A stretch of DNA of 64,000 bases. Origin: an uncultured Clostridia bacterium (GTDB taxonomy: Bacteria; Bacillota; Clostridia; Christensenellales; CAG-314). The stretch is from contig CANRFV010000001.1 of NCBI GenBank assembly GCA_947629985.1, positions 49,329 through 113,328 of the forward strand. The letters are read 5' to 3'. The notes under the pieces were generated by a model, which saw only the letters and a program-made list of their open reading frames with translations, was not told where the DNA came from and searched no databases. A program made the position numbers and the translations under genes. Positions 1 through 64,000 of the stretch are shown here, piece by piece (the first letter of the stretch is position 1; every line of letters begins with the position of its first letter).

Positions 1-501
1 CAGCGATTCGTAATCGGGCAAGTCGGTTACGTTACTGATCGAAAACCTCTTCAAAAATTCGTCCGTAGTTGCAAACAACAACGGTTTGCCTATCGTATCT
101 TTACGCCCGACAACTTCTACCAAGCCCAATCTGACAAGGTTTTGCACGGAATATGTGCAGTCAACGCTGCGGATCTCTTCTATTTCGATGCGCGTTACCG
201 GTTGTTTGTAAGCGATTATCGCCAACGTTTCCAACATGGCGTTGGTCAATTCCTTCTCTTTTATGGGGTTAAGCACCGCCTCCACTTCCTTGGAGTAGTT
301 GGGATTGGTTGCAAATTGCAATTTATTGTTGAAGCGCAACAAATGTATGCCGCTGTTGCCGCTGAATTTTGCAAGCAATTCGGATACGGCTTCGCGCATT
401 TCTTTGTCGGTTGCATTTAATTTTTCTTTAATAAAACTCTCTTCCACCGCCTTGCCTGAAACAAACAGCACGGCTTCGATATGATCACTCAGCTGACTCA
501 T
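1..501 (-). CDS. scpB: Segregation and condensation protein B (ScpB), C-terminal end cut by window edge
   Basis: Absent from the ORF track because it is open at position 1. Reverse translation from the ATG at 501 gives MSQLSDHIEAVLFVSGKAVEE...ETLAIIAYKQPVTRIEIEEIRSVDCTYSVQNLVRLGLVEVVGRKDTIGKPLLFATTDEFLKRF, a typical ScpB winged-helix sequence. It overlaps the scpA stop by 17 nt, in the canonical scpA-scpB order. Confidence 0.85.
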   Translation of the reverse strand, partial: MSQLSDHIEAVLFVSGKAVEESFIKEKLNATDKEMREAVSELLAKFSGNSGIHLLRFNNKLQFATNPNYSKEVEAVLNPIKEKELTNAMLETLAIIAYKQPVTRIEIEEIRSVDCTYSVQNLVRLGLVEVVGRKDTIGKPLLFATTDEFLKRFSISNVTDLPDYESL

Positions 502-1312
502 ATTCATCTCCTACATCCACTTCGATATTGTCGCTGTCGGGGCGTTTTTCTATATAAATATCTTCAAAAAGCCCTTCTTGCCTGACGGTAATAATTTGCA
601 ATTTAAGCAATTCCAACACAGCCAAAAACGTTGTAACTATTTCGTTTTGGGAAGCGTCCGCGTCGAACAATTGGTCAAATCTAAACTTGTCTTCGGTAAG
701 CAAGATCTCGCGAATGTACGATATCTTTTGCGGAACGGAAAAACTCTCTTTTTCTATTGCGCGAGAAACGTTTTCGGCGGCATTTTTTACTTGCAATTTC
801 ATCAAAAATTTGCCGAACGCTTGCACAAAACCTTCCATGCTGAGATTTTCTTTTACAACCGTTACTTCCTTGCCGACGTTTTTGTCCGGTTCACGGTAAA
901 AACGGTCTACATTTTCGTGCGTTTTAAGTTCGGCAACTATCTCTTTGAACAGTTTGTATTCTTCCAACTGACGAATGAGCACTTTTTCGGGAGATTCTTC
1001 GTCGTTTTCTTCTTCGGGAATGGGCGGCAACAATGCGTGCGATTTAATTTCCAACAATGTGGCTGCCATTGCCATATATTCGCTTGCCTTGTCTATGTCC
1101 AACTCGGACAATTGCGTCATATATTGTAAAAACTGCTCGGTAACCTGCGAAACAAAAATATCTTTTATTTCGATCTTGTTTTCTTTTACCAATTCCAACA
1201 ACAAATCCAACGGTCCGGAAAAATTCGTCAATTTAAGTTCCAATGCGGATTTTTCCTTATCGAAAATGTATTCTTGCTGTAACTCTTCCGCCATCAGAAA
1301 ATCAACCTCCAA
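485..1312 (-). CDS. scpA: Segregation and condensation protein A (ScpA kleisin)
   Basis: The 275-aa ORF contains LKLTNFSGPLDLLLELVKENKIEIKDIFVSQVTEQFLQYM and EYMAMAATLLEIKSHALLP, the ScpA signature. An alternative start at 1294 (MAEELQQ) forms a TGATG overlap with the upstream gene's stop. Confidence 0.9.
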   Translation of the reverse strand: MEVDFLMAEELQQEYIFDKEKSALELKLTNFSGPLDLLLELVKENKIEIKDIFVSQVTEQFLQYMTQLSELDIDKASEYMAMAATLLEIKSHALLPPIPEEENDEESPEKVLIRQLEEYKLFKEIVAELKTHENVDRFYREPDKNVGKEVTVVKENLSMEGFVQAFGKFLMKLQVKNAAENVSRAIEKESFSVPQKISYIREILLTEDKFRFDQLFDADASQNEIVTTFLAVLELLKLQIITVRQEGLFEDIYIEKRPDSDNIEVDVGDEYESAE

Positions 1313-2031
1313 AAGTTTTCAAAACCTCTTAATATCAACGAGCCCAACCCGCCTATATACAAATTGAGCGGGGCGTAATCGCCAATGATGGGAATATAAT
1401 CCAAAATTATAAAGCCCAACAAAATATACAGACTGTATTTGCGCAAAAATCTCATAAACCCGTTGTTTTCGTTGACGAAACAACTCATCAAGCGGTAGCC
1501 GTCCAACGGATATATGGGCAATATGTTAAACAATGCAAACGAAACGTTAAGCGACGCAAGCAGGGAACATACACACAAACAAAAATACACAATATAGTAT
1601 TTTGCGTCGTTAACAGAAGCCATGTTTACCCACAAACGTTCGAATAGAACAAAGCCCATTGCAGCAATAAATGCAAGCAACAAATTGGTTACAACGCCCG
1701 CTATGGACACCGTAACGGCGCCGACTTTACGGTTGCGAAAATTGTTGGGATTTACGGGAACGGGTTTTGCCCAACCGAACCCCACCAACAACATCAGTAG
1801 CAGCCCCATTATGTCGAAATGCCGTACGGGATTTAACGACAAACGTCCGTAAACTTTTGCGGTATTGTCGCCGTTCCACAATGCAACCAAACCGTGGGCG
1901 ATTTCGTGCAGAACCAAGGCTGCAAGCAAAGCAACTACAAACGCCACCACTCGCAAAAGACCTTCGCGCGATAAGCCGGGCTCGGACACACCTAATATAA
2001 TGTCTTGCGTAAACAACCTATACAGATACAT
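1294..2031 (-). CDS. Site-2 protease family (peptidase M50) integral membrane zinc metalloprotease
   Basis: Polytopic membrane protein with HEIAHG (HExxH) in a TM segment and the second S2P motif NILPIYPLDGYRL (NxxPxxxLDG). Confidence 0.8.
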   Translation of the reverse strand: MYLYRLFTQDIILGVSEPGLSREGLLRVVAFVVALLAALVLHEIAHGLVALWNGDNTAKVYGRLSLNPVRHFDIMGLLLMLLVGFGWAKPVPVNPNNFRNRKVGAVTVSIAGVVTNLLLAFIAAMGFVLFERLWVNMASVNDAKYYIVYFCLCVCSLLASLNVSFALFNILPIYPLDGYRLMSCFVNENNGFMRFLRKYSLYILLGFIILDYIPIIGDYAPLNLYIGGLGSLILRGFENFWRLIF

Positions 2032-2037
2032 AACGCT

Positions 2038-2066
2038 ATTTTAGCAAAATATTACAATAAAGTCAA
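2038..2066 (-). promoter_or_regulatory. Sigma-70-type promoter placed for a leaderless transcript of the M50 protease gene
   Basis: The minus strand reads TTGACT - 17 nt - TAAAAT. Only 6 nt separate the -10 hexamer from the ATG at 2031, and there is no Shine-Dalgarno sequence. Confidence 0.4.
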
Positions 2067-2136
2067 TTAAAATATAATTTCAACCGACGGCGCACAGTTC
2101 GCCCTTGCTTTATGTGCAGGTGTACTGCTGCGCCCC

Positions 2137-2172
2137 AAAAAATTACGGCGCCGACCGCTGAAATCGACGCCG
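2137..2172 (-). terminator. Rho-independent terminator downstream of the D,D-carboxypeptidase gene
   Basis: The minus strand has an 8-bp GC-rich stem (cggcgtcg / cggcgccg, one G-U pair) followed by taattttttgg. Confidence 0.5.
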
Positions 2173-2199
2173 CAAATATAAGTTTTTACGTTGTTGTCA

Positions 2200-3336
2200 T
2201 TAAGCAACAATTTGTTGCAAATAATCCCAATAAGTTTTGGCTTTTACGTCTTGCTTTGCAAGCAGATCGGTTTGCTTTACTACGTTGCCCTGCATATCTA
2301 CCAATTGAACGGTACCTACTACGTCTCCCTTGGCAACTGGAGCCTTAACTTCCGCATACGGTTGAATGTTTACGCTGTAATCGACCGAACCTTTTTTGCC
2401 GAAAGCCGTTAACTTTTCGCGCGGGGCAACTTCGACAGACGCCTGTTTGCCGCCGCAGACTGTTACGTTATCCAACTTACCGTCGCAACCAAGGTAAACT
2501 TTTGTTTCGTAATTGGCAAACGCATAGTTAAACAGTTCGCTTACTTCTCTGAATCGCGTTTTGCTATCGGGCGCGCCAACAACAACGGCAATTACTCGCG
2601 TGTCTCCGCGCTTGGCGGTTGCGGCAAGACAATGTTGCGCTTCGGCGGTATATCCCGTTTTGCCGCCGTCGCAGCCGTCGTAAAAGCGCACGAGTTTGTT
2701 GGTGTTAGTCATGCCTGTTATGCGTCCGGACGGATGGACAAAATCTTCCATCCAAATATTTGCACAGGTAAAGTAATGCGGATGTTTGATCAAGTGAGAA
2801 AACATTACGCCGACATCCTTTGCGCAGGAAAATTGACTGACTGCAGGCAAGCCCGTACAATTTTCAAAATGCGTTGCGCACAAATTCAAATCCGCGGCTT
2901 TTTGATTCATCAATTCGACAAAGTTTTCAACGCTACCGCTGATGTGCTCGGCTACGGCAACGCAACTGTCATTTGCCGAACATACTACAATGGACTTTAT
3001 TAAATTTTCCATTTTGTAACTTCCGTTAGCGTCCAAAAACACTTGCGAACCGCCCATTGACGCAGCGCGAGCGCTGACAATTACGTCGTCATCCAGCGAA
3101 ATTTTACCGCTGTCGATTGCGTCGTAAGCGCACAACAACGTCATTATTTTCGTCATGCTTGCAATCGGGCGTTTTTCAACGGCATTTTGTTCGAAAATGA
3201 TCTGTCCGTCCTCGGACATCAAAACCGCTTCTTTGCACGATACGTTGGAAATTACGGTTTGTCCGCACGCCACCGACGGCGCCGCAATAGCGACAAGTAC
3301 CGCCAAACAAATTGCGCACAGTAATAACTTTTTCAT
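2200..3336 (-). CDS. Serine-type D-alanyl-D-alanine carboxypeptidase (PBP5/DacA-DacB-DacF family)
   Basis: SxxK (ASMTKIMT), SxN (CSANDS) and KTG (GGKTGYT) motifs in the canonical order, plus an N-terminal signal peptide MKKLLLCAICLAVLVAIAAPSVA. I place the start at the ATG at 3336, which is preceded by AAGGAG; the track start at 3360 adds 8 aa. Confidence 0.88.
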   Translation of the reverse strand: MKKLLLCAICLAVLVAIAAPSVACGQTVISNVSCKEAVLMSEDGQIIFEQNAVEKRPIASMTKIMTLLCAYDAIDSGKISLDDDVIVSARAASMGGSQVFLDANGSYKMENLIKSIVVCSANDSCVAVAEHISGSVENFVELMNQKAADLNLCATHFENCTGLPAVSQFSCAKDVGVMFSHLIKHPHYFTCANIWMEDFVHPSGRITGMTNTNKLVRFYDGCDGGKTGYTAEAQHCLAATAKRGDTRVIAVVVGAPDSKTRFREVSELFNYAFANYETKVYLGCDGKLDNVTVCGGKQASVEVAPREKLTAFGKKGSVDYSVNIQPYAEVKAPVAKGDVVGTVQLVDMQGNVVKQTDLLAKQDVKAKTYWDYLQQIVA

Positions 3337-3598
3337 ACAAAACTCCTTAACGATTTGCAATTAGTATTTGCAATTAAACGATTGCTATGCGCCCGCGACT
3401 CGGTAGATTACGCGGCTTGTTTCATAGCGAAATTTTACCGCAATGAGTATGCATAGCCGAACGCAATGTACGCGCTGCCGCTTTGCGGGCAATTTGCAAA
3501 GATAAGTTTGCGCTAACGCACACTCGCAAAGGCAGATTTACACGCGAGACAGGCAGACGCATCGTGTGTTACGCAAAACACTGCCACTCAAAGAAAAA

Positions 3599-3874
3599 TC
3601 AGCCGTTTACGCGCTCGGAAAAAGATTTTGACGGCTTAAACACAATCACTTGGCGCTCGGGAATGTGCATAGTCTTTTTAGTTGCGGGATTGATACTTGT
3701 ACGAGATTCGCGTTTTTTCATCTTAAACGTTCCTATACCCGTCAAGCAAACTTCTTTGCCTTTGTGCAATTGCTCTTCGATACTTTGCCAAAACGCTTTG
3801 TAAAATTGTTCGGTCTTTTTGGTTGTTTCGCCTGTTTTGTGTACAAGACACTCAATAAAATCACTTTTTTTCAT
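3599..3874 (-). CDS. hup: HU family nucleoid-associated DNA-binding protein
   Basis: MKKSDFIECLVHKTGETTKKTEQFYKAFWQSIEEQLHKGKEVCLTGIGTFKMKKRESRTSINPATKKTMHIPERQVIVFKPSKSF is a typical 91-aa HU/IHF fold with the beta-arm (RNPxT-like INPATKK). The ATG at 3874 has a GGAGAG RBS. The 145-aa track ORF is an upstream in-frame extension. Confidence 0.9.
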   Translation of the reverse strand: MKKSDFIECLVHKTGETTKKTEQFYKAFWQSIEEQLHKGKEVCLTGIGTFKMKKRESRTSINPATKKTMHIPERQVIVFKPSKSFSERVNG

Positions 3875-4292
3875 TTTATACTCTCCTACGATTATTTTAA
3901 CGAGCATTACCCGTTTTCCGTATTGTGCCCCATGCGAAATAAAATATACATAACCGAGATATTCGACCGCGCGCTTTGCACGATTTGCGACTGCTTCCGC
4001 AATCAACTTACACTTTTTAATATGAACAATCGGCAATTGAGTAATTATAATACAAACAATACTATGTCTAAAATAGTATTATGTATTTTTATAAAACTCG
4101 TCATAGTTTAGAATATATTTGGTTGTTCAAACGTTAAAAATCGAAAAAAGACTCCAAAATATGCGTTGACGTACCACACTGACCGTGGCAAACAGCGACG
4201 TTAAAAAACTTCTCCGCAACTCCAGCGCACAAAAACTCGATTGCATGCGCGTTTTGCACGGCAAAAACAGTAAAATCCGGTTTCGGCACAGT

Positions 4293-4320
4293 AAAAAATC
4301 CCGTTGCAAAGTGCAACGGG
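4293..4320 (-). terminator. Rho-independent terminator of deoB
   Basis: The minus strand has a perfect 9-bp stem cccgttgca / tgcaacggg with a 3-nt loop, followed by atttttt. Confidence 0.65.
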
Positions 4321-4408
4321 AAAACATATTATTGATTTTGATAGCCAAATCGGCAACTTTACAAAACGCTTGCCGTAACAAACACGGGCACAGGCGTGCA
4401 TAATTACA

Positions 4409-5557
4409 CTACCGCGTAACCTTTTCCCACACGGATTTGGCGGCGTTGCGTATTCCGAGTTGTTCGCGAATAGTATCTGCAATTACGTCAAATCCCTTGA
4501 TGGTACCGAGATTTGTCGGAACGACATCGCAACCGTACATTAGCAACGGCGTATACTCGCGCGTGTGATCGGTATGCAACTTATGCGTGGGATCGCAACC
4601 GTGATCGCCCGTTATGTACAAAACATCGTCGTGTTGCATAACTTTTATCAGTTCCGCCACTTTGGAGTCGATTTCTTCCAACGCCTCGGCATAGCCGAAA
4701 ACATCGCGTCTATGACCGTATTTCATATCGGTATCGACAAGATTTACAAACACAAGTCCGTCAAAACGCTCCTTGACGATTGCAATCGTTTGGTTAAGCC
4801 CGTCCAAATTGCTTACGGTATGGACGCTGCGCGTTATTCCCTGACCGTTAAAAATATATTCGATTTTACCGACTGCAACGCTTTGCATTCCCGCTTCTTT
4901 GACGTCGTCGAGAATGGTTTTGGCGGGCGGATTGAGACTGAAATCCTTGCGCTCGGCAGTGCGCACAAACGGGTACTCACCCGTAAACGGCCTTGCGATA
5001 ACTCTGCCAACGGCATATTTGCCAACGCACAGATCGCGAGCCTTTTGACACATATCGTAAAGTTGCTCTATCGTGTATTTGTCCATATGCACGGCAATTT
5101 GCAATACGCTGTCCGCCGAGGTGTAAACAATAGGGTAGCCCGTAGCCAAGTGTTCGGCACCGTAATCTTTTATTACTTCCGTGCCGCTATACGGCTTGTT
5201 GCACAAAACTTTTGTACCGAGTTCTCTTTCGAGTTTGGTAATAAAACTTTGCGGAAACCCGTTTGGAAACGTAGGCATCGGTTCGTTTGTTATAACTCCT
5301 GCCATTTCCCAATGGCCTACGGTTGTATCCTTGCCCTTGGACAGTTCTTCCAAGCGTGCATAAGCGCCTATAGGCATACGGTCGTCGTTGTAAGTGCCGT
5401 CAATATTGTACAATCCCATATCCGACAAAATCGGCAAATTAAGGTCGTAGGCATTGCGAATATTTTTTAACGTATTTGCTCCAAAATCGTTAAATTTTTT
5501 ACAATCCGGCATTGCTCCGATGCCAAAACCGTCAATTACGAGTATGATTGCTCTCAT
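4409..5557 (-). CDS. deoB: Phosphopentomutase
   Basis: Full-length 382 aa with MRAIILVIDGFGIGAMPD at the N-terminus, LVFVNLVDTDMKYGHRRD and ITGDHGCDPT, the metal-binding motifs of DeoB. Confidence 0.92.
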   Translation of the reverse strand: MRAIILVIDGFGIGAMPDCKKFNDFGANTLKNIRNAYDLNLPILSDMGLYNIDGTYNDDRMPIGAYARLEELSKGKDTTVGHWEMAGVITNEPMPTFPNGFPQSFITKLERELGTKVLCNKPYSGTEVIKDYGAEHLATGYPIVYTSADSVLQIAVHMDKYTIEQLYDMCQKARDLCVGKYAVGRVIARPFTGEYPFVRTAERKDFSLNPPAKTILDDVKEAGMQSVAVGKIEYIFNGQGITRSVHTVSNLDGLNQTIAIVKERFDGLVFVNLVDTDMKYGHRRDVFGYAEALEEIDSKVAELIKVMQHDDVLYITGDHGCDPTHKLHTDHTREYTPLLMYGCDVVPTNLGTIKGFDVIADTIREQLGIRNAAKSVWEKVTR

Positions 5558-5607
5558 AGTTCACTCCTTTACAACTTTATTATATCAAAAGTCGTAAATT
5601 TTTACAA

Positions 5608-6186
5608 TCAAATGACAGCAGTTAATATTTTCAGAATTACAAAAAACCCTAATATTTTTACTATAAATGACGCAACTATTATCAGCAAAGCCAATTTCGT
5701 GTCCCTAATTATCTCTCCGAAGGATTGACAAGCGCTTGGCATACAGCATATTGCAAAACTACACAGGCAAAAACCCGCCAATTGCACCGCCATGGCAAAA
5801 GCCGCATACATCACTCCCCAAACCGTCCATATGGAAATAACCGCCGCGGCGTTTGCTCCGCAGTACAAACAACCGACAAGCAGTACAACAAACACCAAAA
5901 AACGAGTTTTGGGCGAGAGATTACATATAACCGTTGCCAAATAAAATATCGCATATCCCAGCAAAAAATCAAATACCAGCGAAAAACCGCCGCCGTAAAT
6001 TTTTTCCGCATAGGTACAACGATTGCTGTACCACCAGGTGTACGAAAAAACGTGTAGCAAAACAAATCCCAAAACAACGCCTACAAGCGAAATTATGCCG
6101 CAAAGCAACATTTTGAGTTTGTTGGCACATATTTTATATTTTATGTCTTGACAAAAATTTTTGAGCAAACTTATGCACTTCATCAT
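5608..6186 (-). CDS. Polytopic membrane protein of unknown function (about 5 TM, Cys-rich; SpoIIM-like architecture is only a guess)
   Basis: The 192-aa ORF is almost entirely hydrophobic helices, and I recognise no catalytic motif. Confidence 0.5.
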   Translation of the reverse strand: MMKCISLLKNFCQDIKYKICANKLKMLLCGIISLVGVVLGFVLLHVFSYTWWYSNRCTYAEKIYGGGFSLVFDFLLGYAIFYLATVICNLSPKTRFLVFVVLLVGCLYCGANAAAVISIWTVWGVMYAAFAMAVQLAGFCLCSFAICCMPSACQSFGEIIRDTKLALLIIVASFIVKILGFFVILKILTAVI

Positions 6187-6871
6187 ATAATTTGTTATGT
6201 CGCAACAACAATAATTATGTTACATTTTGTAAAAACTGAGCAAAATACTCCGCTTTACAAGCCGCAAACGTAACAAAAAAACGCTAAAGGCACCTTGTGT
6301 TTGTAGCCGATACACAGCCAACGATTTTTACGTATGTCTGACTGTGGGCAATTAAATTTTAGACTAACGCCGGTTAGAGCGCTCCGATTTTTTAATATGC
6401 GTAAATTGTTGATATACAACCGTAATAAATCGGCATAAGTACTGCGACGGCAAAAAAACGCAAAAGCGGGTCAAAATTAAGCGAAATGCCACGTCGTGCA
6501 ATTCGCTTAACAATTTACACTATTGAAATTTTTATGTCCTTTTTTCGCAGTTATTTTTTTCGGTCATTTATCGCTTTTGACCGAAATGCCGATTCGCACT
6601 TACATACTACTTATATTTTCAAGCGGTTTTATCATTAAATATTTATTTGCTGAACGCGCCGCTTGGTAATCTGTCGAACGGCACCACACAGCGAAATTAT
6701 GCTGTGTGTTTGAAGAACAGGACTGTTGATATCACGCCAAATTATCACTGCACGTTAATTTAATTTGTCAACATCCACTTGGCATACATGCCGTAGCCGC
6801 GCGTCGGATCGTTTATAAATACGTGAGTAACTGTCAATAAGTTATAAACAAAAAAATTAAAATTGGGCAAA

Positions 6872-7966
6872 TTAAAGATATGTTGCACCCTTTATCTTGT
6901 CAACAATACTCTTTGCCTTTCCCTTGCTCAGTCCAACATAAGCCGCCAAGTTCATCAAATCCTGCTCGGCGGGATTGGGATTGCCCATCACGGTCATTTC
7001 ATGCTCGGACTTGTCAATAGTTTTCGTCAGATCGTATGCAGGAGACAATCTGTATCCGTTGAGAGTCTCATCGTATACAAAAGAAAAATTTTTTCCGTGG
7101 TCGTCCTTGTTGCCGTACAACACATTGAACGTCATGCGAGCAAAAGCTTCGTATAGGTCGCTCTTATCTGCGCAGATGTTTTGAACCACTTGAAAGAGAT
7201 GCACATAGTCCAGGTTGGGAATTCTATGCGTCGTTTCCAAAATGGATGACAACGAAACGACATGTATTCTCTTGCCGACTTTGCGATCAAAACGTTTTGC
7301 ACCAAAATAACCCGTACAACGCTTTGACGGAAACAATTTGAATTCGTTTACATCCAATCCGCACCGTTGGGCGGCGGCATTTGCCTCAAATTCGGCAAGC
7401 CCGGCATCCGGTGGATCGATTCTACACGGAAATTTAACAATCCAATCGTCTCCATCCGTTTTTATGTGCGCTTTTGGACGCGCTCCACCACTTGAACCGC
7501 CCAACAAAAACAAGCTATCCAACTCGTCAATAGGCTTTGAGTCATTCAAAACAGCGTTTGCTTCTTCCGCAAGCTCTTCCAAGTCGAAGTGGGAGTCATT
7601 TGCTTCCGTCGCTTGCGTCGGTTCATAGTTCAAACCGCCAAGTCCATTTTCGCCAATGAGAGACAGCTTGGTGAGCGGATTGAGCTTATCGTAGTTTACG
7701 CCCTTTTGCGCAAGCATACGCTTGACTAACAACTCCCCCCATCCATCGGGGAGCGAGTCGTGAAAAACACCATACAGCCCTTCAAAATTAAACTTTCTGT
7801 TAATATATATTTTGTCAGAAATGGGTAGCGAAAAGGGCGATATGGAAAACCCGTTTTTCTGCCACTCGTCGCTATATTGAAAGGCAATTCCTTCGTTCGT
7901 CATTGCAAGGTAGCCAACCGTTCGACCGTTGTATTTAACAATGGATTTAGTAACTTCACCGACCAT
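6872..7966 (-). CDS. hipA: HipA-family serine/threonine kinase toxin (type II TA)
   Basis: N-terminal HipA coupling region (VKYNGRTVGYLAMTNEGIAFQYSDEW), a P-loop-like LLGGSSGGARPKAHI and the catalytic loop GNKDDHGKNFSF. I take the start at the ATG at 7966 (MVGEVTK), which overlaps the hipB stop. The track start at 8131 runs through hipB. Confidence 0.85.
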   Translation of the reverse strand: MVGEVTKSIVKYNGRTVGYLAMTNEGIAFQYSDEWQKNGFSISPFSLPISDKIYINRKFNFEGLYGVFHDSLPDGWGELLVKRMLAQKGVNYDKLNPLTKLSLIGENGLGGLNYEPTQATEANDSHFDLEELAEEANAVLNDSKPIDELDSLFLLGGSSGGARPKAHIKTDGDDWIVKFPCRIDPPDAGLAEFEANAAAQRCGLDVNEFKLFPSKRCTGYFGAKRFDRKVGKRIHVVSLSSILETTHRIPNLDYVHLFQVVQNICADKSDLYEAFARMTFNVLYGNKDDHGKNFSFVYDETLNGYRLSPAYDLTKTIDKSEHEMTVMGNPNPAEQDLMNLAAYVGLSKGKAKSIVDKIKGATYL

Positions 7967-8249
7967 TTTTGTAATCCTTGACGCTGGTAATAATCTCGTG
8001 TTTGAAAAGTTCTTCAAAATCCGCCAGACGACCGATAGCGTTTGCAAGCTTGACAAGCGAATGTAAGGAAATCTCTCCCGTCTGTTCAAACCTGCGAATT
8101 GAGGAATAAGTAACCCCCGAACATTGCGCAAGCTTTACCTGAGAAAATTTCATTTCCTTTCGTCTCATCCTGAACCGTGCCGCCAAACTGTCTAACGTTG
8201 TTTTTTCTGTCAGCGTGGGGACAAATTCCCCTATATCAAATTTGTTCAT
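7956..8249 (-). CDS. hipB: HipB-like XRE-family HTH antitoxin
   Basis: The 97-aa ORF has an XRE HTH (RMRRKEMKFSQVKLAQCSGVTYSSIRRFEQTGEISL). It lies immediately upstream of hipA and overlaps it. Confidence 0.75.
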   Translation of the reverse strand: MNKFDIGEFVPTLTEKTTLDSLAARFRMRRKEMKFSQVKLAQCSGVTYSSIRRFEQTGEISLHSLVKLANAIGRLADFEELFKHEIITSVKDYKNGR

Positions 8250-8258
8250 AGTGCTAAT

Positions 8259-8287
8259 ATTTTAGCAAAAATTGAATTTAGTGTCAA
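8259..8287 (-). promoter_or_regulatory. Sigma-70-type promoter of hipBA (near-leaderless geometry)
   Basis: The minus strand reads TTGACA - 17 nt - TAAAAT, with only 9 nt and no RBS before the hipB ATG at 8249. Confidence 0.45.
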
Positions 8288-8342
8288 GTTATTGCCAAAA
8301 TATAAACAAAAACATTTTGCTTTACAAATTCACTTCGCACAT

Positions 8343-8367
8343 TAAAGAAAACAGGCAGACACCTGTT
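8343..8367 (-). terminator. Rho-independent terminator after the recombinase genes
   Basis: The minus strand has the stem aacagg / cctgtt (6 bp, 6-nt loop) followed by ttctttaat, 40 nt downstream of the recombinase stop. Confidence 0.5.
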
Positions 8368-8406
8368 CTCTATTTATTATTGTAATATATTACATAACAA
8401 CTAAAT

Positions 8407-10134
8407 TTAAGCTTGTATTCTATATGGAATACTTACATTTTCAGCAAGGCTCAAATTCCGATTCTTAGTCAACATTTCTATTGCGTCTGTAAACTCATCT
8501 TTGAAATTAAACTCAATTCTGACGCTACCATCATGTTCTATATAAATCATCTGTATCAGCTCTTCTATTATACCACGATTTAGACGCGTAATGTTTTGAT
8601 GTTTCTTAAAAGATTCAACAAAGCTGTTTTGCGTCATTGATTCAGGATTTAATTGCGCCAATTCTTCATTTAGCTGGGAAATATTGATTTCAAGTTGCGT
8701 TATCTTTTCGGAATATTCTTTTTTGAAATGAAAATACTGTTCCCTTGTTATTATTTCATTTTTGAAATCGCCGTATAATTCGTTTTGAAACCTGACTAAT
8801 TTCTCTTTCTCCGCCCCGCAAGCGCATATCCCGTTTTTGATCTTAGCAACCTTCCAATCTACAATTGGATTGTTTTTGATTTTTTGCAAAAGAACGTCCA
8901 TTTCAACAGCTATATCAACGTATTTTCGTATGATTGCTATTACGACTTCATTCAATTTATTGACACGAATTGCATGCCTTGAACATTGTTTCCATTGCAA
9001 ATATGAACCGCAAACAAAATAATAAAACGACTTGCCATTCTTTATATATCCGCTTCTTTGCATAGCACGACCACAATCAGCGCATTTAATGTATCCCACA
9101 TAAATTGCGCCGGTAGCCTCACCACTTTCTGAAAGAGTTTCTGCTCCTTTTGCTTGCCAAGTATCTCGCTCAAATCTTTTCTGCGCTTTCTCAAAAGTTT
9201 CTTTATCGATAATAGCTTCGTGTGTTCCTTCTTTAATTATATAGTTTTCCTTTGGAACCGAAACACATTTATGAATTTTGTGACTGATTGTCTGATATGT
9301 TCCTTGTACCATATCGCCTATATACATTCTATTTTTAAGCATACGACGTATAGTTTGAGTAGACCAACCGGTATTTTTCTGCTCATATCTCAATGCCGAA
9401 TTGCTACCTAATCCTTTTCGCTGTTTGTATTCGGTAGGATTAAGTATACCCATTACTTTAAGTTTAAGCGCTATGTTATAGATGCTTACGCCTTCAATAA
9501 ACATACGATAAATCAATCTTACATTCTCGGCGGCTTCTTTATCTATAAGTAGCTTATGGTGATCATTCGGATCTTTTATATATCCATACAAGGCAAATGA
9601 GCCAATATATTCTCCTCTTCTACGCTTTGCGTTAAAAGAACTTTTGATTTTGGAAGAAATATCACGCGCATACTCATCGTTCATTACATTCTTAAAAGAA
9701 ACAGTAGAATTTCTGATTGATTCCGGCTGCTTAAAACTGTCGATATTATCATTTACTGAGATAAATCTCAATTTCAGTAGCGGAAAAACGACTTCAAGAT
9801 ACCGACCTGTTTCATGATAATTTCGTCCAAATCTTGATAAGTCCTTAACGATAACGCAATTTACTTTGCGACTTTTTATATCTTCCAACAGTCTTTTCAT
9901 ATTCGGGCGGTCAAAATCCGTACCCGAAAAACCATCGTCCGTATATACGTCATAAACTTCAATATCCGGATTTTTATCAAGATACCTTTCGATAATTTTA
10001 TGCTGATTTATAATGCTGTCGCTTTCCAACTTATCGCCATCTTCGCGCGATAACCTTAAATATACTCCGCACTTCCACACACTTTGTGCTACATAGTTAA
10101 TTGACGAATACTTACTGTTTCTTCCTGTACTCAT
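8407..10134 (-). CDS. Large serine recombinase (resolvase/invertase N-domain + recombinase domain + zinc ribbon + coiled coil)
   Basis: Catalytic-Ser region CGVYLRLSREDGDKLESDSIINQ and VIVKDLSRFGRNY, a recombinase domain, the zinc ribbon CADCGRAM...YYFVCGSY...CSRH, and a C-terminal coiled coil. Confidence 0.92.
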   Translation of the reverse strand: MSTGRNSKYSSINYVAQSVWKCGVYLRLSREDGDKLESDSIINQHKIIERYLDKNPDIEVYDVYTDDGFSGTDFDRPNMKRLLEDIKSRKVNCVIVKDLSRFGRNYHETGRYLEVVFPLLKLRFISVNDNIDSFKQPESIRNSTVSFKNVMNDEYARDISSKIKSSFNAKRRRGEYIGSFALYGYIKDPNDHHKLLIDKEAAENVRLIYRMFIEGVSIYNIALKLKVMGILNPTEYKQRKGLGSNSALRYEQKNTGWSTQTIRRMLKNRMYIGDMVQGTYQTISHKIHKCVSVPKENYIIKEGTHEAIIDKETFEKAQKRFERDTWQAKGAETLSESGEATGAIYVGYIKCADCGRAMQRSGYIKNGKSFYYFVCGSYLQWKQCSRHAIRVNKLNEVVIAIIRKYVDIAVEMDVLLQKIKNNPIVDWKVAKIKNGICACGAEKEKLVRFQNELYGDFKNEIITREQYFHFKKEYSEKITQLEINISQLNEELAQLNPESMTQNSFVESFKKHQNITRLNRGIIEELIQMIYIEHDGSVRIEFNFKDEFTDAIEMLTKNRNLSLAENVSIPYRIQA

Positions 10135-11873
10135 AGCGCTACCTCTTGATTTATATTTGTCGTAACTTGTAGAAGATTTTCTTGCTCAAACTCATCGAGC
10201 AAATTCCGGTTTATGTTGACATAATCAAGCGCATTCTTGAATGTATCTTGAAACTTAAATATAATTTCGATGCCCTTATTCTCGTGGACATATATAACAT
10301 CAACCAAAGCGATCAATATTTCACGCGTCAGCCTGTCTATGTTTCTATATTTAATAAAATGTTTTACCAATTCAGTTGATTCGTCTATACAATTCTTTTC
10401 TTGCGCCAGCAGTCCGTTTAGTTTATTGATTACGCTCTCTATTGATTTTAATTCCGTCTCATATTTTTCTTTTAACATCAAATATTGCGTTTTAGAAATC
10501 AATGCGTTTTTATAATCGGGATAGAGATCCAACAGTATTCTATTTGTTTTACTTTTTTCATTTTCTTTTTCAACAAGAATTTTCTCCAATTGGGATGCGC
10601 TACTTCTTTTATTTGGTGATTGACTGATTTTTTCGATTAATCTATCTATTTCCACCGCGGCATCAATGTATTTCGATATTACTGTTAAAACGGTTTTTTC
10701 GAGCAAATCTGATCTTACCGTATGTCTGGAACATGCAGCCTTTGTCATATTATCATACGTTTTACAAGTATAATAATGATATTTCTCTCTGAATTTTGCC
10801 CTACTCGCATTTTTCTTCACTAATTGTTTTCCACAATCAGCGCAACGTAAAAAACCTGCAAACAACGATAATTCTTGCGTTTTTGGTGAAACTCGCACAT
10901 CTCTGTTCATGATCCCTTGAATCGCAAAGAAAAGAGATTTATCAATAATTTTCTCATGATGGTTTTCAATTATTACCCATTTGTCCTCGCTTAACATTCT
11001 TACCTTCTCAACCTTATGACTGACCTTTTCATATTTACCTTGGACAAGATCCCCGGTATACATTCTATTAGTCAAAATCTTTCTGACAGTTTGAATGCTC
11101 CACAAGCCGCTATTATTACTTCTATGATAGTTAGAATATTTTTCACTCTTATATTTCGCGGGATTAGGTATTCCCATTTCATTCAACTTAAACGTAATCA
11201 TTCTATAAGATAACCCTGCCGCAAACCACTGAAATATTTGTCTGACTACGTCGGCAGCATCGGGATCAATAACCAATTGTCCTTTTACTGCCGTATCTCT
11301 AACATAGCCATATAAAGCAAAGCCGCAAATATATTCACCGTTTTCACGTTTTGCAGCAAATGTACTGCGAATTTTATTGGAAATATCCCTACAATACTCT
11401 TCATTCATAACATTTTTGAATGAGACGGATATATTGTTCATTGAAGTTGGATATAAAAAACTGTCAATGTTGTCAACCACCGAAATGAATCGAATATCCA
11501 TTACGGGGAAAAATATATCCAAATATTGACCGGCTTCTAAATAGTTTCTGCCAAATCGAGATAAATCCTTTACGATAACGCAATTTATACGTCCCATACG
11601 AATATCATCAATCAATCTCAAAAATTCCGGACGCTCAAAATTGGTTCCTGTATAACCGTCATCGGCATATTCGGAGATAATTTGAATATCAGGGTTTTCT
11701 ACCAAATAATCTTCAATAACAAGTCTTTGATTAAATATGCTATCGCTTTCATATTTATTATCATCGTCTTTATCGCCATCTTCCTTTGAAATACGCAAAT
11801 AAAGCCCTGCCTGCCACCGCTTGGTGGCTGACAAGGCTACATTATCTTTGATATATTTACTTGTGCGCGCCAT
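10131..11873 (-). CDS. Large serine recombinase, second tandem paralogue
   Basis: AGLYLRISKEDGDK...SDSIFNQ, VIVKDLSRFGRNY and CADCGKQL...YYTCKTY...CSRH. I take the start at the ATG at 11873 (MARTSKY), which follows GGAGG. It has a 4-nt overlap with the downstream recombinase. Confidence 0.92.
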   Translation of the reverse strand: MARTSKYIKDNVALSATKRWQAGLYLRISKEDGDKDDDNKYESDSIFNQRLVIEDYLVENPDIQIISEYADDGYTGTNFERPEFLRLIDDIRMGRINCVIVKDLSRFGRNYLEAGQYLDIFFPVMDIRFISVVDNIDSFLYPTSMNNISVSFKNVMNEEYCRDISNKIRSTFAAKRENGEYICGFALYGYVRDTAVKGQLVIDPDAADVVRQIFQWFAAGLSYRMITFKLNEMGIPNPAKYKSEKYSNYHRSNNSGLWSIQTVRKILTNRMYTGDLVQGKYEKVSHKVEKVRMLSEDKWVIIENHHEKIIDKSLFFAIQGIMNRDVRVSPKTQELSLFAGFLRCADCGKQLVKKNASRAKFREKYHYYTCKTYDNMTKAACSRHTVRSDLLEKTVLTVISKYIDAAVEIDRLIEKISQSPNKRSSASQLEKILVEKENEKSKTNRILLDLYPDYKNALISKTQYLMLKEKYETELKSIESVINKLNGLLAQEKNCIDESTELVKHFIKYRNIDRLTREILIALVDVIYVHENKGIEIIFKFQDTFKNALDYVNINRNLLDEFEQENLLQVTTNINQEVAL

Positions 11874-11962
11874 AATTGTACCTCCAAGATTACTTGGCGA
11901 TAGCAATTAAGATGCATTTAACGTTCTTATTTTAGCACTCCACCAAATAAATTTCAAGCCTT

Positions 11963-12217
11963 TTATGAATTTTGAGTAAATATTTTTTCCAAACTTTGTT
12001 GCAATGTTAGCCCCTTATCGTTGAAACTTACCTTTACAGGGATATTCCCCACTTTGAACAGGTATGGATTTCCCAACTGTTCAATAAGCGATAAAACACG
12101 TTCTACAACCGGTCTCTGAGTATCAACGTTTATTGTTTCTATATCTTTAAGTTCTTCAACTTTTGCGTTGCGTATCTTCAACGCTTCATACTGGTTCAAA
12201 CTATTTTTTATCATCAT
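11963..12217 (-). CDS. Small conserved hypothetical protein of the recombination module (from memory resembles DUF6870-type proteins found next to serine recombinases)
   Basis: The 84-aa ORF contains ...ERVLSLIEQLGNPYLFKVGNIPVKVSF.... Its position is directly upstream of the recombinases. The family assignment is recollection only. Confidence 0.45.
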   Translation of the reverse strand: MMIKNSLNQYEALKIRNAKVEELKDIETINVDTQRPVVERVLSLIEQLGNPYLFKVGNIPVKVSFNDKGLTLQQSLEKIFTQNS

Positions 12218-12479
12218 TTTGATTTTCGACCTTTTCGTAAAAAATAAACTTTGCTATTTAATCTTTTAATGTGATTTCGATGATAAACCAACCAAAATAA
12301 TGCCTGATATGCAAAATGTTAAGAACTTGTCAATTTGTGCTATTTTTCTAATATATTTATTTATCAATTCCCCCTGTTCAATGTCCGGAAATCTGTAATC
12401 AGTACAGATGTTTTAACATTATCTCCCTTTCATCTCCGTAACTCTGCACTGTTGCAGCACGTCCTACTTTGGGCTTACC

Positions 12480-12710
12480 CTACTTTACATTATAATTATC
12501 TTGAATTTGCTTCTGCAAAAAACGATAACCTTGCCGTATCAATTCTACCTTTGAAATTCCGTGTTCTTTCAAAAAAGAATTGATCTCGTCCAATTCGCCT
12601 CGCGGCAAATAGGTGCTGAACGTCCCATTTGCCGCTCTGCGTTTATCTTTGTTCTTTTCCTCGTATCTTCGCTTTATAATGCGACTCGGTGTATCTTCTT
12701 TTCTTTCCAT
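12480..12710 (-). CDS. Small basic protein, possibly a ribbon-helix-helix DNA binder
   Basis: The 76-aa ORF has a Lys/Arg-rich N-terminus (RIIKRRYEEKNKDKRRAANGTFSTYLPRGELDEINSFLKEHGISKVELIRQGY). I recognise no catalytic motif. Confidence 0.4.
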   Translation of the reverse strand: MERKEDTPSRIIKRRYEEKNKDKRRAANGTFSTYLPRGELDEINSFLKEHGISKVELIRQGYRFLQKQIQDNYNVK

Positions 12711-12719
12711 AGTTACACC

Positions 12720-13082
12720 TCAGTCCACATAAACAAGTTCCGACAGAATCTCATTCTCGATTGCCTTGTTAAGCGCATTCAAACGGCGCGTATCTGTAAT
12801 ATAATCGCCTGTCCGTTTGTACTCGTCCAACTGCGACAACTTTTTTCGCAACACGTCGTCCATTTCTTCCGCCTGACGATCAATACCGTGCAAATATTCG
12901 GGAAGATTGACTATACCCAACATCTTTGCCACGTTATGTTCTTCAAGGTAAATTTTGGCAAGAGTTCCATACTTGCCATAGATGTGTTTTTGCGGTTTTA
13001 CGAGTTCTTGATAGCGTTTGATTTCTGCTACTGTCAACTCCTCTCCCGCTTCTGCTTTTTTCAAAATTTCTTTGTCGGTCAT
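12720..13082 (-). CDS. TnpV-like transposon accessory protein
   Basis: The 120-aa ORF matches the pattern GKYG...YLEEH...LPEYLHGIDRQAEEM...ILSELVY that I remember from TnpV of Tn4451-type serine-recombinase elements. It has a GGAGG RBS. Confidence 0.6.
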   Translation of the reverse strand: MTDKEILKKAEAGEELTVAEIKRYQELVKPQKHIYGKYGTLAKIYLEEHNVAKMLGIVNLPEYLHGIDRQAEEMDDVLRKKLSQLDEYKRTGDYITDTRRLNALNKAIENEILSELVYVD

Positions 13083-13179
13083 AATTACCTCCTTTTATGC
13101 TATTGTCGTAAGCATACGATACACTATTTTTCCGAAAGAGTCAAGAGGTTTATCTTATTTTTTTCTGTTTCATGGAATT

Positions 13180-15153
13180 TTATGTTACAAGCGCGGCAAT
13201 GCCTCTGACAAGGAACGGTGCGGCGACTATTATTGAGAAAATAATCACGATACCGACAACATAATTTATGAGCATTTTCTTTGCTTTCTCTTTATCTTCG
13301 TTCTTTTGGGCGATTATGATAGCCACACCGATGGCAATACTCCATACTCCTGCTGTTGCAATAAAAACCCAAACCATATATGGGCGATACTGTTCAAATA
13401 AATATTCCACATAGTTTGTTACTTCTTCATATTGATTGCCGAGTTCTTGCGTGTAGCTGTCGCCACAAACCGAGCAAGTATAGGTTCTTTTCGTGTTCCC
13501 GTTGCGACTTTGCACATCGGAAATCATGTAGTTATGTCCTTTTGCCGATATTTTTGTTTCATACGAATGTCCACAGGTGTCGCATACGCTTCGCATAATG
13601 CCCTCTTGCGTACACGTTGCTTCTCGGATGACACTATTTGTGTAATCATGTCCCGTTGGCAAACTTCCGTCTGACTCTGATTTTTCAAAATTACAGACTT
13701 GACAATGGTATACTGTTTTTCCGCTCTCTTTACAACTCGCAGGAACTTCAACTGTTTCAAAATTGTGTCCAAGCGGCTGTGTTTCATTGTCCCTGTAATT
13801 ATTACCACATCGACTGCACTCATGCAGTGTATAGCCGCCTTCCGTGCAAGTTGCCGTCGATGTTCTCGTAACATAGTTGTGCCCCGTTGCTTCCGTCAAG
13901 CCACTTTGATATTCATCTCCACATCGGCTGCAAGTATAGAGCGTATAACCACTCTCTGTACATTTCGGCGCAATGACAGCTGCCCTGTAATTATGACCGA
14001 GTGCTTTCGATACTGTATCTTGATAGATATAACCGCATTTCGTACAAGTATAAATTGTATAACCATCTTCGGTGCAGGTTGCCGCCGTTGTTCGAGTTGT
14101 AAAACTATGTCCCGTCCCATTTTTGTCAATTATTTCGGTATAACTATAATAACACCGAGAACAAGTATAAACCAACTTTTCACCTGTACAAGTTGCCGAT
14201 GTTTCGACAGTATAACTATGCCCTAATGGAGAAAATTTACCGTCCACATAACTCGTCTTGCAACGGGAACAAACATGAGTGGTATATCCCCCTGTTGTAC
14301 AAGTCGGAGCGGTTGTTGTGCTGTCATAACTATGTCCGAGAGCCGGCGATTCATTACTTTTATATGTATATCCGCATCGCGTACATTTATTTGTAGTGTA
14401 TCCGCCAGATGTACAAGTAGGTGATGTCGTTGTTGCGCTGTAACTATGTCCCAATGCAGATGCCGTATTTTCTGTGTAGTAATGTCCGCAGGTGCATCTG
14501 TACGTTATGTAACCTTCTTCTGTACAAGTGGGTTTTGTCACGGTCGAGGTGTAACTGTGAATATGGTAGTCGATTTTGAATGAGAAAGTACATTCGATTT
14601 GTTCAATAAAATGAAGAGTACGAATAGAACTTTCTTCTTCCCAAACACTTACACCTAAAAATGACACATAATAAGTACCGTCACTTAAAACAGCCATTAT
14701 TTCTTTTGAATTTGTTGTACTTGTCTGCGCAACAACATTTCCAGATGCGTTTTTGATTGTGAAAGTGTTTTTCGCGAAGTCGGACTTTACATTGATAGTA
14801 ACTTCTCTCGATTTTATTGTTCCGCCCTGTTGAAGTGTCCCTGTTTCAGTTCCGTAATAACTTCCGTAAATTTCAAACTCTACAACACATTGTTTATCAT
14901 TCCTTCCACAATCAACGAGATCGGATTTCAATACATTCGATTTTTCCGAATCAAGACGAGGTGTCGGATTAGCATTTCCCATAACACCACCACTATAATG
15001 CTTATAATCAAAATATATTTTATAACGTGGCGTCTCTGCTGCATAAGCTGATGTCGTAGCGTTCCCGGTCAAAGCAAGCGCTATCAATATAAGCAGACAT
15101 ACTCCGAATAGTAACGCTACGCTCAACATAGCCCCTTTTGTTTTTGTACTCAT
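13180..15153 (-). CDS. Secreted His/Cys-repeat array protein ending in a VirB2-like two-helix membrane module
   Basis: Signal peptide (MLSVALLFGVCLLILIALALTGNATTSAYA), a beta-rich N-domain and about 10 tandem ~37-aa GH-x-Y...C-T-x2-GY...C-x2-CG units. The C-terminal 70 aa are homologous to the product of 19082-19378. It has an ATGA overlap with virB4. Confidence 0.85.
   Translation of the reverse strand: MSTKTKGAMLSVALLFGVCLLILIALALTGNATTSAYAAETPRYKIYFDYKHYSGGVMGNANPTPRLDSEKSNVLKSDLVDCGRNDKQCVVEFEIYGSYYGTETGTLQQGGTIKSREVTINVKSDFAKNTFTIKNASGNVVAQTSTTNSKEIMAVLSDGTYYVSFLGVSVWEEESSIRTLHFIEQIECTFSFKIDYHIHSYTSTVTKPTCTEEGYITYRCTCGHYYTENTASALGHSYSATTTSPTCTSGGYTTNKCTRCGYTYKSNESPALGHSYDSTTTAPTCTTGGYTTHVCSRCKTSYVDGKFSPLGHSYTVETSATCTGEKLVYTCSRCYYSYTEIIDKNGTGHSFTTRTTAATCTEDGYTIYTCTKCGYIYQDTVSKALGHNYRAAVIAPKCTESGYTLYTCSRCGDEYQSGLTEATGHNYVTRTSTATCTEGGYTLHECSRCGNNYRDNETQPLGHNFETVEVPASCKESGKTVYHCQVCNFEKSESDGSLPTGHDYTNSVIREATCTQEGIMRSVCDTCGHSYETKISAKGHNYMISDVQSRNGNTKRTYTCSVCGDSYTQELGNQYEEVTNYVEYLFEQYRPYMVWVFIATAGVWSIAIGVAIIIAQKNEDKEKAKKMLINYVVGIVIIFSIIVAAPFLVRGIAALVT
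13440..14565 (-). repeat. About 10 tandem coding repeats (~111 nt / ~37 aa) of an H-x(10)-C-x(10)-C-x2-C module
   Basis: Example units: GHSYSATTTSPTCTSGGYTTNKCTRCGYTYKSNESPAL, GHSFTTRTTAATCTEDGYTIYTCTKCGYIYQDTVSKAL and GHNYVTRTSTATCTEGGYTLHECSRCGNNYRDNETQPL. Confidence 0.85.
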
Positions 15154-17789
15154 TGGTTATCCTCCTCTTTTCGCCCCTCATCAAACAAATCTTTCGTGTA
15201 CTTACCCGCCTTTATGCAGATACAGGCTCTAAGTTCAGTCGAGCCCACGAAAAACGCTTGCCCCGTAACAGCTGAGATTATCATCCGTTGCTCGTCATCG
15301 TTGAAACTGTCGCCAGCTCTGTAAACGTCTAAGACATCTTTCATGTCGGGAGCAGCAAGCTTGAAGATGAAGTTGTACTGACTGTTTTTTAGAATGGTTG
15401 AAGTCTTGTTGCGAAGCTCTTCATTTGCATTCCAATCCGCGATGTTCTGCGTTGCGGGGATGAACGCACCGCCGTACTTTCTGATTCGCTTATTCATCGA
15501 ATAAAAGAAGTCAAGAGCAATCGGGAACTTCGCATCTATAAACAGGTGCGCTTCGTCCACGACGATCATTGTGTGCAGATTTGCCCCATTTTTGTTGCGT
15601 TCTCTGGCGTTGATAACTTCCTGTTCAATGAAGCGGAACACAAGTAGCATTTGTGCATTAGCGACGACGTTATTTTTGTTCGCAAAGAGCGATTGAAAGT
15701 CGAAGTCAATGAGATTTGCGTTGACTTGCAAGGTAGACGGTGCGTTCCAAATGTCGCTGTAACGTCCCGTTACAAACTTCTGCAAGTAAAGCTCCGCCGT
15801 TCGCATATCTCTCTTTGTCATCTCGTCCATTTCCGCCGTATTTTTCGATTTCAGCGTGTCCATAAGGTCTGAAAACAATGGAAAGTAGTCCGCAGGAAAA
15901 TGCGAGCAATCCGTATTTTCGGTGATCCCCATTCTTTCATACGTTTCCACCGTCAGGTTATTGATAAGTTCGATAACATCTGTGGGCGCATCCGCAAGTA
16001 CAATTTTGAAGAAACTCTCCAACATCTTCAAGTGAGTGTTGAATGTTACTTTGCTATCCGCAGGCGTTCCGTCCTCTGTCAAAATCTTGTAGATATGGAA
16101 TGGATTGATTCTCCCTTCTCTCGCATTACCAACATTGATGATGTTACCGTACAGATTTCTTGTCAGCGCAAGATACTCCGCTTCGGGGTCAAGGACAATT
16201 ACTCTCGTCCCGTTCGCCCATTCGTGAAGAATAAGGTTTTTCAGGAAGAATGATTTGCCGCTTCCCGACTTCCCTATAATCATCGCGTTCGAGTTCTGAT
16301 ACAAGTTCCCTCGCTTCCAAAGATTGAAGATGAACGGATAGCCGTTGGTCTTGTTCTCTCCGAGCAGGATGCCGCCCTCGTCCATGACGAAAGTACGAAC
16401 AAACGGGAACGCCGCGGCAAGCGACGAAGAATTGATACCCCGTTCTTGATTTTTGAGCGTAGACACGGGAGACACCGCCGCCGATTTGAAGCCTTCGATT
16501 TGCAAACCATAGAGTGTAGAGGGACGGAAATTGCCTGTCAGCATAGCCCGCCTCGTCGCCTTTTTGTAATTATCGTCTTTCAGATAGTTGTATGCCGTAA
16601 TGGTCAGCGTAACGTCAAACAGGCTTTCGTTCTCCGTTTGCAAGGCGTCGAGAAGTGTGTTCATCGTTTCTTGGTGGATTTCAGCACTATTCGCATCGCT
16701 CGCCTTGTCCGAAATGATTTGCTTGGTCTGCATCTCTCCGATAACCTTGTCGATACGTCGTATGGCTTTCATTTTGTCAACGGGCTTGACGTGCATTACT
16801 ACTTTTGTATTAGGAATGTTGAACAAGTCTGCTCCCCATGCGTTCTTGACACGAAGCGGATAGTCCGATACCGCGAACGTCGCCACTTCCGTACCGTCGA
16901 TTTGATACTTGTTGCCGCGAAATATGACTTCTTTCGGCTTGACCCATTCAATGAGTTCTTCATCGGACAGATCCTTGATTTCTCTCTCGTCGAAGTTTCG
17001 GGAGAAACTGTATTTCAGGAACACTGCCGCATCTCTCTTGCCAAGGATTTTCGTGTTCAGTCCGCACTTTGCGATTTCTGCCGCGACATTGATTGCCGTA
17101 CTTTCGAGATCGAGTTCGTTTCTGCCGTACACGACTATGTAGTAGTCCGAAAGATACTGCTTGCGGATATTGTTGAGTTTATCAATACGGTCAATTCTTT
17201 CTCGTAGGATACCCGTTTTGATTTCCTTGATACCATTTTCATCGTCATTTTCCGCAACGTCCGAAAGTCTGCCGAAAAGTTCTTTGGCAAAGCCGTCTAA
17301 GTTCACGGGACGATCTATCTTCACGATGTCCGCACTTTGGTTTTGATCGAGGATTTTCAGCGCATTTGCAAAGTAGTTGATGTCTATGTTCTGTTGCACC
17401 ACATCCTCGATACCAAAATTCTTCTGTCCGACCTTTATTACCCGTCCATACATACCGCCACCGTAGCCGAGCAAGCCGTTGTCTTTGATTTCTTTCAGGT
17501 CAATAAGCGCATTGACATTTTCTTTTGCGTTTGTTGCCTTGCTTGTATATCTCTTCTTCGAAAACAGGAACTTGACGTTCTCGAAGATAAATGTGTAGAA
17601 GATGCCGTCGGGCGTAGGCATAAACATTACAACTGCGCACAGTCCCATAATGATTGCAAATGCCCAACTTCCTGCTGTGATTGCAATGAAAATGATTGCG
17701 AACACAACAAGGGCAACAATGACGTCTACCATTGAGTAACACTTCCACACGGTATTCTTCACCTTGACTTTTTTAGGAATGATTCTCAT
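15150..17789 (-). CDS. virB4: VirB4/TcpF/PrgJ-family conjugative ATPase with an N-terminal VirB3-like membrane segment
   Basis: The 879-aa ORF has two N-terminal TM helices (VIVALVVFAIIFIAITAGSWAFAIIMGLCAVVMF), Walker A IIGKSGSGKSFFLKN and Walker B MIVVDEAHLF. Confidence 0.92.
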   Translation of the reverse strand: MRIIPKKVKVKNTVWKCYSMVDVIVALVVFAIIFIAITAGSWAFAIIMGLCAVVMFMPTPDGIFYTFIFENVKFLFSKKRYTSKATNAKENVNALIDLKEIKDNGLLGYGGGMYGRVIKVGQKNFGIEDVVQQNIDINYFANALKILDQNQSADIVKIDRPVNLDGFAKELFGRLSDVAENDDENGIKEIKTGILRERIDRIDKLNNIRKQYLSDYYIVVYGRNELDLESTAINVAAEIAKCGLNTKILGKRDAAVFLKYSFSRNFDEREIKDLSDEELIEWVKPKEVIFRGNKYQIDGTEVATFAVSDYPLRVKNAWGADLFNIPNTKVVMHVKPVDKMKAIRRIDKVIGEMQTKQIISDKASDANSAEIHQETMNTLLDALQTENESLFDVTLTITAYNYLKDDNYKKATRRAMLTGNFRPSTLYGLQIEGFKSAAVSPVSTLKNQERGINSSSLAAAFPFVRTFVMDEGGILLGENKTNGYPFIFNLWKRGNLYQNSNAMIIGKSGSGKSFFLKNLILHEWANGTRVIVLDPEAEYLALTRNLYGNIINVGNAREGRINPFHIYKILTEDGTPADSKVTFNTHLKMLESFFKIVLADAPTDVIELINNLTVETYERMGITENTDCSHFPADYFPLFSDLMDTLKSKNTAEMDEMTKRDMRTAELYLQKFVTGRYSDIWNAPSTLQVNANLIDFDFQSLFANKNNVVANAQMLLVFRFIEQEVINARERNKNGANLHTMIVVDEAHLFIDAKFPIALDFFYSMNKRIRKYGGAFIPATQNIADWNANEELRNKTSTILKNSQYNFIFKLAAPDMKDVLDVYRAGDSFNDDEQRMIISAVTGQAFFVGSTELRACICIKAGKYTKDLFDEGRKEEDNQ

Positions 17790-19024
17790 TCACTACCTCC
17801 TTCTCCTGCGCTCTCGTCTGTTCCACTATCTGACGATTCGCTTGATGAGCCATTTTCGCTTTCCGTGTATTTATCTCCGCTTTCGTCTGATGAATCGCTG
17901 CTATCCGACCCGCTCGAACCGCCGTCGCCATCCGAGTGCTTATGGTGTCTGGCGGCGTGAGCGATACCTTTAATGCCTTTCGCCGCTAAGCCTATCGTCA
18001 TACCACCAATTATTCGACCACCGTAAAATGCGCTTCTGAGGAAACTGCCTCCCGCATGCATATCGTCTGCTTGACCGAATAGCCTTGCAAATAATGTTTG
18101 ACCGGCAGGAATAACCATTGCACCACCTATAATCATGAATATCGTGAACATCGCGTTCCCGAAGCCACTCACGTTCGGCAAACTCATCTGCGAAATGAAT
18201 GGTAGTATCAGGACAAAGATGTTCACCGACAGAACCGCACCGTAAGCAAGAATGATTTTTGTAACAAACTGCTCTCGCCAATTTTTGAACCTTGCCCCAT
18301 CGTCGAGTGCAAGCGTTGACATAGACACGGGCATACAGAAGTATAGGAAAATGATTTCATATACTCTCTTTGCAAGGTTGAGAGTAGCCACGATCAGAGC
18401 AATGCACAGTGCTACACCTGCAATCAATGCAGGCAAGTACATAAACGTATTCGGGTTGACCATACCATTACACTTCCACGATGTGGGCCATATTCCAAAG
18501 AGTGCGGCATTATAGCCGCCGAAGATGTCGCTTACCGAGTAGGAAGTGATATTGATTCCATTGATCGAATGTCCTTTGAGCCAATCTCCCACACAGGCAT
18601 CGAATATAGCGTTTGAAAGTTTTGTTGTGTTCCCAATTTGGAAAATCTCTGCAAGCAGTTGCAACAATGCTCCCGAAATCATAATGCCGAGAAATACAAC
18701 AGCAAGCATCGCCATTGTGCCGAGAAGCGCAAGGAAAAACTTTCCGACTATTGTTGAAATATTTTTGTTGTTGGCTATCATATTCTTCACGAGAGCGACA
18801 ATGGTAAATATACAAGTTAATCCAACGGCGAGAATGAATATACACCAAAAGATTGTTCCAACGGTCGAATCTCCAATAAGAAACTCAATGATATTTATGT
18901 GCTGTCCGTGATAATTGATAGAAGCCACACCCGAAATCGCGGAGAATATTTCCATTGTTCCATCGATGAGTTGCAACATCCATAAGAATAATTGCAATCC
19001 GATCTCTTGAAAAAATATTAACAT
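17786..19024 (-). CDS. VirB6/TrbL-like polytopic channel protein with a Ser/Asp/Gly-rich C-terminal tail
   Basis: The 412-aa ORF has at least 6 TM helices and a low-complexity acidic tail (GGSSGSDSSDSSDESGD...). It sits between the pilin-like gene and virB4, with a 4-nt overlap with virB4. Confidence 0.6.
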   Translation of the reverse strand: MLIFFQEIGLQLFLWMLQLIDGTMEIFSAISGVASINYHGQHINIIEFLIGDSTVGTIFWCIFILAVGLTCIFTIVALVKNMIANNKNISTIVGKFFLALLGTMAMLAVVFLGIMISGALLQLLAEIFQIGNTTKLSNAIFDACVGDWLKGHSINGINITSYSVSDIFGGYNAALFGIWPTSWKCNGMVNPNTFMYLPALIAGVALCIALIVATLNLAKRVYEIIFLYFCMPVSMSTLALDDGARFKNWREQFVTKIILAYGAVLSVNIFVLILPFISQMSLPNVSGFGNAMFTIFMIIGGAMVIPAGQTLFARLFGQADDMHAGGSFLRSAFYGGRIIGGMTIGLAAKGIKGIAHAARHHKHSDGDGGSSGSDSSDSSDESGDKYTESENGSSSESSDSGTDESAGEGGSE

Positions 19025-19049
19025 AATACCTCCTCTTTCCGAAAAGTTT

Positions 19050-19073
19050 GGGCGGCGAGTTACCCCGCCGCCC
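19050..19073 (-). promoter_or_regulatory. GC-rich hairpin between the pilin-like gene and the VirB6-like gene (possible partial terminator/attenuator)
   Basis: The 8-bp stem gggcggcg / cgccgccc has an 8-nt loop. On the minus strand it is followed by aaactttt and then the GAGGAGG RBS of the next gene. Confidence 0.4.
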
Positions 19074-19081
19074 GTTTACAG

Positions 19082-19378
19082 TTAAGCACCTACCCAAGCG
19101 GATAAACCGTTGATAAGAAGCGGCGCGCCCATAGCGACGACAAAGATTATCACTATACCGATTATTAAATTCTTGACCATATCGCGGGCGTTAATCTTTT
19201 CCTCATTACGGTGTGCAATTGCAATTTTTATGCCAATATACGCACCCCAAATGACTACTACCGCCGCGAGTGCGAGAACAATATAGATCCAAAATGAATC
19301 CATAAGAGCCTTGATTTTTTCTACGATTTGCGAAAGACTGCCATTCAGTCCTTCATCTGCTGCCAAAAGATTTATCAT
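19082..19378 (-). CDS. VirB2/TrbC-like (pilin-type) small two-TM protein
   Basis: The 98-aa ORF has two hydrophobic helices separated by a charged loop (IVLALAAVVVIWGAYIGIKIAIAHRNEEKINARDMVKNLIIGIVIIFVVAMGAPLLINGLSAWVGA). Its architecture, its C-terminal G-A-P-x-L-I motif and its position before the VirB6-like gene all resemble VirB2/TrbC. Confidence 0.55.
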   Translation of the reverse strand: MINLLAADEGLNGSLSQIVEKIKALMDSFWIYIVLALAAVVVIWGAYIGIKIAIAHRNEEKINARDMVKNLIIGIVIIFVVAMGAPLLINGLSAWVGA

Positions 19379-19403
19379 AGATAACTTATTTTCTCCTTTA
19401 TTT

Positions 19404-21047
19404 TCAATTTTTGTTGTTCTTTTTCTTCTTGATGATGAAATATGCCGCTATGCCTCCGCCCGCAAGGACAATAAGCACGATGAACAGAATGATTGACGTT
19501 ACACCATTATTCTTGTTGCCACCCTGCACTTCTCCCTCGTCGGGATTTACAGGTTCATTCGGTTCATCAGTATCGCCGGGGTTTTCGGGCGTTACGGACG
19601 AATCAGGCTTGTCCTGCTCATCGGGAGTGTCGGGATTGTTTGGATTGCTTTCATCGGGGTTTACGGGAGTATCAGGCTTGTCCTGCTGTTCAGGCGGATT
19701 TTGTTCATTCGGTTTTTCCTCTTGATCGGGTTTGTCTTGCTCGTCAGGGGGTGTTGTAGGTTGATCGGAAACAGTGGGCGCTTGCTCGCTAATACCGCCC
19801 GATGTGAGCCAAAACGTTTTGAGTTCGATCCCCTTTTCATCTACGATTTTCACTTCATACATTGCGTTCAGATCGGAATAAAATACCTGTCCATACGCAT
19901 TGACTTCAAATGGCACAAAGTTCGTTCCGTCTTTCGAGCCAAGAACACTCAAACCACTACCGCGGACATTACCGCAGTTACAAACGCGAAGCACAATAAA
20001 GAATCTCTCTGCTGTATTATCTTGTACATAGAGTTGATATGAGTGTACATGTGGCTCTGTGGGTTCGACGGGTTCGGGAATATAACCTGTATCGCCGCTT
20101 GTTACGATGTCGGAGATAAAGCTATAATTACATTTGATGCAAATATGTCGTGTATACCCTACGCTTTCGGGCGTTGCTTCTACCATAACGTGCAAATACT
20201 CATGTCCCGTAGGCACTTCATAGTCCGATACAAATCGGTCGTTGCAGACGGAACAGATATGCTCCGTGTATCCGTAACTCACACAGGATGCAGGCGTAGT
20301 CGTCAAAACATAATCATGTCCAAGTTTATCTGTGTAATCACCTATGTAGCTATCTTCGCAATTCACACATGTATAGGTCGTATAACCGCCCGTTGTACAA
20401 GTGGGTTCTACAACAGCTTTTCCGTATTCGTGTTCAAACGCATCCATGAAATTGTCATTGTAGAAATATCCGCAGACCGAGCAGGTGTGCTTCGTGTAGC
20501 CCTGTGTAGTACAAGTCGCAGGATAGGATTCTTCTTCATAAAGATGTCCCGTCTCACTTTGATAGCTGTCCGAATACTCGTAGCCGCATGTAGTACAGAA
20601 ATGAGTAGTATATCCTTTGTGAGTACAACTTGCAGGCACAACAATCTCCACGAACCGGTGTCCGAGTTCCGCCGATGTCATGACTTCATATTGGTCGCCA
20701 CACTTTTGACAAGAATAACGAATACATCCTTTTGTTGTACAAGTCGCAGGAATCGTCAGTTCAGTATAATCGTGCCCACTCGCCTTAGTATAATTATCCT
20801 GTTTTGTTTCACCGCAAATAGAACATGTATAAAGCGTATAGCCTTGTTCCGTACACTTCGCAGGAACGATTTGCGTTTCTTCAAATTGATGTTTACAATT
20901 CGATTGTGCTACTGATAGCATATATTGCGGCGATTCGATTCCCGCAGCATTTGCATTAGACGGTGCGTTGCCAAGCGCAAATGCTATGCATACAAACAAC
21001 ACTGAAATAAGTATGCCATACAATAGTCGTCTTTTCAGTTTTACCAT
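19404..21047 (-). CDS. Membrane-anchored His/Cys-repeat array ectoprotein with a Pro/Asp/Glu-rich stalk
   Basis: Signal peptide, about 8 units of the same H...C...CxxC repeat (e.g. GHDYTELTIPATCTTKGCIRYSCQKCGDQYEV), a beta-rich domain and a ~90-aa linker (PPDEQDKPDQEEKPNEQNPPEQQDKPDTPVNPD...). The C-terminus is a TM segment plus the KKKKNNKN stop-transfer sequence. Confidence 0.85.
   Translation of the reverse strand: MVKLKRRLLYGILISVLFVCIAFALGNAPSNANAAGIESPQYMLSVAQSNCKHQFEETQIVPAKCTEQGYTLYTCSICGETKQDNYTKASGHDYTELTIPATCTTKGCIRYSCQKCGDQYEVMTSAELGHRFVEIVVPASCTHKGYTTHFCTTCGYEYSDSYQSETGHLYEEESYPATCTTQGYTKHTCSVCGYFYNDNFMDAFEHEYGKAVVEPTCTTGGYTTYTCVNCEDSYIGDYTDKLGHDYVLTTTPASCVSYGYTEHICSVCNDRFVSDYEVPTGHEYLHVMVEATPESVGYTRHICIKCNYSFISDIVTSGDTGYIPEPVEPTEPHVHSYQLYVQDNTAERFFIVLRVCNCGNVRGSGLSVLGSKDGTNFVPFEVNAYGQVFYSDLNAMYEVKIVDEKGIELKTFWLTSGGISEQAPTVSDQPTTPPDEQDKPDQEEKPNEQNPPEQQDKPDTPVNPDESNPNNPDTPDEQDKPDSSVTPENPGDTDEPNEPVNPDEGEVQGGNKNNGVTSIILFIVLIVLAGGGIAAYFIIKKKKNNKN
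20110..20895 (-). repeat. About 8 tandem coding repeats of the H-C-CxxC module
   Basis: Units include KHQFEETQIVPAKCTEQGYTLYTCSICGETKQDNYTKAS, GHRFVEIVVPASCTHKGYTTHFCTTCGYEYSDSYQSET and GHLYEEESYPATCTTQGYTKHTCSVCGYFYNDNFMDAF. Confidence 0.85.
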
Positions 21048-21061
21048 TGTTTTCTCCTTTT

Positions 21062-23290
21062 TTATTTATTTTTAGCTGCCGCTTGCAAATAATTAAGTTT
21101 CGCAAGCGCCGTTTTAAGATATTTGATGAATTCGCGAAGTTTCTGTTCTATACTTCCCTCGTAATTGTCTGAGATAGCATATAGGATCATCTGCTTATCT
21201 TCGAGTTTCGCTTGCTTCAATGCGATAGCGTCTTCTTCCGCAAGCACATCGCATATTTTCAGAACTTTTGCGTGGATTTCATCGACAATTCTGTCCCATT
21301 CATCATCCAGTTTTTTAAGACGTTCCACTTCTTGCTCTTTGTCAATCTCTTCTTGCGCCGCTTCTTCTTGTTCGCGGCGCTCAATGCCTTCAAGCATCAT
21401 CTCTTCCTCTTTTGCTTGATTACCACCGAGAATGTCAAATACATACTCTCGCTTGTCGAACAGTCGCGCTTCTCTCTTTCCGATATCCGCTTTGCCTGCC
21501 GCGAAATACACGTCTTTGAGTTCATAGGACGGCGTAAACTTCGTCCAAATGGGTTCATATCCACGAACGGACACGATGGCATCTCCCTTTTCGTCGCCGT
21601 TAAGCCGTTCAAGCATACCGACCGTGATAAGCGGTTGATTGCTTGCGCCGGTGTTGCTTGACGCAGGATTTTCGGCGTTTGTGTTGACCGAGAAGTTTTT
21701 GATTTTCTTCTGTCCGCAAAGGTCGCTGAACTCTTTTCTCGTTTCGGGATCGTCCGAGCCAATGAATATTTTTACATTGCAATTAGTTTTCAAAATATCC
21801 CCGATGTCCCTGCCGTACTTCGCCGTAAGTTGACTGAACGATTGCAGAACGAACAAATAGCGTATTCCTCTCGAACGTCCGACCGTAACCATGCCTTCAA
21901 TGTATTCGAACTTCGGCAAATTGCCGAACTCATCAAGAATGAAGTATGTTTTTCGTTTTAGGATCGCCGTCTCGGTCTGCTTGCGCCGCAGGTTGAGATT
22001 CGCCTTTTCGACCAACTCCTTGTACATTTGCGTTACAAACAGCGTTACAAAACGATGTCTTGTAAAGCGTTCATCAGGGACGATGATAAATACCGCATTC
22101 GGTTGTTCGTCCATGTTTACGATATCAAGGTCGTTTGCGCTCGTCATTGACAGAATGCCGTCGTCCGAAAGTTGCTGTATGTAACTGTTGACTTCGGACA
22201 GGTAGCTCGTGAGCGTTTTATCCGATGTAATAAGCACAGTATTGACAAGTCCCCTTACTTTGGAATACTCATCTCTCCCTTCAAGCAGATAGGTTTTGAG
22301 TGCCGTCGTATCCTCCGAACAATACTTTGTTATGTTATGGTAGACGTTGAAGAGTTGCAGTTGCTTCTCATCCATTTTGCCTTTTATAACGTCCTCGCAG
22401 AACGCAAGCACAAGTCCGAATATAAGGTTTCGTGCGCCCTCTTCCCAAGTGGGTTGGTCTTTGTTCTGCACGGGACACAAGGTGTACACCAAGTCCATTG
22501 CGTTTTCGTAGATTTCGTCTTTGAGTTCTTGCACCCTTGTCCGCGCATCTCTATGGGACAGGAACATCTCTTCGCCCGCATAATACTTGCCGTCTTTTTG
22601 AATGAGGTTGTTTTCAAGTTCCTTTACCATACGGATGCGGCGAAGTAATACTTCCATAGGATTCCACCTTGCCGACGAATACGGCTCTCGCAGGTCGAGG
22701 ACAGAGATTTTGTACCCTTCCGATTCAAGTTGTTTAGCGTGTTTCTCATAGAGTTCCTTCTTGGGGTCAGCGATGACGATTGACGGCTTTCCTTTGCTTC
22801 GTCCGAGAATTGCAATATTCTGATCTACAAATCCCGTGGTCTTGCCGCTTCCCGTTGTACCAACTATAAGCGCATGAAGTTGGCTTGTTGAAATTATTTC
22901 CACGTCGCCCTTTTTCGTCTTTTCCGCGCCGATCACGATTTCATCATCGTGTTCCTTTACGCCGTTCCAAGTCGTGACCGTAAACTCTTTCATCTTTCGG
23001 AGTTTCTTTGTCGTCAGCCATTCGGTATCTTCGAGGTCGTTCTCTCGCATCGCTATGTTCTGTGCGTCAATACGATACATAAACAAGTAGCCGATAAGCA
23101 ACAAGCCGTTCACGACGCCTACTAAGAGCCAATAGTTCCTATTGCCGAAAATGCCGCTAATGTCTTTCCCGAACAGCGAGAAGATAAACGCTATGAGAAC
23201 AGCGACGAACACGAACAGGAACAGCCATACGAACAATCCCGCCTTGCGTGATTTTCGTTTCTTATGTTTGAATGCCTCGTTTCTATTCAT
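21062..23290 (-). CDS. Type IV coupling protein (VirD4/TraG/TcpA family)
   Basis: Two N-terminal TM helices, Walker A VGTTGSGKTTGFV, Walker B YFILDEFGNLP, and a C-terminal acidic coiled-coil extension. Confidence 0.92.
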   Translation of the reverse strand: MNRNEAFKHKKRKSRKAGLFVWLFLFVFVAVLIAFIFSLFGKDISGIFGNRNYWLLVGVVNGLLLIGYLFMYRIDAQNIAMRENDLEDTEWLTTKKLRKMKEFTVTTWNGVKEHDDEIVIGAEKTKKGDVEIISTSQLHALIVGTTGSGKTTGFVDQNIAILGRSKGKPSIVIADPKKELYEKHAKQLESEGYKISVLDLREPYSSARWNPMEVLLRRIRMVKELENNLIQKDGKYYAGEEMFLSHRDARTRVQELKDEIYENAMDLVYTLCPVQNKDQPTWEEGARNLIFGLVLAFCEDVIKGKMDEKQLQLFNVYHNITKYCSEDTTALKTYLLEGRDEYSKVRGLVNTVLITSDKTLTSYLSEVNSYIQQLSDDGILSMTSANDLDIVNMDEQPNAVFIIVPDERFTRHRFVTLFVTQMYKELVEKANLNLRRKQTETAILKRKTYFILDEFGNLPKFEYIEGMVTVGRSRGIRYLFVLQSFSQLTAKYGRDIGDILKTNCNVKIFIGSDDPETRKEFSDLCGQKKIKNFSVNTNAENPASSNTGASNQPLITVGMLERLNGDEKGDAIVSVRGYEPIWTKFTPSYELKDVYFAAGKADIGKREARLFDKREYVFDILGGNQAKEEEMMLEGIERREQEEAAQEEIDKEQEVERLKKLDDEWDRIVDEIHAKVLKICDVLAEEDAIALKQAKLEDKQMILYAISDNYEGSIEQKLREFIKYLKTALAKLNYLQAAAKNK

Positions 23291-24610
23291 TCAGTCTTTG
23301 TAATCCTCCTCTTTCTTCTTTTTTTCATTTTGTTTTCTCTCGCGCTCCATTTCATCTTCAATGTCTTGCAGACGGTGAGAAAAATCGCGTTCGAGCAATT
23401 CACTTTCCTGTCCCAAAGTTGCAAAGAATTTTCTACAAGCACGGTTGACCATTTTGCGTGATATACTGAGCCGACGTTTCAAAGCCGTATCGTTTGGCTT
23501 TGTGATTTTGCTCTTGTATAATTTCGGCTTTATATACTTCGCAAATTTAAGAACAAGATTTCCCTGCCGTCGCTTGTAATCTTCTTCCAACTCCTCAATG
23601 ATGTGGATGTTCTTCTCGTCGATTTCGTTATGATATTTGGGCAAGTCGTTTTCCATAGCCTCCGCCGAAACGCTTTGGTTGGAAAAGGCGAAAGGCTTTG
23701 TGCCGCAAATATTTTGGATTTTATTTTTCCTTTTCTCAACCGCCTGCTGAAATTTTATGTTTGCCACCCGCGCCCGCCCATTACAAGACAACAACATTCG
23801 CACTATCCTGTCCACCCTATCGCGATACGGCATCATATCCTTGCTTCCATAGGTCAATCGTCCCGTACTCGGCAAATCCTTTGCAAGAGCAATGATTTCC
23901 TTTTTTACATCTTCATCGAAAGACACCACTTGTTTTATGCCCATTAACTCGCGCAACTCTTTGATCGCTTTGTCGCGGGCTTTATACACTCGGTCTTTGT
24001 CACCGTCCAAAAACAATGCTGTTCGGACGAACAAATTGTTTATCGCTTTCTTTTCGATTTTGCCCCTGCGCCGATATTGCAGATTGCCGTTCTTGTCCTT
24101 GAACTTTGGCTCTTTCTCCCAAAAGACAAAGTGAATATGCAAGTGTTCTGGTCTATCCATGTGCAGAGCACACATAAGGTCAACGTTATCCTTGCTGAGT
24201 TTTGCATCCGAAAAGAATTGCGGAAACGTTCTCTTTACAAGTTCAATACACTTTTCGGGCGTGTCGATCTTGTGCGATTTCTCGGCATTGATTGAAATGA
24301 AACCGTGCCATATATTTCCCTCATTCTTTTCAAGTCGCGCCTTCATAGCCGCCACTTCATCTTTGGGTATAACGCCTTTGTCGTTGAACACTCCCGTACT
24401 TTTTTGCAGATACTCGAACGCAGTCAGCTTCTTTGTCTTTTTGCCAGTCTGCTTTTCTTCCGTGGTTATGTAATCGAAGATGTTTTTGCCGCCCGACATA
24501 TCGTAGAATGCCCGCTCGCCTGCGTGTTTTTCTCGCTCTTCTGCGGTCGCCGATTTCGGCAAACTGTATGGTGTATATTGAATATTGATTACAACCGGTT
24601 GATTGCTCAC
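23291..24610 (-). CDS. Relaxase, MobL-like
   Basis: The 439-aa ORF has an N-terminal Tyr-containing region (ERAFYDMSGGKNIFDYI) and the histidine cluster ALHMDRPEHLHIHFVFWE (HxD...H.H.H type). It lies immediately downstream of a small accessory gene and upstream of the coupling protein. Confidence 0.7.
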   Translation of the reverse strand: MSNQPVVINIQYTPYSLPKSATAEEREKHAGERAFYDMSGGKNIFDYITTEEKQTGKKTKKLTAFEYLQKSTGVFNDKGVIPKDEVAAMKARLEKNEGNIWHGFISINAEKSHKIDTPEKCIELVKRTFPQFFSDAKLSKDNVDLMCALHMDRPEHLHIHFVFWEKEPKFKDKNGNLQYRRRGKIEKKAINNLFVRTALFLDGDKDRVYKARDKAIKELRELMGIKQVVSFDEDVKKEIIALAKDLPSTGRLTYGSKDMMPYRDRVDRIVRMLLSCNGRARVANIKFQQAVEKRKNKIQNICGTKPFAFSNQSVSAEAMENDLPKYHNEIDEKNIHIIEELEEDYKRRQGNLVLKFAKYIKPKLYKSKITKPNDTALKRRLSISRKMVNRACRKFFATLGQESELLERDFSHRLQDIEDEMERERKQNEKKKKEEDYKD

Positions 24611-25080
24611 TTCTTCTTGCCACCGATATTTTTAAGTCCTTTCAGCTCATAGCTTTCAAGGTAATCTGGAGTCCCCGAATATCCGCCCACTGCAAACTCT
24701 TTGCCCGAAACAGTTTCGCCGTTATAGCCCTCTTTACAGGCATTGAATATGGACGAGAGCATAGATTTGTTTATAGTTTCGTTAAGAACGATCTCTTTGA
24801 GAAGTCTGACGATTATTTGATAGAACTCGTTGTTCGCGCCGTCATCTCTCACCTGTTCTCGATGTCGCTCATAGGTTTCAGGTATTTCGTCTTGCACATC
24901 TCCAAATAACTTTTTATAGAGAATAGGCAGTCCATAAAACAATGCGTCGTTGATGATCAGGTTGAAACTTTTGCTATATTTTTCGATTTGAGATATATTG
25001 TCTATTTGTTGCCAAAGTCCCTCGTCCGTTATGCGGATATACCGCCTTGTGCGTGTGTCTGTCGTACTCTTTTTTGTCAT
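24607..25080 (-). CDS. Hypothetical protein, possible relaxosome accessory factor
   Basis: The ATG at 25080 follows GAGGGAGG. The N-terminus RRYIRITDEGLWQQIDNIS...FNLIINDALFYGL looks ribbon-helix-helix-like. It has a 4-nt overlap with the relaxase gene. The track start at 25200 is an upstream extension across hairpins. Confidence 0.5.
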   Translation of the reverse strand: MTKKSTTDTRTRRYIRITDEGLWQQIDNISQIEKYSKSFNLIINDALFYGLPILYKKLFGDVQDEIPETYERHREQVRDDGANNEFYQIIVRLLKEIVLNETINKSMLSSIFNACKEGYNGETVSGKEFAVGGYSGTPDYLESYELKGLKNIGGKKK

Positions 25081-25096
25081 AACCTCCCTCAAAGGA

Positions 25097-25138
25097 AAGC
25101 GGGTTTCCCGCTTGTCCTTGCCCCCTTGTCGGGGGCAA
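25097..25138. promoter_or_regulatory. Two adjacent GC-rich inverted repeats: candidate oriT and/or terminator of the methylase gene
   Basis: IR1 is aagcggg ttt cccgctt (25097-25113). IR2 is ttgccccc ttgtc gggggcaa (25118-25138). Both lie in the only sizeable non-coding gap upstream of the accessory-protein/relaxase genes. Confidence 0.35.
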
Positions 25139-25196
25139 CTCGAAAGTGTCAAAAACAAAGTTGTGGCACTTTCCTTATCCTGCCTCCCGTTTTTCC

Positions 25197-26201
25197 TCAA
25201 TGTGCAACATTTCCCCCACCGTTTTTCACAGCCGGATTTGTTCCAATCTCAGTCGTTATTTCAGGGATTACTTTGTCTATTCTCTCCTGTGCTTTTTGCA
25301 CATATCTCTCATTTAGTTCAATGCCGATATACTCCCTTCCAAGTCGCTTAGCGACAGCTCCCGTTGTTCCGCTTCCGAAAAAAGGATCGAGAACCACACC
25401 GCCGATTTTGCTTCCTGCAAGTATGCAAGGCTCTATGAGTTTTTCGGGGAACATTGCAAAATGTTCGTCCATTTTATAGCTGTTTGTGCTGACCTCCCAC
25501 ACATCGCGTTTGCGCCGGTATTGTTGGTCAAAATGCGCAAAGTCTTTCGTAGGATTTGAAATTCCCTGTTGTGTTGCATACTTGTTTCCATTGCCTCGTC
25601 CTCGTTTATAACGCGCTTTGCTTACTTCTTTCAAAGGCTCTTGAATAGCCTTATAATCAAAGTAATAATGCGGTGCTTTGGCAAGCAGAAATATATGTTC
25701 GTAACATTTCGTCGGTCTGTCTTTTATGCTTTCGGAGAGGCAATTCATCTTGTGCCAAATGATGTCCGAACGCAGATACCAACCGTGCGCCCGAAGCGCA
25801 AATGCAAGCATCCACGGTATGCCAATCAAATCTTTTGGTTTGATGCCACTCCACTTTTTTGGCACTTCGTAAATTCGATTCTGCATATTGAACACGTCTT
25901 TATTTTTGCCATTAGCAGAAATCGTCATTGGACCTTTTCCACTGCCGGCATAACTGTCCCCAATATTGAGCCAAAGCGTACCGTCATCTGCAAGCACACG
26001 GTAGACTTCATCAAATACGTTTACAAGCCGCGCTATGTATTCGTCGGGCGATTGCTCAATCCCTATTTGTCCATCCACGCCATAATCGCGCAGTCCGTAA
26101 TACGGCGGACTTGTAACGCACATGTTCACGCTACCTGCGGGGAGCGTTTCCAAACACTTAACCGCATCGCCACAAAGCAATTTACTTGTTGGTTTGTCCA
26201 T
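25197..26201 (-). CDS. Orphan beta-class N4-cytosine/N6-adenine DNA methyltransferase
   Basis: Motif IV is CVTSPPYYGLRDY near the N-terminus and motif I is VLDPFFGSGTTGAVA near the C-terminus (circularly permuted beta order). No cognate endonuclease lies nearby. Confidence 0.88.
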   Translation of the reverse strand: MDKPTSKLLCGDAVKCLETLPAGSVNMCVTSPPYYGLRDYGVDGQIGIEQSPDEYIARLVNVFDEVYRVLADDGTLWLNIGDSYAGSGKGPMTISANGKNKDVFNMQNRIYEVPKKWSGIKPKDLIGIPWMLAFALRAHGWYLRSDIIWHKMNCLSESIKDRPTKCYEHIFLLAKAPHYYFDYKAIQEPLKEVSKARYKRGRGNGNKYATQQGISNPTKDFAHFDQQYRRKRDVWEVSTNSYKMDEHFAMFPEKLIEPCILAGSKIGGVVLDPFFGSGTTGAVAKRLGREYIGIELNERYVQKAQERIDKVIPEITTEIGTNPAVKNGGGNVAH

Positions 26202-26514
26202 TTTTATCTTTCTTAGAAGTTACCACAACTGTTTCTATCAGCATGCCCAGGTTATTTGCGACTTTTTGTTTTTGTTTAATTTCCGCAAGCTTTTCCGCTC
26301 CTTTTTTGCCATTTACGGCATTCATTGCAGACACGTCAAGCTCACGTTTGACGTAAATATAAACGCCTTTGAGATATTCATCTTTCGTGTTAAGTGGCTT
26401 GCCGTCAAAGACGTATCCGCACACACCTTTGATAAACTCGCCAGCCTGCTTGTCGGTCATGTCGCGCATGACTGTATAGAAATTTCTTTTGAATTTGAAG
26501 TTGTTGCCTTTCAT
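26182..26514 (-). CDS. Small hypothetical protein (DUF6291-like by recollection)
   Basis: The ATG at 26514 follows GGAGAAAAA. The sequence FKFKRNFYTVMRDMTDKQAGEFIKGVCGYVFDGKPL...NGKKGAEK matches a pattern common in phage and ICE leading regions. Confidence 0.4.
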   Translation of the reverse strand: MKGNNFKFKRNFYTVMRDMTDKQAGEFIKGVCGYVFDGKPLNTKDEYLKGVYIYVKRELDVSAMNAVNGKKGAEKLAEIKQKQKVANNLGMLIETVVVTSKKDKNGQTNK

Positions 26515-26533
26515 TTTTTCTCCTTTTTTTGTA

Positions 26534-27082
26534 TTAAACTTCGTTTCCCCAACAGTCCCAACCCTCTGCGTACTGTCTTGCGAACAACTCAATGCGGGGA
26601 ACATCGCCGAACAGTTTTACGATACTTTCACGGACAAAGGGTGGCTTGACGGAATGTCCCATGCGCGGGTGCATGACCACTTGCCGAACGGTTTTATCCG
26701 CGCTTTTAAGGTGTCCTCTCATGCCCAATAAGCACAATTCGGCGTTTGCCTTTGTGTAACTTCCCATGCCCGCAAGCGGACTTCCGTCTTTCTTCGTCTT
26801 GATCCAAGTAAAAGCACAGGTCTTGTAATGGAATCCCCACGCCTGCATGACTTTGATTGCATCGGGCAGACAGGGCATCGTTGCCCACATCAGTAACGCA
26901 CAATTCTTTGCGGCTATCCTTTTAATATCAAGGGCGCATATTTCATCTGTTGACATTGTGCTGTAATGTTTTTCGGGCGCAAAATGCCCGCCGTCTTTGC
27001 CTTTGCCCCACAAGTATGCCCACGGTGGATCTGCATAAATGACGCTGTACTTTTTCTCCGTTTCAAAGATGTTCTCTTTCAT
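26534..27082 (-). CDS. MT-A70 family N6-adenine DNA methyltransferase (orphan)
   Basis: YSVIYADPPWAY (DPPW catalytic motif), 182 aa, typical MT-A70 size and layout. Confidence 0.88.
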   Translation of the reverse strand: MKENIFETEKKYSVIYADPPWAYLWGKGKDGGHFAPEKHYSTMSTDEICALDIKRIAAKNCALLMWATMPCLPDAIKVMQAWGFHYKTCAFTWIKTKKDGSPLAGMGSYTKANAELCLLGMRGHLKSADKTVRQVVMHPRMGHSVKPPFVRESIVKLFGDVPRIELFARQYAEGWDCWGNEV

Positions 27083-27085
27083 CTT

Positions 27086-28795
27086 TTACGACTTGGCGTT
27101 GACACCAAAATGTCCGCCTTTTCCACTGCCGGACGAACGAGCAGGCGCACTCGTCTGTTTGCCTTTTAAGCCCTCTATGAACTTGATTTCGTCCTTTATC
27201 AGCTGTTGATAATAAGCGTTCGGTTTCTCGTCGCGGTATTGTCCCGATGATTTGAGAATACGCATAATTTGTTCCTCATCGCCCGTAAACATCGCAAGAC
27301 GTGAAAGTAATGATCGCTCGTCTTTTGCTTCGCTTCCGAGAAGTGAACCACCATTATACAGCGTATCGAACTTCTCTCCGCTCTTTGTTGCTCTCGCTCT
27401 TTCAACCACATCTCTATCACTCAAATGAGTAAGGCTGTCAATACCTCTACCCGCCATATCCACGGTGGCAATCGTCGCTCCAACGACCGCTCGCGCCGCG
27501 ATTTCCTGTGCGGCAATTTCACTCGGACGAATATAGATTTCTGACTGCACTTCCTTTATCTCTTCCTTTCGACGTTCGCTTTGTTCCGTTTCAGCATTTT
27601 CATTTTTTGCGCTTATTTCCCGAAGTTCGTCAAGACTTACCTCTTGGAACTCTTTATCCGAATACATTGGAAGTTCTTGCATTTTGCCAACCTCTGCCAT
27701 TAGAGCCTCACGACTGTCAAACGACGTTGCAAATGCCTGCCTTACTTGCCCGTGTTCGGATGCCACATAGAGCCTGTAAATCGGATCTCCAAGTTCATTT
27801 GTATCTTCCTCAACGGCAAAATGCTCGACCTCTTTCTGCGTTTCCTTTGCCATAACGAATTTCGCAATTTTGTCGGCTTCGGCAATAGCCTCAAACAGAA
27901 CATCTGGGTTATCTTTGATTTTTTCTTTCCAAGACTCTATGTATGCCGCATTGTTTTGGATATGGTTTTCGCCCATTTCAATCTCCAAGTCCTGCGCAAT
28001 AAACATCGAAGCAATTTCCGCTCGTAGTTCTTCCTCTGCGTAAGACGGAGTACCAAAGCCGTCCCCCATATTCCTGTTCAAACGTTTCTCGTGTCCCGTG
28101 CTATGCCCGACCTCGTGCAGAGCCGTTGAGTAGTATTCCTGCATTGAGTAGAAATCCTCTTTTTGCGGCAAATGTATTCTGTCCGTTCCTTTATGGTAAT
28201 AGGCTTGACTGCCGCCGTAAATGATAGGCGATTCTGTTTCGCTCCATAATTTTAAGATTGCTTCTGCTCGTCCGGAATAGCCACTTTGATCTATCTCGTG
28301 CTTCTGTCGTTCGGGAATACCCTCGATAATGTCGCCGTTGAATACACGGTAATATTTACGAAGCGGAAAAACGTTCTCCTTCATATATTCTTCTCGCTCG
28401 TCTGCGGTCATACCGTCCAAAACGTGTCTATCGAAAGGTTGTTTCGTTTCCTTATCCCGTAACTCAAAATACTCTATGACTGCTCCTGCACCCTTGCCGA
28501 GCGATTTTCCTTGCTCATTCGTCCTGAACTTCCAACCTTTATCGTGTATTTGGTTGAATGTAGCCCAACGATTATCCGAATAGCCGTTCGCCATAGCCAC
28601 GAGAGTCAGAAAGAAGTTGTTTACTCCCCTATATTTCTTGCCCGTGATTGCCGATTCGGGAGTACCTGCGTTTGTCCAACCCTGATGCCAAAGTCCACCG
28701 CAATTTTCAAGGTTTTTCAGCACCTCATCTACAAGCTGTTTTCTTTGGGGTGTCAACTTGTCGTAAGCATCATTTTTTATCGTTGTTTCACTCAA
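27086..28795 (-). CDS. ardC: ArdC-like antirestriction protein (ssDNA-binding N-domain + zincin metalloprotease) with a C-terminal PriCT-like extension
   Basis: The N-domain has LWHQGWTNAGTPESAITGKKYRGVNNFFL and the HExxH site is ALHEVGHSTGHE. The C-terminal ~85 aa (DRDVVERARATKSGEKFDTLYNGG...SRLAMFTGDEEQIMRILKSSGQYRDEKPNAYY) are homologous to the tail of the giant protein. It uses a TTG start with a GGAGGAGG RBS. Confidence 0.88.
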   Translation of the reverse strand: MSETTIKNDAYDKLTPQRKQLVDEVLKNLENCGGLWHQGWTNAGTPESAITGKKYRGVNNFFLTLVAMANGYSDNRWATFNQIHDKGWKFRTNEQGKSLGKGAGAVIEYFELRDKETKQPFDRHVLDGMTADEREEYMKENVFPLRKYYRVFNGDIIEGIPERQKHEIDQSGYSGRAEAILKLWSETESPIIYGGSQAYYHKGTDRIHLPQKEDFYSMQEYYSTALHEVGHSTGHEKRLNRNMGDGFGTPSYAEEELRAEIASMFIAQDLEIEMGENHIQNNAAYIESWKEKIKDNPDVLFEAIAEADKIAKFVMAKETQKEVEHFAVEEDTNELGDPIYRLYVASEHGQVRQAFATSFDSREALMAEVGKMQELPMYSDKEFQEVSLDELREISAKNENAETEQSERRKEEIKEVQSEIYIRPSEIAAQEIAARAVVGATIATVDMAGRGIDSLTHLSDRDVVERARATKSGEKFDTLYNGGSLLGSEAKDERSLLSRLAMFTGDEEQIMRILKSSGQYRDEKPNAYYQQLIKDEIKFIEGLKGKQTSAPARSSGSGKGGHFGVNAKS

Positions 28796-28922
28796 AACGC
28801 AATCTCACCTCCTCCGTCAAAATCGGTTCTTCTTCGAAGTCGTCATCATCGAAGTCCATAACTTCGTCAAGGTTATATCCCACAGGGATCACTACTTCGG
28901 GTATTTCTTTTTTCTGTTTCAT
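28788..28922 (-). CDS. Possible 44-aa acidic small protein
   Basis: Below the ORF-track cutoff. The ATG at 28922 follows GGAGGAAAA. The translation is MKQKKEIPEVVIPVGYNLDEVMDFDDDDFEEEPILTEEVRLRFE, and the stop overlaps the ardC start. Confidence 0.3.
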   Translation of the reverse strand: MKQKKEIPEVVIPVGYNLDEVMDFDDDDFEEEPILTEEVRLRFE

Positions 28923-28958
28923 TTTTCCTCCGTTTTCAATCTTATCGAATTAATTTAT

Positions 28959-29019
28959 AGCAAATTACTTAAACAAAATACTACAAAACACTTAAATGAT
29001 TTGCAGCAAATTACTTAAA
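28959..29019. repeat. Perfect 15-bp direct repeat agcaaattacttaaa (28959-28973 and 29005-29019)
   Basis: Read directly from the sequence. The two copies are 46 bp apart, and the second ends 4 nt before the -35 of the ATPase promoter, so they are a candidate operator pair. Confidence 0.6.
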
Positions 29020-29023
29020 TTAT

Positions 29024-29053
29024 TTGACTTTTCACAGCCGATAGTTGTATAAT
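29024..29053 (+). promoter_or_regulatory. Sigma-70-type promoter of the plus-strand ATPase gene
   Basis: TTGACT (29024-29029) - 18 nt - TATAAT (29048-29053), 25 nt upstream of the ATG, with a GAGG RBS. Confidence 0.5.
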
Positions 29054-29078
29054 ATAGAAAATATAAGCGAGGTTTACT

Positions 29079-30377
29079 ATGAGCGAATACACTTATCTTC
29101 CAAGACTTATGGATGCGCAACTTCAAGAGACGCTTTCATACATCGGTGCGGTGCTTGTCGTCGGACCCAAATGGTGCGGTAAGACCACCACTGCCGAAAT
29201 GCACGCAAAAAGCGTTTTGAAAATGCAAGATCCCGACCAAGCAAAAGGTTATCTTGCCACTGCGGAAACCAAGCCGTCCATACTTCTTATGGGCGAAAAT
29301 CCACGACTTTTGGACGAATGGCAGATTGCCCCTGTTCTTTGGGATGCCGTGCGCACAGCTGTAGACAACAGGCACGAAACGGGTCTGTTCATATTGACAG
29401 GTTCAAATTCCGTTGACGACAAGCAAATCATGCACTCAGGCACAGGCAGGATCGCCAAATTGCAAATGTATCCAATGAGCCTTTACGAATCAAAAGAATC
29501 GAGTGGTTCCATTTCGTTACAAGAGTTGTTTGACAATCCAAACCTTGACGTTGACGGCATAAAATCCCCCCTATCCATAGAACGCCTTGTTTTTGCCGCT
29601 TGCCGCGGCGGTTGGCCTGCAAGCCTGAATGCACAAACCGAAAAAGGCGCATTATTCATTGCAAAGACCTACCTGCAAAGCGTTTGCGATGAAGATTGTT
29701 CGAGCATTGACGGAGTAAAACGCGATCCGCAACGGATGAGAACACTGCTACGTTCCTATGCCAGGAATATTTCCACACTGGCGACCAACGCTTCGATCTT
29801 GTCAGATCTGCAAGCAAACTTTTCCGATTTCAGCGAGCCGACGCTCTACGCTTATTTGAACGTACTTAAACGCTTGTTTGTCATAGAGGACGTCCCCGCT
29901 TGGAATCCTGCGATCCGTTCCGCCTCATCTATCCGGAGCGGTGACAAAAAAGAGTTTACCGACCCGTCCATTGCCGTCGCCGCTCTCAATCTTACTCCCG
30001 AAAAGTTGCTGTTTGACCTACACACATTCGGCTTTATATTCGAAACTCTGTGCATAAGAGATTTGAAAGTCTACTCTTCTGCACTTGGAGGAAGAGTGTC
30101 TTACTACCACGACCGCTTTGGTTTGGAAGCAGATTGTGTACTACATCTTGACAACGGCAAGTACGCGTTGATCGAGTTCAAACTTGGCAGTAAACAAATC
30201 GAAGAAGGCGCACAACATTTACGTCAACTCGGCGACCTGATACGCAAGCATAATGCCGAAAACCCTCAACAACGTTTGTCCGAACCCGATCTACTCATTG
30301 TGATAACAGGCGGCGAAATTGCATACAAGCGTGACGATGGCGTATATGTTATTCCTATCGGGTGTTTGAAAGACTGA
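29079..30377 (+). CDS. AAA-family ATPase of the AAA_14 + DUF4143 type
   Basis: Walker A is VVGPKWCGKTTTAE and Walker B is LFILTGS. The C-terminal restriction-endonuclease-like region (E..D.V....KYALIEFKLG) is typical of DUF4143 ATPases. This is the only plus-strand gene in the window. Confidence 0.85.
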   Translation: MSEYTYLPRLMDAQLQETLSYIGAVLVVGPKWCGKTTTAEMHAKSVLKMQDPDQAKGYLATAETKPSILLMGENPRLLDEWQIAPVLWDAVRTAVDNRHETGLFILTGSNSVDDKQIMHSGTGRIAKLQMYPMSLYESKESSGSISLQELFDNPNLDVDGIKSPLSIERLVFAACRGGWPASLNAQTEKGALFIAKTYLQSVCDEDCSSIDGVKRDPQRMRTLLRSYARNISTLATNASILSDLQANFSDFSEPTLYAYLNVLKRLFVIEDVPAWNPAIRSASSIRSGDKKEFTDPSIAVAALNLTPEKLLFDLHTFGFIFETLCIRDLKVYSSALGGRVSYYHDRFGLEADCVLHLDNGKYALIEFKLGSKQIEEGAQHLRQLGDLIRKHNAENPQQRLSEPDLLIVITGGEIAYKRDDGVYVIPIGCLKD

Positions 30378-30383
30378 TTTTTC

Positions 30384-30415
30384 GCGGCTACCGGCTATTC
30401 GGTAGCCGCTTTCCT
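30384..30415 (+). terminator. Rho-independent terminator between convergent genes
   Basis: A perfect 10-bp stem gcggctaccg / cggtagccgc with a 6-nt loop, followed by tttcctt. It lies between the ATPase stop (30377) and the giant-gene stop (30420). Confidence 0.7.
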
Positions 30416-30419
30416 TGTC

Positions 30420-31300
30420 TTACACTTTACCGTTACCGCCACCCGATGATTTGGGCGCGGAATTGCTTGCTTTGGGCGGATTATATGCCGGGGACGATTT
30501 CACGGCTTTCATCGCGGTGTACTCATAGTAACTTTGCGGTTTATCGGGCCGATAGAGTCCGCTCGTCGCAAAGATGCGGAGCATCTGATCTTTGTCGTGT
30601 CTGCACCAAAACGCAAGCTGATTCATAAGACTCATGTCGCTGTTGCTGTGATTATTTCTAATGTCCTCGCCGTTATAAAGCCTTTTGAATGTGTCGCCGT
30701 TTTTGGCACTCATAGCCCTGTCGAGAACCTCTCTGTCGTACATCACTGACAAACCGTCGATACCTGCGCCTACGCCTTTCCACTCGGTGCGCTTCTCGCA
30801 TTTTTGCGAAATAAACTCGCGCATACCCGTCTTATCGAGGTCTTTGAGTTCTTTGCTCGTAACGCTCGTTAAAGGGTTGCCTGTCATAGCGATGAAGTGT
30901 TTGTCTTGGTAGAACTCCAAATCACCGTCTTTCGAGAACGCTCTCACATCGAGGTTCTGCATCTTGCCGAAAACGTGGAGACCCTTACCGCTAATCGAAC
31001 GCTCGCTGTACGTCCCGTTGCCGAAACCCGCCGTTGTCGCACCAACCGAATTGATATTGCCTACCTCGTCAATACAGTCGTCCACGTCGATGCAGACGAT
31101 ATTGTCCTGCCCGTCGAGAGCGTAGGCAAGTGCAACGCCACCATTCTCTTTGGCGTACTGACAAGCCGAGTCAAAGTCCGTCCACGTTGAGGCATCGTTG
31201 CTCTTTGCCGCCTTGCCTGTATGAACATCTATGAGATACTTGTCAAATCGTCCCGTGTCCTTGTTCTCGCTCGTGCGGACGATGACCCAATTCGGTTTGG
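30420..31300 (-). other. Domain: archaeo-eukaryotic primase-polymerase (PrimPol) + PriCT-like helical tail (aa ~3820-4114)
   Basis: The DxD motif is NIVCIDVDDC (about 31074-31094) and the sGxGxH motif is SISGKGLHVFG (about 30966-30992). The tail is NGDTFKRLYNGE...SNSDMSLMNQLAFWCRHDKDQMLRIFATSGLYR. Confidence 0.75.
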
Positions 31301-34300
31301 CTTTCATCTCAGCGGGAACGTTCTCACGGAGATTTTTCTCCACCGCTTCAAACGCCTTGACTTTTTCTTCGCTTGGCTTTCTGAAATTCGTTTCGTAGTC
31401 CTCGTTGGTTTTGTCCTTGATCGCCGCGACGAGTGTCGCGGCATCGAGGTCGATCACCTTGTCGTCGCCTTTGAGATGTGCCGTGAAATCTTCGGGAATA
31501 CGCAAGTCCAAACCTTTCTCGCTCTCTTTTATAAAGCCGTTTGGGACATAGCAAACAAGTCCCGCATATTCCCCTTTCGGCATCTTCAAGAGTGTGCTGT
31601 TTTCGTACTTGTGCAGAACGGCTTTCTCGTTCAACGGAACGGTCTGCCACTTCGTTTGTTGTTCATCTTCGCCCTGTTGTTCGCGGTATTCGTCCATTGC
31701 GGTCGGCTGACGTTTATAGCTGTCTGCGTTCGTCTTGCCGAGCAACTCCGCGAACTGCTCTCCCGTGAACTGAACTTTCTCGTCCCCTTTACGCAAGGTT
31801 ACATTGAAGTTCTTGCCGATGTTCGCCGCAATGTCGCCCTTCTCCGTATCGGTATTTTCTTTGATGACCGAATTGGGAAGATAGTAAATGTACCCGTCGT
31901 ACCCTACACCGTTCGGTGCGGCAAAAAGCGTCGTACTTTCATAGGTTTTCATTACCGCTTCTCGTGGAATGACAATATTGTTCCTCTCGCTCTGCGGCGT
32001 AGCATATCTTTCCGATGTCGAGCCGTCCACAAGGGCGATGAACTCCTTTGCCGACAATTCCTTCTCGTCACCATCGCGGTTTTTGAGCCGAACGATTTCG
32101 TCCTCTGCGATAGCGATTCCCCATGCACTTTCGCTCTCATCGCCTTGACCATCCAATGGAATTACGGTTTCCCACATGCGATTTGTGAATACGTTGTATG
32201 TGTAGTCCTTGTATTCAGGGTTATCCTGCGGCATTTTCATCCACGTCCACCTGTTGTAGATGCGAATGACCGCATCTGTGCTGACCTTGTATCTGAGCCA
32301 ATTTCTCTGCGGTTTTGTTGCCGCTTGTGCCTGTGCCTGATTTTCGGGCATTTCTTTTTCTTCCTCCTTAATTTCTGATTTTTGCTTCTCGTACTCTTTT
32401 CTGATATCGTCCGCGACCGAGTTCACCAACACGGGATGCGCCGAAAGATGCAAACCTGCACGGCTTCTTTCATCTCCCGTAAGCGGAACAGTTCTCGCCC
32501 ATTCCTTGTTCTCGTCCGTGTATCGCTTGTCCCAATCACTCTGCGTTATCGTCGATGCGATAATGTTAGAAACGCGATCTATGCCGTACTTCTCGACGAA
32601 ACCCTTGACAAACTCCTTGTTCAGAATGTTATCTTTGAAGTTGTTGCCGATTGCTTTGTCAAGTTCTTCCTTACACTCCTGATTGAGACGCATTGACCAC
32701 CTGTACTCTGCAATTTCGCCGTGTTCAAGCGCATACTCCGCTGTTTGCATATATAGTGGCTCGGCTCTCCGAACTGCCACTTGCATGCTCTCGATGTTTC
32801 GGACGGGAATTTTCAACTCTTCCTCTGCAATGTCGCGGTCTAACTTCAAGAACTGAATGTTGTATTCATCCAACTGCTCTTTTGACAGGTGGCAAGTGGG
32901 CGCAACGATGATGTACCGACTTGTCTCTCTTTTGATTTCTGCAAGATTCTCTCTGTTTAGTGCCGGCAAGAAGTAATACGCTGTTCCGTTTTCATCATTG
33001 CCGAAGTAATACGTTTGTTCGCCATTAAAAAGAAGCGGTTGTTCCATGATATCATCGTGGAAATGCTCGTTGTATCCTTTTATAAATTGTGCTGTATCCC
33101 AATATGTTTCAACGCTCACTCCGTCTCTATCTATAAATTCATCGTAGAGTAACCGCAAAACATTTCCGCGTTCCTCGTATAAGGCACGAAAATCCTTCTC
33201 TGTTAAATCTTCTCCGTCTTGTATGGTGTCGCATAGTTCCGTGTAGATGTGTATTTTATAGTTGTTCAGAAACACTTCTTCGGGAGACTTGTTCAACATT
33301 TTCGCTTTGAAGTCCGCGAACTCATTGGCAACACTATCTTGGACGATCTGCTTATATACAAGTTCCTCTCCCGTGAAATTCTCAATCTGCTCCGCATGGG
33401 GATATTCCTGTTCCAGGAAGTCCTCGGCGGCTTGATAACTTGTAAAGTCGTAGTCGCCCTGCGCCCATTCTCCCCTACGGTCGTTATAACCACGGGCAAC
33501 GATATAGTCTTTGTCTCCGTTTGTGCGCTCACGACGCAAAATCGCGTGTTTTCTTTCACCGTCATCAAACACTGCAAGGACAGGATAGCCTTGCTTGGAT
33601 TTTTTCTTAAAGTTCCCTTCAACTTCAATATCGTCAAGCATTGCCGCCGTGAACGGATCTTCGTCCGCGAAGTCTTTGGGGTTTTCCTCTTTCATTGCTT
33701 GCTCGTAGTTTTCTTTCTCTTCTACCAATTTTTTCTCCTCAATCTTTACTGCCTCTTCTGCGTATATACGAAGCTCGTTATCAAAAATGTTTCGTGCGAT
33801 TGCTCTCTTTACATCAGCCAACGTCCAACCATAGGCTTCATACGGCACACCACCCAACCTGCCTTTCTGTTCGGAAATGAGATCCATAATGTACGGTTTC
33901 GTTTCATCCGCAGTCGGTGGCTCAATACCTTTCAAAAACTCGTTGAGTTCTGTTTTTTCCTCGAAATTGCTGTCCGATAACGGGTCGGTAAATTTAGCAT
34001 CGAAGTAGTCCATTTCACGATTGAGAAGTATTCCATTTGCATCTGCCACCACTTTCCTTGCGTACAAGTAAGCCACTCCTTCTTTTGAGTTTATAAACTC
34101 GTTCCAGTCTGGCTTTTCCACGCCGAAGATGCCGTTATGCACTTCAATGTCGTTCTCGCTCTTGACTTCGCTTTCCGTATCATTTCCGTAAAGTGCATAG
34201 AGAGTTATATGGTTCAATAGGGTTTTAGCCATTTCTCTGCGAACAGGCAGCATACCATTCCATTTGTAGCCATAATCGTTCATACTTTCTTGGCTTATCG

Positions 34301-37300
34301 TGCGGTCGGGTAAAACTTCGACTTGCATTTCAGCCACTTTATCTTCGTTTTCTATAAAATCTACCTCCTTTACCCGTGGAATAGGCTCTATTACGAGTGT
34401 TTTTTCGCCACGGTCAACGAGCTGTGCAACATAATTATCAAGTTCGCTTTCCTTGATAGGCAACACTGCATAACTTTTCCCGTCCACTATTTCCGTCTTG
34501 ATGTGCAAACCGTTTTCGGCAGCAAACCGTTCCGCTTGCTCTCCAATCAAGTCATATCCGTCGCCATTCTTATAGAAGATGTTGACGTTGGGATTCTGTT
34601 CAGCCTGCTTATTGATTTGCTCGGTCGCAATATTGTCTAACCGTTTTCTCGGTCTCCCCTTTTGTGTTCGTTCGTTTCTATCAGGTAATACCGTATAGTT
34701 TTCACCATCCGATGATCCACCCTCATCTTCGATAATGACTTCTTCTCGCTTATCCAAATTAAGTTCGGCATTAAGTTCAGCCTGTTCTTTCAAAAGTTCT
34801 GCAAGATGCTCTTCATGTTCAAACGGCTTTTTTACTTCTTCCTCGGCTATCGCCAAGTTCTGACGTATTTGTTCCAACTTCTGAGTCATTCGTCTCTCGC
34901 GGTTTGAAAAGTCCTCTATGAAGTTCTCAAACCTTGTAAGATTACCGCTTGCACTTTGTCCGATGTTCATTCCATACTGACCGCTTCCTGCTATCGTTAC
35001 CGTGCGCTCCGCCCCTATCAATACTATTGGATCTATCGAGATTTTGAAACCGCAATACTCCGCAACAACTGTTTCCGGGCTGCTTGCATAAAGAGCTTCC
35101 GTAAGTGCCTTTCCGCCCTCTTTTTTGTCGGTATAAACTTTGCCGTTTACGCTTATCTCAAACGTTTCGGGGTTGTACTTCTCTTTAAGCATCGCCGTAT
35201 CTTCCCGTACACGTTCAATAAGAAGTTCCTGCCGCCGTATCTCTTCGGGGAATTTCTTGCGGATATTGTCCTGCAATGCGTAAAGGTTTTTACGGTATTG
35301 TCCCTCTAATACTCGTAGCCTTGCCACTTCTGCATCCACTTCCATTTTCCGTTTGATTCTCGGATTGGCGGCTGTGATTGCTTTGATTTCCGCATACGAA
35401 AGCGTTCGGTCGTCAATGTCCTCTGCCTCTCTCACCGTCAGGTCGCCTCTGTCGATTTGTGAAATAAACCTCTGCTTGTTTTCCAAGATTTGATAAGAAT
35501 AACTATCAAATGTTCGCTCGGTAACGTAAGTAAAGATTTGTACCTTTTCGTTAATGTTGCCTTGACGAATAATTCTTCCCTCACGCTGTTGCATATCGCT
35601 CGGACGGTAAGGCGTATCGAGATGATGAAGTGCCACAAGTCGCTTTTGTACGTTCGTTCCTGCTCCGCACTTTTCCGTACTTCCTATAAGCACTCGCACC
35701 GTGCCGCCGTTTACCTTGTCGAATAAGGCTTGCTTCTGCTCATCGGTATTAGCATCGTGAATAAACGCTATTTCTTCGGGCGGTATTCCACGCTCAACGA
35801 GCTTATGTTTCAGGTCGTTATATGCGTCAAAGTCTTTGCCGTACTCGTATTCCTCGTACCTGCATTTAGGCGTTGATAAGTCGCAGAATACGATTTGTGT
35901 TCCTTTCTTTTCCGTGGACTGCTCCCATACCTCATAGACACGGGCGGCGCACTCATTGAGTTTGCTTCCCTCCTCGTCGCTTGCCGTATCGACATAACAT
36001 CTCGGATCGAGAGCAAGTTTCTTGCCGTCGGAAGTAACCTTTAACATATTGTCAATGTGAGGATCAACGCCGCCACCGTTTATTCTGTCCGCTCTTTTTG
36101 CTATCTCCTCTGCAAGATCGACCACCGTGTCGCTCGGTTTGAGATTTACGACGATGCGCTCCGCTTCGGGTACGTCGAGCTTTACCATATCTGCCGTCTG
36201 CACATCGGCAAACGAACGATACATAGTCAGTAGTTCGGGTAAGTTCGTAAACTTGCTAAATCTCGTCCTTGCCTTGTAACCTTGTCCACTCGGCGCAAGT
36301 TCAAGCGACGTTACAGTTTCCCCGAAATCTGCCGCCCAGCTGTCAAAGAAGTTAATTCCTGCCTCTTGTAGTACGGACGGCTGTAAGTAAGATTGCATTG
36401 TGTACATCTCGGTCATTGAGTTGCTTATCGGTGTTCCTGTCGCAAACACAACGCCCCGGTCGCTTCCGTGTTTTTCCTGCAAGTATTCGATTTTCAGTTT
36501 TAGGTCGCTTGCTCGTTGGCTTGCCGCCGCCGAAATTCCTGCCACATTGTTCATCTTCGAGTACAAGAACAAGTTTTTGTAGTAATGCGCTTCGTCGATG
36601 TATAGATAGTCCACGCCAAGACTTTCAAAGTTCAGAACGCTGTCCTTGTCCGAACTATCCATCAATTTTTTGAGCTGTGCTTCCTTGCTCTTTTTAATGC
36701 GCTCCAAGTTTTTGACTGCGCCACGAGGCATCTCGCTTTCTTCCCACGTTTTCTTTACGGTCATTTCAATTCTTGCGATTTCTTTTTGCAAGTTTTCTAT
36801 CTGCCGCTCCGTCGAAACGGGGATTTTAGCGAACGAGCTTTGAGCGATGATGATTCCGTCCCAATCGCCCATTGCGCATTTAGAAACGAACTTCCTGCGG
36901 TTATCCTTTTCCAAGTCCTCTTTTGTAGCAATCAGAAGTTTAGCGTTCGGATAGAGCTTTCTCCATTCAGCCGCCCATTGCTGTACAAGGTGGTTTGGAA
37001 CGGCTACCATTGCCTTGTTACAAAGTCCGTACTGCCGCATTTTCATAATCGAGGCAATCATTGTATAGGTCTTGCCTGCGCCGACGACGTGATGTAAAAG
37101 CGTACTGACTTTGCCCGATATTATTCGATGAACAGCATTTTTTTGATGCGGTTTTAGTTCTATTGTCGGGTTCATCTCAGGAAAGCGCAAATACGAACCG
37201 TCAAAACTCGGAAGCCTTATCCTATTGAACAACGAATTGTATGTCCGCTCCAAGTCCTCTCGGCGTTCGGGGTCAGCGAATATCCACTTCGCAAATTCCT

Positions 37301-40300
37301 CCTTTATCTTGTTCTGTTTTTCCCTTGCGGCAATGGTTTCTGCTTGATTGATAACTCGCTTCTCTTTACCGTCTGCATCCTGTATCGTGTCATAAATTGT
37401 TGTCGCTCGTAGGTTTAGCAAGTCCTCAAAAAGCCTATACGCCGGTGCCCGTTTTGTTCCGTAAACCTCCTTTTGCTTCATATCTGTGGTATATCTAACA
37501 TGCGCTTTTTGGTCAAGCCGCCAACTACTATCATGCGGATTGTAAAAAAGTTGAAAGTCGTGCCGAAAATACCAAGGAAGCCCTATGAGTTCTCTGTAAA
37601 ATTCCTCGTAATATTTTTTGTCAACCCAACTTGCGCCAAGTCGAACTGAAATTTCTCCTGCGGTAAGTGGCGTAGGCTGTATTTGTTCCAATGCAGCGAC
37701 ATTCTTTTGAAAGTCGGGATGTTCTGTTGCATAATCTCTCGCTGTCTGCAATTTTGATACAACTTGTCCCGAAAGATATTCTTCTGCCGTCTGAAAGCCC
37801 GAATACTTATCTCCGTCTACTACCGTATCTGGATCACGAAAAACCGCATTTCCAAGTTCGGACAAAACAGTGTCGTAATCCTTTTTCGTCAGTTCTTCGA
37901 TGTACGAAATATCTACTCTGCCACGCTCGTTTTGAGAAATCTGTAATGCCTCAAAGCAGTCATCCGTGCTTGTTACAGCCGTGTACGGTCTTATTGTCCG
38001 TTTTGTGAAGATGTCCGCTTTGAATATGACTTTGGTTTCCTCGTCAATATCCTCACAAGCAAAAAGAAGTGCGCTATCGCCATCTTCTTTGAACAGTTTT
38101 GTGTTCGTTTGGCTGTTTACGTTACCGTACTTTTTTACGAATGTGTCATAGTGAGCGTTGAGTTGCCTTTGTTCAAGTGCTAATACTTCATCCGAACAGC
38201 CCTGTATCTGAATGTCGAGAATATGGTGAAGTTCCTCTCTGAGTGCTATCATAGCCACGATACGTTGATATGCGTCTTTCGGATATTTGGGAATAGCCTG
38301 TTCGACCATTTCTTCCCCAATACGCATATACAATCTTCCGTTCTCCGCCTTGTAGCACAGGTGCTTAACATTGTAGTCCACTTCCGTCGTCTGTTCGACT
38401 TCGGGCGACTCTTGTGGTGCATCGAATATTCCTTGTGGCAACTTCTCGATTGCTTCAATCAATGCTTCTGAGAGCGGTCTGCCGTCTGGTTTTACAGTTA
38501 TATTCTCGGTATTGTATAGCCCGTGTTCTTTGGCAAGAATTCCGAGTATCATTTCGGGGTGTTTGATAAAGTAGTTATTTATCTCAAACCCCGCTTCGGT
38601 CGTACCTGTGGATAACCACTCTGTATTCTCTGTATTTGCATTAATACGCTCGTCGCGCTTTTTGAAAAACAAAATGTCCGTTATTACATCTGTTCCCGCT
38701 GTTTGCTTGAAGGCTGTATTCGGAAGTCGTATCGCACCGAGAAGTTCTGCCCTGTCTGCAAGATACTTCCTTGCATTGGGGTTAAGTTTATCCATAGTGC
38801 CTTTGCTTGTAACCACCGCCATTACGCCGCCTGCTTTGAGTTTGTCTATACTCTTTGCAAGAAAGTAATCGTGGATGTAGAAGTTGTACTTGTTATAATC
38901 TGTATCAAAGACCGAGTAGCCACCGAACGGCACATTTCCCACAACAACATCAAAGCGATCATTCGGAAATGTGGTATCTTCAAAACCTTTGATTTGGACG
39001 TTAGCCTCAGGATATAACTTTGTCGCTATTCTGCCCGTAAGATTATCAAGTTCAACACCATACAGCTTTGAACCGTCGGCTATTTCCTGCGGCATATATC
39101 CGAAGAAATTGCCCGTTCCCATAGCGGGTTCGAGAATACGGTTGTTGCCTTTTATGCCGAAACGTTCAAGCGCATGGTAGATACCACCGATAACTTCCTT
39201 TGATGTGTAATGCGCATTCAGGGTGCTACCCTTTGCGCGCTCGTAGTCCTCTTCCGAAAGAAGTTCTTTCAGCTCTGCATATTCCCTGCGCCACTCTTCG
39301 TTTTTCTCATCAAAGACTTGTGAAAGTCCACCCCATCCCACATATATTGCCAAAATTTTCTTTTCTTCGTCCGTGGGATCACGATTCTCTGCATATAATC
39401 TGTTGACGAGTTTGATTGCCGCAACATTGTTACGGAAACGTGTTTTGTTTCCACCAAGTTCTTTTTGTTCAAAGCCGATTTTGTTCAAATCGGTCTGTTC
39501 GGGCTTGCGTTGTTCCGCTTCCCGCTGTGGTGATAAGTCAATGACTACCTCTCGCAGTTTAATACCGTTTTTGAGAAGTTCGTCCCTGTCAATGTTCTGC
39601 GTTACGGTGTAGGGCTTTCCGTCCAAAGACTTTTTCTGCGAGCAAACAACCTCGTTCGGGTATATGCCCTGCAAACCTGTAACAGTCAGCGTATCGCCTT
39701 TGTAAATGTATTTATCCCCGACTCTTATCTCTCCCGATGCTGTGTTTCCTTGTTCTTTCTCGGTTTCCTCTTCATCGCGCTCCCCATCTTTCCATTCGTA
39801 GTTGGGACAGTAACTCAGATAGAAGTTCGTATCAAAACTGTCATCGTCAAGAACAACGTCCGATACTTCTTCTCTTTCTTCAAGTGCATCAGCAATCTCT
39901 TCTTTGTGTTCTCGAACAAACTGTTCGTCGTCCTTAAACTCGTCGAAATAGACGATCCAATTACCCTCGCTTGTGTTCTCCGTTCCCTCTTTTACGATGT
40001 CGTCTACAATGCTTTTGATTTTTTGCTTTATACGATCATCTGTTTTTTCGAGGTTTTCTTTACGTTCCCACGCTTTCCAATATCTCGGATGCCACCTTTG
40101 AAGCGACTCGTCAATGCCTTTGTTCCAATCCTTGAAAAATTGCTCTTTCTGCTCGTCGGTCAATGTATCGAATGGTACATAGTCATCTATGTTGCCTGTA
40201 TGCTCTAAATTGACATAAGAATGTAGAAAGTAAGCGTTGTCTTTCTGTAATATTCCCTTGTCATAGAGTTCTCGAAGCGGAATCGCAGCATCGCAATCTT

Positions 40301-42764
40301 CTTCGTAGCAATAGTAGCCGTTGTACATGTCTGTCCGATTTGCAAGTGCTTCGCCTGTCAGAATTTTCTCTGCCAATCCTGCCACTATCATAATGCCGCC
40401 GTGTCCGTCCGTGGATACAGAGTAAATACCATTTGCTATCGTTGTACACGATTGCACTTCGTCCCACGGTGAACTGCGCGGAATTAAGTTAGACGACTGT
40501 TGATTCTCTTCGATTATTCTTTTAGCTTCGGGGGATAATTCCTTAAAGCGATTTAACGTTGACTCTGTTGATTGACGAGGAGTAGGTCGTAATTTTCCCG
40601 CACGGATTAACTTTTCCCAATCTTCATCTTCTTCCGCATCCAAATCTCGACCGTCAAGTACGGGTATCTCCTGTTGCTCATCATCGATATACTTGTCGTT
40701 CTCAATCAAAGTACAAACCCTATCCGCAAAATCGTTCCACGTCAGTGTATAACGATCCTGCGTATTTCCCGCGGAGTTGTATCTTGTAATCCACACAGCA
40801 GCCGCATCGTACCTTGCCCGATAGCCATCACCACTTTCGATACTTGTACCGTATTCGTTGGACAGAAACTCAGCAAATGTAGTAAGTTCCGTTGTTTTGG
40901 CATATTCATCCAAAATTCGTTGCTTTCGATCTGCCGTTGTCCTTTTGATGATTTTACCGATAAAAGCGTTTTTGTCCTTTTCTGCTTCTTCTTGCTCCTG
41001 CTTTTCCCTTTCCTGCTCGGCAACATACTTCGGATATTCTTTCTTCTCCTGTTCGGTCAAGTAATTGTCATCATCAATAAGATCAGCTATGCGAACGGCT
41101 ACTTGATTCCAATTCAATGAAACGGTTATAAGTTTTTCGCCGTTTTCCCCACAGACGGACATTTTGATGCCCTTTGCATCGTGATTTTCGTCATCTCCAC
41201 CCCATTCGCTGTGTCCACCCCAACCGTATTCTTCTTTCAGAAACTCGGCAAACTCATGTTCGGTTGGATTCTCATTGTATTTGTCATAGATACGATATTT
41301 TCCGTATTCTACTCCGCTGCCATACTTTAACTGTCGCTCGATGAGAGCTTCTTCGGGCGACTGCTCCTGTTGCTCCTCCATAAGGTCAAAAATTGACAGC
41401 TGTGAAATATTTTTCCGTTTCCTATCCTTTATAGGTTTAGCATTTCCCGATGTGGTTCCTTTCTTTTTATCGGACTTGGGCTTTTCTTCGCTTAAATCTT
41501 CGGGATAATCTTCCTGTTCGCTTGCATCCGAAACGTCGTCATCGTCGTTCTCATACTCATCTTTTATAGGAAAGTGTGTGTCTATATCTCCGACATAATC
41601 CGGCTGTTTTTCTTCGTCATCAAACGGACTTGGTTCATCGTCCGTTATCTCAGTAAGCATTGGCATTTTTCCCATTGCTTCATCGTGGGATAGAATATAT
41701 CTTGCTTCTTCGTCCGATGCTTCTATCCAAACGATAGGATGTTTTTCAAGGATTTTTTCGGTATATAACTCTGCTACGTGATATGGAAAACCGCACATCG
41801 GCGCACGCTCGTCCTGCGCCACAGTTCGCCCCGTAAGTGTAAGGTCAAGCTCATCAGCAACATCTTCCGCCTTGTCGCCAAATACTTCATAAAAATCTCC
41901 GAGTCTCTGAATTACGACCGCCTCAGGGTATTTTTTCTGTTCGTCCAAATACCGCTGATAATACGGCTTATATTTCGGCTGTTCAACCTGTTCGGTTGGC
42001 TCATCCATAGGTTGGTCGGACGTATCTGTCTGTCCGACAGGTATCTCCGTCTGTTCAACGGGAATAGGAACTTTGTCCGTTGTGGTTTCGTCTTCCGTGT
42101 CATCAATAACATTGACTGCTTGCGCCCTACGCTCAAAAGCGTCCTCTATTTCCTGCGACAGAAAATCTGCCGTCATGTATATCTGCTTGAACAGTTCGGC
42201 ATTTTCCTTGTAGGAATACGGCAATCCGTTAAGCATGATTCCATTGTCTTTCGGAAAACCTGTCTTGCAATACAAAGAGTAAGCCGTTCCCTCTATCAGG
42301 AGTCCGTCATAAGTTTCGTTGCCCGTAAGTCTGCTCTGTTCGCGCAGATAGGTCTGTACTCCACGATGTATCTTTCGATAGTCGCTTCGCCCGTCGCCTT
42401 GCAAAGACGTACCGTTCAGTTCGTCCAAGCCTTCGAGCATCCGCTTCAACGGATAGAACAACCGCTGATACCTTGCGTCTCCGTTTGTATCTTGCGCGTC
42501 GAATACGAAACCTTTGTTGCCATCGCGGTCATAATACGGGATTCCTTTCTTGCCACGAGTAATGCGCCTGTCCATAGCGTTCCACTCTTCAAACGAAAAG
42601 CAGACGGAAGCGTTTGGACGGTTAATAACAATTTGGCAAGCCTCGTAAAGTTCGATGTGCGGATTTTGCGCAGAAAAACGATAGAAGTTGCGAAGTTGAT
42701 TTCCATCCGCAAGCATCGCGGCAACAAGTTTATTCCGTTCTTCCAAACTTATTATTCCGCTCAC
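30420..42764 (-). CDS. 4114-aa polyvalent ICE protein (ArdC-N-like, MutS-I-like, DarB-like N6-methylase + SNF2 helicase, DUF3848/3849-like, PrimPol + PriCT)
   Basis: A single uninterrupted 12.3-kb ORF. The motifs are listed in the domain features below. Confidence 0.95.
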   Translation of the reverse strand: MSGIISLEERNKLVAAMLADGNQLRNFYRFSAQNPHIELYEACQIVINRPNASVCFSFEEWNAMDRRITRGKKGIPYYDRDGNKGFVFDAQDTNGDARYQRLFYPLKRMLEGLDELNGTSLQGDGRSDYRKIHRGVQTYLREQSRLTGNETYDGLLIEGTAYSLYCKTGFPKDNGIMLNGLPYSYKENAELFKQIYMTADFLSQEIEDAFERRAQAVNVIDDTEDETTTDKVPIPVEQTEIPVGQTDTSDQPMDEPTEQVEQPKYKPYYQRYLDEQKKYPEAVVIQRLGDFYEVFGDKAEDVADELDLTLTGRTVAQDERAPMCGFPYHVAELYTEKILEKHPIVWIEASDEEARYILSHDEAMGKMPMLTEITDDEPSPFDDEEKQPDYVGDIDTHFPIKDEYENDDDDVSDASEQEDYPEDLSEEKPKSDKKKGTTSGNAKPIKDRKRKNISQLSIFDLMEEQQEQSPEEALIERQLKYGSGVEYGKYRIYDKYNENPTEHEFAEFLKEEYGWGGHSEWGGDDENHDAKGIKMSVCGENGEKLITVSLNWNQVAVRIADLIDDDNYLTEQEKKEYPKYVAEQEREKQEQEEAEKDKNAFIGKIIKRTTADRKQRILDEYAKTTELTTFAEFLSNEYGTSIESGDGYRARYDAAAVWITRYNSAGNTQDRYTLTWNDFADRVCTLIENDKYIDDEQQEIPVLDGRDLDAEEDEDWEKLIRAGKLRPTPRQSTESTLNRFKELSPEAKRIIEENQQSSNLIPRSSPWDEVQSCTTIANGIYSVSTDGHGGIMIVAGLAEKILTGEALANRTDMYNGYYCYEEDCDAAIPLRELYDKGILQKDNAYFLHSYVNLEHTGNIDDYVPFDTLTDEQKEQFFKDWNKGIDESLQRWHPRYWKAWERKENLEKTDDRIKQKIKSIVDDIVKEGTENTSEGNWIVYFDEFKDDEQFVREHKEEIADALEEREEVSDVVLDDDSFDTNFYLSYCPNYEWKDGERDEEETEKEQGNTASGEIRVGDKYIYKGDTLTVTGLQGIYPNEVVCSQKKSLDGKPYTVTQNIDRDELLKNGIKLREVVIDLSPQREAEQRKPEQTDLNKIGFEQKELGGNKTRFRNNVAAIKLVNRLYAENRDPTDEEKKILAIYVGWGGLSQVFDEKNEEWRREYAELKELLSEEDYERAKGSTLNAHYTSKEVIGGIYHALERFGIKGNNRILEPAMGTGNFFGYMPQEIADGSKLYGVELDNLTGRIATKLYPEANVQIKGFEDTTFPNDRFDVVVGNVPFGGYSVFDTDYNKYNFYIHDYFLAKSIDKLKAGGVMAVVTSKGTMDKLNPNARKYLADRAELLGAIRLPNTAFKQTAGTDVITDILFFKKRDERINANTENTEWLSTGTTEAGFEINNYFIKHPEMILGILAKEHGLYNTENITVKPDGRPLSEALIEAIEKLPQGIFDAPQESPEVEQTTEVDYNVKHLCYKAENGRLYMRIGEEMVEQAIPKYPKDAYQRIVAMIALREELHHILDIQIQGCSDEVLALEQRQLNAHYDTFVKKYGNVNSQTNTKLFKEDGDSALLFACEDIDEETKVIFKADIFTKRTIRPYTAVTSTDDCFEALQISQNERGRVDISYIEELTKKDYDTVLSELGNAVFRDPDTVVDGDKYSGFQTAEEYLSGQVVSKLQTARDYATEHPDFQKNVAALEQIQPTPLTAGEISVRLGASWVDKKYYEEFYRELIGLPWYFRHDFQLFYNPHDSSWRLDQKAHVRYTTDMKQKEVYGTKRAPAYRLFEDLLNLRATTIYDTIQDADGKEKRVINQAETIAAREKQNKIKEEFAKWIFADPERREDLERTYNSLFNRIRLPSFDGSYLRFPEMNPTIELKPHQKNAVHRIISGKVSTLLHHVVGAGKTYTMIASIMKMRQYGLCNKAMVAVPNHLVQQWAAEWRKLYPNAKLLIATKEDLEKDNRRKFVSKCAMGDWDGIIIAQSSFAKIPVSTERQIENLQKEIARIEMTVKKTWEESEMPRGAVKNLERIKKSKEAQLKKLMDSSDKDSVLNFESLGVDYLYIDEAHYYKNLFLYSKMNNVAGISAAASQRASDLKLKIEYLQEKHGSDRGVVFATGTPISNSMTEMYTMQSYLQPSVLQEAGINFFDSWAADFGETVTSLELAPSGQGYKARTRFSKFTNLPELLTMYRSFADVQTADMVKLDVPEAERIVVNLKPSDTVVDLAEEIAKRADRINGGGVDPHIDNMLKVTSDGKKLALDPRCYVDTASDEEGSKLNECAARVYEVWEQSTEKKGTQIVFCDLSTPKCRYEEYEYGKDFDAYNDLKHKLVERGIPPEEIAFIHDANTDEQKQALFDKVNGGTVRVLIGSTEKCGAGTNVQKRLVALHHLDTPYRPSDMQQREGRIIRQGNINEKVQIFTYVTERTFDSYSYQILENKQRFISQIDRGDLTVREAEDIDDRTLSYAEIKAITAANPRIKRKMEVDAEVARLRVLEGQYRKNLYALQDNIRKKFPEEIRRQELLIERVREDTAMLKEKYNPETFEISVNGKVYTDKKEGGKALTEALYASSPETVVAEYCGFKISIDPIVLIGAERTVTIAGSGQYGMNIGQSASGNLTRFENFIEDFSNRERRMTQKLEQIRQNLAIAEEEVKKPFEHEEHLAELLKEQAELNAELNLDKREEVIIEDEGGSSDGENYTVLPDRNERTQKGRPRKRLDNIATEQINKQAEQNPNVNIFYKNGDGYDLIGEQAERFAAENGLHIKTEIVDGKSYAVLPIKESELDNYVAQLVDRGEKTLVIEPIPRVKEVDFIENEDKVAEMQVEVLPDRTISQESMNDYGYKWNGMLPVRREMAKTLLNHITLYALYGNDTESEVKSENDIEVHNGIFGVEKPDWNEFINSKEGVAYLYARKVVADANGILLNREMDYFDAKFTDPLSDSNFEEKTELNEFLKGIEPPTADETKPYIMDLISEQKGRLGGVPYEAYGWTLADVKRAIARNIFDNELRIYAEEAVKIEEKKLVEEKENYEQAMKEENPKDFADEDPFTAAMLDDIEVEGNFKKKSKQGYPVLAVFDDGERKHAILRRERTNGDKDYIVARGYNDRRGEWAQGDYDFTSYQAAEDFLEQEYPHAEQIENFTGEELVYKQIVQDSVANEFADFKAKMLNKSPEEVFLNNYKIHIYTELCDTIQDGEDLTEKDFRALYEERGNVLRLLYDEFIDRDGVSVETYWDTAQFIKGYNEHFHDDIMEQPLLFNGEQTYYFGNDENGTAYYFLPALNRENLAEIKRETSRYIIVAPTCHLSKEQLDEYNIQFLKLDRDIAEEELKIPVRNIESMQVAVRRAEPLYMQTAEYALEHGEIAEYRWSMRLNQECKEELDKAIGNNFKDNILNKEFVKGFVEKYGIDRVSNIIASTITQSDWDKRYTDENKEWARTVPLTGDERSRAGLHLSAHPVLVNSVADDIRKEYEKQKSEIKEEEKEMPENQAQAQAATKPQRNWLRYKVSTDAVIRIYNRWTWMKMPQDNPEYKDYTYNVFTNRMWETVIPLDGQGDESESAWGIAIAEDEIVRLKNRDGDEKELSAKEFIALVDGSTSERYATPQSERNNIVIPREAVMKTYESTTLFAAPNGVGYDGYIYYLPNSVIKENTDTEKGDIAANIGKNFNVTLRKGDEKVQFTGEQFAELLGKTNADSYKRQPTAMDEYREQQGEDEQQTKWQTVPLNEKAVLHKYENSTLLKMPKGEYAGLVCYVPNGFIKESEKGLDLRIPEDFTAHLKGDDKVIDLDAATLVAAIKDKTNEDYETNFRKPSEEKVKAFEAVEKNLRENVPAEMKAKPNWVIVRTSENKDTGRFDKYLIDVHTGKAAKSNDASTWTDFDSACQYAKENGGVALAYALDGQDNIVCIDVDDCIDEVGNINSVGATTAGFGNGTYSERSISGKGLHVFGKMQNLDVRAFSKDGDLEFYQDKHFIAMTGNPLTSVTSKELKDLDKTGMREFISQKCEKRTEWKGVGAGIDGLSVMYDREVLDRAMSAKNGDTFKRLYNGEDIRNNHSNSDMSLMNQLAFWCRHDKDQMLRIFATSGLYRPDKPQSYYEYTAMKAVKSSPAYNPPKASNSAPKSSGGGNGKV
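31395..32310 (-). repeat. Three tandem copies of an unassigned ~90-aa domain inside the giant ORF
   Basis: The copies start at LRYKVSTDAVIRIYNRWTWMKMPQ..., IVIPREAVMKTYESTTLFAAPNGVGYDGYIYYLPNSVIKE... and QTVPLNEKAVLHKYENSTLLKMPKGEYAGLVCYVPNGFIKE.... Each ends ...V.L...EF..L. Confidence 0.5.
34385..34590 (-). other. Domain: second, divergent MutS domain I-like module (aa ~2726-2793)
   Basis: NIFYKNGDGYDLIGEQAERFAAENGLHIKTEIVDGKSYAVLPIKESELDNYVAQLVDRGEKTLVIE has the same spacing as copy 1 but with GDGYD in place of GDFYE. Confidence 0.4.
35480..37160 (-). other. Domain: SNF2/DEAD-like superfamily-2 helicase (aa ~1870-2430)
   Basis: LKPHQKNAVHRI, motif I VVGAGKTYTM, motif II YLYIDEAHYYKN and motif VI QQREGRIIRQGN. 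Together with the methylase this gives a phage P1 DarB-like arrangement. Confidence 0.85.
38650..39470 (-). other. Domain: gamma-class N6-adenine DNA methyltransferase (aa ~1100-1370)
   Basis: Motif I is ILEPAMGTGNFFG (about 39099-39137) and motif IV is VVGNVPFG (about 38919-38948). Confidence 0.85.
41720..41965 (-). other. Domain: MutS domain I-like module, copy 1 (aa ~267-348)
   Basis: YYQRYLDEQKKYPEAVVIQRLGDFYEVFGDKAEDVADELDLTLTGRTVAQDERAPMCGFPYHVAELYTEKILEKHPIVWIE follows the MutS N-terminal mismatch-domain pattern (GDFYE.F..DA......L...LT.R.....PM.G.P.H....Y...L...G..V...E). Confidence 0.6.
42464..42704 (-). other. Domain: ArdC-N/DUF1738-like ssDNA-binding module (aa ~20-100)
   Basis: SVCFSFEEWNAMDRRITRGKKGIPYYDRDG resembles the ArdC-N pattern [FW]xTFxQ...G..V.KGEKG. 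The match is weak. Confidence 0.4.
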
Positions 42765-43021
42765 TTTGCAACCTCAACGCTATCGGTTTGTGCAACCGGA
42801 AAGTAAATAATATTGTAGGCGGCTCTGATACCCACAAAATTTATTAGCGCCATAAGTTGTTCCCAAGAAAAAGGCTCGCGCTTGCACAGTTTTTTCTTGA
42901 ACTCCACCACATCAATGCCCAATTTCTTTGCCATTTCTGTTTGAGTTAGCCCATGTTGGAATATCCAACGTTTTAGGCTGTTCTTTTTTAAGGAATAACT
43001 TTCTCTTATTTCTTCTTGCAT
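42761..43021 (-). CDS. XRE-family HTH protein
   Basis: The 86-aa ORF contains LKRWIFQHGLTQTEMAKKLGIDVVEFKKKL and has a 4-nt overlap with the giant gene. Confidence 0.7.
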   Translation of the reverse strand: MQEEIRESYSLKKNSLKRWIFQHGLTQTEMAKKLGIDVVEFKKKLCKREPFSWEQLMALINFVGIRAAYNIIYFPVAQTDSVEVAK

Positions 43022-43269
43022 ACTTCCTCCAAGTAATCGTCTGCACTAAGCGGATTTTTTTTATTTATTGCTTTCCAATCAATAAAGTCTTGCGCCTTGT
43101 CTGCTTTCATAAAGTAAATAAACTTTTTTGCCGTGTCATACCCAACAGCTTGTCCACTTAACATATTTTCCACTTCGCTCTTTTTCACGTTCAATTTCGC
43201 TGCAAATTGGGCGATAGTCAGTTGATGCTCGTCCAGGTATGCTCTCAGCTTTTCCTTTTTTACAATCAT
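43006..43269 (-). CDS. XRE-like HTH protein
   Basis: The ATG at 43269 follows GGAGGG. The HTH is LRAYLDEHQLTIAQFAAKLNVKKSEVENMLSG. The track start at 43329 is an upstream extension. Confidence 0.65.
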   Translation of the reverse strand: MIVKKEKLRAYLDEHQLTIAQFAAKLNVKKSEVENMLSGQAVGYDTAKKFIYFMKADKAQDFIDWKAINKKNPLSADDYLEEVCKKK

Positions 43270-43337
43270 CAAATCCCTCCGTAATTTTTGTGAGAACCTT
43301 CCATAATACTTGGGACAGAAAAATAGCAAAATCGGAC

Positions 43338-43769
43338 CTATTTCAAAAAATTTTTGAAAATTTTATTGTAAGCCGCAATCAAGCGCTTTCTCACCGCCTT
43401 TTCGGAAACATTAAGCATTTTGGCAATTTTGACTTTTCTAATGCCCTTTATGTGATGCAGTATGTAAACCTCGCGTTGTTTGTCAGTCAACAAGCCCATA
43501 ATTTTTTGACTTAGTTCTTGCGCCTGCTCCTCTTGCAAAATACGATTCAGCGGATTGGCATCTACCAACGGCTCTTGTCCAACTTCGCGCAACTGTTCCA
43601 ACGACACATCTGCTTTTGTGGACAGACCTGCTCGCTGTTTTTGTTTTTTGACTTTCGCTTTGTAGTTTTTCTCTTGTGCGTCAAGCTGTTCAAGCGCAAG
43701 TTTCACTTCATCGCTCACCTCAATTTCTTCCGTATGACCATCGGCAAACTGATATAGTACCTTTTCCAT
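43338..43769 (-). CDS. Sigma-70 region-4-type transcription factor (Tn916 orf7-like ICE regulator)
   Basis: LTDKQREVYILHHIKGIRKVKIAKMLNVSEKAVRKRLIAAYNKI is a region 4.2 HTH. It has an AGGAGG RBS. Confidence 0.75.
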   Translation of the reverse strand: MEKVLYQFADGHTEEIEVSDEVKLALEQLDAQEKNYKAKVKKQKQRAGLSTKADVSLEQLREVGQEPLVDANPLNRILQEEQAQELSQKIMGLLTDKQREVYILHHIKGIRKVKIAKMLNVSEKAVRKRLIAAYNKIFKNFLK

Positions 43770-43791
43770 AAAATAACCTCCTATTTGCTTT

Positions 43792-43825
43792 CGCTATCGG
43801 AGGTATAGAAAAACCCCCGATAGCG
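43792..43825 (-). promoter_or_regulatory. Hairpin in the 5' leader of the sigma-like gene
   Basis: A 9-bp stem cgctatcgg / ccgatagcg with a 16-nt loop, ending about 22 nt upstream of the start codon. Its function is unknown. Confidence 0.3.
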
Positions 43826-43939
43826 TTGTTAAACGCCATCGAGGGCACTATAAAAAAAATCTACGCACAACAACCCACAAAAGGTTCAACTTGCTCAGTA
43901 GACCACAATTACAAAATATACAAAAGTTTTCAACTTCCG

Positions 43940-43965
43940 AATCTCCCCGCAAAGGCGGGGAGATT
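43940..43965 (-). terminator. Strong hairpin downstream of the 1446-aa surface-protein gene
   Basis: An 11-bp perfect stem aatctccccgc / gcggggagatt with a 4-nt loop. The downstream U-tract on the minus strand is poor (tcggaagttgaaaactttt), so it may act as a terminator or as an RNA-stability element. Confidence 0.5.
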
Positions 43966-44020
43966 GAGGAGTTAAACATGATCTCAATTGCGAGATCCGT
44001 GCAAATATGAGTTTAGCAAC

Positions 44021-47000
44021 TCATACATACAATTCTTTCCTGTCATTAAGTATGACGGGCAGGGACGCCAAGATGTTAGCCGAGGCGGTTGAGTTTCCGT
44101 TGTGCCAAATCACAATGTTGTCAAGTTCGTGTTCTCCGCTGTCGTCCCAACGCCAACAACCCGCTATCCAATCGCGGAAATAGCCAAAATAATCGGAGTA
44201 GCTATTACCGCAAGGATTGTTGCCGGGATCGTTCGCAGAATAAACAAACACTTTTCCTTTCAACAACACGTCCTCTCCACGCATAAACAGCCAAGCACAT
44301 GTAAGAATTTGATCGAGCGGACGTTCGATATACACCGCTTTCAGCGCGAGGTCACCGTCAAAGACACCACCGGCAAATTCATAAAATTTCGTTCCTCTTA
44401 TAATTACCGTTTCTAATGATGTGCAACGCGCAAAGTTACCACCGCCAAGGATTTTTACACCCTCGCCCAATTCAACGCTTATTAACGATGTACAATCCTT
44501 ACACATATCTATCCCGTATGATTGAACGGTATTTGGAATTACAAGGTGTTCAAGCCGAGAATTGGCAAAACAGGATATTCCCAGTGTTTCAATCGTACTC
44601 GGTATCTCTATACTAGTGCCCAAGTATCCGTAAAAGGAAAACCCACCAAACGCTTTCAAACTCAATGCGCGTCCCCAATTAAGTTTAGCCGCAGTTCCGT
44701 CAAAAGCATGTTCACCTATCTTCGTAAGATAGTTTGTCATCTGAACGCTTGTCAGGTTGGTGCAACCGGCAAACGCATAATTGCCAAATTCAGACACCTG
44801 ACGAGAGAACGTAAGCGTTATTAGTTCCGAATGTCCGTCAAAAGCATGATCGCCAATGACGGTAACGTTATCCGGCACATTTACCGTTTCCGCATATCCG
44901 TAATAAGACTTCAATGTGTTGCCCTGTATCTCAAAGATATGAAATCCGCAAACAGAACATTGTTCCATACCTTCGGAGAAATCGAATACGCCGTCATTCA
45001 ATTGATAGACGTGCGGCTGCATACCAAATTCGGCTCCGCAACCTGAACACGCATAGTAATGCCCTTCGGCATTGGCAGACAAAGAATCTTGCTGATCGTG
45101 AGGAGTCTTTTTGCCCGCAACACCGTTGCTGTCTTCGATATAGGAACATCCGTCATCTGTACAACGATACCAGTGATAATCATTGTCACGAGTCAGTTCA
45201 AGATGATGTTCGGCAACGACCGTAAATGTAAGTTCGTTGACAGTATCGCCAACCTTGATCGTAACAGTTACCGTCTTATCTTCACTATGTTCCTGCTTGG
45301 CGACGGTGAAGGTAAGAGTATTGGAAGTCGCGTCATAGGAGTAAGTAATATAGCCGTCCTCGTTACCTTGGTAGGAAACATAAACTTCGTTCTCTCTTAT
45401 ATTCTTAAATGGAACGGTAAATAACCTTGCCGTTGCCTTTTCGCCACGATGCAAATTCGTATCTCCGTTGAAGCTCAACACATAATCATCGGCAACGTCT
45501 TTATCCAAACGGTCGATGAGTAGTACAGGTCTATGCATGGACAGGTCTATCGTCAGAAGATATTCGGCACGAGTAATGATAACAATGTTATTCTGATCGC
45601 CACTTGTGACATCGTAGTCGCTCGTCCATCCGCCGTAGTTGATATCGCTTAGCTCTTCTACAAGATTGACTGTATTAATCTCACCCGTCCAGGTGTCGGG
45701 ATCCATACCGAGGAACACGATCTTAAACTTGCCAGAATCGCCGGAAACAGGCGGAACGAATTGTAACGTGTATTTTGTAGGACTTATCTGAGTAAAGGTA
45801 TATTGCTGCCGAGAGCTTCCCTGTGTAGTCGTTACGTCCTGACCAAGTGCTGTCCATCCACCGTATGATTCACCTATCACATAAAATTGATCGGAATAGA
45901 ACAACACATCAACGACAGCCGAAACAGACGAATCGGCAAGAGACACCGCCTTGATTTTAATTGTACCGAGAGAGCGGGCGGTAATTTGTCCCGTGACGGA
46001 ATCGACTATGGCGCGCGTGCTTGAAGGATGAGACAACAACGCAGAGTAATCCGTCACATCGTAGTAACGCACCTGTTGATTGGTCGCATCAGAATTGACA
46101 GTTGCTTTGACAGTCGTAGTCCAATCTCCAACGCCGTTGTTGACGTTGACTTGGTAACTATTTTGTTCAAAACGTATCGAACGCACCGGCACTTCGGAAC
46201 TACCGCTAGATAAAACATAAAGTTCTACCGACGACTCAACTCCGAGAATCGCTATCTTTACCTCAACAGTAAACTGTTGCGTGATCGTTCCGCTGACCTG
46301 CACGACAAATTGTCTTTGCGCAAAGTTGAGTTTGCAACTAACAAACCTTTCGCAATCTACAAAATCGGAATGTACCTCAATGGAAATATCCGACTCCGCG
46401 AGTTTTACATTGGCGGGAGTAACGACAAAACCAAACGTAGAACTGCCACCACTGCGAAGAACGTAGTCGCCCTGCGACAAAGAAATTTCGACAGACTGAA
46501 CACCCAACGACACCAAATTGATGTACACCTGCGCTTTGGAACCGGTGAGGTCTAACGTTATCTTGTACACACCGGGAGCGTTTACACAAAGATGATCCAC
46601 CGCATTGGAAATGTAACTATCATCGGAACGAGCGGCATTGTAATAATAGTCGGATGATACCCATTGAGACGGAATATTTTTGTTCCATACGTCCTCGTTC
46701 TTGGATTCATCGTGTTGCGTGAAGTTTGCCACTTGTGGGAATATGATCTGGAAGCCGTTGTCGGGAGTGAGATAGCGCGTCAAGGAGTAAACGCCCTTCT
46801 GCTCTTCCTGCATCAATACTTCCGCTTGTGCAGCGCCTTCGCGGTCGGTAGTAAAGGACCAATCCCAATCGCTGTTGCCCAATCCGTAACCGTAAATGAA
46901 GAAATATTCGTCGGTTACAAGAACGCTGCATCTTGCCGTATAGCTGTGGCTGTTGCTATCGTAGACAGTGGCAGTTACCGTTGTCGAACCGAAGTTTACG

Positions 47001-48361
47001 CCTGTAATCGTGGCGGTATCGCCATTGCCGGAAACGGTAGCCACATCGCTGTTGGAAACAGACCAAACAACACGAGACAATTCGGCATTGACAAGAGATA
47101 CTTTCAAATCGGTTGACGTGCCGATGTACACTTGCGCACTGCTCTGCATATCCGCCAAAACTGTGCCCTTGGCAAGCACTTTGACTGTACAGGTTGCCAC
47201 AAGGGAAGGATCTTCCGCAGAGGTTGCTTTGATCGTGGCTGTGCCTGTCGCTTTACCCTTGACAGACACAACGCCCGCGCCGTCGTCTTGTACGGAGACT
47301 AACTCACTGCCGCTTGTTACGGACAGCGTGTAAGCCGTATTTGTGGCGTCAGCGGGGGAGAATACAAGGCTGACTTGTCTTGCAGCGGCTTCCGCCACCA
47401 CTGTGATGGAATCTTCGCTGAAACTGATAGATTCGACGTGCCTGACAACTGTTACCACGCACTGGTCGGTGTAACCGCCCTGTGCCGTGCTGACCGTGAT
47501 AGTTGCCTTGCCATAGCCGACAGCTGTAACAACGCCTTGTTGGTCTACGGTTACAACGCTGTCGTCATCCACACTCCAAGTTACAAGCCGACTGTTTGCT
47601 TCCAAAGGCAAAACGGTCGCGGTAAGTTGCCGTTCATCGCCGAGTTCCAAAGAAAGTTCCTTTTGACTGAGTTGAACGCCGTTGACTTCGACGCTGCTCT
47701 GTTCCACCGTGATATCGAGCGAATCACTGAGTTCGCCTATCGTTGCGGTCAGCGTTGCGTTGCCGACGGCAATCGCTTGCACTTCGCCTTGCGCATTGAC
47801 GGTAAGCACCGCACTATTGCTCGAAGCCCAAACGGGCGTTTCTTCTGCGCTTGTTCCGTCGGAATAGGTTACGGCAGCCTTGTAGGCATACTTGTCGCCG
47901 ACATACAAAGTGGATACTTTGGTTGTGATCTCCAACGAAAGGCGCTGTGTGGTAAAGGCGTATTCCAACGTGTTTTCCGCTTGATCGTAGGAGAAAACAT
48001 AAGTTCCGCCATGCGCTACCTTTACACTGCCTTCATCGCCTTGCACCAAATGGTTTTCCGCAGAGAACATACTGTCGAAGCCTATCTTGCCGTCATCGCC
48101 CACATTGCGAAGAAAGAACTGTTCTCCTTGTGCAAGCGTAACGGTCAACATGTATATATCGTTACCCGCAGACTGAAAATGCAATCTTTGTGGTATTTTT
48201 TCCTTAGAATCGTATGTTTGCCAATTCTCCGATTGGAGCGACAAATAGTATTCTTTTGACGTATCGTCCTTGCGACAGGCAGCGACCGAAACGGTCAACA
48301 GCGCAACAAGCAAAAATACGCAAAGAATGGATAAGATATGATGTTTTTTTGTTCGTAACAC
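44021..48361 (-). CDS. Giant surface lipoprotein: multiple Big_2 Ig-like domains, Cys modules, C-terminal BspA-type leucine-rich repeats
   Basis: I take the GTG start at 48361, which follows GAGGAGGG. The lipobox is LLTVSVAAC. There are at least 5 Big_2-like units (e.g. VTWSVDDDSVVTVDQQGVVTAVGYGKATITVST). Cys modules include YHWYRCTDDGCSY, HYYACSGCGAEF and QCSVCGF. LRR units include VTVIGDHAFDGHSELITLTF and NYAFAGCTNLTSVQM. Confidence 0.85.
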   Translation of the reverse strand: MLRTKKHHILSILCVFLLVALLTVSVAACRKDDTSKEYYLSLQSENWQTYDSKEKIPQRLHFQSAGNDIYMLTVTLAQGEQFFLRNVGDDGKIGFDSMFSAENHLVQGDEGSVKVAHGGTYVFSYDQAENTLEYAFTTQRLSLEITTKVSTLYVGDKYAYKAAVTYSDGTSAEETPVWASSNSAVLTVNAQGEVQAIAVGNATLTATIGELSDSLDITVEQSSVEVNGVQLSQKELSLELGDERQLTATVLPLEANSRLVTWSVDDDSVVTVDQQGVVTAVGYGKATITVSTAQGGYTDQCVVTVVRHVESISFSEDSITVVAEAAARQVSLVFSPADATNTAYTLSVTSGSELVSVQDDGAGVVSVKGKATGTATIKATSAEDPSLVATCTVKVLAKGTVLADMQSSAQVYIGTSTDLKVSLVNAELSRVVWSVSNSDVATVSGNGDTATITGVNFGSTTVTATVYDSNSHSYTARCSVLVTDEYFFIYGYGLGNSDWDWSFTTDREGAAQAEVLMQEEQKGVYSLTRYLTPDNGFQIIFPQVANFTQHDESKNEDVWNKNIPSQWVSSDYYYNAARSDDSYISNAVDHLCVNAPGVYKITLDLTGSKAQVYINLVSLGVQSVEISLSQGDYVLRSGGSSTFGFVVTPANVKLAESDISIEVHSDFVDCERFVSCKLNFAQRQFVVQVSGTITQQFTVEVKIAILGVESSVELYVLSSGSSEVPVRSIRFEQNSYQVNVNNGVGDWTTTVKATVNSDATNQQVRYYDVTDYSALLSHPSSTRAIVDSVTGQITARSLGTIKIKAVSLADSSVSAVVDVLFYSDQFYVIGESYGGWTALGQDVTTTQGSSRQQYTFTQISPTKYTLQFVPPVSGDSGKFKIVFLGMDPDTWTGEINTVNLVEELSDINYGGWTSDYDVTSGDQNNIVIITRAEYLLTIDLSMHRPVLLIDRLDKDVADDYVLSFNGDTNLHRGEKATARLFTVPFKNIRENEVYVSYQGNEDGYITYSYDATSNTLTFTVAKQEHSEDKTVTVTIKVGDTVNELTFTVVAEHHLELTRDNDYHWYRCTDDGCSYIEDSNGVAGKKTPHDQQDSLSANAEGHYYACSGCGAEFGMQPHVYQLNDGVFDFSEGMEQCSVCGFHIFEIQGNTLKSYYGYAETVNVPDNVTVIGDHAFDGHSELITLTFSRQVSEFGNYAFAGCTNLTSVQMTNYLTKIGEHAFDGTAAKLNWGRALSLKAFGGFSFYGYLGTSIEIPSTIETLGISCFANSRLEHLVIPNTVQSYGIDMCKDCTSLISVELGEGVKILGGGNFARCTSLETVIIRGTKFYEFAGGVFDGDLALKAVYIERPLDQILTCAWLFMRGEDVLLKGKVFVYSANDPGNNPCGNSYSDYFGYFRDWIAGCWRWDDSGEHELDNIVIWHNGNSTASANILASLPVILNDRKELYV

Positions 48362-48549
48362 TTTGTTGCCCTCCTCTTCTTCCACCGCCTGTACAACAAA
48401 AAATCCGCAAGGACTTGTTTGCGTACCCGTCAAATGCTGCGCCGCGCAATAGGCGGCGCAGACTTGAACGAGAATTGTTGTCCACGCCCTGTCGGAAGAA
48501 CGACAGGGTAGGACACAAAGGCGAAATGGAAATTTCGCTTAGCCAAATA

Positions 48550-48654
48550 CTATTCGGCAGAAGCTGTGGCGGACACGAAGTTGAGTTCGACACCCGTCAA
48601 AATACCGTCGTCATTAACAATTGTTACATTTGTTCTCAAAATTGCCTTTTTCAT
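48550..48654 (-). CDS. Possible 34-aa small ORF in the intergenic region between the two surface-protein genes
   Basis: Below the track cutoff. The ATG at 48654 follows GGAGAA with 6-nt spacing. The translation is MKKAILRTNVTIVNDDGILTGVELNFVSATASAE. Confidence 0.3.
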   Translation of the reverse strand: MKKAILRTNVTIVNDDGILTGVELNFVSATASAE

Positions 48655-48900
48655 ATCAAATTCTCCTTAAAATATAGTATTTTGTCCAATCGGGTGGAAC
48701 CGCCCAGTCCAAGGTATTGCCTTGGACGTTGGTGCTTTTGCACCGAGTAACATTGATACATTTCGGCCGTTTTCGCCACCGACTTGCGCCACTTAATTAT
48801 CCCATTGGTGTAATCCTCCTTTCTACATATTTGCACCTTGTGCATCTACTTGCCGAGACATTTACACATTTAGTACATATAACAAATCATCTCATAGGCA

Positions 48901-51528
48901 TTACATCTCCTTCCAGGGTTTCGGTAAAATTTGGTCTGTTTCCCAATGCCACTCAGTATCGTTGCCGCTTTCAGCTTTGTAGAACAAAACTTGTTTCGGT
49001 TGAGTCAATACACCGGTTATATCAATCAATTGCCATTGGTCTTGTGTGCCAAGGAAATAAATTGTATTTAGTGTCGCATCAAATCCCTCAAAACCTATTC
49101 CAAATGCCCCACTGTTAATTGTCTTTATTGTTTCGGGAAGAACCAACCAATCAAAATTCGTACACAACATAAGAAAATCCGTTGGTATATCGGTAACTTG
49201 TGCAAGAATTATTAATGTGTTAAGATTGGAACAACCACTAAACATACCGGCGGGCAATTCAGTAATATTACATTCTCTGGGAATGATAACGTTAGTTATT
49301 GTCGCATTATTATTAAAGCAACCACTATTTTGACTACCCTGAATTACTTCTACAGATATTCCGTCAATTTTGTCAGGAATTCTCAATTTTTTGTAGTTTC
49401 CGTTATACTTTGTGATTGCGCGAGTTTGTAAGTCAAACGTCCATGTGTTATTGTAATTTTTACCACATATATCGCACACTCCATCGTAATACCCGTACTC
49501 ATCGGCAGTATCGATTTCTTCGTGTTCATCTGTTTTAAGGTAACCGCACTTTGAGCACGCCTTATTATCGCCGAGTTGATCGTGCGCTTCCAACGCCAAC
49601 TCGTTGCCGCATATGCACTTTCCTCTGTGACCGCTTTCGGGTGCTGCAGAGTCGGCAGTATAAACTACTTGACCGCTTTCTTCGCACTTAATCGGTTCTG
49701 TTTTATATGTACAATTACTATTTTGACACTCTTCGTGATGGGAGTCTGCATCAAAAACCAATTTCAGATTATGATCACGGAACCTGGCTTTGTATGTGCA
49801 TCCGTTAGCATCACAAACTTGATACTCTCCGTCAGGACTAGAATAATCTGTACGATAGTGATGTTGTTCTTTTACAAGCGCCTCACAAATGTCGCATCTA
49901 TATGTATGACCGCCAGCACCTGCATTTTCGTATACTCCGGACGAATTAACGTGTGCAACAGTCTCTGTAACGTAATCACAATCAAGGCAATTGGTGTGAT
50001 GTCCCTGATTGCCGTCTGATGCATATTCGGGATCCAAGTTGTGAGATTTAACTTCGCCTTCGTAACCACAACCCTCAGTTTTGCAAACTTCTTTGTGTCC
50101 GCTTTCACCTGCGGATTTGGTTTCGAGATCGTGGCTGTGAGCAACTTCGTATTCGCACTGCTCACATTCGAACTTGGTCTTGTCGGAGTTGATCTTTAAG
50201 CTGTGTGCGGAAACTGCTCCTTCATATCCGCAGCCTTCGGTTTTACAAACTTCTTTGTGTCCGCTTTCACCTGCGGATTTTGTTTCGAGAGCGTGGCTGT
50301 GAGCAACTTCGTATTCGCACTGTTCGCACTCGAACTTGGTCTTGTCGGAGTTTATTTTGAGACTGTGATTTGCAGTGGATGTGTAACCGCAACCTTCAAC
50401 AGTACAGGAAACGGTATGTTGTTCGCTGCCGGTAGATTTATATGAAAGAGTGTGGGTGTGGGCAACTTCGTATTCGCATTGTTCACACTCGAACTTAGTC
50501 TTATCGGAGTTAATTTTAAGACTATGAGCGGAAACAGCACCTTCATATCCACAACCTTCGGTTTTGCAAACTTCTTTGTGTCCGCTTACACCGGCGGACT
50601 CTACCTTGATATCGTGGTTGTGAGCAACTTCGTATTCGCACTGTTCACATTCGAACTTGTCCTTGGCGGAGTTGATTTTGAGACTGTGTTTTGCTGTGGA
50701 TGTGTAACCGCAACCTTCAACAGTACAGGAGATGGTATGTTGTTCGCCGTCGGTAGATTTATATGAAAGGGAGTGAGTGTGGTTTTCTTCATATTCGCAT
50801 TGTTCGCACTCGAATTTAGTCTTGTCGGAGTTGATTTTGAGACTGTGAGCGGCAACTTCGCTTTCATAGCCGCAGCCATCTACGCCGCAGACAGACTTGT
50901 GTCCGCTTTCGCCGGCGGATACAGTTGTAAGTTGGTGATCGGTTACCGTAACGGTGCAGGTTGCCGTTTTGCCGTCGCCCGCCGTTGCAGTGATGACCGT
51001 TTCGCCTGCCGCTACTGCCGTGATTTTGCCGTTGTTGTCAACTGTGGCAACCGCAGGAACGCTTGACGTCCAGGTTACGGTCTTGTCGGTAGCATTTTCG
51101 GGGAGAACTTGCGCTGTGAGCGTATCGTCTTGCTTGGTAACGTGTACGCTGAGCGACTGCTTGTTGAGAGAAACGCTCTCTACTGCCACCGTGGTGGACT
51201 TGAAGGTAACGGTTATGGTCGTGTCTTGTTGTACTTTGAACACAAATTTGCCTTCGCTGTTGAGTTCGCCGACTTTTTCTTCCGAGCCGAGCTTGAATGA
51301 CTCGACTGCGTAGCCATCAACCGGCTTTACGGTAACGGTGAGTTCCGTGCCTTCTTTGTATTGACCGTCCTGCGATTCGGGCGAAAGCGTAACTGAACCT
51401 TGCGCCTTGTCATAATTCGCAATCTTAACTGAATAGGTTTTGTTGCATGCGGCAAACGTCAGGCAAAGAGCCACGAGCGTTACCAAACACAACAGAACAA
51501 TTAATGTGTGCTTTTGGTTTTGTTTCAT
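48901..51528 (-). CDS. Surface lipoprotein: Big_2 domain, tandem four-Cys modules, C-terminal BspA-type LRR
   Basis: The lipobox is LCLTFAAC and the Big_2 unit is VTWTSSVPAVATVDNNGKITAVAAGETVITATA. About 7 units of ...GHKEVCKTEGCGYEG...HSLKINSDKTKFECEQCEYEVAH... are followed by degenerate Cys modules and LRR units (ITELPAGMFSGCSNLNTLII). Confidence 0.85.
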   Translation of the reverse strand: MKQNQKHTLIVLLCLVTLVALCLTFAACNKTYSVKIANYDKAQGSVTLSPESQDGQYKEGTELTVTVKPVDGYAVESFKLGSEEKVGELNSEGKFVFKVQQDTTITVTFKSTTVAVESVSLNKQSLSVHVTKQDDTLTAQVLPENATDKTVTWTSSVPAVATVDNNGKITAVAAGETVITATAGDGKTATCTVTVTDHQLTTVSAGESGHKSVCGVDGCGYESEVAAHSLKINSDKTKFECEQCEYEENHTHSLSYKSTDGEQHTISCTVEGCGYTSTAKHSLKINSAKDKFECEQCEYEVAHNHDIKVESAGVSGHKEVCKTEGCGYEGAVSAHSLKINSDKTKFECEQCEYEVAHTHTLSYKSTGSEQHTVSCTVEGCGYTSTANHSLKINSDKTKFECEQCEYEVAHSHALETKSAGESGHKEVCKTEGCGYEGAVSAHSLKINSDKTKFECEQCEYEVAHSHDLETKSAGESGHKEVCKTEGCGYEGEVKSHNLDPEYASDGNQGHHTNCLDCDYVTETVAHVNSSGVYENAGAGGHTYRCDICEALVKEQHHYRTDYSSPDGEYQVCDANGCTYKARFRDHNLKLVFDADSHHEECQNSNCTYKTEPIKCEESGQVVYTADSAAPESGHRGKCICGNELALEAHDQLGDNKACSKCGYLKTDEHEEIDTADEYGYYDGVCDICGKNYNNTWTFDLQTRAITKYNGNYKKLRIPDKIDGISVEVIQGSQNSGCFNNNATITNVIIPRECNITELPAGMFSGCSNLNTLIILAQVTDIPTDFLMLCTNFDWLVLPETIKTINSGAFGIGFEGFDATLNTIYFLGTQDQWQLIDITGVLTQPKQVLFYKAESGNDTEWHWETDQILPKPWKEM
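50031..50940 (-). repeat. Tandem near-identical coding repeats, ~126-nt period with two alternating subtypes (~252-nt super-repeat)
   Basis: Long DNA stretches recur, e.g. gagcaacttcgtattcgcactgttc...gaacttggtcttgtcggagtt and ccttcggttttacaaacttctttgtgtccgctttcacctgcggatt. The protein units SAGESGHKEVCKTEGCGYEGAVSAHSLKINSDKTKFECEQCEYEVAHSH occur almost verbatim three times. Confidence 0.85.
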
Positions 51529-51716
51529 TGTTGTAATACTCCTTGTAATTATTTTTTCGCAGTTATTTATGGCGCGAATCCCATCTCTTTACGGAAGTGT
51601 GGTTCGGTTTTGTTTGACCGACAATTTTGCCTAAACTTTTTACACCCGAAATGTAAACTCAAACCATAGAAGTTCTCACCCCTTTTTTGTTCTGTATTTA
51701 AGTAACACAACGCCTG

Positions 51717-54305
51717 TCAGCCCTCGAAATAGAACTGTGCGTTGTCAATATTGCCCCAAGGACCTGCGCCCGTGAAGTCTGCCTTGACGTGGATACCTAT
51801 CGTTACGCTTTGAACGTTGCTCGCGTCGAACTCCGCGCCCGTAACGGACGTTCTGGTCCACTTTTGCCAACCGTTCATCTGCGCCTGCGTGCCCGTAAAG
51901 GTATGCTCCGTGCCGTCCTTGTATTTGACCGTGATGTATGCATGTATGTCGCAATTTGTTCCGTCCGCGCCTTGGAAATCGAAACTGCACCCCCACTTGC
52001 CACTACCGTAAGTTTGAAGTTTGCTTACGTCTACGGTTTGATAGAGATCGAAATCGACCGCTTTGTCATCCCAGAAGTGGAAACTGTTTATTCCCATGCG
52101 GGCGTTGCCTATGTTGTTGCTTACAAATAGTTGCAAATTTTCCGTCTTGGTGTAACGAAGCCGCCAATTGCCGAGATCCGCCTGAACAAACTTGACCGTG
52201 GCGTCGCCGTAGGATTGGAATCCCTCGAAACTGCCTTCGTCCAAAATGTTGACGTTCATTACCCACACGTAGCAGTAGCAAGTTCCGCCAAAGAGCGTTG
52301 TGCCCGTTACCGTGTACATATCCACGGCGGATATATATTGCGTGAGTTGCGCTTGCTCGATGTTCCAAATGGCGTCTGTTACCTGTTTGGAGCCGTTGTT
52401 GAGAACGATACTGACCGTCTTTGGCAACTCTATCGTGCCTTCGTTGACCGTGTAGTAAACTTCCTGATCGGACAGATAGTCGGCGCGCAGGTCGGTTGTG
52501 TGTCCGCCTTTGACATATTTGAACACTTTGAGCGCCTCTATCGGCGAACCGTCGGACAGGAAAAATGCGTTGTTGTCTACCATAGAACCACCGCCGACAG
52601 GTGCGCCCGTAGGACTTGCCGCAGGTGCGGAACTATCGTACGAGTGAGCGTATGACGTTGCCCATCCGCAACCGTATCTGAGACACAAGTCGCGATTTGT
52701 GGCGCCTTCGGCGCTGTCGCTTGCCGCAACCCAGGTTCCGCCCCAATATGCCACGCCGATACCGTAGTCGCCGAGATCCGCAATGGCTTTGATAACTTCA
52801 CGCACGGCGTTTGCCATACCTTGAACGGTTATCGGCTGAGTTGTCGTTTCCAGCGCGGTGCCGCCGCAACCGTCAAAGTCCTCCTGCGAGAAGGCGTATG
52901 CCGTTTCCAAAACCATTACGTCCTTGCCGAAATCTTTGTGAACGTTGGCAAGCTGTTTGGTAAGCGCGCTGAGCGATCCGTGCGACGTGTAGTACGGATA
53001 CCACGATGTGCCGAATACGTCGTAATCGACGTTGTTGTTTTTGAGCGTTTGCGCCTTGGAATAATAGGTGTTGTCCCCCGCGTTGGTGAAGTGGACGGCG
53101 ATTTTTGCACCGCCTTCCGCAACGGCGCCCGTAACTTTGCGCACCGCTCTTGCACCGGCATTCATCAGAACGGAAATGTTGGTCCAATTGGTTTCGCCCG
53201 CCATTCCGCCCGTGGTTTCGTTGCCTATCTGCACCATTGTGATTTTGACATCGGTGGCTTTGATTTGGGTGAGCGCGTCTTCGGTGAAACTTTCGAGAGC
53301 ATCAGCCTTGGCGGACAATCCCATGTTTGCCCACGCTTTGGGCGCTTTTTGCTTGCCGGGATCTGCCCAGAAATCCGAATAGTGGAAGTCGATGATGACT
53401 CCGAGTCCGACAGCCTGACAACGTTCCGAAAGCGCAACGGCGTTGTCTACATCGCAATTGCCGCCGCCGTAGGGTTGCGTTTTGGCGCTGTCGGCATAGG
53501 GATCGTTCCAAACGCGAATACGAATATCCGTTATGCCGTTGTCTTTCAACACTTGAAGAATATCGGCGTCTTGCCCGTCAAAATCCTTGAATGTCAGACC
53601 GCTTTCGCTGCGAGCCTTTTCGACGGAAAGGAGTTCGGACGCGTCCATTGCCATGATGAAATCCGTGCGGTCTTTGAGACTCGGCACGTCGCCGACATAC
53701 AGTTCGTTTGCGCTCGCTTCGCCCGCAACGGTAACGACGCACGTTGCTCTGTAATTGTTTGTAGACGTCGCCGTTATTACAGCCTGTCCGCCGCCAACAG
53801 CAGTTACAAGTCCGCTTATGCTGACCGATGCGACCGATGTGTTGGAGGACTCCCAGGTGAGAGTTTTGTCCGTGGCGTTTTCTGGCTCGACGTTCGGGAC
53901 AAACAAATATGTATCGCCCACATTGAGGGACAGCGACTGCTTGTCAAGCGAAACTCCCGATACGGGGACGGGCTGCTTGGACGGATCCACTACTGTTACT
54001 ATACATTGCGACGACTTGCCACCGACAGATACGCGGATTGCCGCCTTGCCGTCCTTTATACCCTTGACAACGCCGTTGTCTACCGTTGCGACAGTTGCGT
54101 CCGACGAACGCCAATTGGCGCTTATGCCGCTTGCTTCCTGCGGAAACACGGTGTATGTAAGCGTAGCTTGCTCTCCGACGTTGATCGTGAGCGTTGCTTG
54201 GTCGAGTTCGACGCTTGACACTTCGGCTGCCGTGTCGCAAGCCGCAAGCGGAACCACCATGCACGCTATCATTAAAATTGCCAATAAAATACTTTTTAGT
54301 TTCAT
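51717..54305 (-). CDS. ganB: Secreted lipoprotein arabinogalactan endo-beta-1,4-galactanase (GH53) with two N-terminal Big_2 domains and a C-terminal beta-rich (CBM-like) region
   Basis: The lipobox is VVPLAAC. The GH53 core has IRIRVWNDPY...GGGNCDVDNAVALSERCQAVGLGVIIDFHYSDFWADPGKQKAPKAW, the acid/base MVQIGNETTGG and the nucleophile VMVLETAYAF. Confidence 0.9.
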   Translation of the reverse strand: MKLKSILLAILMIACMVVPLAACDTAAEVSSVELDQATLTINVGEQATLTYTVFPQEASGISANWRSSDATVATVDNGVVKGIKDGKAAIRVSVGGKSSQCIVTVVDPSKQPVPVSGVSLDKQSLSLNVGDTYLFVPNVEPENATDKTLTWESSNTSVASVSISGLVTAVGGGQAVITATSTNNYRATCVVTVAGEASANELYVGDVPSLKDRTDFIMAMDASELLSVEKARSESGLTFKDFDGQDADILQVLKDNGITDIRIRVWNDPYADSAKTQPYGGGNCDVDNAVALSERCQAVGLGVIIDFHYSDFWADPGKQKAPKAWANMGLSAKADALESFTEDALTQIKATDVKITMVQIGNETTGGMAGETNWTNISVLMNAGARAVRKVTGAVAEGGAKIAVHFTNAGDNTYYSKAQTLKNNNVDYDVFGTSWYPYYTSHGSLSALTKQLANVHKDFGKDVMVLETAYAFSQEDFDGCGGTALETTTQPITVQGMANAVREVIKAIADLGDYGIGVAYWGGTWVAASDSAEGATNRDLCLRYGCGWATSYAHSYDSSAPAASPTGAPVGGGSMVDNNAFFLSDGSPIEALKVFKYVKGGHTTDLRADYLSDQEVYYTVNEGTIELPKTVSIVLNNGSKQVTDAIWNIEQAQLTQYISAVDMYTVTGTTLFGGTCYCYVWVMNVNILDEGSFEGFQSYGDATVKFVQADLGNWRLRYTKTENLQLFVSNNIGNARMGINSFHFWDDKAVDFDLYQTVDVSKLQTYGSGKWGCSFDFQGADGTNCDIHAYITVKYKDGTEHTFTGTQAQMNGWQKWTRTSVTGAEFDASNVQSVTIGIHVKADFTGAGPWGNIDNAQFYFEG

Positions 54306-54339
54306 AATACCCTCCGATATTAACCGTTTTTTTCAAATT

Positions 54340-55620
54340 TCAGGATATGCGGCGCAGTTTTTTGCGCGGTTCTTCCGCAGACGAACTTTCTTCCGCAACC
54401 GTCACGGAAACGGGCGCGTCGTCCGAATCGGAAAGAAGGTTTACTTCCGTCTCTGCCGAGAAGAAATGCGTTACGCCACTTTCAAATGTAATGTAAATGC
54501 GCGTTCCCGAAACGAGTTTTTCGACCTGCGCCGCCGTAAACGGAGCCGTCGGAACGCGAACGATAAGCTCCTCTCCCGTTTCCGTTTGGACGTGCAGATG
54601 GAAGGAACTTCCCATATTTTCGCGAACCCTTATTACGCACGGGATCGCTTCGGGGTTTTCGTGGTTGGACAGCGATATATGTTCGGGACGAACGCCGAGA
54701 ACGATATCTTGCGGTTGAATATCCTTTTTACGAAAAATCTCGCCGCGTGCACCGTCTATTCGTTTTACAACCCCGCAAAGATTGACAAAGTATCCTTCGG
54801 CATCTCGTTCGAGCCGAGTGCGGAATATGTTCATCTTGGGCGAGCCGATAAACTCCGCGACAAACAGATTTTGCGGCATATCGAACAACTCCGTGGGCGT
54901 TCCCACTTGCTGTATCACGCCGTCCTTCATAATGACTATCCTGTCTGCAAGCGTCATCGCCTCAACCTGATCGTGCGTAACATAGATAAATGTCGTATCG
55001 ATCTTCTTGCGCAGTTCGATCAATTCCGAACGCATTTGAGAACGCAACTTGGCGTCAAGGTTTGAAAGCGGTTCGTCGAGAAGAAATACCGATGCGTTTT
55101 TTACCATTGCGCGACCTATTGCAACGCGCTGCTTTTGTCCGCCCGAAAGCTCACGCGGACGACGTCCGAGATACTCCGTTATGCCGAGAATTTCCGCCGC
55201 ATTGGCAACCCTGTCAGCAATTTCTTGACTTGTCAACTTTCTATTTTTGATTTTTACATCCCGAACATTTCCGTCCTTATCCGTAACGGGGACTTCCACA
55301 GGTATACGCATAAGCGTTAGCGGAAACGCAATGTTTCGGAATATTGTATAATTGGGATACAACGCATAATTTTGGAACACCATCGAGATATCTCTGTCCT
55401 TGGGTTTCAAGTCGTTGACTACCCTGCCACCGATTTTGATAGTGCCTTCGGTAATATCTTCCAAACCCGCTATCATACGAAGCGTTGTGGATTTGCCGCA
55501 CCCCGAAGGACCGACAAATACGACAAATTCTTTGTCTTTAATTTTCAAGTTGAAGTCTTTTACTGCGACTACGTTCTTGCCGTATACTTTTTTGACTCCT
55601 GTCAATTCTACTTCTGCCAT
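54340..55620 (-). CDS. Sugar ABC transporter ATP-binding protein (MalK/MsmX/UgpC family) with an internal insertion and an acidic tail
   Basis: The ATG at 55620 gives [14 protein letters not shown]. Walker A is GPSGCGKST, the signature is [14 protein letters not shown] and Walker B is [13 protein letters not shown] ~30-aa insertion ([25 protein letters not shown]) sits between the Q-loop and the signature. The track start at 55731 overlaps the permease gene. Confidence 0.9.
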
Positions 55621-55628
55621 TTTGCACC

Positions 55629-56663
55629 TTACCCTTTTACCGCGCCGCCTGTTACACCTGCGACGTAATATTTTTGCAACAAGAGGAACAATACTGTAAT
55701 CGGCACTGCCACTACAACTCCGCCTGCACAAAAAGTTGTATAATAATCGTTCTTCATAGAATCAGTGATCAGCCACTGCAATCCTGCCGCGACGTTATAG
55801 CCTGCCGAAGCGTTGTTCGCCATAAAGGTCGCCATGACGAAATCTCCCCACGGTCCCATAAAACCCATCAATATCGTATATATGACTATGGGTTTCGATA
55901 GCGGTAAAATCAATTTGAAAAAGATTTGAAGCCGTGTTGCTCCGTCCACTCTTGCCGCTTCGTCGATCGATTTGGAAATCGTATCGAAGAAACCCTTGGC
56001 GATGTAGTAACCCATTCCCGAACTTGCGACATAGATTATCATCAATCCGTATGGTGCGTTTGCGTCCGTCAAGTTCCAATCGTGCATCCACGTGTACAAA
56101 AGAATGAGCGTCAGGAAACCGGGGAACATTCCGAATACAAGTATCAAGTTCATCAAAAACTTGCGTCCATTGAAACGGAATCTCGACAGTACATAAGCGA
56201 CCGACAATTGAAATATCGTTTGTACCACAGCGGTTACAATTCCCATCAAAAAGGTGTTGCCGTACCATTTAAGGAAAAGTCCGTTTTGGAAAGTAAACAA
56301 CCGAGCATAATTGTCAAAGCCCCATTGCTTGGGTATGAGATACCCTGCAAGTCCCGTGCTTTCGCAACGGAATGATTCGAGAACAATACCGATAAACGGC
56401 AAAATCCAAACGAAACAAAGCACTGCCAAAACAATATGTATTACAATATTTACAACTCTGTTTTTCGTTTTTTGCGAAACACGTCCTTTGTTTGCAACTG
56501 CCGTCGTACTTGTGGAGAGAGTGTCCGTCTGTGCTACGAAAATGTCCGTATATTCCGGCGTGAAGTTTTCGGCAACTTCCATTTCAATATTGGACTCTAC
56601 GGTCTTGGTTTCACTACCGTAAAATTCAAACACTTCGCCGTTTTCAATCCGTTCATTCATCAT
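55629..56663 (-). CDS. Sugar ABC transporter permease (MalG/GanQ-like) with a ~60-aa N-terminal cytoplasmic extension
   Basis: Six TM helices and the EAA-type loop SIDEAARVDGATRLQIFFKLILP. Confidence 0.88.
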   Translation of the reverse strand: MMNERIENGEVFEFYGSETKTVESNIEMEVAENFTPEYTDIFVAQTDTLSTSTTAVANKGRVSQKTKNRVVNIVIHIVLAVLCFVWILPFIGIVLESFRCESTGLAGYLIPKQWGFDNYARLFTFQNGLFLKWYGNTFLMGIVTAVVQTIFQLSVAYVLSRFRFNGRKFLMNLILVFGMFPGFLTLILLYTWMHDWNLTDANAPYGLMIIYVASSGMGYYIAKGFFDTISKSIDEAARVDGATRLQIFFKLILPLSKPIVIYTILMGFMGPWGDFVMATFMANNASAGYNVAAGLQWLITDSMKNDYYTTFCAGGVVVAVPITVLFLLLQKYYVAGVTGGAVKG

Positions 56664-58438
56664 GAAAAGTCCTCCTCTCTTCGCGTGGAAGGCATAATCG
56701 TGAAAATGATGAGCGAAAGCACCGATACCACAATAAATATCATCGTTCCGATAACCGACGCCATCTTGTAGTTGGCTTCGCTACCCGTAGTAATGCCGAA
56801 CAGCCAAGTGATAAGGATAGTTGTATCTCCCGCAATGTATCCGCCGACATCTCCCCAAGCAAAATGCGGAGGACCGCCCTGCGTCAAGAGATAAATGACG
56901 TTGAAGTTGTTGATATTGGATACAAAGTTCGTCAGAAGATACGGTCCCGTTACGAACAACATATACGGCATCGTAATTTTGCAAAACTGCTGAAATGCGT
57001 TTGCGCCATCAATTTGCGCCGATTCGTACAGATCTTGCGGAATATTCATCAAAATGCCCGTCGTTATCAACATCAGATACGGTATGCCGACCCAAATGTT
57101 GATAACAAGCACCATTACTTTGGCAAGCGTACCGTCGCCCCAAAACGATATAGGTTTGTCTATCCAACCCCAATTCATAAGCGTGGCATTTACTATGCCG
57201 TTGTCCGCAAACAAATTGCTGACGTACAACAGCGATATGAACTGCGGTATGGCTATCGTCATAACGAGAACTGTTCGCCAAAACTTTTTGATTTTGATAC
57301 CCTTTTTGTTTATCAGCATTGCTACAAACATGCCAAGGAAGTAATTGCTGAACGTTGCAAACACTGCCCAAATCAATGTCCAGGCAAGTATCTCGCCAAA
57401 TGCCAAAGACAACTGCGAGCCAAAAGTAAACATCTGATTGAAGTTTTCCAATCCCACCCATGTGAACAGGTTGTTGTAGCCGTCAGCTTCGTAGTCGTAA
57501 CTTGTAAAGCCTACAAGTATCATAAAGATGATAGGCAATATCGTGAACATCACTATGCCGAATACCGGCAGCGACAACAGCGTCTTGTGGAATTCGTCGT
57601 CGGCAAGAGACTGCACGTCTTCTTTACTCGTCTTTATCTTTTTGCCGCTTGCGGTGATTTCATCCAGAATGCGACACTGCTTTACATTGAGCCGCCAAGT
57701 GTATATGAACGCTATTATAAAGAATATCGTGATAAGTCCATACAGCAATATCTTAAATGAGTTGTCCACGTGAACGGTCGTATAGACGTCGAGAATTGGG
57801 TCATATTCTTCAATTGTAGCGACTGTGCCTAACGAGCCGAACTTGCCAAGCCAGGCTCCGCCCCAAAATACCATATACAATATGAATGCCGCTTCAAACA
57901 AGAAGAATAACAATCCGCGCAACCACTGCCCGTGAGTAAGATTGCCGAACCCCATCACTAAATAGCTGACGCGTGTTTTCCAACTGCCTTTTTTGAATGT
58001 CGTACCGATATCTTTGATGTTTTCCCAAACGGAAATTCCGAAGTCTTTGATTTTCAATCCAAGTTTTACGAATTTTTTTGCGAACCATTTGGGTATTCCG
58101 ACAAAAAATTGTTTGAATTTATATAGTATCCTTTGAAACCAGTTCAATCTTTGATATTCCAATGTGGTCAAAGGTTTATTGCCGGAAATCTTCTTTTCGT
58201 AGCGTCTTTCGAATTCTGCAAAAATTTCATCGCCGTCGTCATTGGTAATTACTTCATAGCATTTACCGCCGTCGTTTTTTAAGACGCGCGCAAGCGCAAT
58301 CTCTTCCTCTTCGGAAGAGTTTGCGCTTTGTACCGGAGTAAATGCCGCATATTTATCTCCACGGTATGTAAATTTCATAAGCAGACGCATTGAAATCGAT
58401 TCGCCGCCGATTGTCAAATCCGTCAAAAATTCTTTCAT
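56660..58438 (-). CDS. Sugar ABC transporter permease (MalF/GanP-like) with a ~110-aa N-terminal soluble extension
   Basis: The EAA loop is LYESAQIDGANAFQQFCKITMP. The N-terminus FTYRGDKYAAFTPV...EEEIALARVLKNDGGKCYEVITNDDGDEIFAEFERRYE looks DUF1292-like (recollection). Confidence 0.88.
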   Translation of the reverse strand: MKEFLTDLTIGGESISMRLLMKFTYRGDKYAAFTPVQSANSSEEEEIALARVLKNDGGKCYEVITNDDGDEIFAEFERRYEKKISGNKPLTTLEYQRLNWFQRILYKFKQFFVGIPKWFAKKFVKLGLKIKDFGISVWENIKDIGTTFKKGSWKTRVSYLVMGFGNLTHGQWLRGLLFFLFEAAFILYMVFWGGAWLGKFGSLGTVATIEEYDPILDVYTTVHVDNSFKILLYGLITIFFIIAFIYTWRLNVKQCRILDEITASGKKIKTSKEDVQSLADDEFHKTLLSLPVFGIVMFTILPIIFMILVGFTSYDYEADGYNNLFTWVGLENFNQMFTFGSQLSLAFGEILAWTLIWAVFATFSNYFLGMFVAMLINKKGIKIKKFWRTVLVMTIAIPQFISLLYVSNLFADNGIVNATLMNWGWIDKPISFWGDGTLAKVMVLVINIWVGIPYLMLITTGILMNIPQDLYESAQIDGANAFQQFCKITMPYMLFVTGPYLLTNFVSNINNFNVIYLLTQGGPPHFAWGDVGGYIAGDTTILITWLFGITTGSEANYKMASVIGTMIFIVVSVLSLIIFTIMPSTRREEDFS

Positions 58439-58452
58439 TGCCGTCTCCTTTT

Positions 58453-59685
58453 CTAATCTTTGAGATCGTTCAACGAATTGTTATAAGTTGTAAGAAGCGA
58501 TTGCAATGTGGCGTCGTCTTCTTCACTTGTCGCCGCATCGCCCACCATCGTGTCAAGTTTTGCCCACCAATTTGTCGGATATTGTCCTTGCAACGTCGTC
58601 TTTGCCTGTTTAAGAAGAACATCCAATGCGGGAGACGTAGCGTCTGCCGCCGCTTTAATGTTGGACGGTCCCCATCCGACTGTTTCAAAACGTTCACGCT
58701 GACATTCCTCGCTCGTAAGGAATATGGCGAGCTTTTGCAGATACGCCGCTCTGTACGCATCACTTTGGGGCTTAACGCCCATCAATTTGCTGCCGAGATA
58801 AGAAACAAGCTGATAACTCTTGCCGTCAACGGTGAACGAAGGCAACGGAGCCACGCCGAGATCGCTTCCCAACGCTTGTTGTGCCGCTTTGTAACCCCAA
58901 ATACCGCTTACGACGACCGCAGAAGGTATCGCCGCGTTGAAATCGCTCACTTCGGCGGAAGGATTGTAAACGCTTGATTTCAAAAGCTTTTGCAAACCTT
59001 TCAAAGCAATCACACCGTTTGCCGAAGAGAAATTGTCCTCATAGCTCTTGAAATTGCCCTTCTCGTCCGTAGTCCATTCCGACTGGCAACCTGTCGCATA
59101 AAAGAACGATGCCGAATACCAACTTCCACCGTCTTTTGTGAGGTTCATCGAGAAGTTTTTGCCAGCAGCTTTGCAATCTTCGATAATATCTTCGAGACTT
59201 CCGATATGCTCTTCCTTTACAACGCGTTTGTCATAGTACATAAAGTAACCGTTGTCTTTCGTAAACGGAAAAGCGCAAATGGTATCTCCGATTTTTGCCG
59301 CCGCAACGGACGCGTCATCACAAGTAGATGTAATTGCCGTTACCGAAGCGGTATTGAGTTTGCACAACAAATTGGAGTGGACGACGCGTGCAAGTTGATC
59401 CTGCGCAAAACAGAAAATATCCGCACACGACGCCGGAGTGGAAATCGCATTGCCTGCGGCTTTGGATTCGCTGACAATTTCGATTTTTGCCTTGAACTTA
59501 ATGCCGTCCTCGTTTGTTTCGTTAAATCTTTCAATTTGCTTTTGTGTCAGAGCATCCGTTCCTTCGCCGACCCAAACGACAATTTCATAGTCGTAGTCGC
59601 CGTCCTTGTCGCATGCGGACAAAACGCATACGATTGGAATAAGCATCAAAATACTCAACAAAATGATTAGAGCGCGTTTTTTCAT
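58453..59685 (-). CDS. Extracellular solute-binding lipoprotein (family 1; GanS/CycB/MalE-like)
   Basis: The lipobox is VCVLSAC. Its size (410 aa) and its position directly upstream of the two permease genes fit this class. Confidence 0.85.
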   Translation of the reverse strand: MKKRALIILLSILMLIPIVCVLSACDKDGDYDYEIVVWVGEGTDALTQKQIERFNETNEDGIKFKAKIEIVSESKAAGNAISTPASCADIFCFAQDQLARVVHSNLLCKLNTASVTAITSTCDDASVAAAKIGDTICAFPFTKDNGYFMYYDKRVVKEEHIGSLEDIIEDCKAAGKNFSMNLTKDGGSWYSASFFYATGCQSEWTTDEKGNFKSYEDNFSSANGVIALKGLQKLLKSSVYNPSAEVSDFNAAIPSAVVVSGIWGYKAAQQALGSDLGVAPLPSFTVDGKSYQLVSYLGSKLMGVKPQSDAYRAAYLQKLAIFLTSEECQRERFETVGWGPSNIKAAADATSPALDVLLKQAKTTLQGQYPTNWWAKLDTMVGDAATSEEDDATLQSLLTTYNNSLNDLKD

Positions 59686-59750
59686 GTTTTTTCTCCTTTT
59701 TTTTGTTTTTTGTTATTCGGTTAGATTGTTTCTGTACTATGTTTTAGTAC

Positions 59751-59776
59751 AGAAAGGGCAGGGGCGCCCCTGCCCC
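59751..59776 (-). terminator. Rho-independent terminator after the intracellular GH53 gene
   Basis: The 20-nt perfect palindrome gggcaggggcgcccctgccc (59756-59775) is followed on the minus strand by tttct. Confidence 0.7.
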
Positions 59777-59792
59777 GCAAAACGGTGCATTT

Positions 59793-60899
59793 TTAGGTTT
59801 TATACTCATCGAATGCGGGCAATTTGTGCCCGTTATAGTCGAACAGACAGTGATTTGCGTACTCGTTCCTGTTTGAACGCTTATCGCTGTGAACATACTC
59901 TTTTCCCGCGTCGGAAGCCCAACAATTTTCACCGCAAGGCGTCCACAACGGCTCCCAATAACATACAAGTTCTATCTTGTGTTTTTGAGCGAGTGCAAGA
60001 AAATCCTTAACAAACCTGCGCTGTCCGTCAACCGTCAACGGATATTGCGCATTGAATGTGGCATCTTCGTGAGTGCCACCGTTTACCATAAGCGCCTCGC
60101 TGTCTTCGCTCTTTATATAATCTTCCGTCGTAAAGGCGCGACCGAGTTCCACTACCATAATGCGCTTACCAAATTTTTTGCAATTCTCAACATTGGCAAA
60201 AAATTGTTCGAACGGACCGTGCCAATATGAATAATAGGACATGCCGATTATGTCGTAATCGACGTTGGCAGCCTGCATTTGTGAATAAAACTCATTGTAA
60301 ACCTTTTGGTCGTAGCTTCTTTCCAAATGCAAAATTATACCTGCTTTCGGATACACTTCTCTGCACGCTTTTATTCCGGCGTTAAGCAACTTAATAAGGC
60401 TATCGTAATTGGTGCGCGAGCCGTCGGGTTGTTCGTCGAGATGCCCGAAGGGCCACAATATTCCGTTTGTAATTTCGTTGCCGACTTGAATAAATTCTAT
60501 GTCAATACCGTGTGCTTTGGCTGTTTTCAATGTTTCGGCGGTAAAAGCGTAAACATGATCGACAAGGCCCTGCAGATCGAAGTTTTGCCAGGCTTTCGGG
60601 ACGCACTGTTTTGCGGGATCCGCCCAAAAATCACTGTAATGAAAATCCGCCATTATCTTGTAACCTTTCTCTTCGGAAAGCATTGCAAGTTTGATAAAAT
60701 TATCCACGTCGCAAGTGCCGGCAAGATACGGCTCTCCGTTTCGTCCGTAAGGGTCGTTCCAGATGCGTATGCGCATAACATCCACACCATTGTTGCTGAA
60801 AGCATCCAATGGCTCTATTTCTTTGTTTCCGTCAAAATATTTGGCGTGATGTATATTTTCCATTTCAAGATATGTAGAAGCATCTATACCGAGTCTCAT
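59793..60899 (-). CDS. GH53-family galactanase homologue without a signal peptide (predicted cytoplasmic)
   Basis: The ATG at 60899 gives MRLGIDASTYLEME. The core has MRIRIWNDPY...AGTCDVDNFIKLAMLSEEKGYKIMADFHYSDFWADPAKQCVPKAW, FIQVGNEITNG and IMVVELGRAF. Confidence 0.85.
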   Translation of the reverse strand: MRLGIDASTYLEMENIHHAKYFDGNKEIEPLDAFSNNGVDVMRIRIWNDPYGRNGEPYLAGTCDVDNFIKLAMLSEEKGYKIMADFHYSDFWADPAKQCVPKAWQNFDLQGLVDHVYAFTAETLKTAKAHGIDIEFIQVGNEITNGILWPFGHLDEQPDGSRTNYDSLIKLLNAGIKACREVYPKAGIILHLERSYDQKVYNEFYSQMQAANVDYDIIGMSYYSYWHGPFEQFFANVENCKKFGKRIMVVELGRAFTTEDYIKSEDSEALMVNGGTHEDATFNAQYPLTVDGQRRFVKDFLALAQKHKIELVCYWEPLWTPCGENCWASDAGKEYVHSDKRSNRNEYANHCLFDYNGHKLPAFDEYKT

Positions 60900-60900
60900 A

Positions 60901-61161
60901 TTATTGTTCACCTGCCTTATGTTCACTGAATTTGGGCGGTTCGTTATCTTCGCCGAAATCCACAACGCGCTGACGAAGCCTTCCGTATTTTTGTTTGAAT
61001 TGCTCGTTAAGCCCGATTACCTCGTCTTCGGTTCCACGAAATGCGCAACGCAAACAGTAATATTGCTTTGTTTTTTCATCGTAAAACATATCCATATCGA
61101 TGTCGCGCATAAAACAACGCGGACAACGGTAATTCAATTTACCTTTTGTAGCTTGAGCCAT
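60901..61161 (-). CDS. Small zinc-ribbon protein
   Basis: The 86-aa ORF has YRCPRCFMRD...YYCLRCAFRG (CxxC...CxxC). It overlaps the upstream gene by 28 nt and ends 2 nt before the GH53 start. Confidence 0.55.
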   Translation of the reverse strand: MAQATKGKLNYRCPRCFMRDIDMDMFYDEKTKQYYCLRCAFRGTEDEVIGLNEQFKQKYGRLRQRVVDFGEDNEPPKFSEHKAGEQ

Positions 61162-63002
61162 GTTTCCATTCCTCCCTTTGAAATATTCTTTCTTGCCCGC
61201 AAATGGAATACGGGAGAGAACGCGATCCCCTCTTCAACTTCGAATTCATCGGGATAATCCGTTGATGACCTGTCCGCCTCGTTTCCTTCCAAAGTTATTT
61301 GCGTGTGGATACTCGGCAAGCAAGCATTAGCATATATTTTTCCTACGGATTTACGTCCCTTGTACTCGTAATCGATCAATCCACCGCCGCAACAATTAGT
61401 GTAAACCCACAAACTCACATCTGTCATATCGGGTTGATATTCCGTCGTGCCGAAACCGCCCGTCAAATACTCTTCGAGCGTGACGACTTCGCCGTGCAAA
61501 TCGTTAACTATCTCTCGCCTCGTCATCATATTGCCCGTTTCTTCATCGAAGAAGAATATCGAACGCACGGTTATATCCAAACCGTCCAATGTAACCGTTA
61601 CGGGATCGGCGACAATTTTTACGCCTTTATCTGTTTTTTCATATCTTGCCATTGTACGGCAAAGACACAAATCGGCGGTTTGTCCGTGATAATGGATCTT
61701 GCACGACTTTACCGTGCCTGCGCCGGCATAGTGTGTGAAATAGCCCGCGCGATAGTTGGCTTGTATGATATAGGGATAGGACGCGTCGTACACATTATCT
61801 GTACCAATACCAACCTTTTGCGGAATTTTGGCAACATAGGGACGCAAATCTATCATTGCGCCGCCTTGGTTGAAATCCAAACAGCAGCGAAGCGACGGAG
61901 ACGCATACCAAAAATATTCCTTGTTGCTTCCATAGAGAATGTCCTTCCACATGGCGCACTCCGCACGTTTGTAATTCGGGTGGGTCTCACGGTAATAATC
62001 GGCAAGTTCGCTCATGGTCATATCAATGCATTTGCCTTCCTGTTTAAGCTTGCCGTAATATCTCATTACATCTTTATAAGACTTTGCAAGACGTTCATAG
62101 GGAGACTCCCACCGCCCTGCCTTGTTGAGCCAACCCGGTCCAACGAACATCATGTTGTAGCAGAACCCGTCATTGTACTTGGCGAGATGACGATACTGAT
62201 CTATAAGGTTGTAAAGGTAGGGATATTCCGTTCCTTTCTCATCTTCGTAATAAATCATACCGCGCAGCACATTTTGCGGATGCGTTCCGAAGTTTGATCC
62301 GTTGCCGTCAAAGCAAGCAAGTAAGTCGCGGGAGAGATGCGGAATTGCGACAATACCACTATCGTCATCTCTATCGCTTGCGGGGCAATGAGAATTTACT
62401 TTTGACGGGATCCAAGGATTCCACGGACCGCCGTCCATAAATGTGTACCAACTATTGTTGCAAGTGTGATAGGCTTTCGGTCCTTCTTCCCAACAGGTGG
62501 CAATGGCACATTTGACGGAAGGATATTTTTCCTTTATGTAGTTGATTGTAAACGCATCAAGGAAGTAACTGCCGGTAGATTCCGGATAGAAGCCGAATTT
62601 TTCATAGAAAAGCCCGAAACAGTCATCTACTATCTCTTTCTTCCTTTTTTCATCAAACATCCAAATACAAAAATCCTCTGTTTGGTATTTTTCTTTGAAC
62701 TGTTTGCAAGGCAAGCCCAAAAGCGACAAGCCTATTTCATCGCCGTATTTATCATGGTGTTCTTTTGCAAGCTCCACTATCTTGTCAGAAAACAACGAAG
62801 CATACGTTATTTGAATGGTGGTTTTCAGACCGCATTCATGAGCCGATTCCTGTTGAAATAGAAATATATCCAGCGACTCGTCCTGCACATCTCTTTTGCC
62901 ACCGAGTGCCTTTTCCGCATATTCAGGCGAAAGCTCAGGGCGATGAATAATATTCAATGCCAATTTGCTTTCGTTGTTTGTTAATTCTGTTTGACTTTGC
63001 AC
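61134..63002 (-). CDS. 622-aa cytoplasmic protein of unknown family, candidate carbohydrate-active enzyme
   Basis: A long uninterrupted ORF with no signal peptide and no motif I can assign. It is the first gene of the operon, sitting where gan loci usually carry the GH42 beta-galactosidase. Confidence 0.75.
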   Translation of the reverse strand: MQSQTELTNNESKLALNIIHRPELSPEYAEKALGGKRDVQDESLDIFLFQQESAHECGLKTTIQITYASLFSDKIVELAKEHHDKYGDEIGLSLLGLPCKQFKEKYQTEDFCIWMFDEKRKKEIVDDCFGLFYEKFGFYPESTGSYFLDAFTINYIKEKYPSVKCAIATCWEEGPKAYHTCNNSWYTFMDGGPWNPWIPSKVNSHCPASDRDDDSGIVAIPHLSRDLLACFDGNGSNFGTHPQNVLRGMIYYEDEKGTEYPYLYNLIDQYRHLAKYNDGFCYNMMFVGPGWLNKAGRWESPYERLAKSYKDVMRYYGKLKQEGKCIDMTMSELADYYRETHPNYKRAECAMWKDILYGSNKEYFWYASPSLRCCLDFNQGGAMIDLRPYVAKIPQKVGIGTDNVYDASYPYIIQANYRAGYFTHYAGAGTVKSCKIHYHGQTADLCLCRTMARYEKTDKGVKIVADPVTVTLDGLDITVRSIFFFDEETGNMMTRREIVNDLHGEVVTLEEYLTGGFGTTEYQPDMTDVSLWVYTNCCGGGLIDYEYKGRKSVGKIYANACLPSIHTQITLEGNEADRSSTDYPDEFEVEEGIAFSPVFHLRARKNISKGGMETWLKLQKVN

Positions 63003-63266
63003 ATCAATTCCTCCAACTTGATTATAAATTCGGGACTATAAGTTTAATATCGCCAAAAGGCGACAATATCCCTTTCCCAATTTAGTGATTAAATTATACA
63101 CGACAATAAATCTCATTTCTACCCCAAACTCTGCAAGAAATATATGATTTCTAAAAAAAATTTGCGTTTTAATCAAGGCATTATTATTACTCTTTATAAA
63201 TAAAAGAAATTAAGATAAACTGCAAAAAAATCGGAACATTCTTGTTGAGAACATCCCGAATATACA

Positions 63267-64000
63267 TCAACCTAATAACCCGAATTTGTATCGAATGAAA
63301 TATGAATTTATTTTATCCTTATTTAATAACGGTTGTGGAAACGAAGGAGTATTTACGGCATCGGGAAAGAATTGCGGTTCGAGAGCAAAACCTTCGCGCG
63401 GAATGAGATCGTGCGTGCCGTTAAAACCATGCAAAAAATTACCCGAATAGAATTGCAGACCGGGCATATCCGTAAATACTTCCATTTTTATGCCGCTTGA
63501 TTCGTTGAAAGCCAATGCCGCACATTCGTTTGCGCTATGCCGCAACACAAAATTGTGGTCGTAACCGCTTGTTGGCTGCAACTGAGCGGAATTTATGTCT
63601 TTGCCTATTTTTTTAGGATGACGAAAATCCAACGGCGTACCTTCTACCGAAGTAATCTCTCCCGTGGGAATTTGCCCCGCTCCCATCGGCGTGTAACAGT
63701 CGGTGTTTATTTGCAGATATGTTTCGTCAACTGTTTGTTCTGTGCCAAGGCGGAAATACGGATGGATTGTAGGTGCCCAAAACGTATCCTTGTCGCAGAC
63801 GGCGGAAAAACGCACGGTAAGCGACGCTCCGTCCAAAACAAATTCCACGCGCATAGTCAAATTACCGGGGAATCCCTGATCGCCGTCGGGACTGTTCACA
63901 GACATTACAAGCGACGTTGTATCGACCGTCTGCACCGAAAAAAGACGTTGATCAAAGCCGATTTTACCGCCGTGCAAGGTGTTTTCGCCGTCATTTTGCG
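63267..64000 (-). CDS. galM: Aldose 1-epimerase (galactose mutarotase), N-terminus beyond the window
   Basis: The frame stays open to position 64000 (...NDGENTLHGGKIGFDQRLF...). Other matches are DGDQGFPGNL, TPMGAGQIPTGE, GYDHNFVL and FALEPQFFPDAVN, the mutarotase signatures. Confidence 0.88.
   Translation of the reverse strand, partial: QNDGENTLHGGKIGFDQRLFSVQTVDTTSLVMSVNSPDGDQGFPGNLTMRVEFVLDGASLTVRFSAVCDKDTFWAPTIHPYFRLGTEQTVDETYLQINTDCYTPMGAGQIPTGEITSVEGTPLDFRHPKKIGKDINSAQLQPTSGYDHNFVLRHSANECAALAFNESSGIKMEVFTDMPGLQFYSGNFLHGFNGTHDLIPREGFALEPQFFPDAVNTPSFPQPLLNKDKINSYFIRYKFGLLG

Follow-up and report, generated by a model that had tools for sequence, protein, structure and literature searches.

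Locus organisation

The window, a stretch of 64,000 nucleotides of DNA from an uncultured Clostridia bacterium, contains genes for a lipoprotein GH53, an ABC importer, a leaderless GH53, a zinc-ribbon protein, a 622-residue protein and GalM, all on the minus strand:

51717..54305, minus strand: GH53s, 862-residue surface lipoprotein (two Big_2 domains, a BlGal-type GH53 domain and C-terminal beta-domains)
54340..55620, minus strand: MalK/UgpC/MsmX-like ABC ATPase, 426 residues with the start taken from the L092 gene call (PF00005, PF17912, PF08402; NF008653, E 8e-126)
55629..56663, minus strand: MalG-like ABC permease (PF00528; NF008231 MalG, E 3.5e-39)
56660..58438, minus strand: MalF-like ABC permease with an N-terminal DUF1292 extension (PF00528, PF06949; NF008232 MalF, E 1.6e-49)
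58453..59685, minus strand: solute-binding protein (SBP), a lipoprotein of the CUT1 / MalE-CycB-GanS type (PF13416, E 6e-21; lipobox LSAC)
59793..60899, minus strand: GH53c, 368-residue GH53 endo-beta-1,4-galactanase homologue (PF07745, E 5.9e-88)
60901..61161, minus strand: Znr86, 86-residue Cys4 zinc-ribbon partner (four invariant cysteines, C13, C16, C36 and C39)
61134..63002, minus strand: U622, 622-residue cytoplasmic protein (predicted (beta/alpha)7 barrel and C-terminal mutarotase-like beta-supersandwich)
63093..63121, minus strand: sigma-70-like promoter, TAGAAA-17-TATAAT, 10/12 matches (from a consensus scan)
63231..63259, minus strand: terminator-like hairpin, 12-bp stem followed by a T-run (from a consensus scan)
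63267..64000, minus strand, running off the window end: galM, aldose 1-epimerase (PF01263, E 2.4e-49)

Every gene named in an earlier, sequence-only reading of this DNA was located at its coordinates and on this strand, and the description as a locus for beta-1,4-galactan utilisation, with one GH53 at the surface and another in the cytoplasm, is borne out. That reading placed galM after the cluster, but with respect to transcription it lies upstream. The hairpin is directly 3' of the galM stop codon and the promoter-like site about 90 nt upstream of the U622 gene (the number of such sites in the scan does not exceed the shuffled expectation); together they separate galM from the U622 gene.

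The C-terminal 236 residues of GalM are encoded inside the window. Contig L092, which is 100% identical to positions 50901-64000 across 13,100 bp, encodes a GalM of 327 residues and reaches 7 kb past the window, with galM, a DUF6119 gene, galE, galK, galT and divergent AraC/PocR regulators, which probably control the Leloir genes. No GH42 or GH2 domain is present among the window open reading frames scanned against Pfam, upholding the reported lack of such an enzyme in the locus. A GH42 or GH2 gene just past the window, named beforehand as an observation that would overturn that reading, was looked for in the next 7 kb on L092 and is absent.

The two GH53 enzymes and the importer

The leader of GH53s is of the lipoprotein type (MKLKSILLAILMIACMVVPLAAC; lipobox LAAC) and precedes Big_2 (E 2e-24) and PF07745 (E 1e-92) domains. 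Residues 214-859 match the multidomain GH53 structure 9FLI (E 6e-112), with the C-terminal region aligned end to end, and the match to 1R8L (E 1e-101) includes the long loop. The catalytic GH-A glutamates are kept in both GH53 proteins, the GNE motif and the nucleophile aligning with those of BlGal, IaGal and 9FLI. Judged by its sequence, GH53s is an extracellular endo-galactanase.

GH53c starts with MRLGIDAS, has no signal peptide and is structurally closest to IaGal (7OSK; E 7e-60), with BlGal at E 2e-53. In related loci, a leader is present in 49 of the 54 long GH53 proteins and absent from all 67 short ones; the cytoplasmic location of the short enzyme is therefore a consistent design across loci. 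For a leaderless GH53 there is a precedent in the multi-GH53 loci of Roseburia hominis and R. faecis, where signal peptides are found on only two of three GH53 proteins (PMC5320581). Nor is import of "fairly long" oligosaccharides required, as had been supposed, since substrates of DP3-4 suffice for characterised GH53 enzymes, none of which cleaves galactobiose (PMC8447715).

The nearest relatives of the SBP in the PDB are the CUT1 SBP 4UA8/4UAC, MalE1 and the SBP 2ZYK. Homology of the importer to the Mal/Cyc/Gan CUT1 family points to a role in sugar uptake, and its genomic context suggests specificity for oligosaccharides.

A conserved two-gene module

The start of the Znr86 gene overlaps the stop of the U622 gene by 28 nt, and the last U622 codons contain a strong Shine-Dalgarno sequence for Znr86 (AGGGAGG). 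Exactly this overlap recurs in 76 of 80 related loci. U622 relatives are widespread, with about 570 matches in a one-genome-per-species collection, and distant homologues (36-44% identity) retain the small zinc-ribbon gene. In two homologues, P0183 and P0187, the two proteins are naturally fused, with the ribbon joined to the C-terminus of the enzyme. U622 and Znr86 thus form a tightly coupled, widely conserved and obligate two-gene module, in which the predicted role of Znr86 is that of a structural subunit or folding partner.

U622 has no match to Pfam, NCBIfam or PDB sequences. Its AlphaFold (AF2) model (pLDDT 90.6, pTM 0.91) has a GH57/GH38/DUF3863-like barrel. Foldseek gives 3LM3 as top match (E 6e-18, TM 0.65 on the target); among proteins of known function, the GH57 4-alpha-glucanotransferase of Thermococcus litoralis (1K1W/1K1X, E 1e-12 to 3e-14) matches best, and the CE4-type deacetylase 3QBU is also among the matches. 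The C-terminal domain matches the supersandwiches of mutarotase (GalM), LacZ domain 5, GH36 and GH38. At the sequence level, no family member matches the GH57 or GH38 Pfam models, even at E values up to 1; a weak profile match with the DUF3863/DUF3864 proteins (E 0.007) spans a shared GGPWxPWxPS-like motif, and PF12979 is touched by 2 of 36 family members (E 0.004).

In relatives down to 22% identity, Glu89, Glu173, Arg225, Arg247, Tyr262, Asn277, Arg372, Asp385 and Arg387 are invariant. Asp149 and Glu172/Glu173, with Glu89 nearby, are candidate catalytic residues. U622 is predicted to act as a retaining glycosidase and may be the catalytic subunit of a new glycoside hydrolase family. The 622-residue and zinc-ribbon proteins, previously listed as cytoplasmic partners, are not a miscellaneous pair but a conserved module with a glycosidase-type predicted fold. 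The exo-acting step, said to have no obvious enzyme, therefore has an obvious candidate.

Neighbourhood of related loci

Among 50 complete loci, a GH53 gene lies within 10 kb of the U622 gene in 48 and an ABC importer in 49. In at least 54 of 75 loci, a short GH53 is encoded directly downstream of the zinc-ribbon gene. GH2 domains occur in only 2 of 56 other large neighbours. In operons of the L050, L054 and L056 type, U622-Znr is the sole enzyme beside the importer, with no GH53, which fits an exo-acting enzyme finishing the job alone.

A proposed pathway for galactan breakdown

At the cell surface, GH53s would cut galactan into short oligosaccharides, probably of about DP3-4, as its BlGal/9FLI-like extended loop suggests. 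These would be imported by the lipoprotein SBP, the MalF- and MalG-like permeases and the MalK-like ATPase. In the cytoplasm, the IaGal-like GH53c may trim them to galactobiose or galactotriose and some galactose. GH53 enzymes halt at G2 or G3, no characterised member going further, and another enzyme is therefore needed (PMC8447715). U622, with the translationally coupled Znr86, would release galactose from these limit products, the terminal step that is performed by the GH42 enzyme GanA in classical gan loci. Galactose would then reach glycolysis via GalM, GalK, GalT and GalE, encoded immediately upstream.

We propose that U622-Znr86 is a new cytoplasmic glycosidase that, as part of a beta-1,4-galactan (type I arabinogalactan) utilisation system, finishes the galacto-oligosaccharides that GH53 cannot cleave, and consider the chances of this being correct about even. 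We infer the specificity of U622, and even its hydrolase activity, from the predicted fold, the invariant acidic residues and the gene context. Beta-galactosidases are listed only in families GH1, 2, 35, 42, 147 and 165 (2026 review, PMC13501991). Against the proposal, the nearest folds of known function suggested by the model, GH57 and GH38, belong to alpha-specific retaining enzymes and not to beta-galactosidases; the module has a GH42 beside it in Lachnospiraceae loci (9 of the 50 complete loci, 12 of 82 overall) and is therefore not simply a GH42 substitute; half of the complete loci contain alpha-glucan genes, and the solved relatives of the SBP are labelled CUT1 SBP, MalE1 and solute-binding protein.

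Alternative roles for U622-Znr86

The module might instead be an accessory enzyme, clearing the oligosaccharides imported from type I arabinogalactan of substituents (such as alpha-L-arabinopyranosyl or alpha-L-arabinofuranosyl caps) or unusual linkages (such as beta-1,3 or beta-1,6 kinks) that block GH53 and GH42; the real beta-galactosidase (GH42, GH2 or GH35) would then be encoded elsewhere in the genome. In the 12 of 82 loci where GH42 and U622-Znr are direct neighbours, the order is SBP-MalF-MalG-U622-Znr-GH42-GH53c, which suggests non-redundant roles. More distant U622 homologues occur in mixed pectin/hemicellulose loci (with GH28, GH43, GH36, GH2, CE2 and an RG-I-lyase-like protein), and the nearest folds of known function, GH57 and GH38, act on alpha-linkages (PMC6037648). 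However, GH42 is found within 10 kb in only 9 of the 50 complete loci and is absent from that distance in the other 41, some operons consist of the importer and U622-Znr alone, and in the window strain the Leloir genes are immediately upstream, no other glycosidase is present in the cluster and the window shows no linked genes for arabinose catabolism. We regard an accessory role as unlikely.

Still less likely, in our view, is a transglycosidase that disproportionates its substrate, a "4-beta-galactanotransferase" equivalent, for galactan, to amylomaltase or GH57 4-alpha-glucanotransferase. By shuffling imported galacto-oligosaccharides into galactose and longer chains, to be re-cut by the cytoplasmic endo-GH53, such an enzyme would account for the retention of an endo-enzyme in the cytoplasm; with DP3-4 substrates there is otherwise no rationale for U622-Znr and GH53c being near-obligate neighbours. 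The best match of known function is a glucanotransferase, and GH57/GH38-type enzymes are retaining and therefore able to transglycosylate. The argument would nevertheless be one of analogy purely, and we know of no enzyme that disproportionates beta-galactan. The operons of L050, L054 and L056 lack GH53, and GH53c could simply handle imported oligosaccharides of DP4 or more.

Similarly improbable is a GH57-like enzyme active on alpha-glucan (maltodextrin), with a maltodextrin or dual-specificity importer and a GH53 link that stems from the merging of starch loci with galactan loci. Of the 50 complete loci, 25 contain GH13, GH77 or pullulanase genes, in 17 of 81 loci the next gene call upstream of U622 is a GH13 gene, the permeases are MalF/MalG-like, the solved relatives of the SBP include MalE1 and the modelled U622 fold is GH57-like. 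The asymmetry is strong, however: GH53 occurs without alpha-glucan genes in 24 of 50 loci and alpha-glucan genes without GH53 in one. The window operon contains no alpha-glucan gene and has Leloir genes at its flank, Lachnospiraceae carry the module in a pure LacI/GH42/GH53/galKTE locus, and the GH57 Pfam model is unmatched by the family. Galactan importers of the GanSPQ type are themselves homologues of MalEFG/CycB.

That U622 is no glycosidase at all, being a (beta/alpha)7-superfamily deacetylase/esterase, a phosphorylase or a sugar-binding regulator with a nucleic-acid-binding zinc-ribbon partner, is very improbable: its top structural match is annotated merely as "putative glycoside hydrolase/deacetylase", 3QBU is among the matches, five invariant or near-invariant arginines (Arg225, Arg247, Arg372, Arg387 and Arg418) could bind an anion such as phosphate and zinc ribbons frequently bind nucleic acids, but the predicted barrel plus supersandwich is the architecture of GH57 and GH38 glycosidases, we know of no acyl groups on beta-1,4-galactan oligosaccharides that would need removal, AraC/PocR regulators are already at the locus and the ribbon fused to the enzyme C-terminus speaks for a subunit and against an independent regulator.

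Comparison with known systems

Like the predicted U622, GH57 (e.g. the T. litoralis 4-alpha-glucanotransferase, 1K1W) and GH38 enzymes have a beta-supersandwich after a (beta/alpha)7 barrel. As a lead, several U622 motifs appear to resemble GH57 conserved regions: His20-Arg-Pro and Gly87-Asp-Glu89-Ile, Tyr146-Phe-Leu-Asp149 (aromatic-x-x-acid, as in CSR-3) and Trp171-Glu-Glu173-Gly-Pro-Lys (acid at position 3, as in CSR-4). U622 differs in having no sequence-level membership of either family and a beta-galactan genomic context, whereas the known members are alpha-specific, and we know of no zinc-ribbon partner for GH57 or GH38. The positions of catalytic residues within the GH57 CSRs have been described, and GH57 already includes alpha-galactosidases (PMC6037648).

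The best structural match to the U622 model, 3LM3 (BDI_3119 of Parabacteroides distasonis; DUF3863/DUF3864), shares only 16% identity, its match scores lie below Pfam thresholds, and it is shorter (434-449 residues); a full-text literature search found no papers on DUF3863. The GH136 lacto-N-biosidase LnbX has a small dedicated partner gene alongside, LnbY, that is needed for active enzyme. By analogy, U622 and Znr86 may be a comparable pairing of glycosidase and small adjacent partner gene, although the folds and partner proteins are unrelated.

Classical gan/gal loci are those of Bacillus subtilis (ganSPQAB), Geobacillus stearothermophilus (ganEFG-ganA/ganB) and Bifidobacterium breve (galCDEGRA). 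They share with the present locus a secreted or surface GH53, a MalEFG/CycB-like CUT1 importer, cytoplasmic breakdown to galactose and the Leloir pathway. In contrast, the present locus lacks GH42 (GanA/GalG), has an extra cytoplasmic GH53 and U622-Znr86, encodes its own ATPase, has the Leloir genes directly adjacent and carries AraC/PocR-type regulators instead of the LacI-type GanR. The arabinogalactan gpPUL of R. hominis A2-183 and R. faecis M72/1 also combines several GH53 enzymes in gut Firmicutes; only two of the three have a signal peptide and CBM61, which implies one intracellular GH53 and ABC import, while neither a U622/zinc-ribbon module nor absence of a beta-galactosidase was reported (PMC5320581). 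In the plant-galactan operon of the gut Clostridia bacterium described here, the usual beta-galactosidase is absent from the locus and a conserved pair is found in its place, making U622-Znr86 a good candidate for a new glycoside hydrolase family.

Organisation of the galactan locus

The galactan region consists of eleven features on the minus strand, given here in the order of transcription, from galM to the surface lipoprotein GH53s.

Features of the galactan region
63267 to beyond 64000, minus: galM (PF01263, E 2e-49)
between galM and U622, minus: predicted terminator-like hairpin and promoter-like site
61134-63002, minus: U622, open reading frame of 622 residues
60901-61161, minus: Znr86, Cys4 open reading frame of 86 residues
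59793-60899, minus: GH53c, 368 residues, without leader (PF07745, E 5.9e-88)
58453-59685, minus: lipoprotein solute-binding protein
56660-58438, minus: MalF-like permease with amino-terminal DUF1292 extension
55629-56663, minus: MalG-like permease
54340-55620, minus: MalK/UgpC-like ATPase
51717-54305, minus: GH53s, lipoprotein of 862 residues with two Big_2 domains, a GH53 domain and carboxy-terminal beta-domains (PF07745, E 1.1e-92)

As in classical gan loci, a MalEFG/CycB-like ABC importer lies within the cluster, and GH53s, with its lipoprotein leader and GH53 domain, provides the surface galactanase. A cytoplasmic GH42 or GH2 enzyme was found neither among the open reading frames scanned in the window nor in the 7 kb that follow on contig L092, which upholds the sequence-only reading of a galactan locus lacking both families. 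L092, one of several contigs on which the exact Znr86 sequence is recorded, is 100% identical to window positions 50901-64000 over 13,100 bp and runs 7.1 kb beyond the window end; a GH42 or GH2 gene just outside the window in the same operon, which that reading had allowed for, is thus ruled out.

The gene order on L092 is two divergent AraC/PocR regulators, galT, galK, galE, a DUF6119 gene, galM (327 residues), U622, Znr86, GH53c and onwards; a 93%-identical relative (L001/L002) has the same order without the DUF6119 gene. The latter (536 residues; L092 5167-6777, past the window end in the same genome) sits between galE and galM and is probably a mobile or defence-type gene that entered the Leloir cluster recently. 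The DUF1292 domain of the MalF-like permease is cytoplasmic (residues 12-79, E 3e-6) and makes an unusual fusion for a permease of a sugar ABC importer. Scanning the entire window with Rfam returned no RNA element.

Directly downstream of GH53s are two leader-bearing proteins of 875 (48901-51528) and 1470 residues (44021-48433), which combine Big_2 domains with BspA-type leucine-rich repeats. The shorter one contains many tandem cysteine-rich, DUF7838-like units (CGYE...KFECEQCEYE). Lying next to the galactanase, both may serve in adhesion or in the capture of glycans. A few of the related loci, namely L004, L005, L012 and L021, contain fragmentary tblastn matches to these two proteins.

Upstream of the galactan locus, an integrative conjugative element occupies positions 8407-42764. 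It encodes two serine recombinases of the large type, at 8407-10134 and at 10131-11906. The element also has genes for coupling and ATPase proteins of TraG/VirD4 type, for a MobL relaxase, for two DNA methylases, for an ArdC-like anti-restriction protein and for a giant protein of 4114 residues (30420-42764) with MutS_I, SNF2/ResIII, DUF3848/3849 and NrS-1 polymerase HBD domains. The GC content falls to 0.35 at 8-12 kb. A gene for a HipA-like toxin kinase (HipA_C and Couple_hipA domains; 6872-8131) lies just outside the recombinase end.

The two GH53 enzymes

Both GH53 proteins match PF07745 over its full length (positions 4-340 of 340 for GH53s and 3-338 for GH53c). Matches to GH53 structures in the PDB have E-values of 1e-101 to 6e-112 for GH53s and 7e-60 for GH53c. 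The acid/base and nucleophile motifs, VQIGNETTGG and VMVLETAYAF in GH53s, IQVGNEITNG and IMVVELGRAF in GH53c, align with those of the characterised or solved enzymes BlGal, IaGal and 9FLI, and the glutamate pair of clan GH-A (the acid/base in G-N-E, the nucleophile after strand 7) is kept in both copies. By these alignments both are members of GH53, the endo-beta-1,4-galactanase family, and are predicted to have endo-galactanase activity. Residues 214-859 of GH53s align with the multidomain 9FLI, and the protein also aligns with BlGal, including the long loop; the closest structural relative of GH53c is the archaeal IaGal (7OSK).

In related loci, a heuristic search for leaders found none in 67 short GH53 proteins and one in 49 of 54 long ones; 80 of 81 U622 homologues have none. 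GH53c likewise lacks a leader, in agreement with the cytoplasmic location first read from the sequence. Secretion of GH53c by a non-classical route has no positive evidence and is disfavoured, because the split between short and long proteins is strict and because U622, to which the gene is linked, has no leader either.

Fold and conserved residues of U622

U622 has no match in Pfam, NCBIfam or, using phmmer, the PDB. A database clustered at 90% contains more than 2,500 relatives, and clustering at 50% gives 506 groups; nearly all of these proteins are around 600 residues long and unnamed. An AlphaFold2 model, calculated with a 36-sequence alignment, has a pLDDT of 90.6 and a pTM of 0.91. The model shows a (beta/alpha)7-type barrel plus helical linker at residues 13-340 or thereabouts, followed by a large beta-sandwich from around 345 to 620.

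The structure ranked first by Foldseek in the PDB is 3LM3 (E 6e-18, TM 0.65 normalised to 3LM3, 447 aligned columns), labelled by structural genomics as a "putative glycoside hydrolase/deacetylase" (DUF3863/3864); on the model, the two appear to share their fold. 3LM3 is also the sole, marginal PDB match of the family profile (E 0.007). PF12979 (DUF3863/3864) was not matched above its Pfam threshold, with no match for U622 and two of 36 relatives at E 0.0036.

Ranked second is the GH57 4-alpha-glucanotransferase of Thermococcus litoralis (1K1W/1K1X; E 1e-12 to 3e-14, probability 1.0). The model has the GH57 architecture, a (beta/alpha)7 barrel followed by a carboxy-terminal beta-sandwich, with a global TM-score of just 0.27, low because the domain orientation differs. 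With E-values of up to 1 allowed, the GH57 Pfam family matched neither U622 nor a single one of 36 relatives, and sequence and profile searches of the PDB with U622 and its family returned no GH57 chain at E up to 10. For the carboxy-terminal supersandwich, Foldseek matches galactose mutarotases, LacZ domain 5, GH36, GH129 and GH38; the LacZ matches are confined to this region, the high-probability ones covering about 340-360 aligned columns at a TM of about 0.2. No match to the Pfam and NCBIfam models, which include none specific for GH147 and GH165, places U622 in GH1, 2, 35, 42, 147 or 165.

Down to 22% identity, Glu89, Glu173, Arg225, Arg247, Tyr262, Asn277, Arg372, Asp385 and Arg387 are invariant among U622 relatives, while Asp149 (at least 90% of sequences), Glu172, His222 and Asp226 are nearly so. 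In GH57, the nucleophile is a glutamate at position 4 of conserved sequence region 3, which starts with an aromatic residue, and the proton donor an aspartate at position 3 of region 4; alpha-galactosidases are already known within the family (PMC6037648). Two stretches of U622 resemble these regions by eye rather than by residue-level structural alignment, Y146-F-L-D149 and W171-E-E173-G-P-K. As a lead, Asp149 and Glu173 are candidate equivalents of the GH57 nucleophile and proton donor.

Coupling of U622 and Znr86

An open reading frame that contains a CxxC motif and aligns with Znr86 begins exactly 28 nucleotides before the U622 stop codon in 76 of the 80 loci that could be analysed. The four cysteines are invariant in a 41-sequence alignment, and an overlapping gene for 68-77 residues is kept by U622 homologues of just 36-44% identity from unrelated environments. 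In two homologues of 671-676 residues, P0183 and P0187, which are 27% identical to U622, the zinc ribbon is fused to the carboxy-terminus; these natural fusions are Rosetta-stone evidence suggesting that U622 and Znr86 cooperate physically. In a model of the P0183 fusion the ribbon has a pLDDT of just 57-76, and is hence uninformative on docking.

A strong Shine-Dalgarno sequence, AGGGAGG, is located inside the last codons of U622 in the window, 7 nucleotides 5' of the Znr86 ATG, and points to coupled initiation rather than frameshifting. A programmed frameshift at the overlap, leading to a fusion protein, is unnecessary given this site and was rejected. U622 is best co-expressed with Znr86; expression of the single gene, as first proposed, might otherwise fail. 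One Znr86 homologue is labelled "Candidatus Fimimonas sp.", a genus filed under Myxococcota in the NCBI taxonomy copy used; the gene content of these contigs is Clostridia-like, and the placement is probably a taxonomy artefact.

Genomic neighbourhoods

A search of a one-genome-per-species collection with an alignment of the closer relatives gave at least about 570 U622 matches. Among the matches listed, the hosts with names come from the gut and the rumen: Clostridia, Christensenellaceae, Oscillospiraceae, Lachnospiraceae, Erysipelotrichaceae and Bacilli metagenome-assembled genomes. Acetatifactor muris, Schaedlerella and "Bacterium D16-36" are named in this set and are candidate cultured carriers. 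Three layouts occur among the best 82 of these loci.

Layouts of U622 loci
Type A (window): galTKE(M)-U622-Znr-GH53c-ABC-GH53s
Type B (many Clostridia and Erysipelotrichaceae metagenome-assembled genomes): [GH77]-pullulanase-GH53(long)-GH13-U622-Znr-GH53c-ABC; lipoprotein leaders on pullulanase, long GH53 and GH13
Type C (Lachnospiraceae): LacI-SBP-MalFG-U622-Znr-[GH42]-GH53c, plus galE/K/T and long GH53

Gene content within 10 kb of U622 in the 50 loci flanked by 5 kb or more on each side
ABC importer: 49/50
GH53: 48/50
alpha-glucan genes: 25/50
Leloir genes: 16/50
GH42: 9/50
GH53 without alpha-glucan genes: 24/50
alpha-glucan genes without GH53: 1/50

Among 56 other large neighbour proteins, just two have GH2 domains, and some operons (L050, L054 and L056) encode no enzyme other than U622-Znr along with the importer. 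In L011-L026, L035-L038, L040, L044 and L046-L047 the galactan module is merged with starch genes (lipoprotein extracellular GH13, pullulanase, cytoplasmic GH77), which are grouped around one MalEFGK-type importer in no fewer than three gene orders. These merged loci may reflect a dual-specificity transporter exploiting the similar helices of amylose and beta-1,4-galactan.

Homologues more remote from U622 (34-44% identity) are found in other glycan loci: L083-L085 (P0127), L087 (P0122), L089 (P0126) and L090 (P0128). Their genes include GH4 with ADP-ribosylglycohydrolase-like genes, GH123-like, GH36, GH43, GH28 and GH2 genes, a CE2 esterase, and a protein of 1616 residues (SLH/RG-I-lyase-like/CBM) with an AraC two-component system. 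More than one specificity is probably represented in the family at large.

A proposed role for U622 and Znr86

No characterised GH53 cleaves galactobiose; BlGal and IaGal stop at galactotriose, fungal enzymes and BtGal at galactobiose (PMC8447715). As GH53 enzymes cannot cleave galactobiose, a second enzyme is needed for galactose to reach the adjacent Leloir genes, and U622-Znr86 is the only other conserved cytoplasmic enzyme-like component of the locus. Galactan would be cut at the surface by GH53s, its fragments imported by the ABC transporter, shortened by GH53c, processed by U622/Znr86 and passed to GalM/K/T/E. We place the pair after GH53c because it is the sole remaining candidate, has a glycosidase architecture and conserved acids, and is the sole enzyme in some operons.

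It is quite possible, if somewhat short of probable, that U622 and Znr86 form an unrecognised two-component glycoside hydrolase family that degrades beta-1,4-galacto-oligosaccharides in the cytoplasm of hundreds of gut and rumen Firmicutes species. A catalytic subunit with a GH57/GH38/DUF3863-like (beta/alpha)7 barrel would be joined by an obligate Cys4 zinc-ribbon subunit, acting as an exo-beta-galactosidase or a 4-beta-galactanotransferase; substrate, reaction and the role of the ribbon are here what we infer, while the domain identities, the surface and cytoplasmic topology, the make-up of the module and its linkage to GH53 have been shown. Such an enzyme would be the first beta-galactoside-active one on this fold. 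Beta-1,4-galactan and amylose have a helical shape in common, so recruitment of U622 from alpha-1,4-glucan enzymology is conceivable and may have paralleled the Mal-to-Gan recruitment of the transporter.

The co-occurrence of GH42 with U622-Znr in Lachnospiraceae weakens the idea of U622 as a plain GH42 replacement, and fits an accessory enzyme with a specificity complementary to that of the main beta-galactosidase, a role we think unlikely. A disproportionating transferase would agree with the fold similarity to the GH57 glucanotransferase and account for the otherwise puzzling cytoplasmic endo-acting GH53; we hold it to be improbable. Little credence is given to a role in alpha-glucan metabolism: GH13, GH77 and pullulanase neighbours are frequent and the solute-binding protein is MalE-like, but the 24:1 asymmetry between loci with GH53 alone and those with alpha-glucan genes alone speaks against it, as does the gene content of the window itself. 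A non-glycosidase function within the deacetylase superfamily is very improbable.

Should the pair be the missing galactosidase or transferase, it would found a new CAZy family, remedy the systematic under-annotation of metagenomic galactan use, such loci now appearing incomplete, and offer a new enzyme to make or trim galacto-oligosaccharide prebiotics.

Comparison with known galactan systems

Pectic galactan is a common dietary fibre, and its textbook breakdown in Bacteroides, Bacillus and Bifidobacterium combines GH53 with GH42 or GH2. According to a 2026 review, beta-galactosidases occur solely in GH1, 2, 35, 42, 147 and 165 (PMC13501991). A leaderless GH53 has already been noted, at the genome level, in a multi-GH53 locus of Roseburia (PMC5320581). 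Literature searches (DUF3863, 3LM3/BDI_3119, intracellular GH53, new galactan-active or GH57/GH38-like families) found no paper on the U622 family or on DUF3863, nor one on a glycosidase partnered by a zinc ribbon.

A large set of Firmicutes from gut and rumen, most of them uncultured, appears to use a different cytoplasmic galactan toolkit, centred on a conserved enzyme-like protein and a zinc-ribbon partner that no database names. The locus in the window varies the gan/gal galactan theme known from Bacillus, Geobacillus and Bifidobacterium: GH42 is missing, and both a cytoplasmic GH53 and the U622-Znr86 module are extra.

Follow-up and report, generated by a model that had tools for sequence, protein, structure and literature searches.

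A putative carbohydrate-active enzyme and its zinc-ribbon partner in a galactan locus of an uncultured Clostridia bacterium

The locus

The window, by which we mean the whole 64,000-nucleotide stretch of DNA that was analysed, holds a galactan locus, and all features described below lie on its reverse strand. The gene under study (61134–63002) encodes a protein of 622 amino acids, here called the target. It starts with a GTG codon at 63002–63000, and a ribosome-binding site (GGAGG, 63014–63010) lies seven bases upstream. Since a database search with the target returned 2,534 proteins at E<=1e-3, with up to 93% identity over the full length, the open reading frame is a real gene; those homologues that bear any name are all called 'hypothetical protein'. 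Both peptides quoted from it in the earlier note are present (residues 170–207 and 286–303). No signal peptide was found and no membrane helix either (the best 19-residue Kyte-Doolittle window reaches 1.1), so the protein is soluble, as had been claimed, and cytoplasmic. Its description as rich in cysteine and aromatic residues is true of the target itself (20 Cys, 3.2%; F+W+Y 13.3%), but the cysteines are mostly not a family trait: C170 is the sole conserved one (37 of 38 sequences), and the others are clade-specific. A metal cluster built from the many cysteines was rejected for this reason.

The 3' end of the target gene overlaps by 28 nt (61134–61161) with an open reading frame for an 86-amino-acid protein (60901–61161), which carries its own ribosome-binding site (GGGAGG). 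The overlap points to translational coupling, and the small protein, a presumed small subunit, is a four-cysteine zinc ribbon of the pattern RCPxC...YYCxxCxFxG with a basic C-terminal helix. Rubredoxin-like iron binding was set aside on inspection of its sequence, since the knuckles read RCPxCF and YCxxCxF and not CxxCG. Next comes a homologue of GH53 endo-beta-1,4-galactanases (59793–60899; PF07745, E 5.9e-88), which has 368 amino acids and no signal peptide and is thus assigned to the cytoplasm. The earlier note had both junctions down as overlaps. That holds for the target and the zinc ribbon, but the zinc-ribbon stop codon (TAA, 60903–60901) and the GH53 start codon (ATG, 60899) leave a spacer of 1 nt, and an overlap would require translation to begin at an upstream TTG (60965). 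The spacer is the most likely arrangement; the Pfam GH53 match starts right past the methionine encoded by the ATG.

The remainder of the locus encodes an oligosaccharide ABC importer and a second galactanase. The importer comprises a solute-binding lipoprotein (58453–59685; PF13416), two permeases (55629–58438; PF00528), of which the first (56660–58438) has an N-terminal DUF1292 extension and the second lies at 55629–56663, and an ATPase of the MalK/MsmX type (54340–55620; PF00005, OB_MalK, TOBE_2). The GH53 endo-galactanase at 51717–54305 (PF07745, E 1.1e-92) is secreted, with Big_2 domains and the lipoprotein signal MKLKSILLAILMIACMVVPLAAC. Pfam detected no beta-galactosidase of families GH42, GH2 or GH35 in this galactan locus.

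On the 5' side of the target, an aldose 1-epimerase (mutarotase) gene (63267–64000; PF01263, E 2.4e-49) is cut by the window end, with its frame open to the edge; such a gene lies upstream of the target homologue in only 3 of 80 related loci. The intergenic region (63093–63259) contains a terminator-like hairpin at 63231–63259, 3' of the epimerase gene, and a promoter-like site at 63093–63121, both found in a consensus scan. Being consensus matches only, they are suggestive of, and fit, the target's proposed place as first gene of a transcription unit. Rfam and tRNA scans returned nothing in the leader or the rest of the window.

Conservation of the pair and its surroundings

We counted neighbouring genes in 80 loci of close relatives. 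The zinc-ribbon frame lies directly 3' of the target homologue in 76 of them, and in the remaining four the contig stops before or at that point. Of 20 related loci sampled, 16 have an overlap of precisely 28 nt, among them members at 36–44% identity. A GH53 homologue occurs in 72 loci, mostly directly past the zinc-ribbon frame; that is, the tie between the target, the zinc ribbon and the cytoplasmic GH53, first read from this one locus, is conserved in dozens of species. ABC permeases were found in 65 and a binding protein in 62 of the 80 loci.

The zinc-ribbon partner was also present in all seven distant members whose contig runs beyond the end of the gene, down to 33% identity, and in P0183 and P0187, which are among the most distant members, it is fused to the C-terminus of the enzyme. 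Because the pairing is conserved this far and ends in fusion, the small protein is most probably a subunit of the target enzyme, a complex that we propose from gene order and sequence. In an AlphaFold2 model of the natural fusion the enzyme part folds well, and the ribbon part has a pLDDT of 53–74, values too low to lend structural support to a docked ribbon.

A GH42-like gene stands beside the target/zinc-ribbon pair in 12 of the 80 loci and a GH2 gene occurs in two, while the flanks of 66 contain neither; within the window's own clade (loci L001–L043) none was found. The earlier note had placed the target in the slot of a beta-galactosidase. The local locus, free of GH42, GH2 and GH35, agrees with this, but the target need not be 'the' beta-galactosidase, because GH42-like genes co-occur with it elsewhere.

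Distant family members (33–44% identity) lie in loci that are not galactan loci, with genes for CE2, CE4, GH36, GH43, GH28, GH63-like proteins or ADP-ribosylglycohydrolases; those examined are always found amid other carbohydrate-active enzymes and sugar transporters. Because of these settings, the family is not galactan-specific as a whole; only the window's clade is. The galactan context thus stands for this clade, with its conserved GH53 and importer surroundings, and does not extend to the relatives in other glycan loci.

Fold, family status and conserved residues

The target gave no match in Pfam at E<=1, no meaningful match in NCBIfam and no match among PDB sequences, in line with the earlier statement that it fits no glycoside hydrolase or phosphorylase family. 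The Pfam models of GH2, GH35 and GH42 matched neither the target nor 38 family members (GH147, GH165 and GH173, which exist only in CAZy, lie outside this comparison). For the phosphorylase families GH65, GH94, GH112 and GH130 there was no Pfam match in the 38 members and no NCBIfam match of the target. A scan of the genome collection, with an alignment of 12 sequences as query, yielded at least 575 confirmed matches among species-representative genomes. The family is thus a large one of gut bacteria, and its hits include MAGs assigned to Acetatifactor and Christensenella. A literature search found no paper on the target family, on DUF3863 (see below) or on the zinc-ribbon partner.

The AlphaFold2 model of the target (pLDDT 90.9, pTM 0.92) consists of two domains. 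Residues ~12–345 (61968–62969) form a seven-stranded beta/alpha barrel, the putative catalytic domain, as judged from the model, Foldseek and hhalign; residues ~348–620 (61143–61961) are all-beta in the model and form a sandwich like that of galactose mutarotases. In Foldseek searches against the PDB, the best match was 3LM3, a 'putative glycoside hydrolase/deacetylase' (E 8.6e-17, TM 0.62), and the second-best was the GH57 4-alpha-glucanotransferase 1K1X (E 1e-13, with a whole-chain TM of only 0.27). The sandwich matched the galactose mutarotases 4BZE, 3MWX and 1L7J (E 1e-9) and also domain 5 of LacZ; the LacZ matches cover the sandwich only and not the barrel. Weaker matches were the CE4-like 3QBU and 3RXZ (E 3e-6 to 1e-5) and GH38 proteins (7VQO, 3LVT).

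On this model, the barrel belongs to the GH57/GH38/CE4 'glycoside hydrolase/deacetylase' superfamily. The fold is enzyme-like and typical of glycoside hydrolases. Foldseek, which the earlier note had proposed, returns a glycoside-hydrolase-type fold, and together with hhalign it also gives the protein relatives within a known fold superfamily. The note's idea of a new carbohydrate-active enzyme family survives in a narrower form: the fold is hydrolase-like and the protein matches no family, yet DUF3863 and an unassigned Bacteroidota paralogue are remotely homologous to it. With its activity being putative, the target is a good candidate founder of such a family.

We aligned 38 family members with identities down to 22% (alignment A1). 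Fifteen positions are invariant, including E89, E173, R225, R247, R372, D385 and R387, and D149, C170, E172, H222 and D226 are at least 90% conserved. The conserved residues fall at or just past strands 4, 5 and 6 of the model. D149 (62556–62558), in an LDA motif past strand 4, is invariant in alignment A4 and a candidate catalytic residue. C170-W-E172-E173-G174 (62481–62495; consensus CFEEG) lies at the C-terminal end of strand 5 (model strand 165–169); E173 and G174 are invariant there, and the two glutamates are candidate catalytic acids. These acids are not kept in the two Bacteroidota relatives described below, according to the hhalign alignment. The motif H222-L-S-R225-D226 (62325–62339; PHLxRD) ends strand 6, and, as we read the hhalign alignments, both relatives have an Asp opposite its D226. 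E89 (62736–62738), in a GDEIG motif, is likewise retained in both.

Two further elements stand out. The loop from G191 to A208 (62379–62432; GGPWNPWIPSKVNSHCPA) is a signature common to the family and DUF3863/3LM3: in an hmmsearch of the A1 profile against the PDB, 3LM3 was found at E 0.0057, with this loop aligned to DGSPSYPFYPSTEHFCKPA of 3LM3 (GGPWxPWxPS...PA). At the start of the beta-sandwich, a motif R372...QGGAxxD385-L-R387-P-Y (61842–61889; model strands 372–376 and 382–387) forms a loop that probably contributes to the putative active site. The candidate catalytic residues are the acids atop barrel strands 4–6 (D149, E172/E173, D226) together with E89. The four invariant arginines could indicate an anionic substrate or phosphate.

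Proposed function and comparison with known systems

We tentatively favour, with a confidence somewhat short of even, the reading that the target is a cytoplasmic glycosidase with a zinc-ribbon subunit that finishes imported beta-1,4-galacto-oligosaccharides. In such a scheme, extracellular cleavage of pectic beta-1,4-galactan would fall to the secreted GH53, the ABC importer would bring the oligosaccharides in, and the cytoplasmic GH53 would shorten them. The enzyme formed by target and zinc ribbon would then hydrolyse galactobiose and galactotriose, and the galactose would enter the Leloir pathway. Against a glycosidase speaks that the fold superfamily also includes deacetylases and other non-glycosidases.

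It is rather unlikely that the target is instead a glycosidase that acts on a side group or an uncommon linkage of galactan-derived oligosaccharides, such as terminal L-arabinose of type I arabinogalactan fragments, while galactose is released by GH53, GH42 or an enzyme encoded elsewhere. The 12 loci with a GH42-like gene fit this, as the target would not be redundant there, and the presence of distant members in loci for other glycans indicates that specificity varies within the family. However, the locus of the window's clade has no other cytoplasmic exo-glycosidase, and no arabinose-utilisation genes were found among the frequent clusters of the 80 neighbourhoods.

A non-hydrolytic glycosyl transfer appears unlikely, be it by a phosphorylase that yields galactose-1-phosphate or by a disproportionating transglycosylase that would resemble the 4-alpha-glucanotransferases (GH57/GH77) of the maltodextrin pathway. 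Anaerobic Firmicutes commonly cleave ABC-imported sugars by phosphorolysis in the cytoplasm, and R225, R247, R372 and R387 could bind phosphate, but arginines are ordinary sugar-binding residues as well. The second-best structural match being a GH57 glucanotransferase is in favour of the transglycosylase variant. A phosphorylase is at odds with the empty searches for GH112, GH94, GH130 and GH65 and with galactokinase (GalK) genes in 12–14 of the 80 loci, and no known phosphorylase has this fold.

That the target strips a substituent from imported oligosaccharides, as a CE4-like carbohydrate esterase or deacetylase, we regard as quite improbable. CE4/NodB enzymes share the fold superfamily, and their representatives 3QBU and 3RXZ are among the Foldseek matches, but both are single-domain proteins of 286–290 residues, and the layout of barrel plus beta-sandwich was seen in the glycosidases among the matches and was absent from the deacetylases. 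CE4 enzymes are not generally known to have a mutarotase-like sandwich domain. None of the 38 members matched Polysacc_deac_1, and the His-His-Asp metal triad is not conserved in the family, in which H222 is the only histidine conserved to at least 90%. Some distant members adjoin CE2 or CE4 genes; however, a neighbouring esterase suggests a complementary and not an identical function, and no acetylation of pectic beta-1,4-galactan is known.

Finally, it is very improbable that the target descends from an enzyme but now serves, without catalysis, as a sugar sensor or regulator whose zinc ribbon binds nucleic acid or protein: zinc ribbons often bind nucleic acids, the basic helix of the small protein would suit this and the window's locus shows no gene for a regulator, but the acids at the barrel top are invariant across 22–93% identity, Pfam and NCBIfam revealed no HTH or other DNA-binding domain, and separate regulators are common in related loci (LacI in 22 and AraC in 15 of 80).

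The usual account of how gut Firmicutes live on pectic galactan, a common dietary fibre, invokes GH53 together with a GH42 beta-galactosidase. The widespread alternative gene set described here carries an unnamed enzyme family in place of GH42. We consider it possible, with doubt outweighing belief, that target and zinc ribbon make up a new GH family, which would include the first beta-galactosidase or galactobiosidase on a seven-stranded barrel of the GH57/GH38 type and the first glycosidase to depend obligately on a zinc-ribbon subunit, replacing GH42 in the galactan pathways of hundreds of gut Firmicute species, while related clades and the Bacteroidota DUF3863 proteins would have other specificities. 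If the activity is as proposed, CAZy would gain a family, thousands of 'hypothetical proteins' from gut and rumen metagenomes would become annotated, a first functional foothold would be gained for DUF3863, which has been an orphan of structural genomics since 2010, and a rare case of a glycosidase dependent on a small zinc-ribbon subunit would be added.

Among known proteins, the best structural match is BDI_3119 of Parabacteroides distasonis (3LM3; DUF3863 plus DUF3864). Given the Foldseek E-value, an hhalign probability of 97.1% (E 7e-11, over full-length DUF3863) and the profile match at E 0.0057, the relation between the target and DUF3863 is remote but real, and it is one of superfamily and not of family membership. 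Pfam DUF3863 (PF12979, gathering threshold 27 bits) did not match the target at E<=1, and its HMM gave weak matches in only 2 of 38 members (best E 0.0036), whereas a genuine DUF3863 protein scores 704 bits. Target and 3LM3 have in common the loop G-x-P-x-x-P-[WFY]-x-PS...PA and a GDE(I/V) motif on strand 3. Unlike the target family, 3LM3 lacks the CFEEG motif; it is a secreted Bacteroidota protein of ~450 amino acids with an 80-amino-acid C-terminal domain (DUF3864) where the target has a mutarotase-like sandwich of ~270 amino acids, and its loci are of the Sus type, with GH3, GH38, GH63-like and GH2-like genes, in contrast to the GH53 loci of the target. An untargeted look at the surroundings of a DUF3863 gene showed neither a zinc-ribbon frame nor a fusion.

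With an 87-amino-acid fragment of 3LM3 as query, a database search returned short fragments only, and a metagenome scan returned copies that were 91–100% identical. These gave a full-length DUF3863 gene and an adjoining paralogue of 567 amino acids (L089:3807-5510), which is encoded directly upstream and has no Pfam or NCBIfam assignment. Outside the family, no closer relative than this paralogue was detected (hhalign 98.8%, E 8e-17, 290 columns). It resembles the target in length, in the motif FG-x-YP-x-SVGS-[WY]-x-[IL]DA, in the PS...PA loop and in E89, and differs from it in a signal peptide, in CKDQ in place of CFEEG and in its Sus-type locus.

The GH57 4-alpha-glucanotransferase of Thermococcus litoralis (1K1W/1K1X) is built on the same plan as the target, with a beta-sandwich C-terminal to a (beta/alpha)7 barrel. 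However, GH57 enzymes act on alpha-glucans and the context of the target is beta-galactan, and the Glyco_hydro_57 signature found no match at E<=1 in the 38 members. The retaining mechanism of GH57 relies on a Glu on strand 4 and an Asp on strand 7; judged by strand position, the conserved acids of the target, past strands 4, 5 and 6, appear not to match this scheme. Two motif pairs (IHRP past strand 1 and HQP of GH57; GDEIG and GQLEIV) are presumably loose echoes.

GH38 alpha-mannosidases likewise have a seven-stranded barrel and mutarotase-like beta domains, but hhalign against a GH38 protein (L153:2259-5480) gave a probability of 0.1%, Glyco_hydro_38N matched none of the 38 members, and the His/Asp metal-binding motif of GH38 is not conserved in A1. 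With CE4/NodB deacetylases the target shares the seven-stranded barrel; A1 contains neither their TFDD nor their H-x-x-x-H motif.

A parallel in gene content is the Firmicute galactan operon with a GH42 enzyme of the GanA/GalG type, as in ganSPQAB of B. subtilis and its bifidobacterial counterparts. Here too, a cytoplasmic enzyme is encoded alongside an extracellular GH53 and a MalEFG-like ABC importer, and the target stands where GH42 usually sits. GH42, a (beta/alpha)8 enzyme of clan GH-A, has no relation to the target in sequence or fold and, unlike the enzyme of GH42 operons, the target always comes with, and may need, a zinc-ribbon partner along with an additional GH53 in the cytoplasm.

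A protein family without assignment in a galactan locus

The 622-aa protein under study (the target) is encoded at 61134-63002 on the minus strand, starting from a GTG at 63002 with a GGAGG seven bases 5' of it, and its gene is unquestionably real. Both peptides quoted from it in the earlier note were found (residues 170-207 and 286-303). Its proposed solubility agrees with the lack of any hydrophobic segment or signal peptide, and its aromatic richness was confirmed (13.3% of residues). The claimed richness in cysteine holds for the target (20 Cys, 3.2%) but not for its family, where only C170 is kept (37 of 38 sequences). That no known family can be assigned also proved correct: the target had no Pfam-A match at E≤1 and a single meaningless NCBIfam match (12.9 bits), and phmmer against all PDB chains returned nothing below E=2. 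Among 5.8 billion database proteins, 2,534 matched at E≤1e-3, the best with 93% identity over its full length; none of them carries a Pfam domain, and all named homologues are labelled 'hypothetical protein'. A 50%-identity representative library gave 506 matches; some 30 of them are full-length clusters, with identities of 22-60%. Our confidence that the family is real and without assignment is high.

All genes of the surrounding locus lie on the minus strand. First in order is an aldose 1-epimerase gene cut by the window edge. A spacer of 264 nt separates it from the target gene and contains a hairpin resembling a terminator and a site resembling a promoter (consensus matches only). A four-Cys zinc-ribbon ORF of 86 aa (60901-61161), with its own GGGAGG, follows the target gene. 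Then come a GH53 without signal peptide, a solute-binding lipoprotein, two MalFG-type permeases, a MalK-type ATPase and, last, a secreted lipoprotein GH53 with Big_2 domains. Overlaps had been claimed to link target, ribbon and GH53; the ribbon ORF does begin 28 nt before the target stop, but the likeliest GH53 start (ATG 60899) is one base past the ribbon stop. No GH42, GH2 or GH35 beta-galactosidase was found in the window's galactan locus. That is, it is a beta-1,4-galactan utilisation locus without a beta-galactosidase of the usual type.

The first permease (592 aa, 56660-58438, minus strand) is an unusual fusion, in which an N-terminal DUF1292 and a long extension precede the MalF-like membrane domain. 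Downstream of the secreted GH53, also on the minus strand, are a giant 4,114-aa ORF (30420-42764) and proteins of 1,470 aa (44021-48433) and 875 aa (48901-51528), both with Big_2 and BspA-type LRR_5 repeats; the latter two are presumably cell-surface adhesins. A further minus-strand block (13180-28795) encodes a VirB4/TraG-like ATPase (15150-17789), a type IV coupling protein (21062-23290), a MobL relaxase (23291-24610) and an ArdC-like antirestriction/zincin protein (27086-28795), while its large ORFs at 13180-15153, 17786-19024 and 19404-21047 had no Pfam match; the set points to an integrative conjugative element beside the galactan locus. A low-GC stretch (GC 0.35 at 8-12 kb) contains a gene for a HipA-like toxin kinase (HipA_C and Couple_hipA; 6872-8131, minus strand).

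Zinc-ribbon partner and neighbourhoods across genomes

Scanning genomes with the family gave at least 575 confirmed matches. Among the matches listed, carriers were almost all gut or rumen MAGs, from Clostridia, Lachnospiraceae, Oscillospiraceae, Christensenellaceae and Erysipelotrichaceae. Neighbours were analysed in the best 80 loci; these come from species-representative genomes, and their homologues are 58-82% identical to the target. A ribbon homologue lies directly downstream in 76 of these, and the remaining four contigs stop before or at its position. Of 20 loci examined closely, 16 have an overlap of exactly 28 nt, among them members at 36-44% identity; in the remaining four it measures 31, 31, 25 and 4 nt. 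The overlapping ORF, 63-77 aa long, is complete in seven of eight distant representatives (33-44% identity), and the eighth contig stops 114 nt into a similar one; the small ORFs aligned so far have the motif RCPxC...YYCxxCxFxG in common. P0183 and P0187, the most divergent members at 22% identity, carry the ribbon as a C-terminal fusion to the enzyme; AlphaFold2 modelled the ribbon part of a natural fusion at a pLDDT of only 53-74. Universal adjacency, conserved translational coupling and this Rosetta-stone fusion argue strongly, at the sequence level, that both proteins would form a physical complex, and our confidence in the partnership is fairly high. The strict conservation of the overlap length (61134-61161 and its equivalents in relatives' loci L001-L087) is itself notable, since the same bases thereby encode the conserved enzyme C-terminus (…TWLxLxKxN) and, in a different frame, the likewise conserved ribbon N-terminus (MAQxxKGKL).

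GH53 genes occur in 72 of the 80 loci, ABC permeases in 65, solute-binding proteins in 62 and MalK-type ATPases in 39. Less frequent are LacI (22) and AraC regulators (15), galactokinase (12-14), GH77 (9), GalE (8), aldose 1-epimerase (3) and GH2-like genes (2). GH13 is found in 29 loci (L008-L022, L030, L034, L053 and others), directly upstream in the clade at about 70% identity. The gene lies some 1.6 kb 5' of the target homologue and encodes a 544-aa oligo-1,6-glucosidase/trehalose-6-P-hydrolase-like protein; the presence of an alpha-glucosidase-family enzyme inside an otherwise beta-galactan-like operon is unexplained. Loci of distant members contained GH123, GH36, GH43, GH28 and GH2; CE2 with GH63-like; CE2; CE4; a GH42-like giant protein; or sugar ABC transporters with an AraC-type two-component system (L171). 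In L171 (8619-14084) the distant member and its ribbon ORF are flanked on each side by an ADP-ribosylglycohydrolase-family gene (455 and 713 aa), which is a surprising partner for an enzyme acting on carbohydrates. Because distant members occupy carbohydrate loci of other kinds, the family appears to serve general cytoplasmic oligosaccharide processing, with one clade dedicated to galactan.

The target's substrate is probably galactan-derived. In our full model, the best supported though still tentative, the target would be a glycoside hydrolase of the cytoplasm that is produced with the ribbon as its subunit and binds it. The target and the cytoplasmic GH53 would jointly finish degrading imported beta-1,4-galacto-oligosaccharides, with release of galactose. 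A rival is that the target is a glycosidase acting on a decoration, as GH42-like genes coexist with its homologue in 12 loci. All 12 fall in the group at about 59-60% identity, mostly labelled Lachnospiraceae, and within the best 80 loci none is in the window's own clade (L001-L043).

Predicted fold and conserved residues

An AlphaFold2 model of the target was built from the 38-sequence alignment (mean pLDDT 90.9, pTM 0.92). It consists of a barrel of seven beta-alpha units (residues ~12-345) and an all-beta part (~348-620). The top Foldseek match in the PDB was 3LM3 (E 8.6e-17, TM 0.62 on the target, 15% identity), the JCSG structure of BDI_3119 labelled 'putative glycoside hydrolase/deacetylase'. 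It was followed by the GH57 4-alpha-glucanotransferase of Thermococcus litoralis (E 1e-13) and by galactose mutarotases matching the C-terminal domain (E 1e-9); CE4-like deacetylases, GH38 mannosidases and LacZ domain 5 matched more weakly. Given this ranking (3LM3, GH57, mutarotases, GH38), the target is predicted to share the seven-stranded barrel and mutarotase-like sandwich plan of GH57 and GH38 glycosidases, a fold assignment in which our confidence is high.

Across the 38 sequences, down to 22% identity, E89, E173, G174, G191, W194, P199, R225, R247, Y262, N277, R372, D385, R387, G398 and P410 are invariant, and D149, C170, E172, H222, D226 and others are at least 90% conserved. In the model, D149 comes after strand 4, C170-E172-E173 after strand 5 and H222-R225-D226 after strand 6, thus at predicted C-terminal strand ends, the usual active-site position of barrel enzymes. 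R372, D385 and R387 sit in the sandwich domain's first hairpin and may reach into the putative active site. A phosphorylase or transglycosylase would also suit the invariant arginines and the analogy with GH57. An esterase or deacetylase could be proposed because CE4 belongs to the same fold superfamily, but the metal triad is absent and the domain plan is that of the glycosidase matches, whereas the matched CE4-like deacetylases are single-domain proteins of less than 300 residues without the sandwich. Last among the rivals, after these enzymes, comes a non-catalytic sensor.

Remote relatives and known systems

The family profile matches 3LM3 at E 0.0057 through a common loop (GGPWNPWIPSKxNxxCPA versus DGSPSYPFYPSTEHFCKPA), and the matched fragment is Pfam DUF3863. 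The full-length 3LM3-type gene from metagenome contigs encodes DUF3863 plus DUF3864, and its product aligned with the family profile at an hhalign probability of 97.1% (E 7e-11). Closer still is a 567-aa protein without Pfam or NCBIfam assignment (98.8%, E 8e-17), encoded immediately upstream in the same Parabacteroides-type Sus locus (L089; overlapping genes at 3807-5510 and 5497-6930). A group-II-intron-like reverse transcriptase ORF appears to be inserted just downstream of this DUF3863 gene (7785-9437). At L087:12099-14756 and L153:7115-9037, an MGH1-like/GH63-like glycosidase gene adjoins, respectively, a distant target-family member in a Firmicute-type locus and a DUF3863 gene in a Bacteroidota-type locus, a pairing that may recur throughout the superfamily. 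Using hhalign, no relation to a GH38 sequence was detectable.

The fold and general enzyme kind of the target are known already. New is the family, which has no Pfam, NCBIfam or PDB assignment, although it may belong to a very recent CAZy family without Pfam model or structure. We found no literature on it, nor on DUF3863, 3LM3 or their genes, and its nearest relatives have no assigned function either. As a lead to a new CAZy family the target is concrete and cheap to test, and work on it would offer a first route to the function of DUF3863.

E89 (in GDEIG, SEIG or GDEV) and the PS...PA loop are common to the target family, DUF3863 and the 567-aa paralogue, and hhalign places an Asp of both relatives opposite D226, whereas the CFEEG motif belongs to the target family only. 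An obligate zinc-ribbon partner is, to our knowledge, unprecedented for a glycosidase, and the locus as a whole resembles the ganSPQAB operon of B. subtilis.
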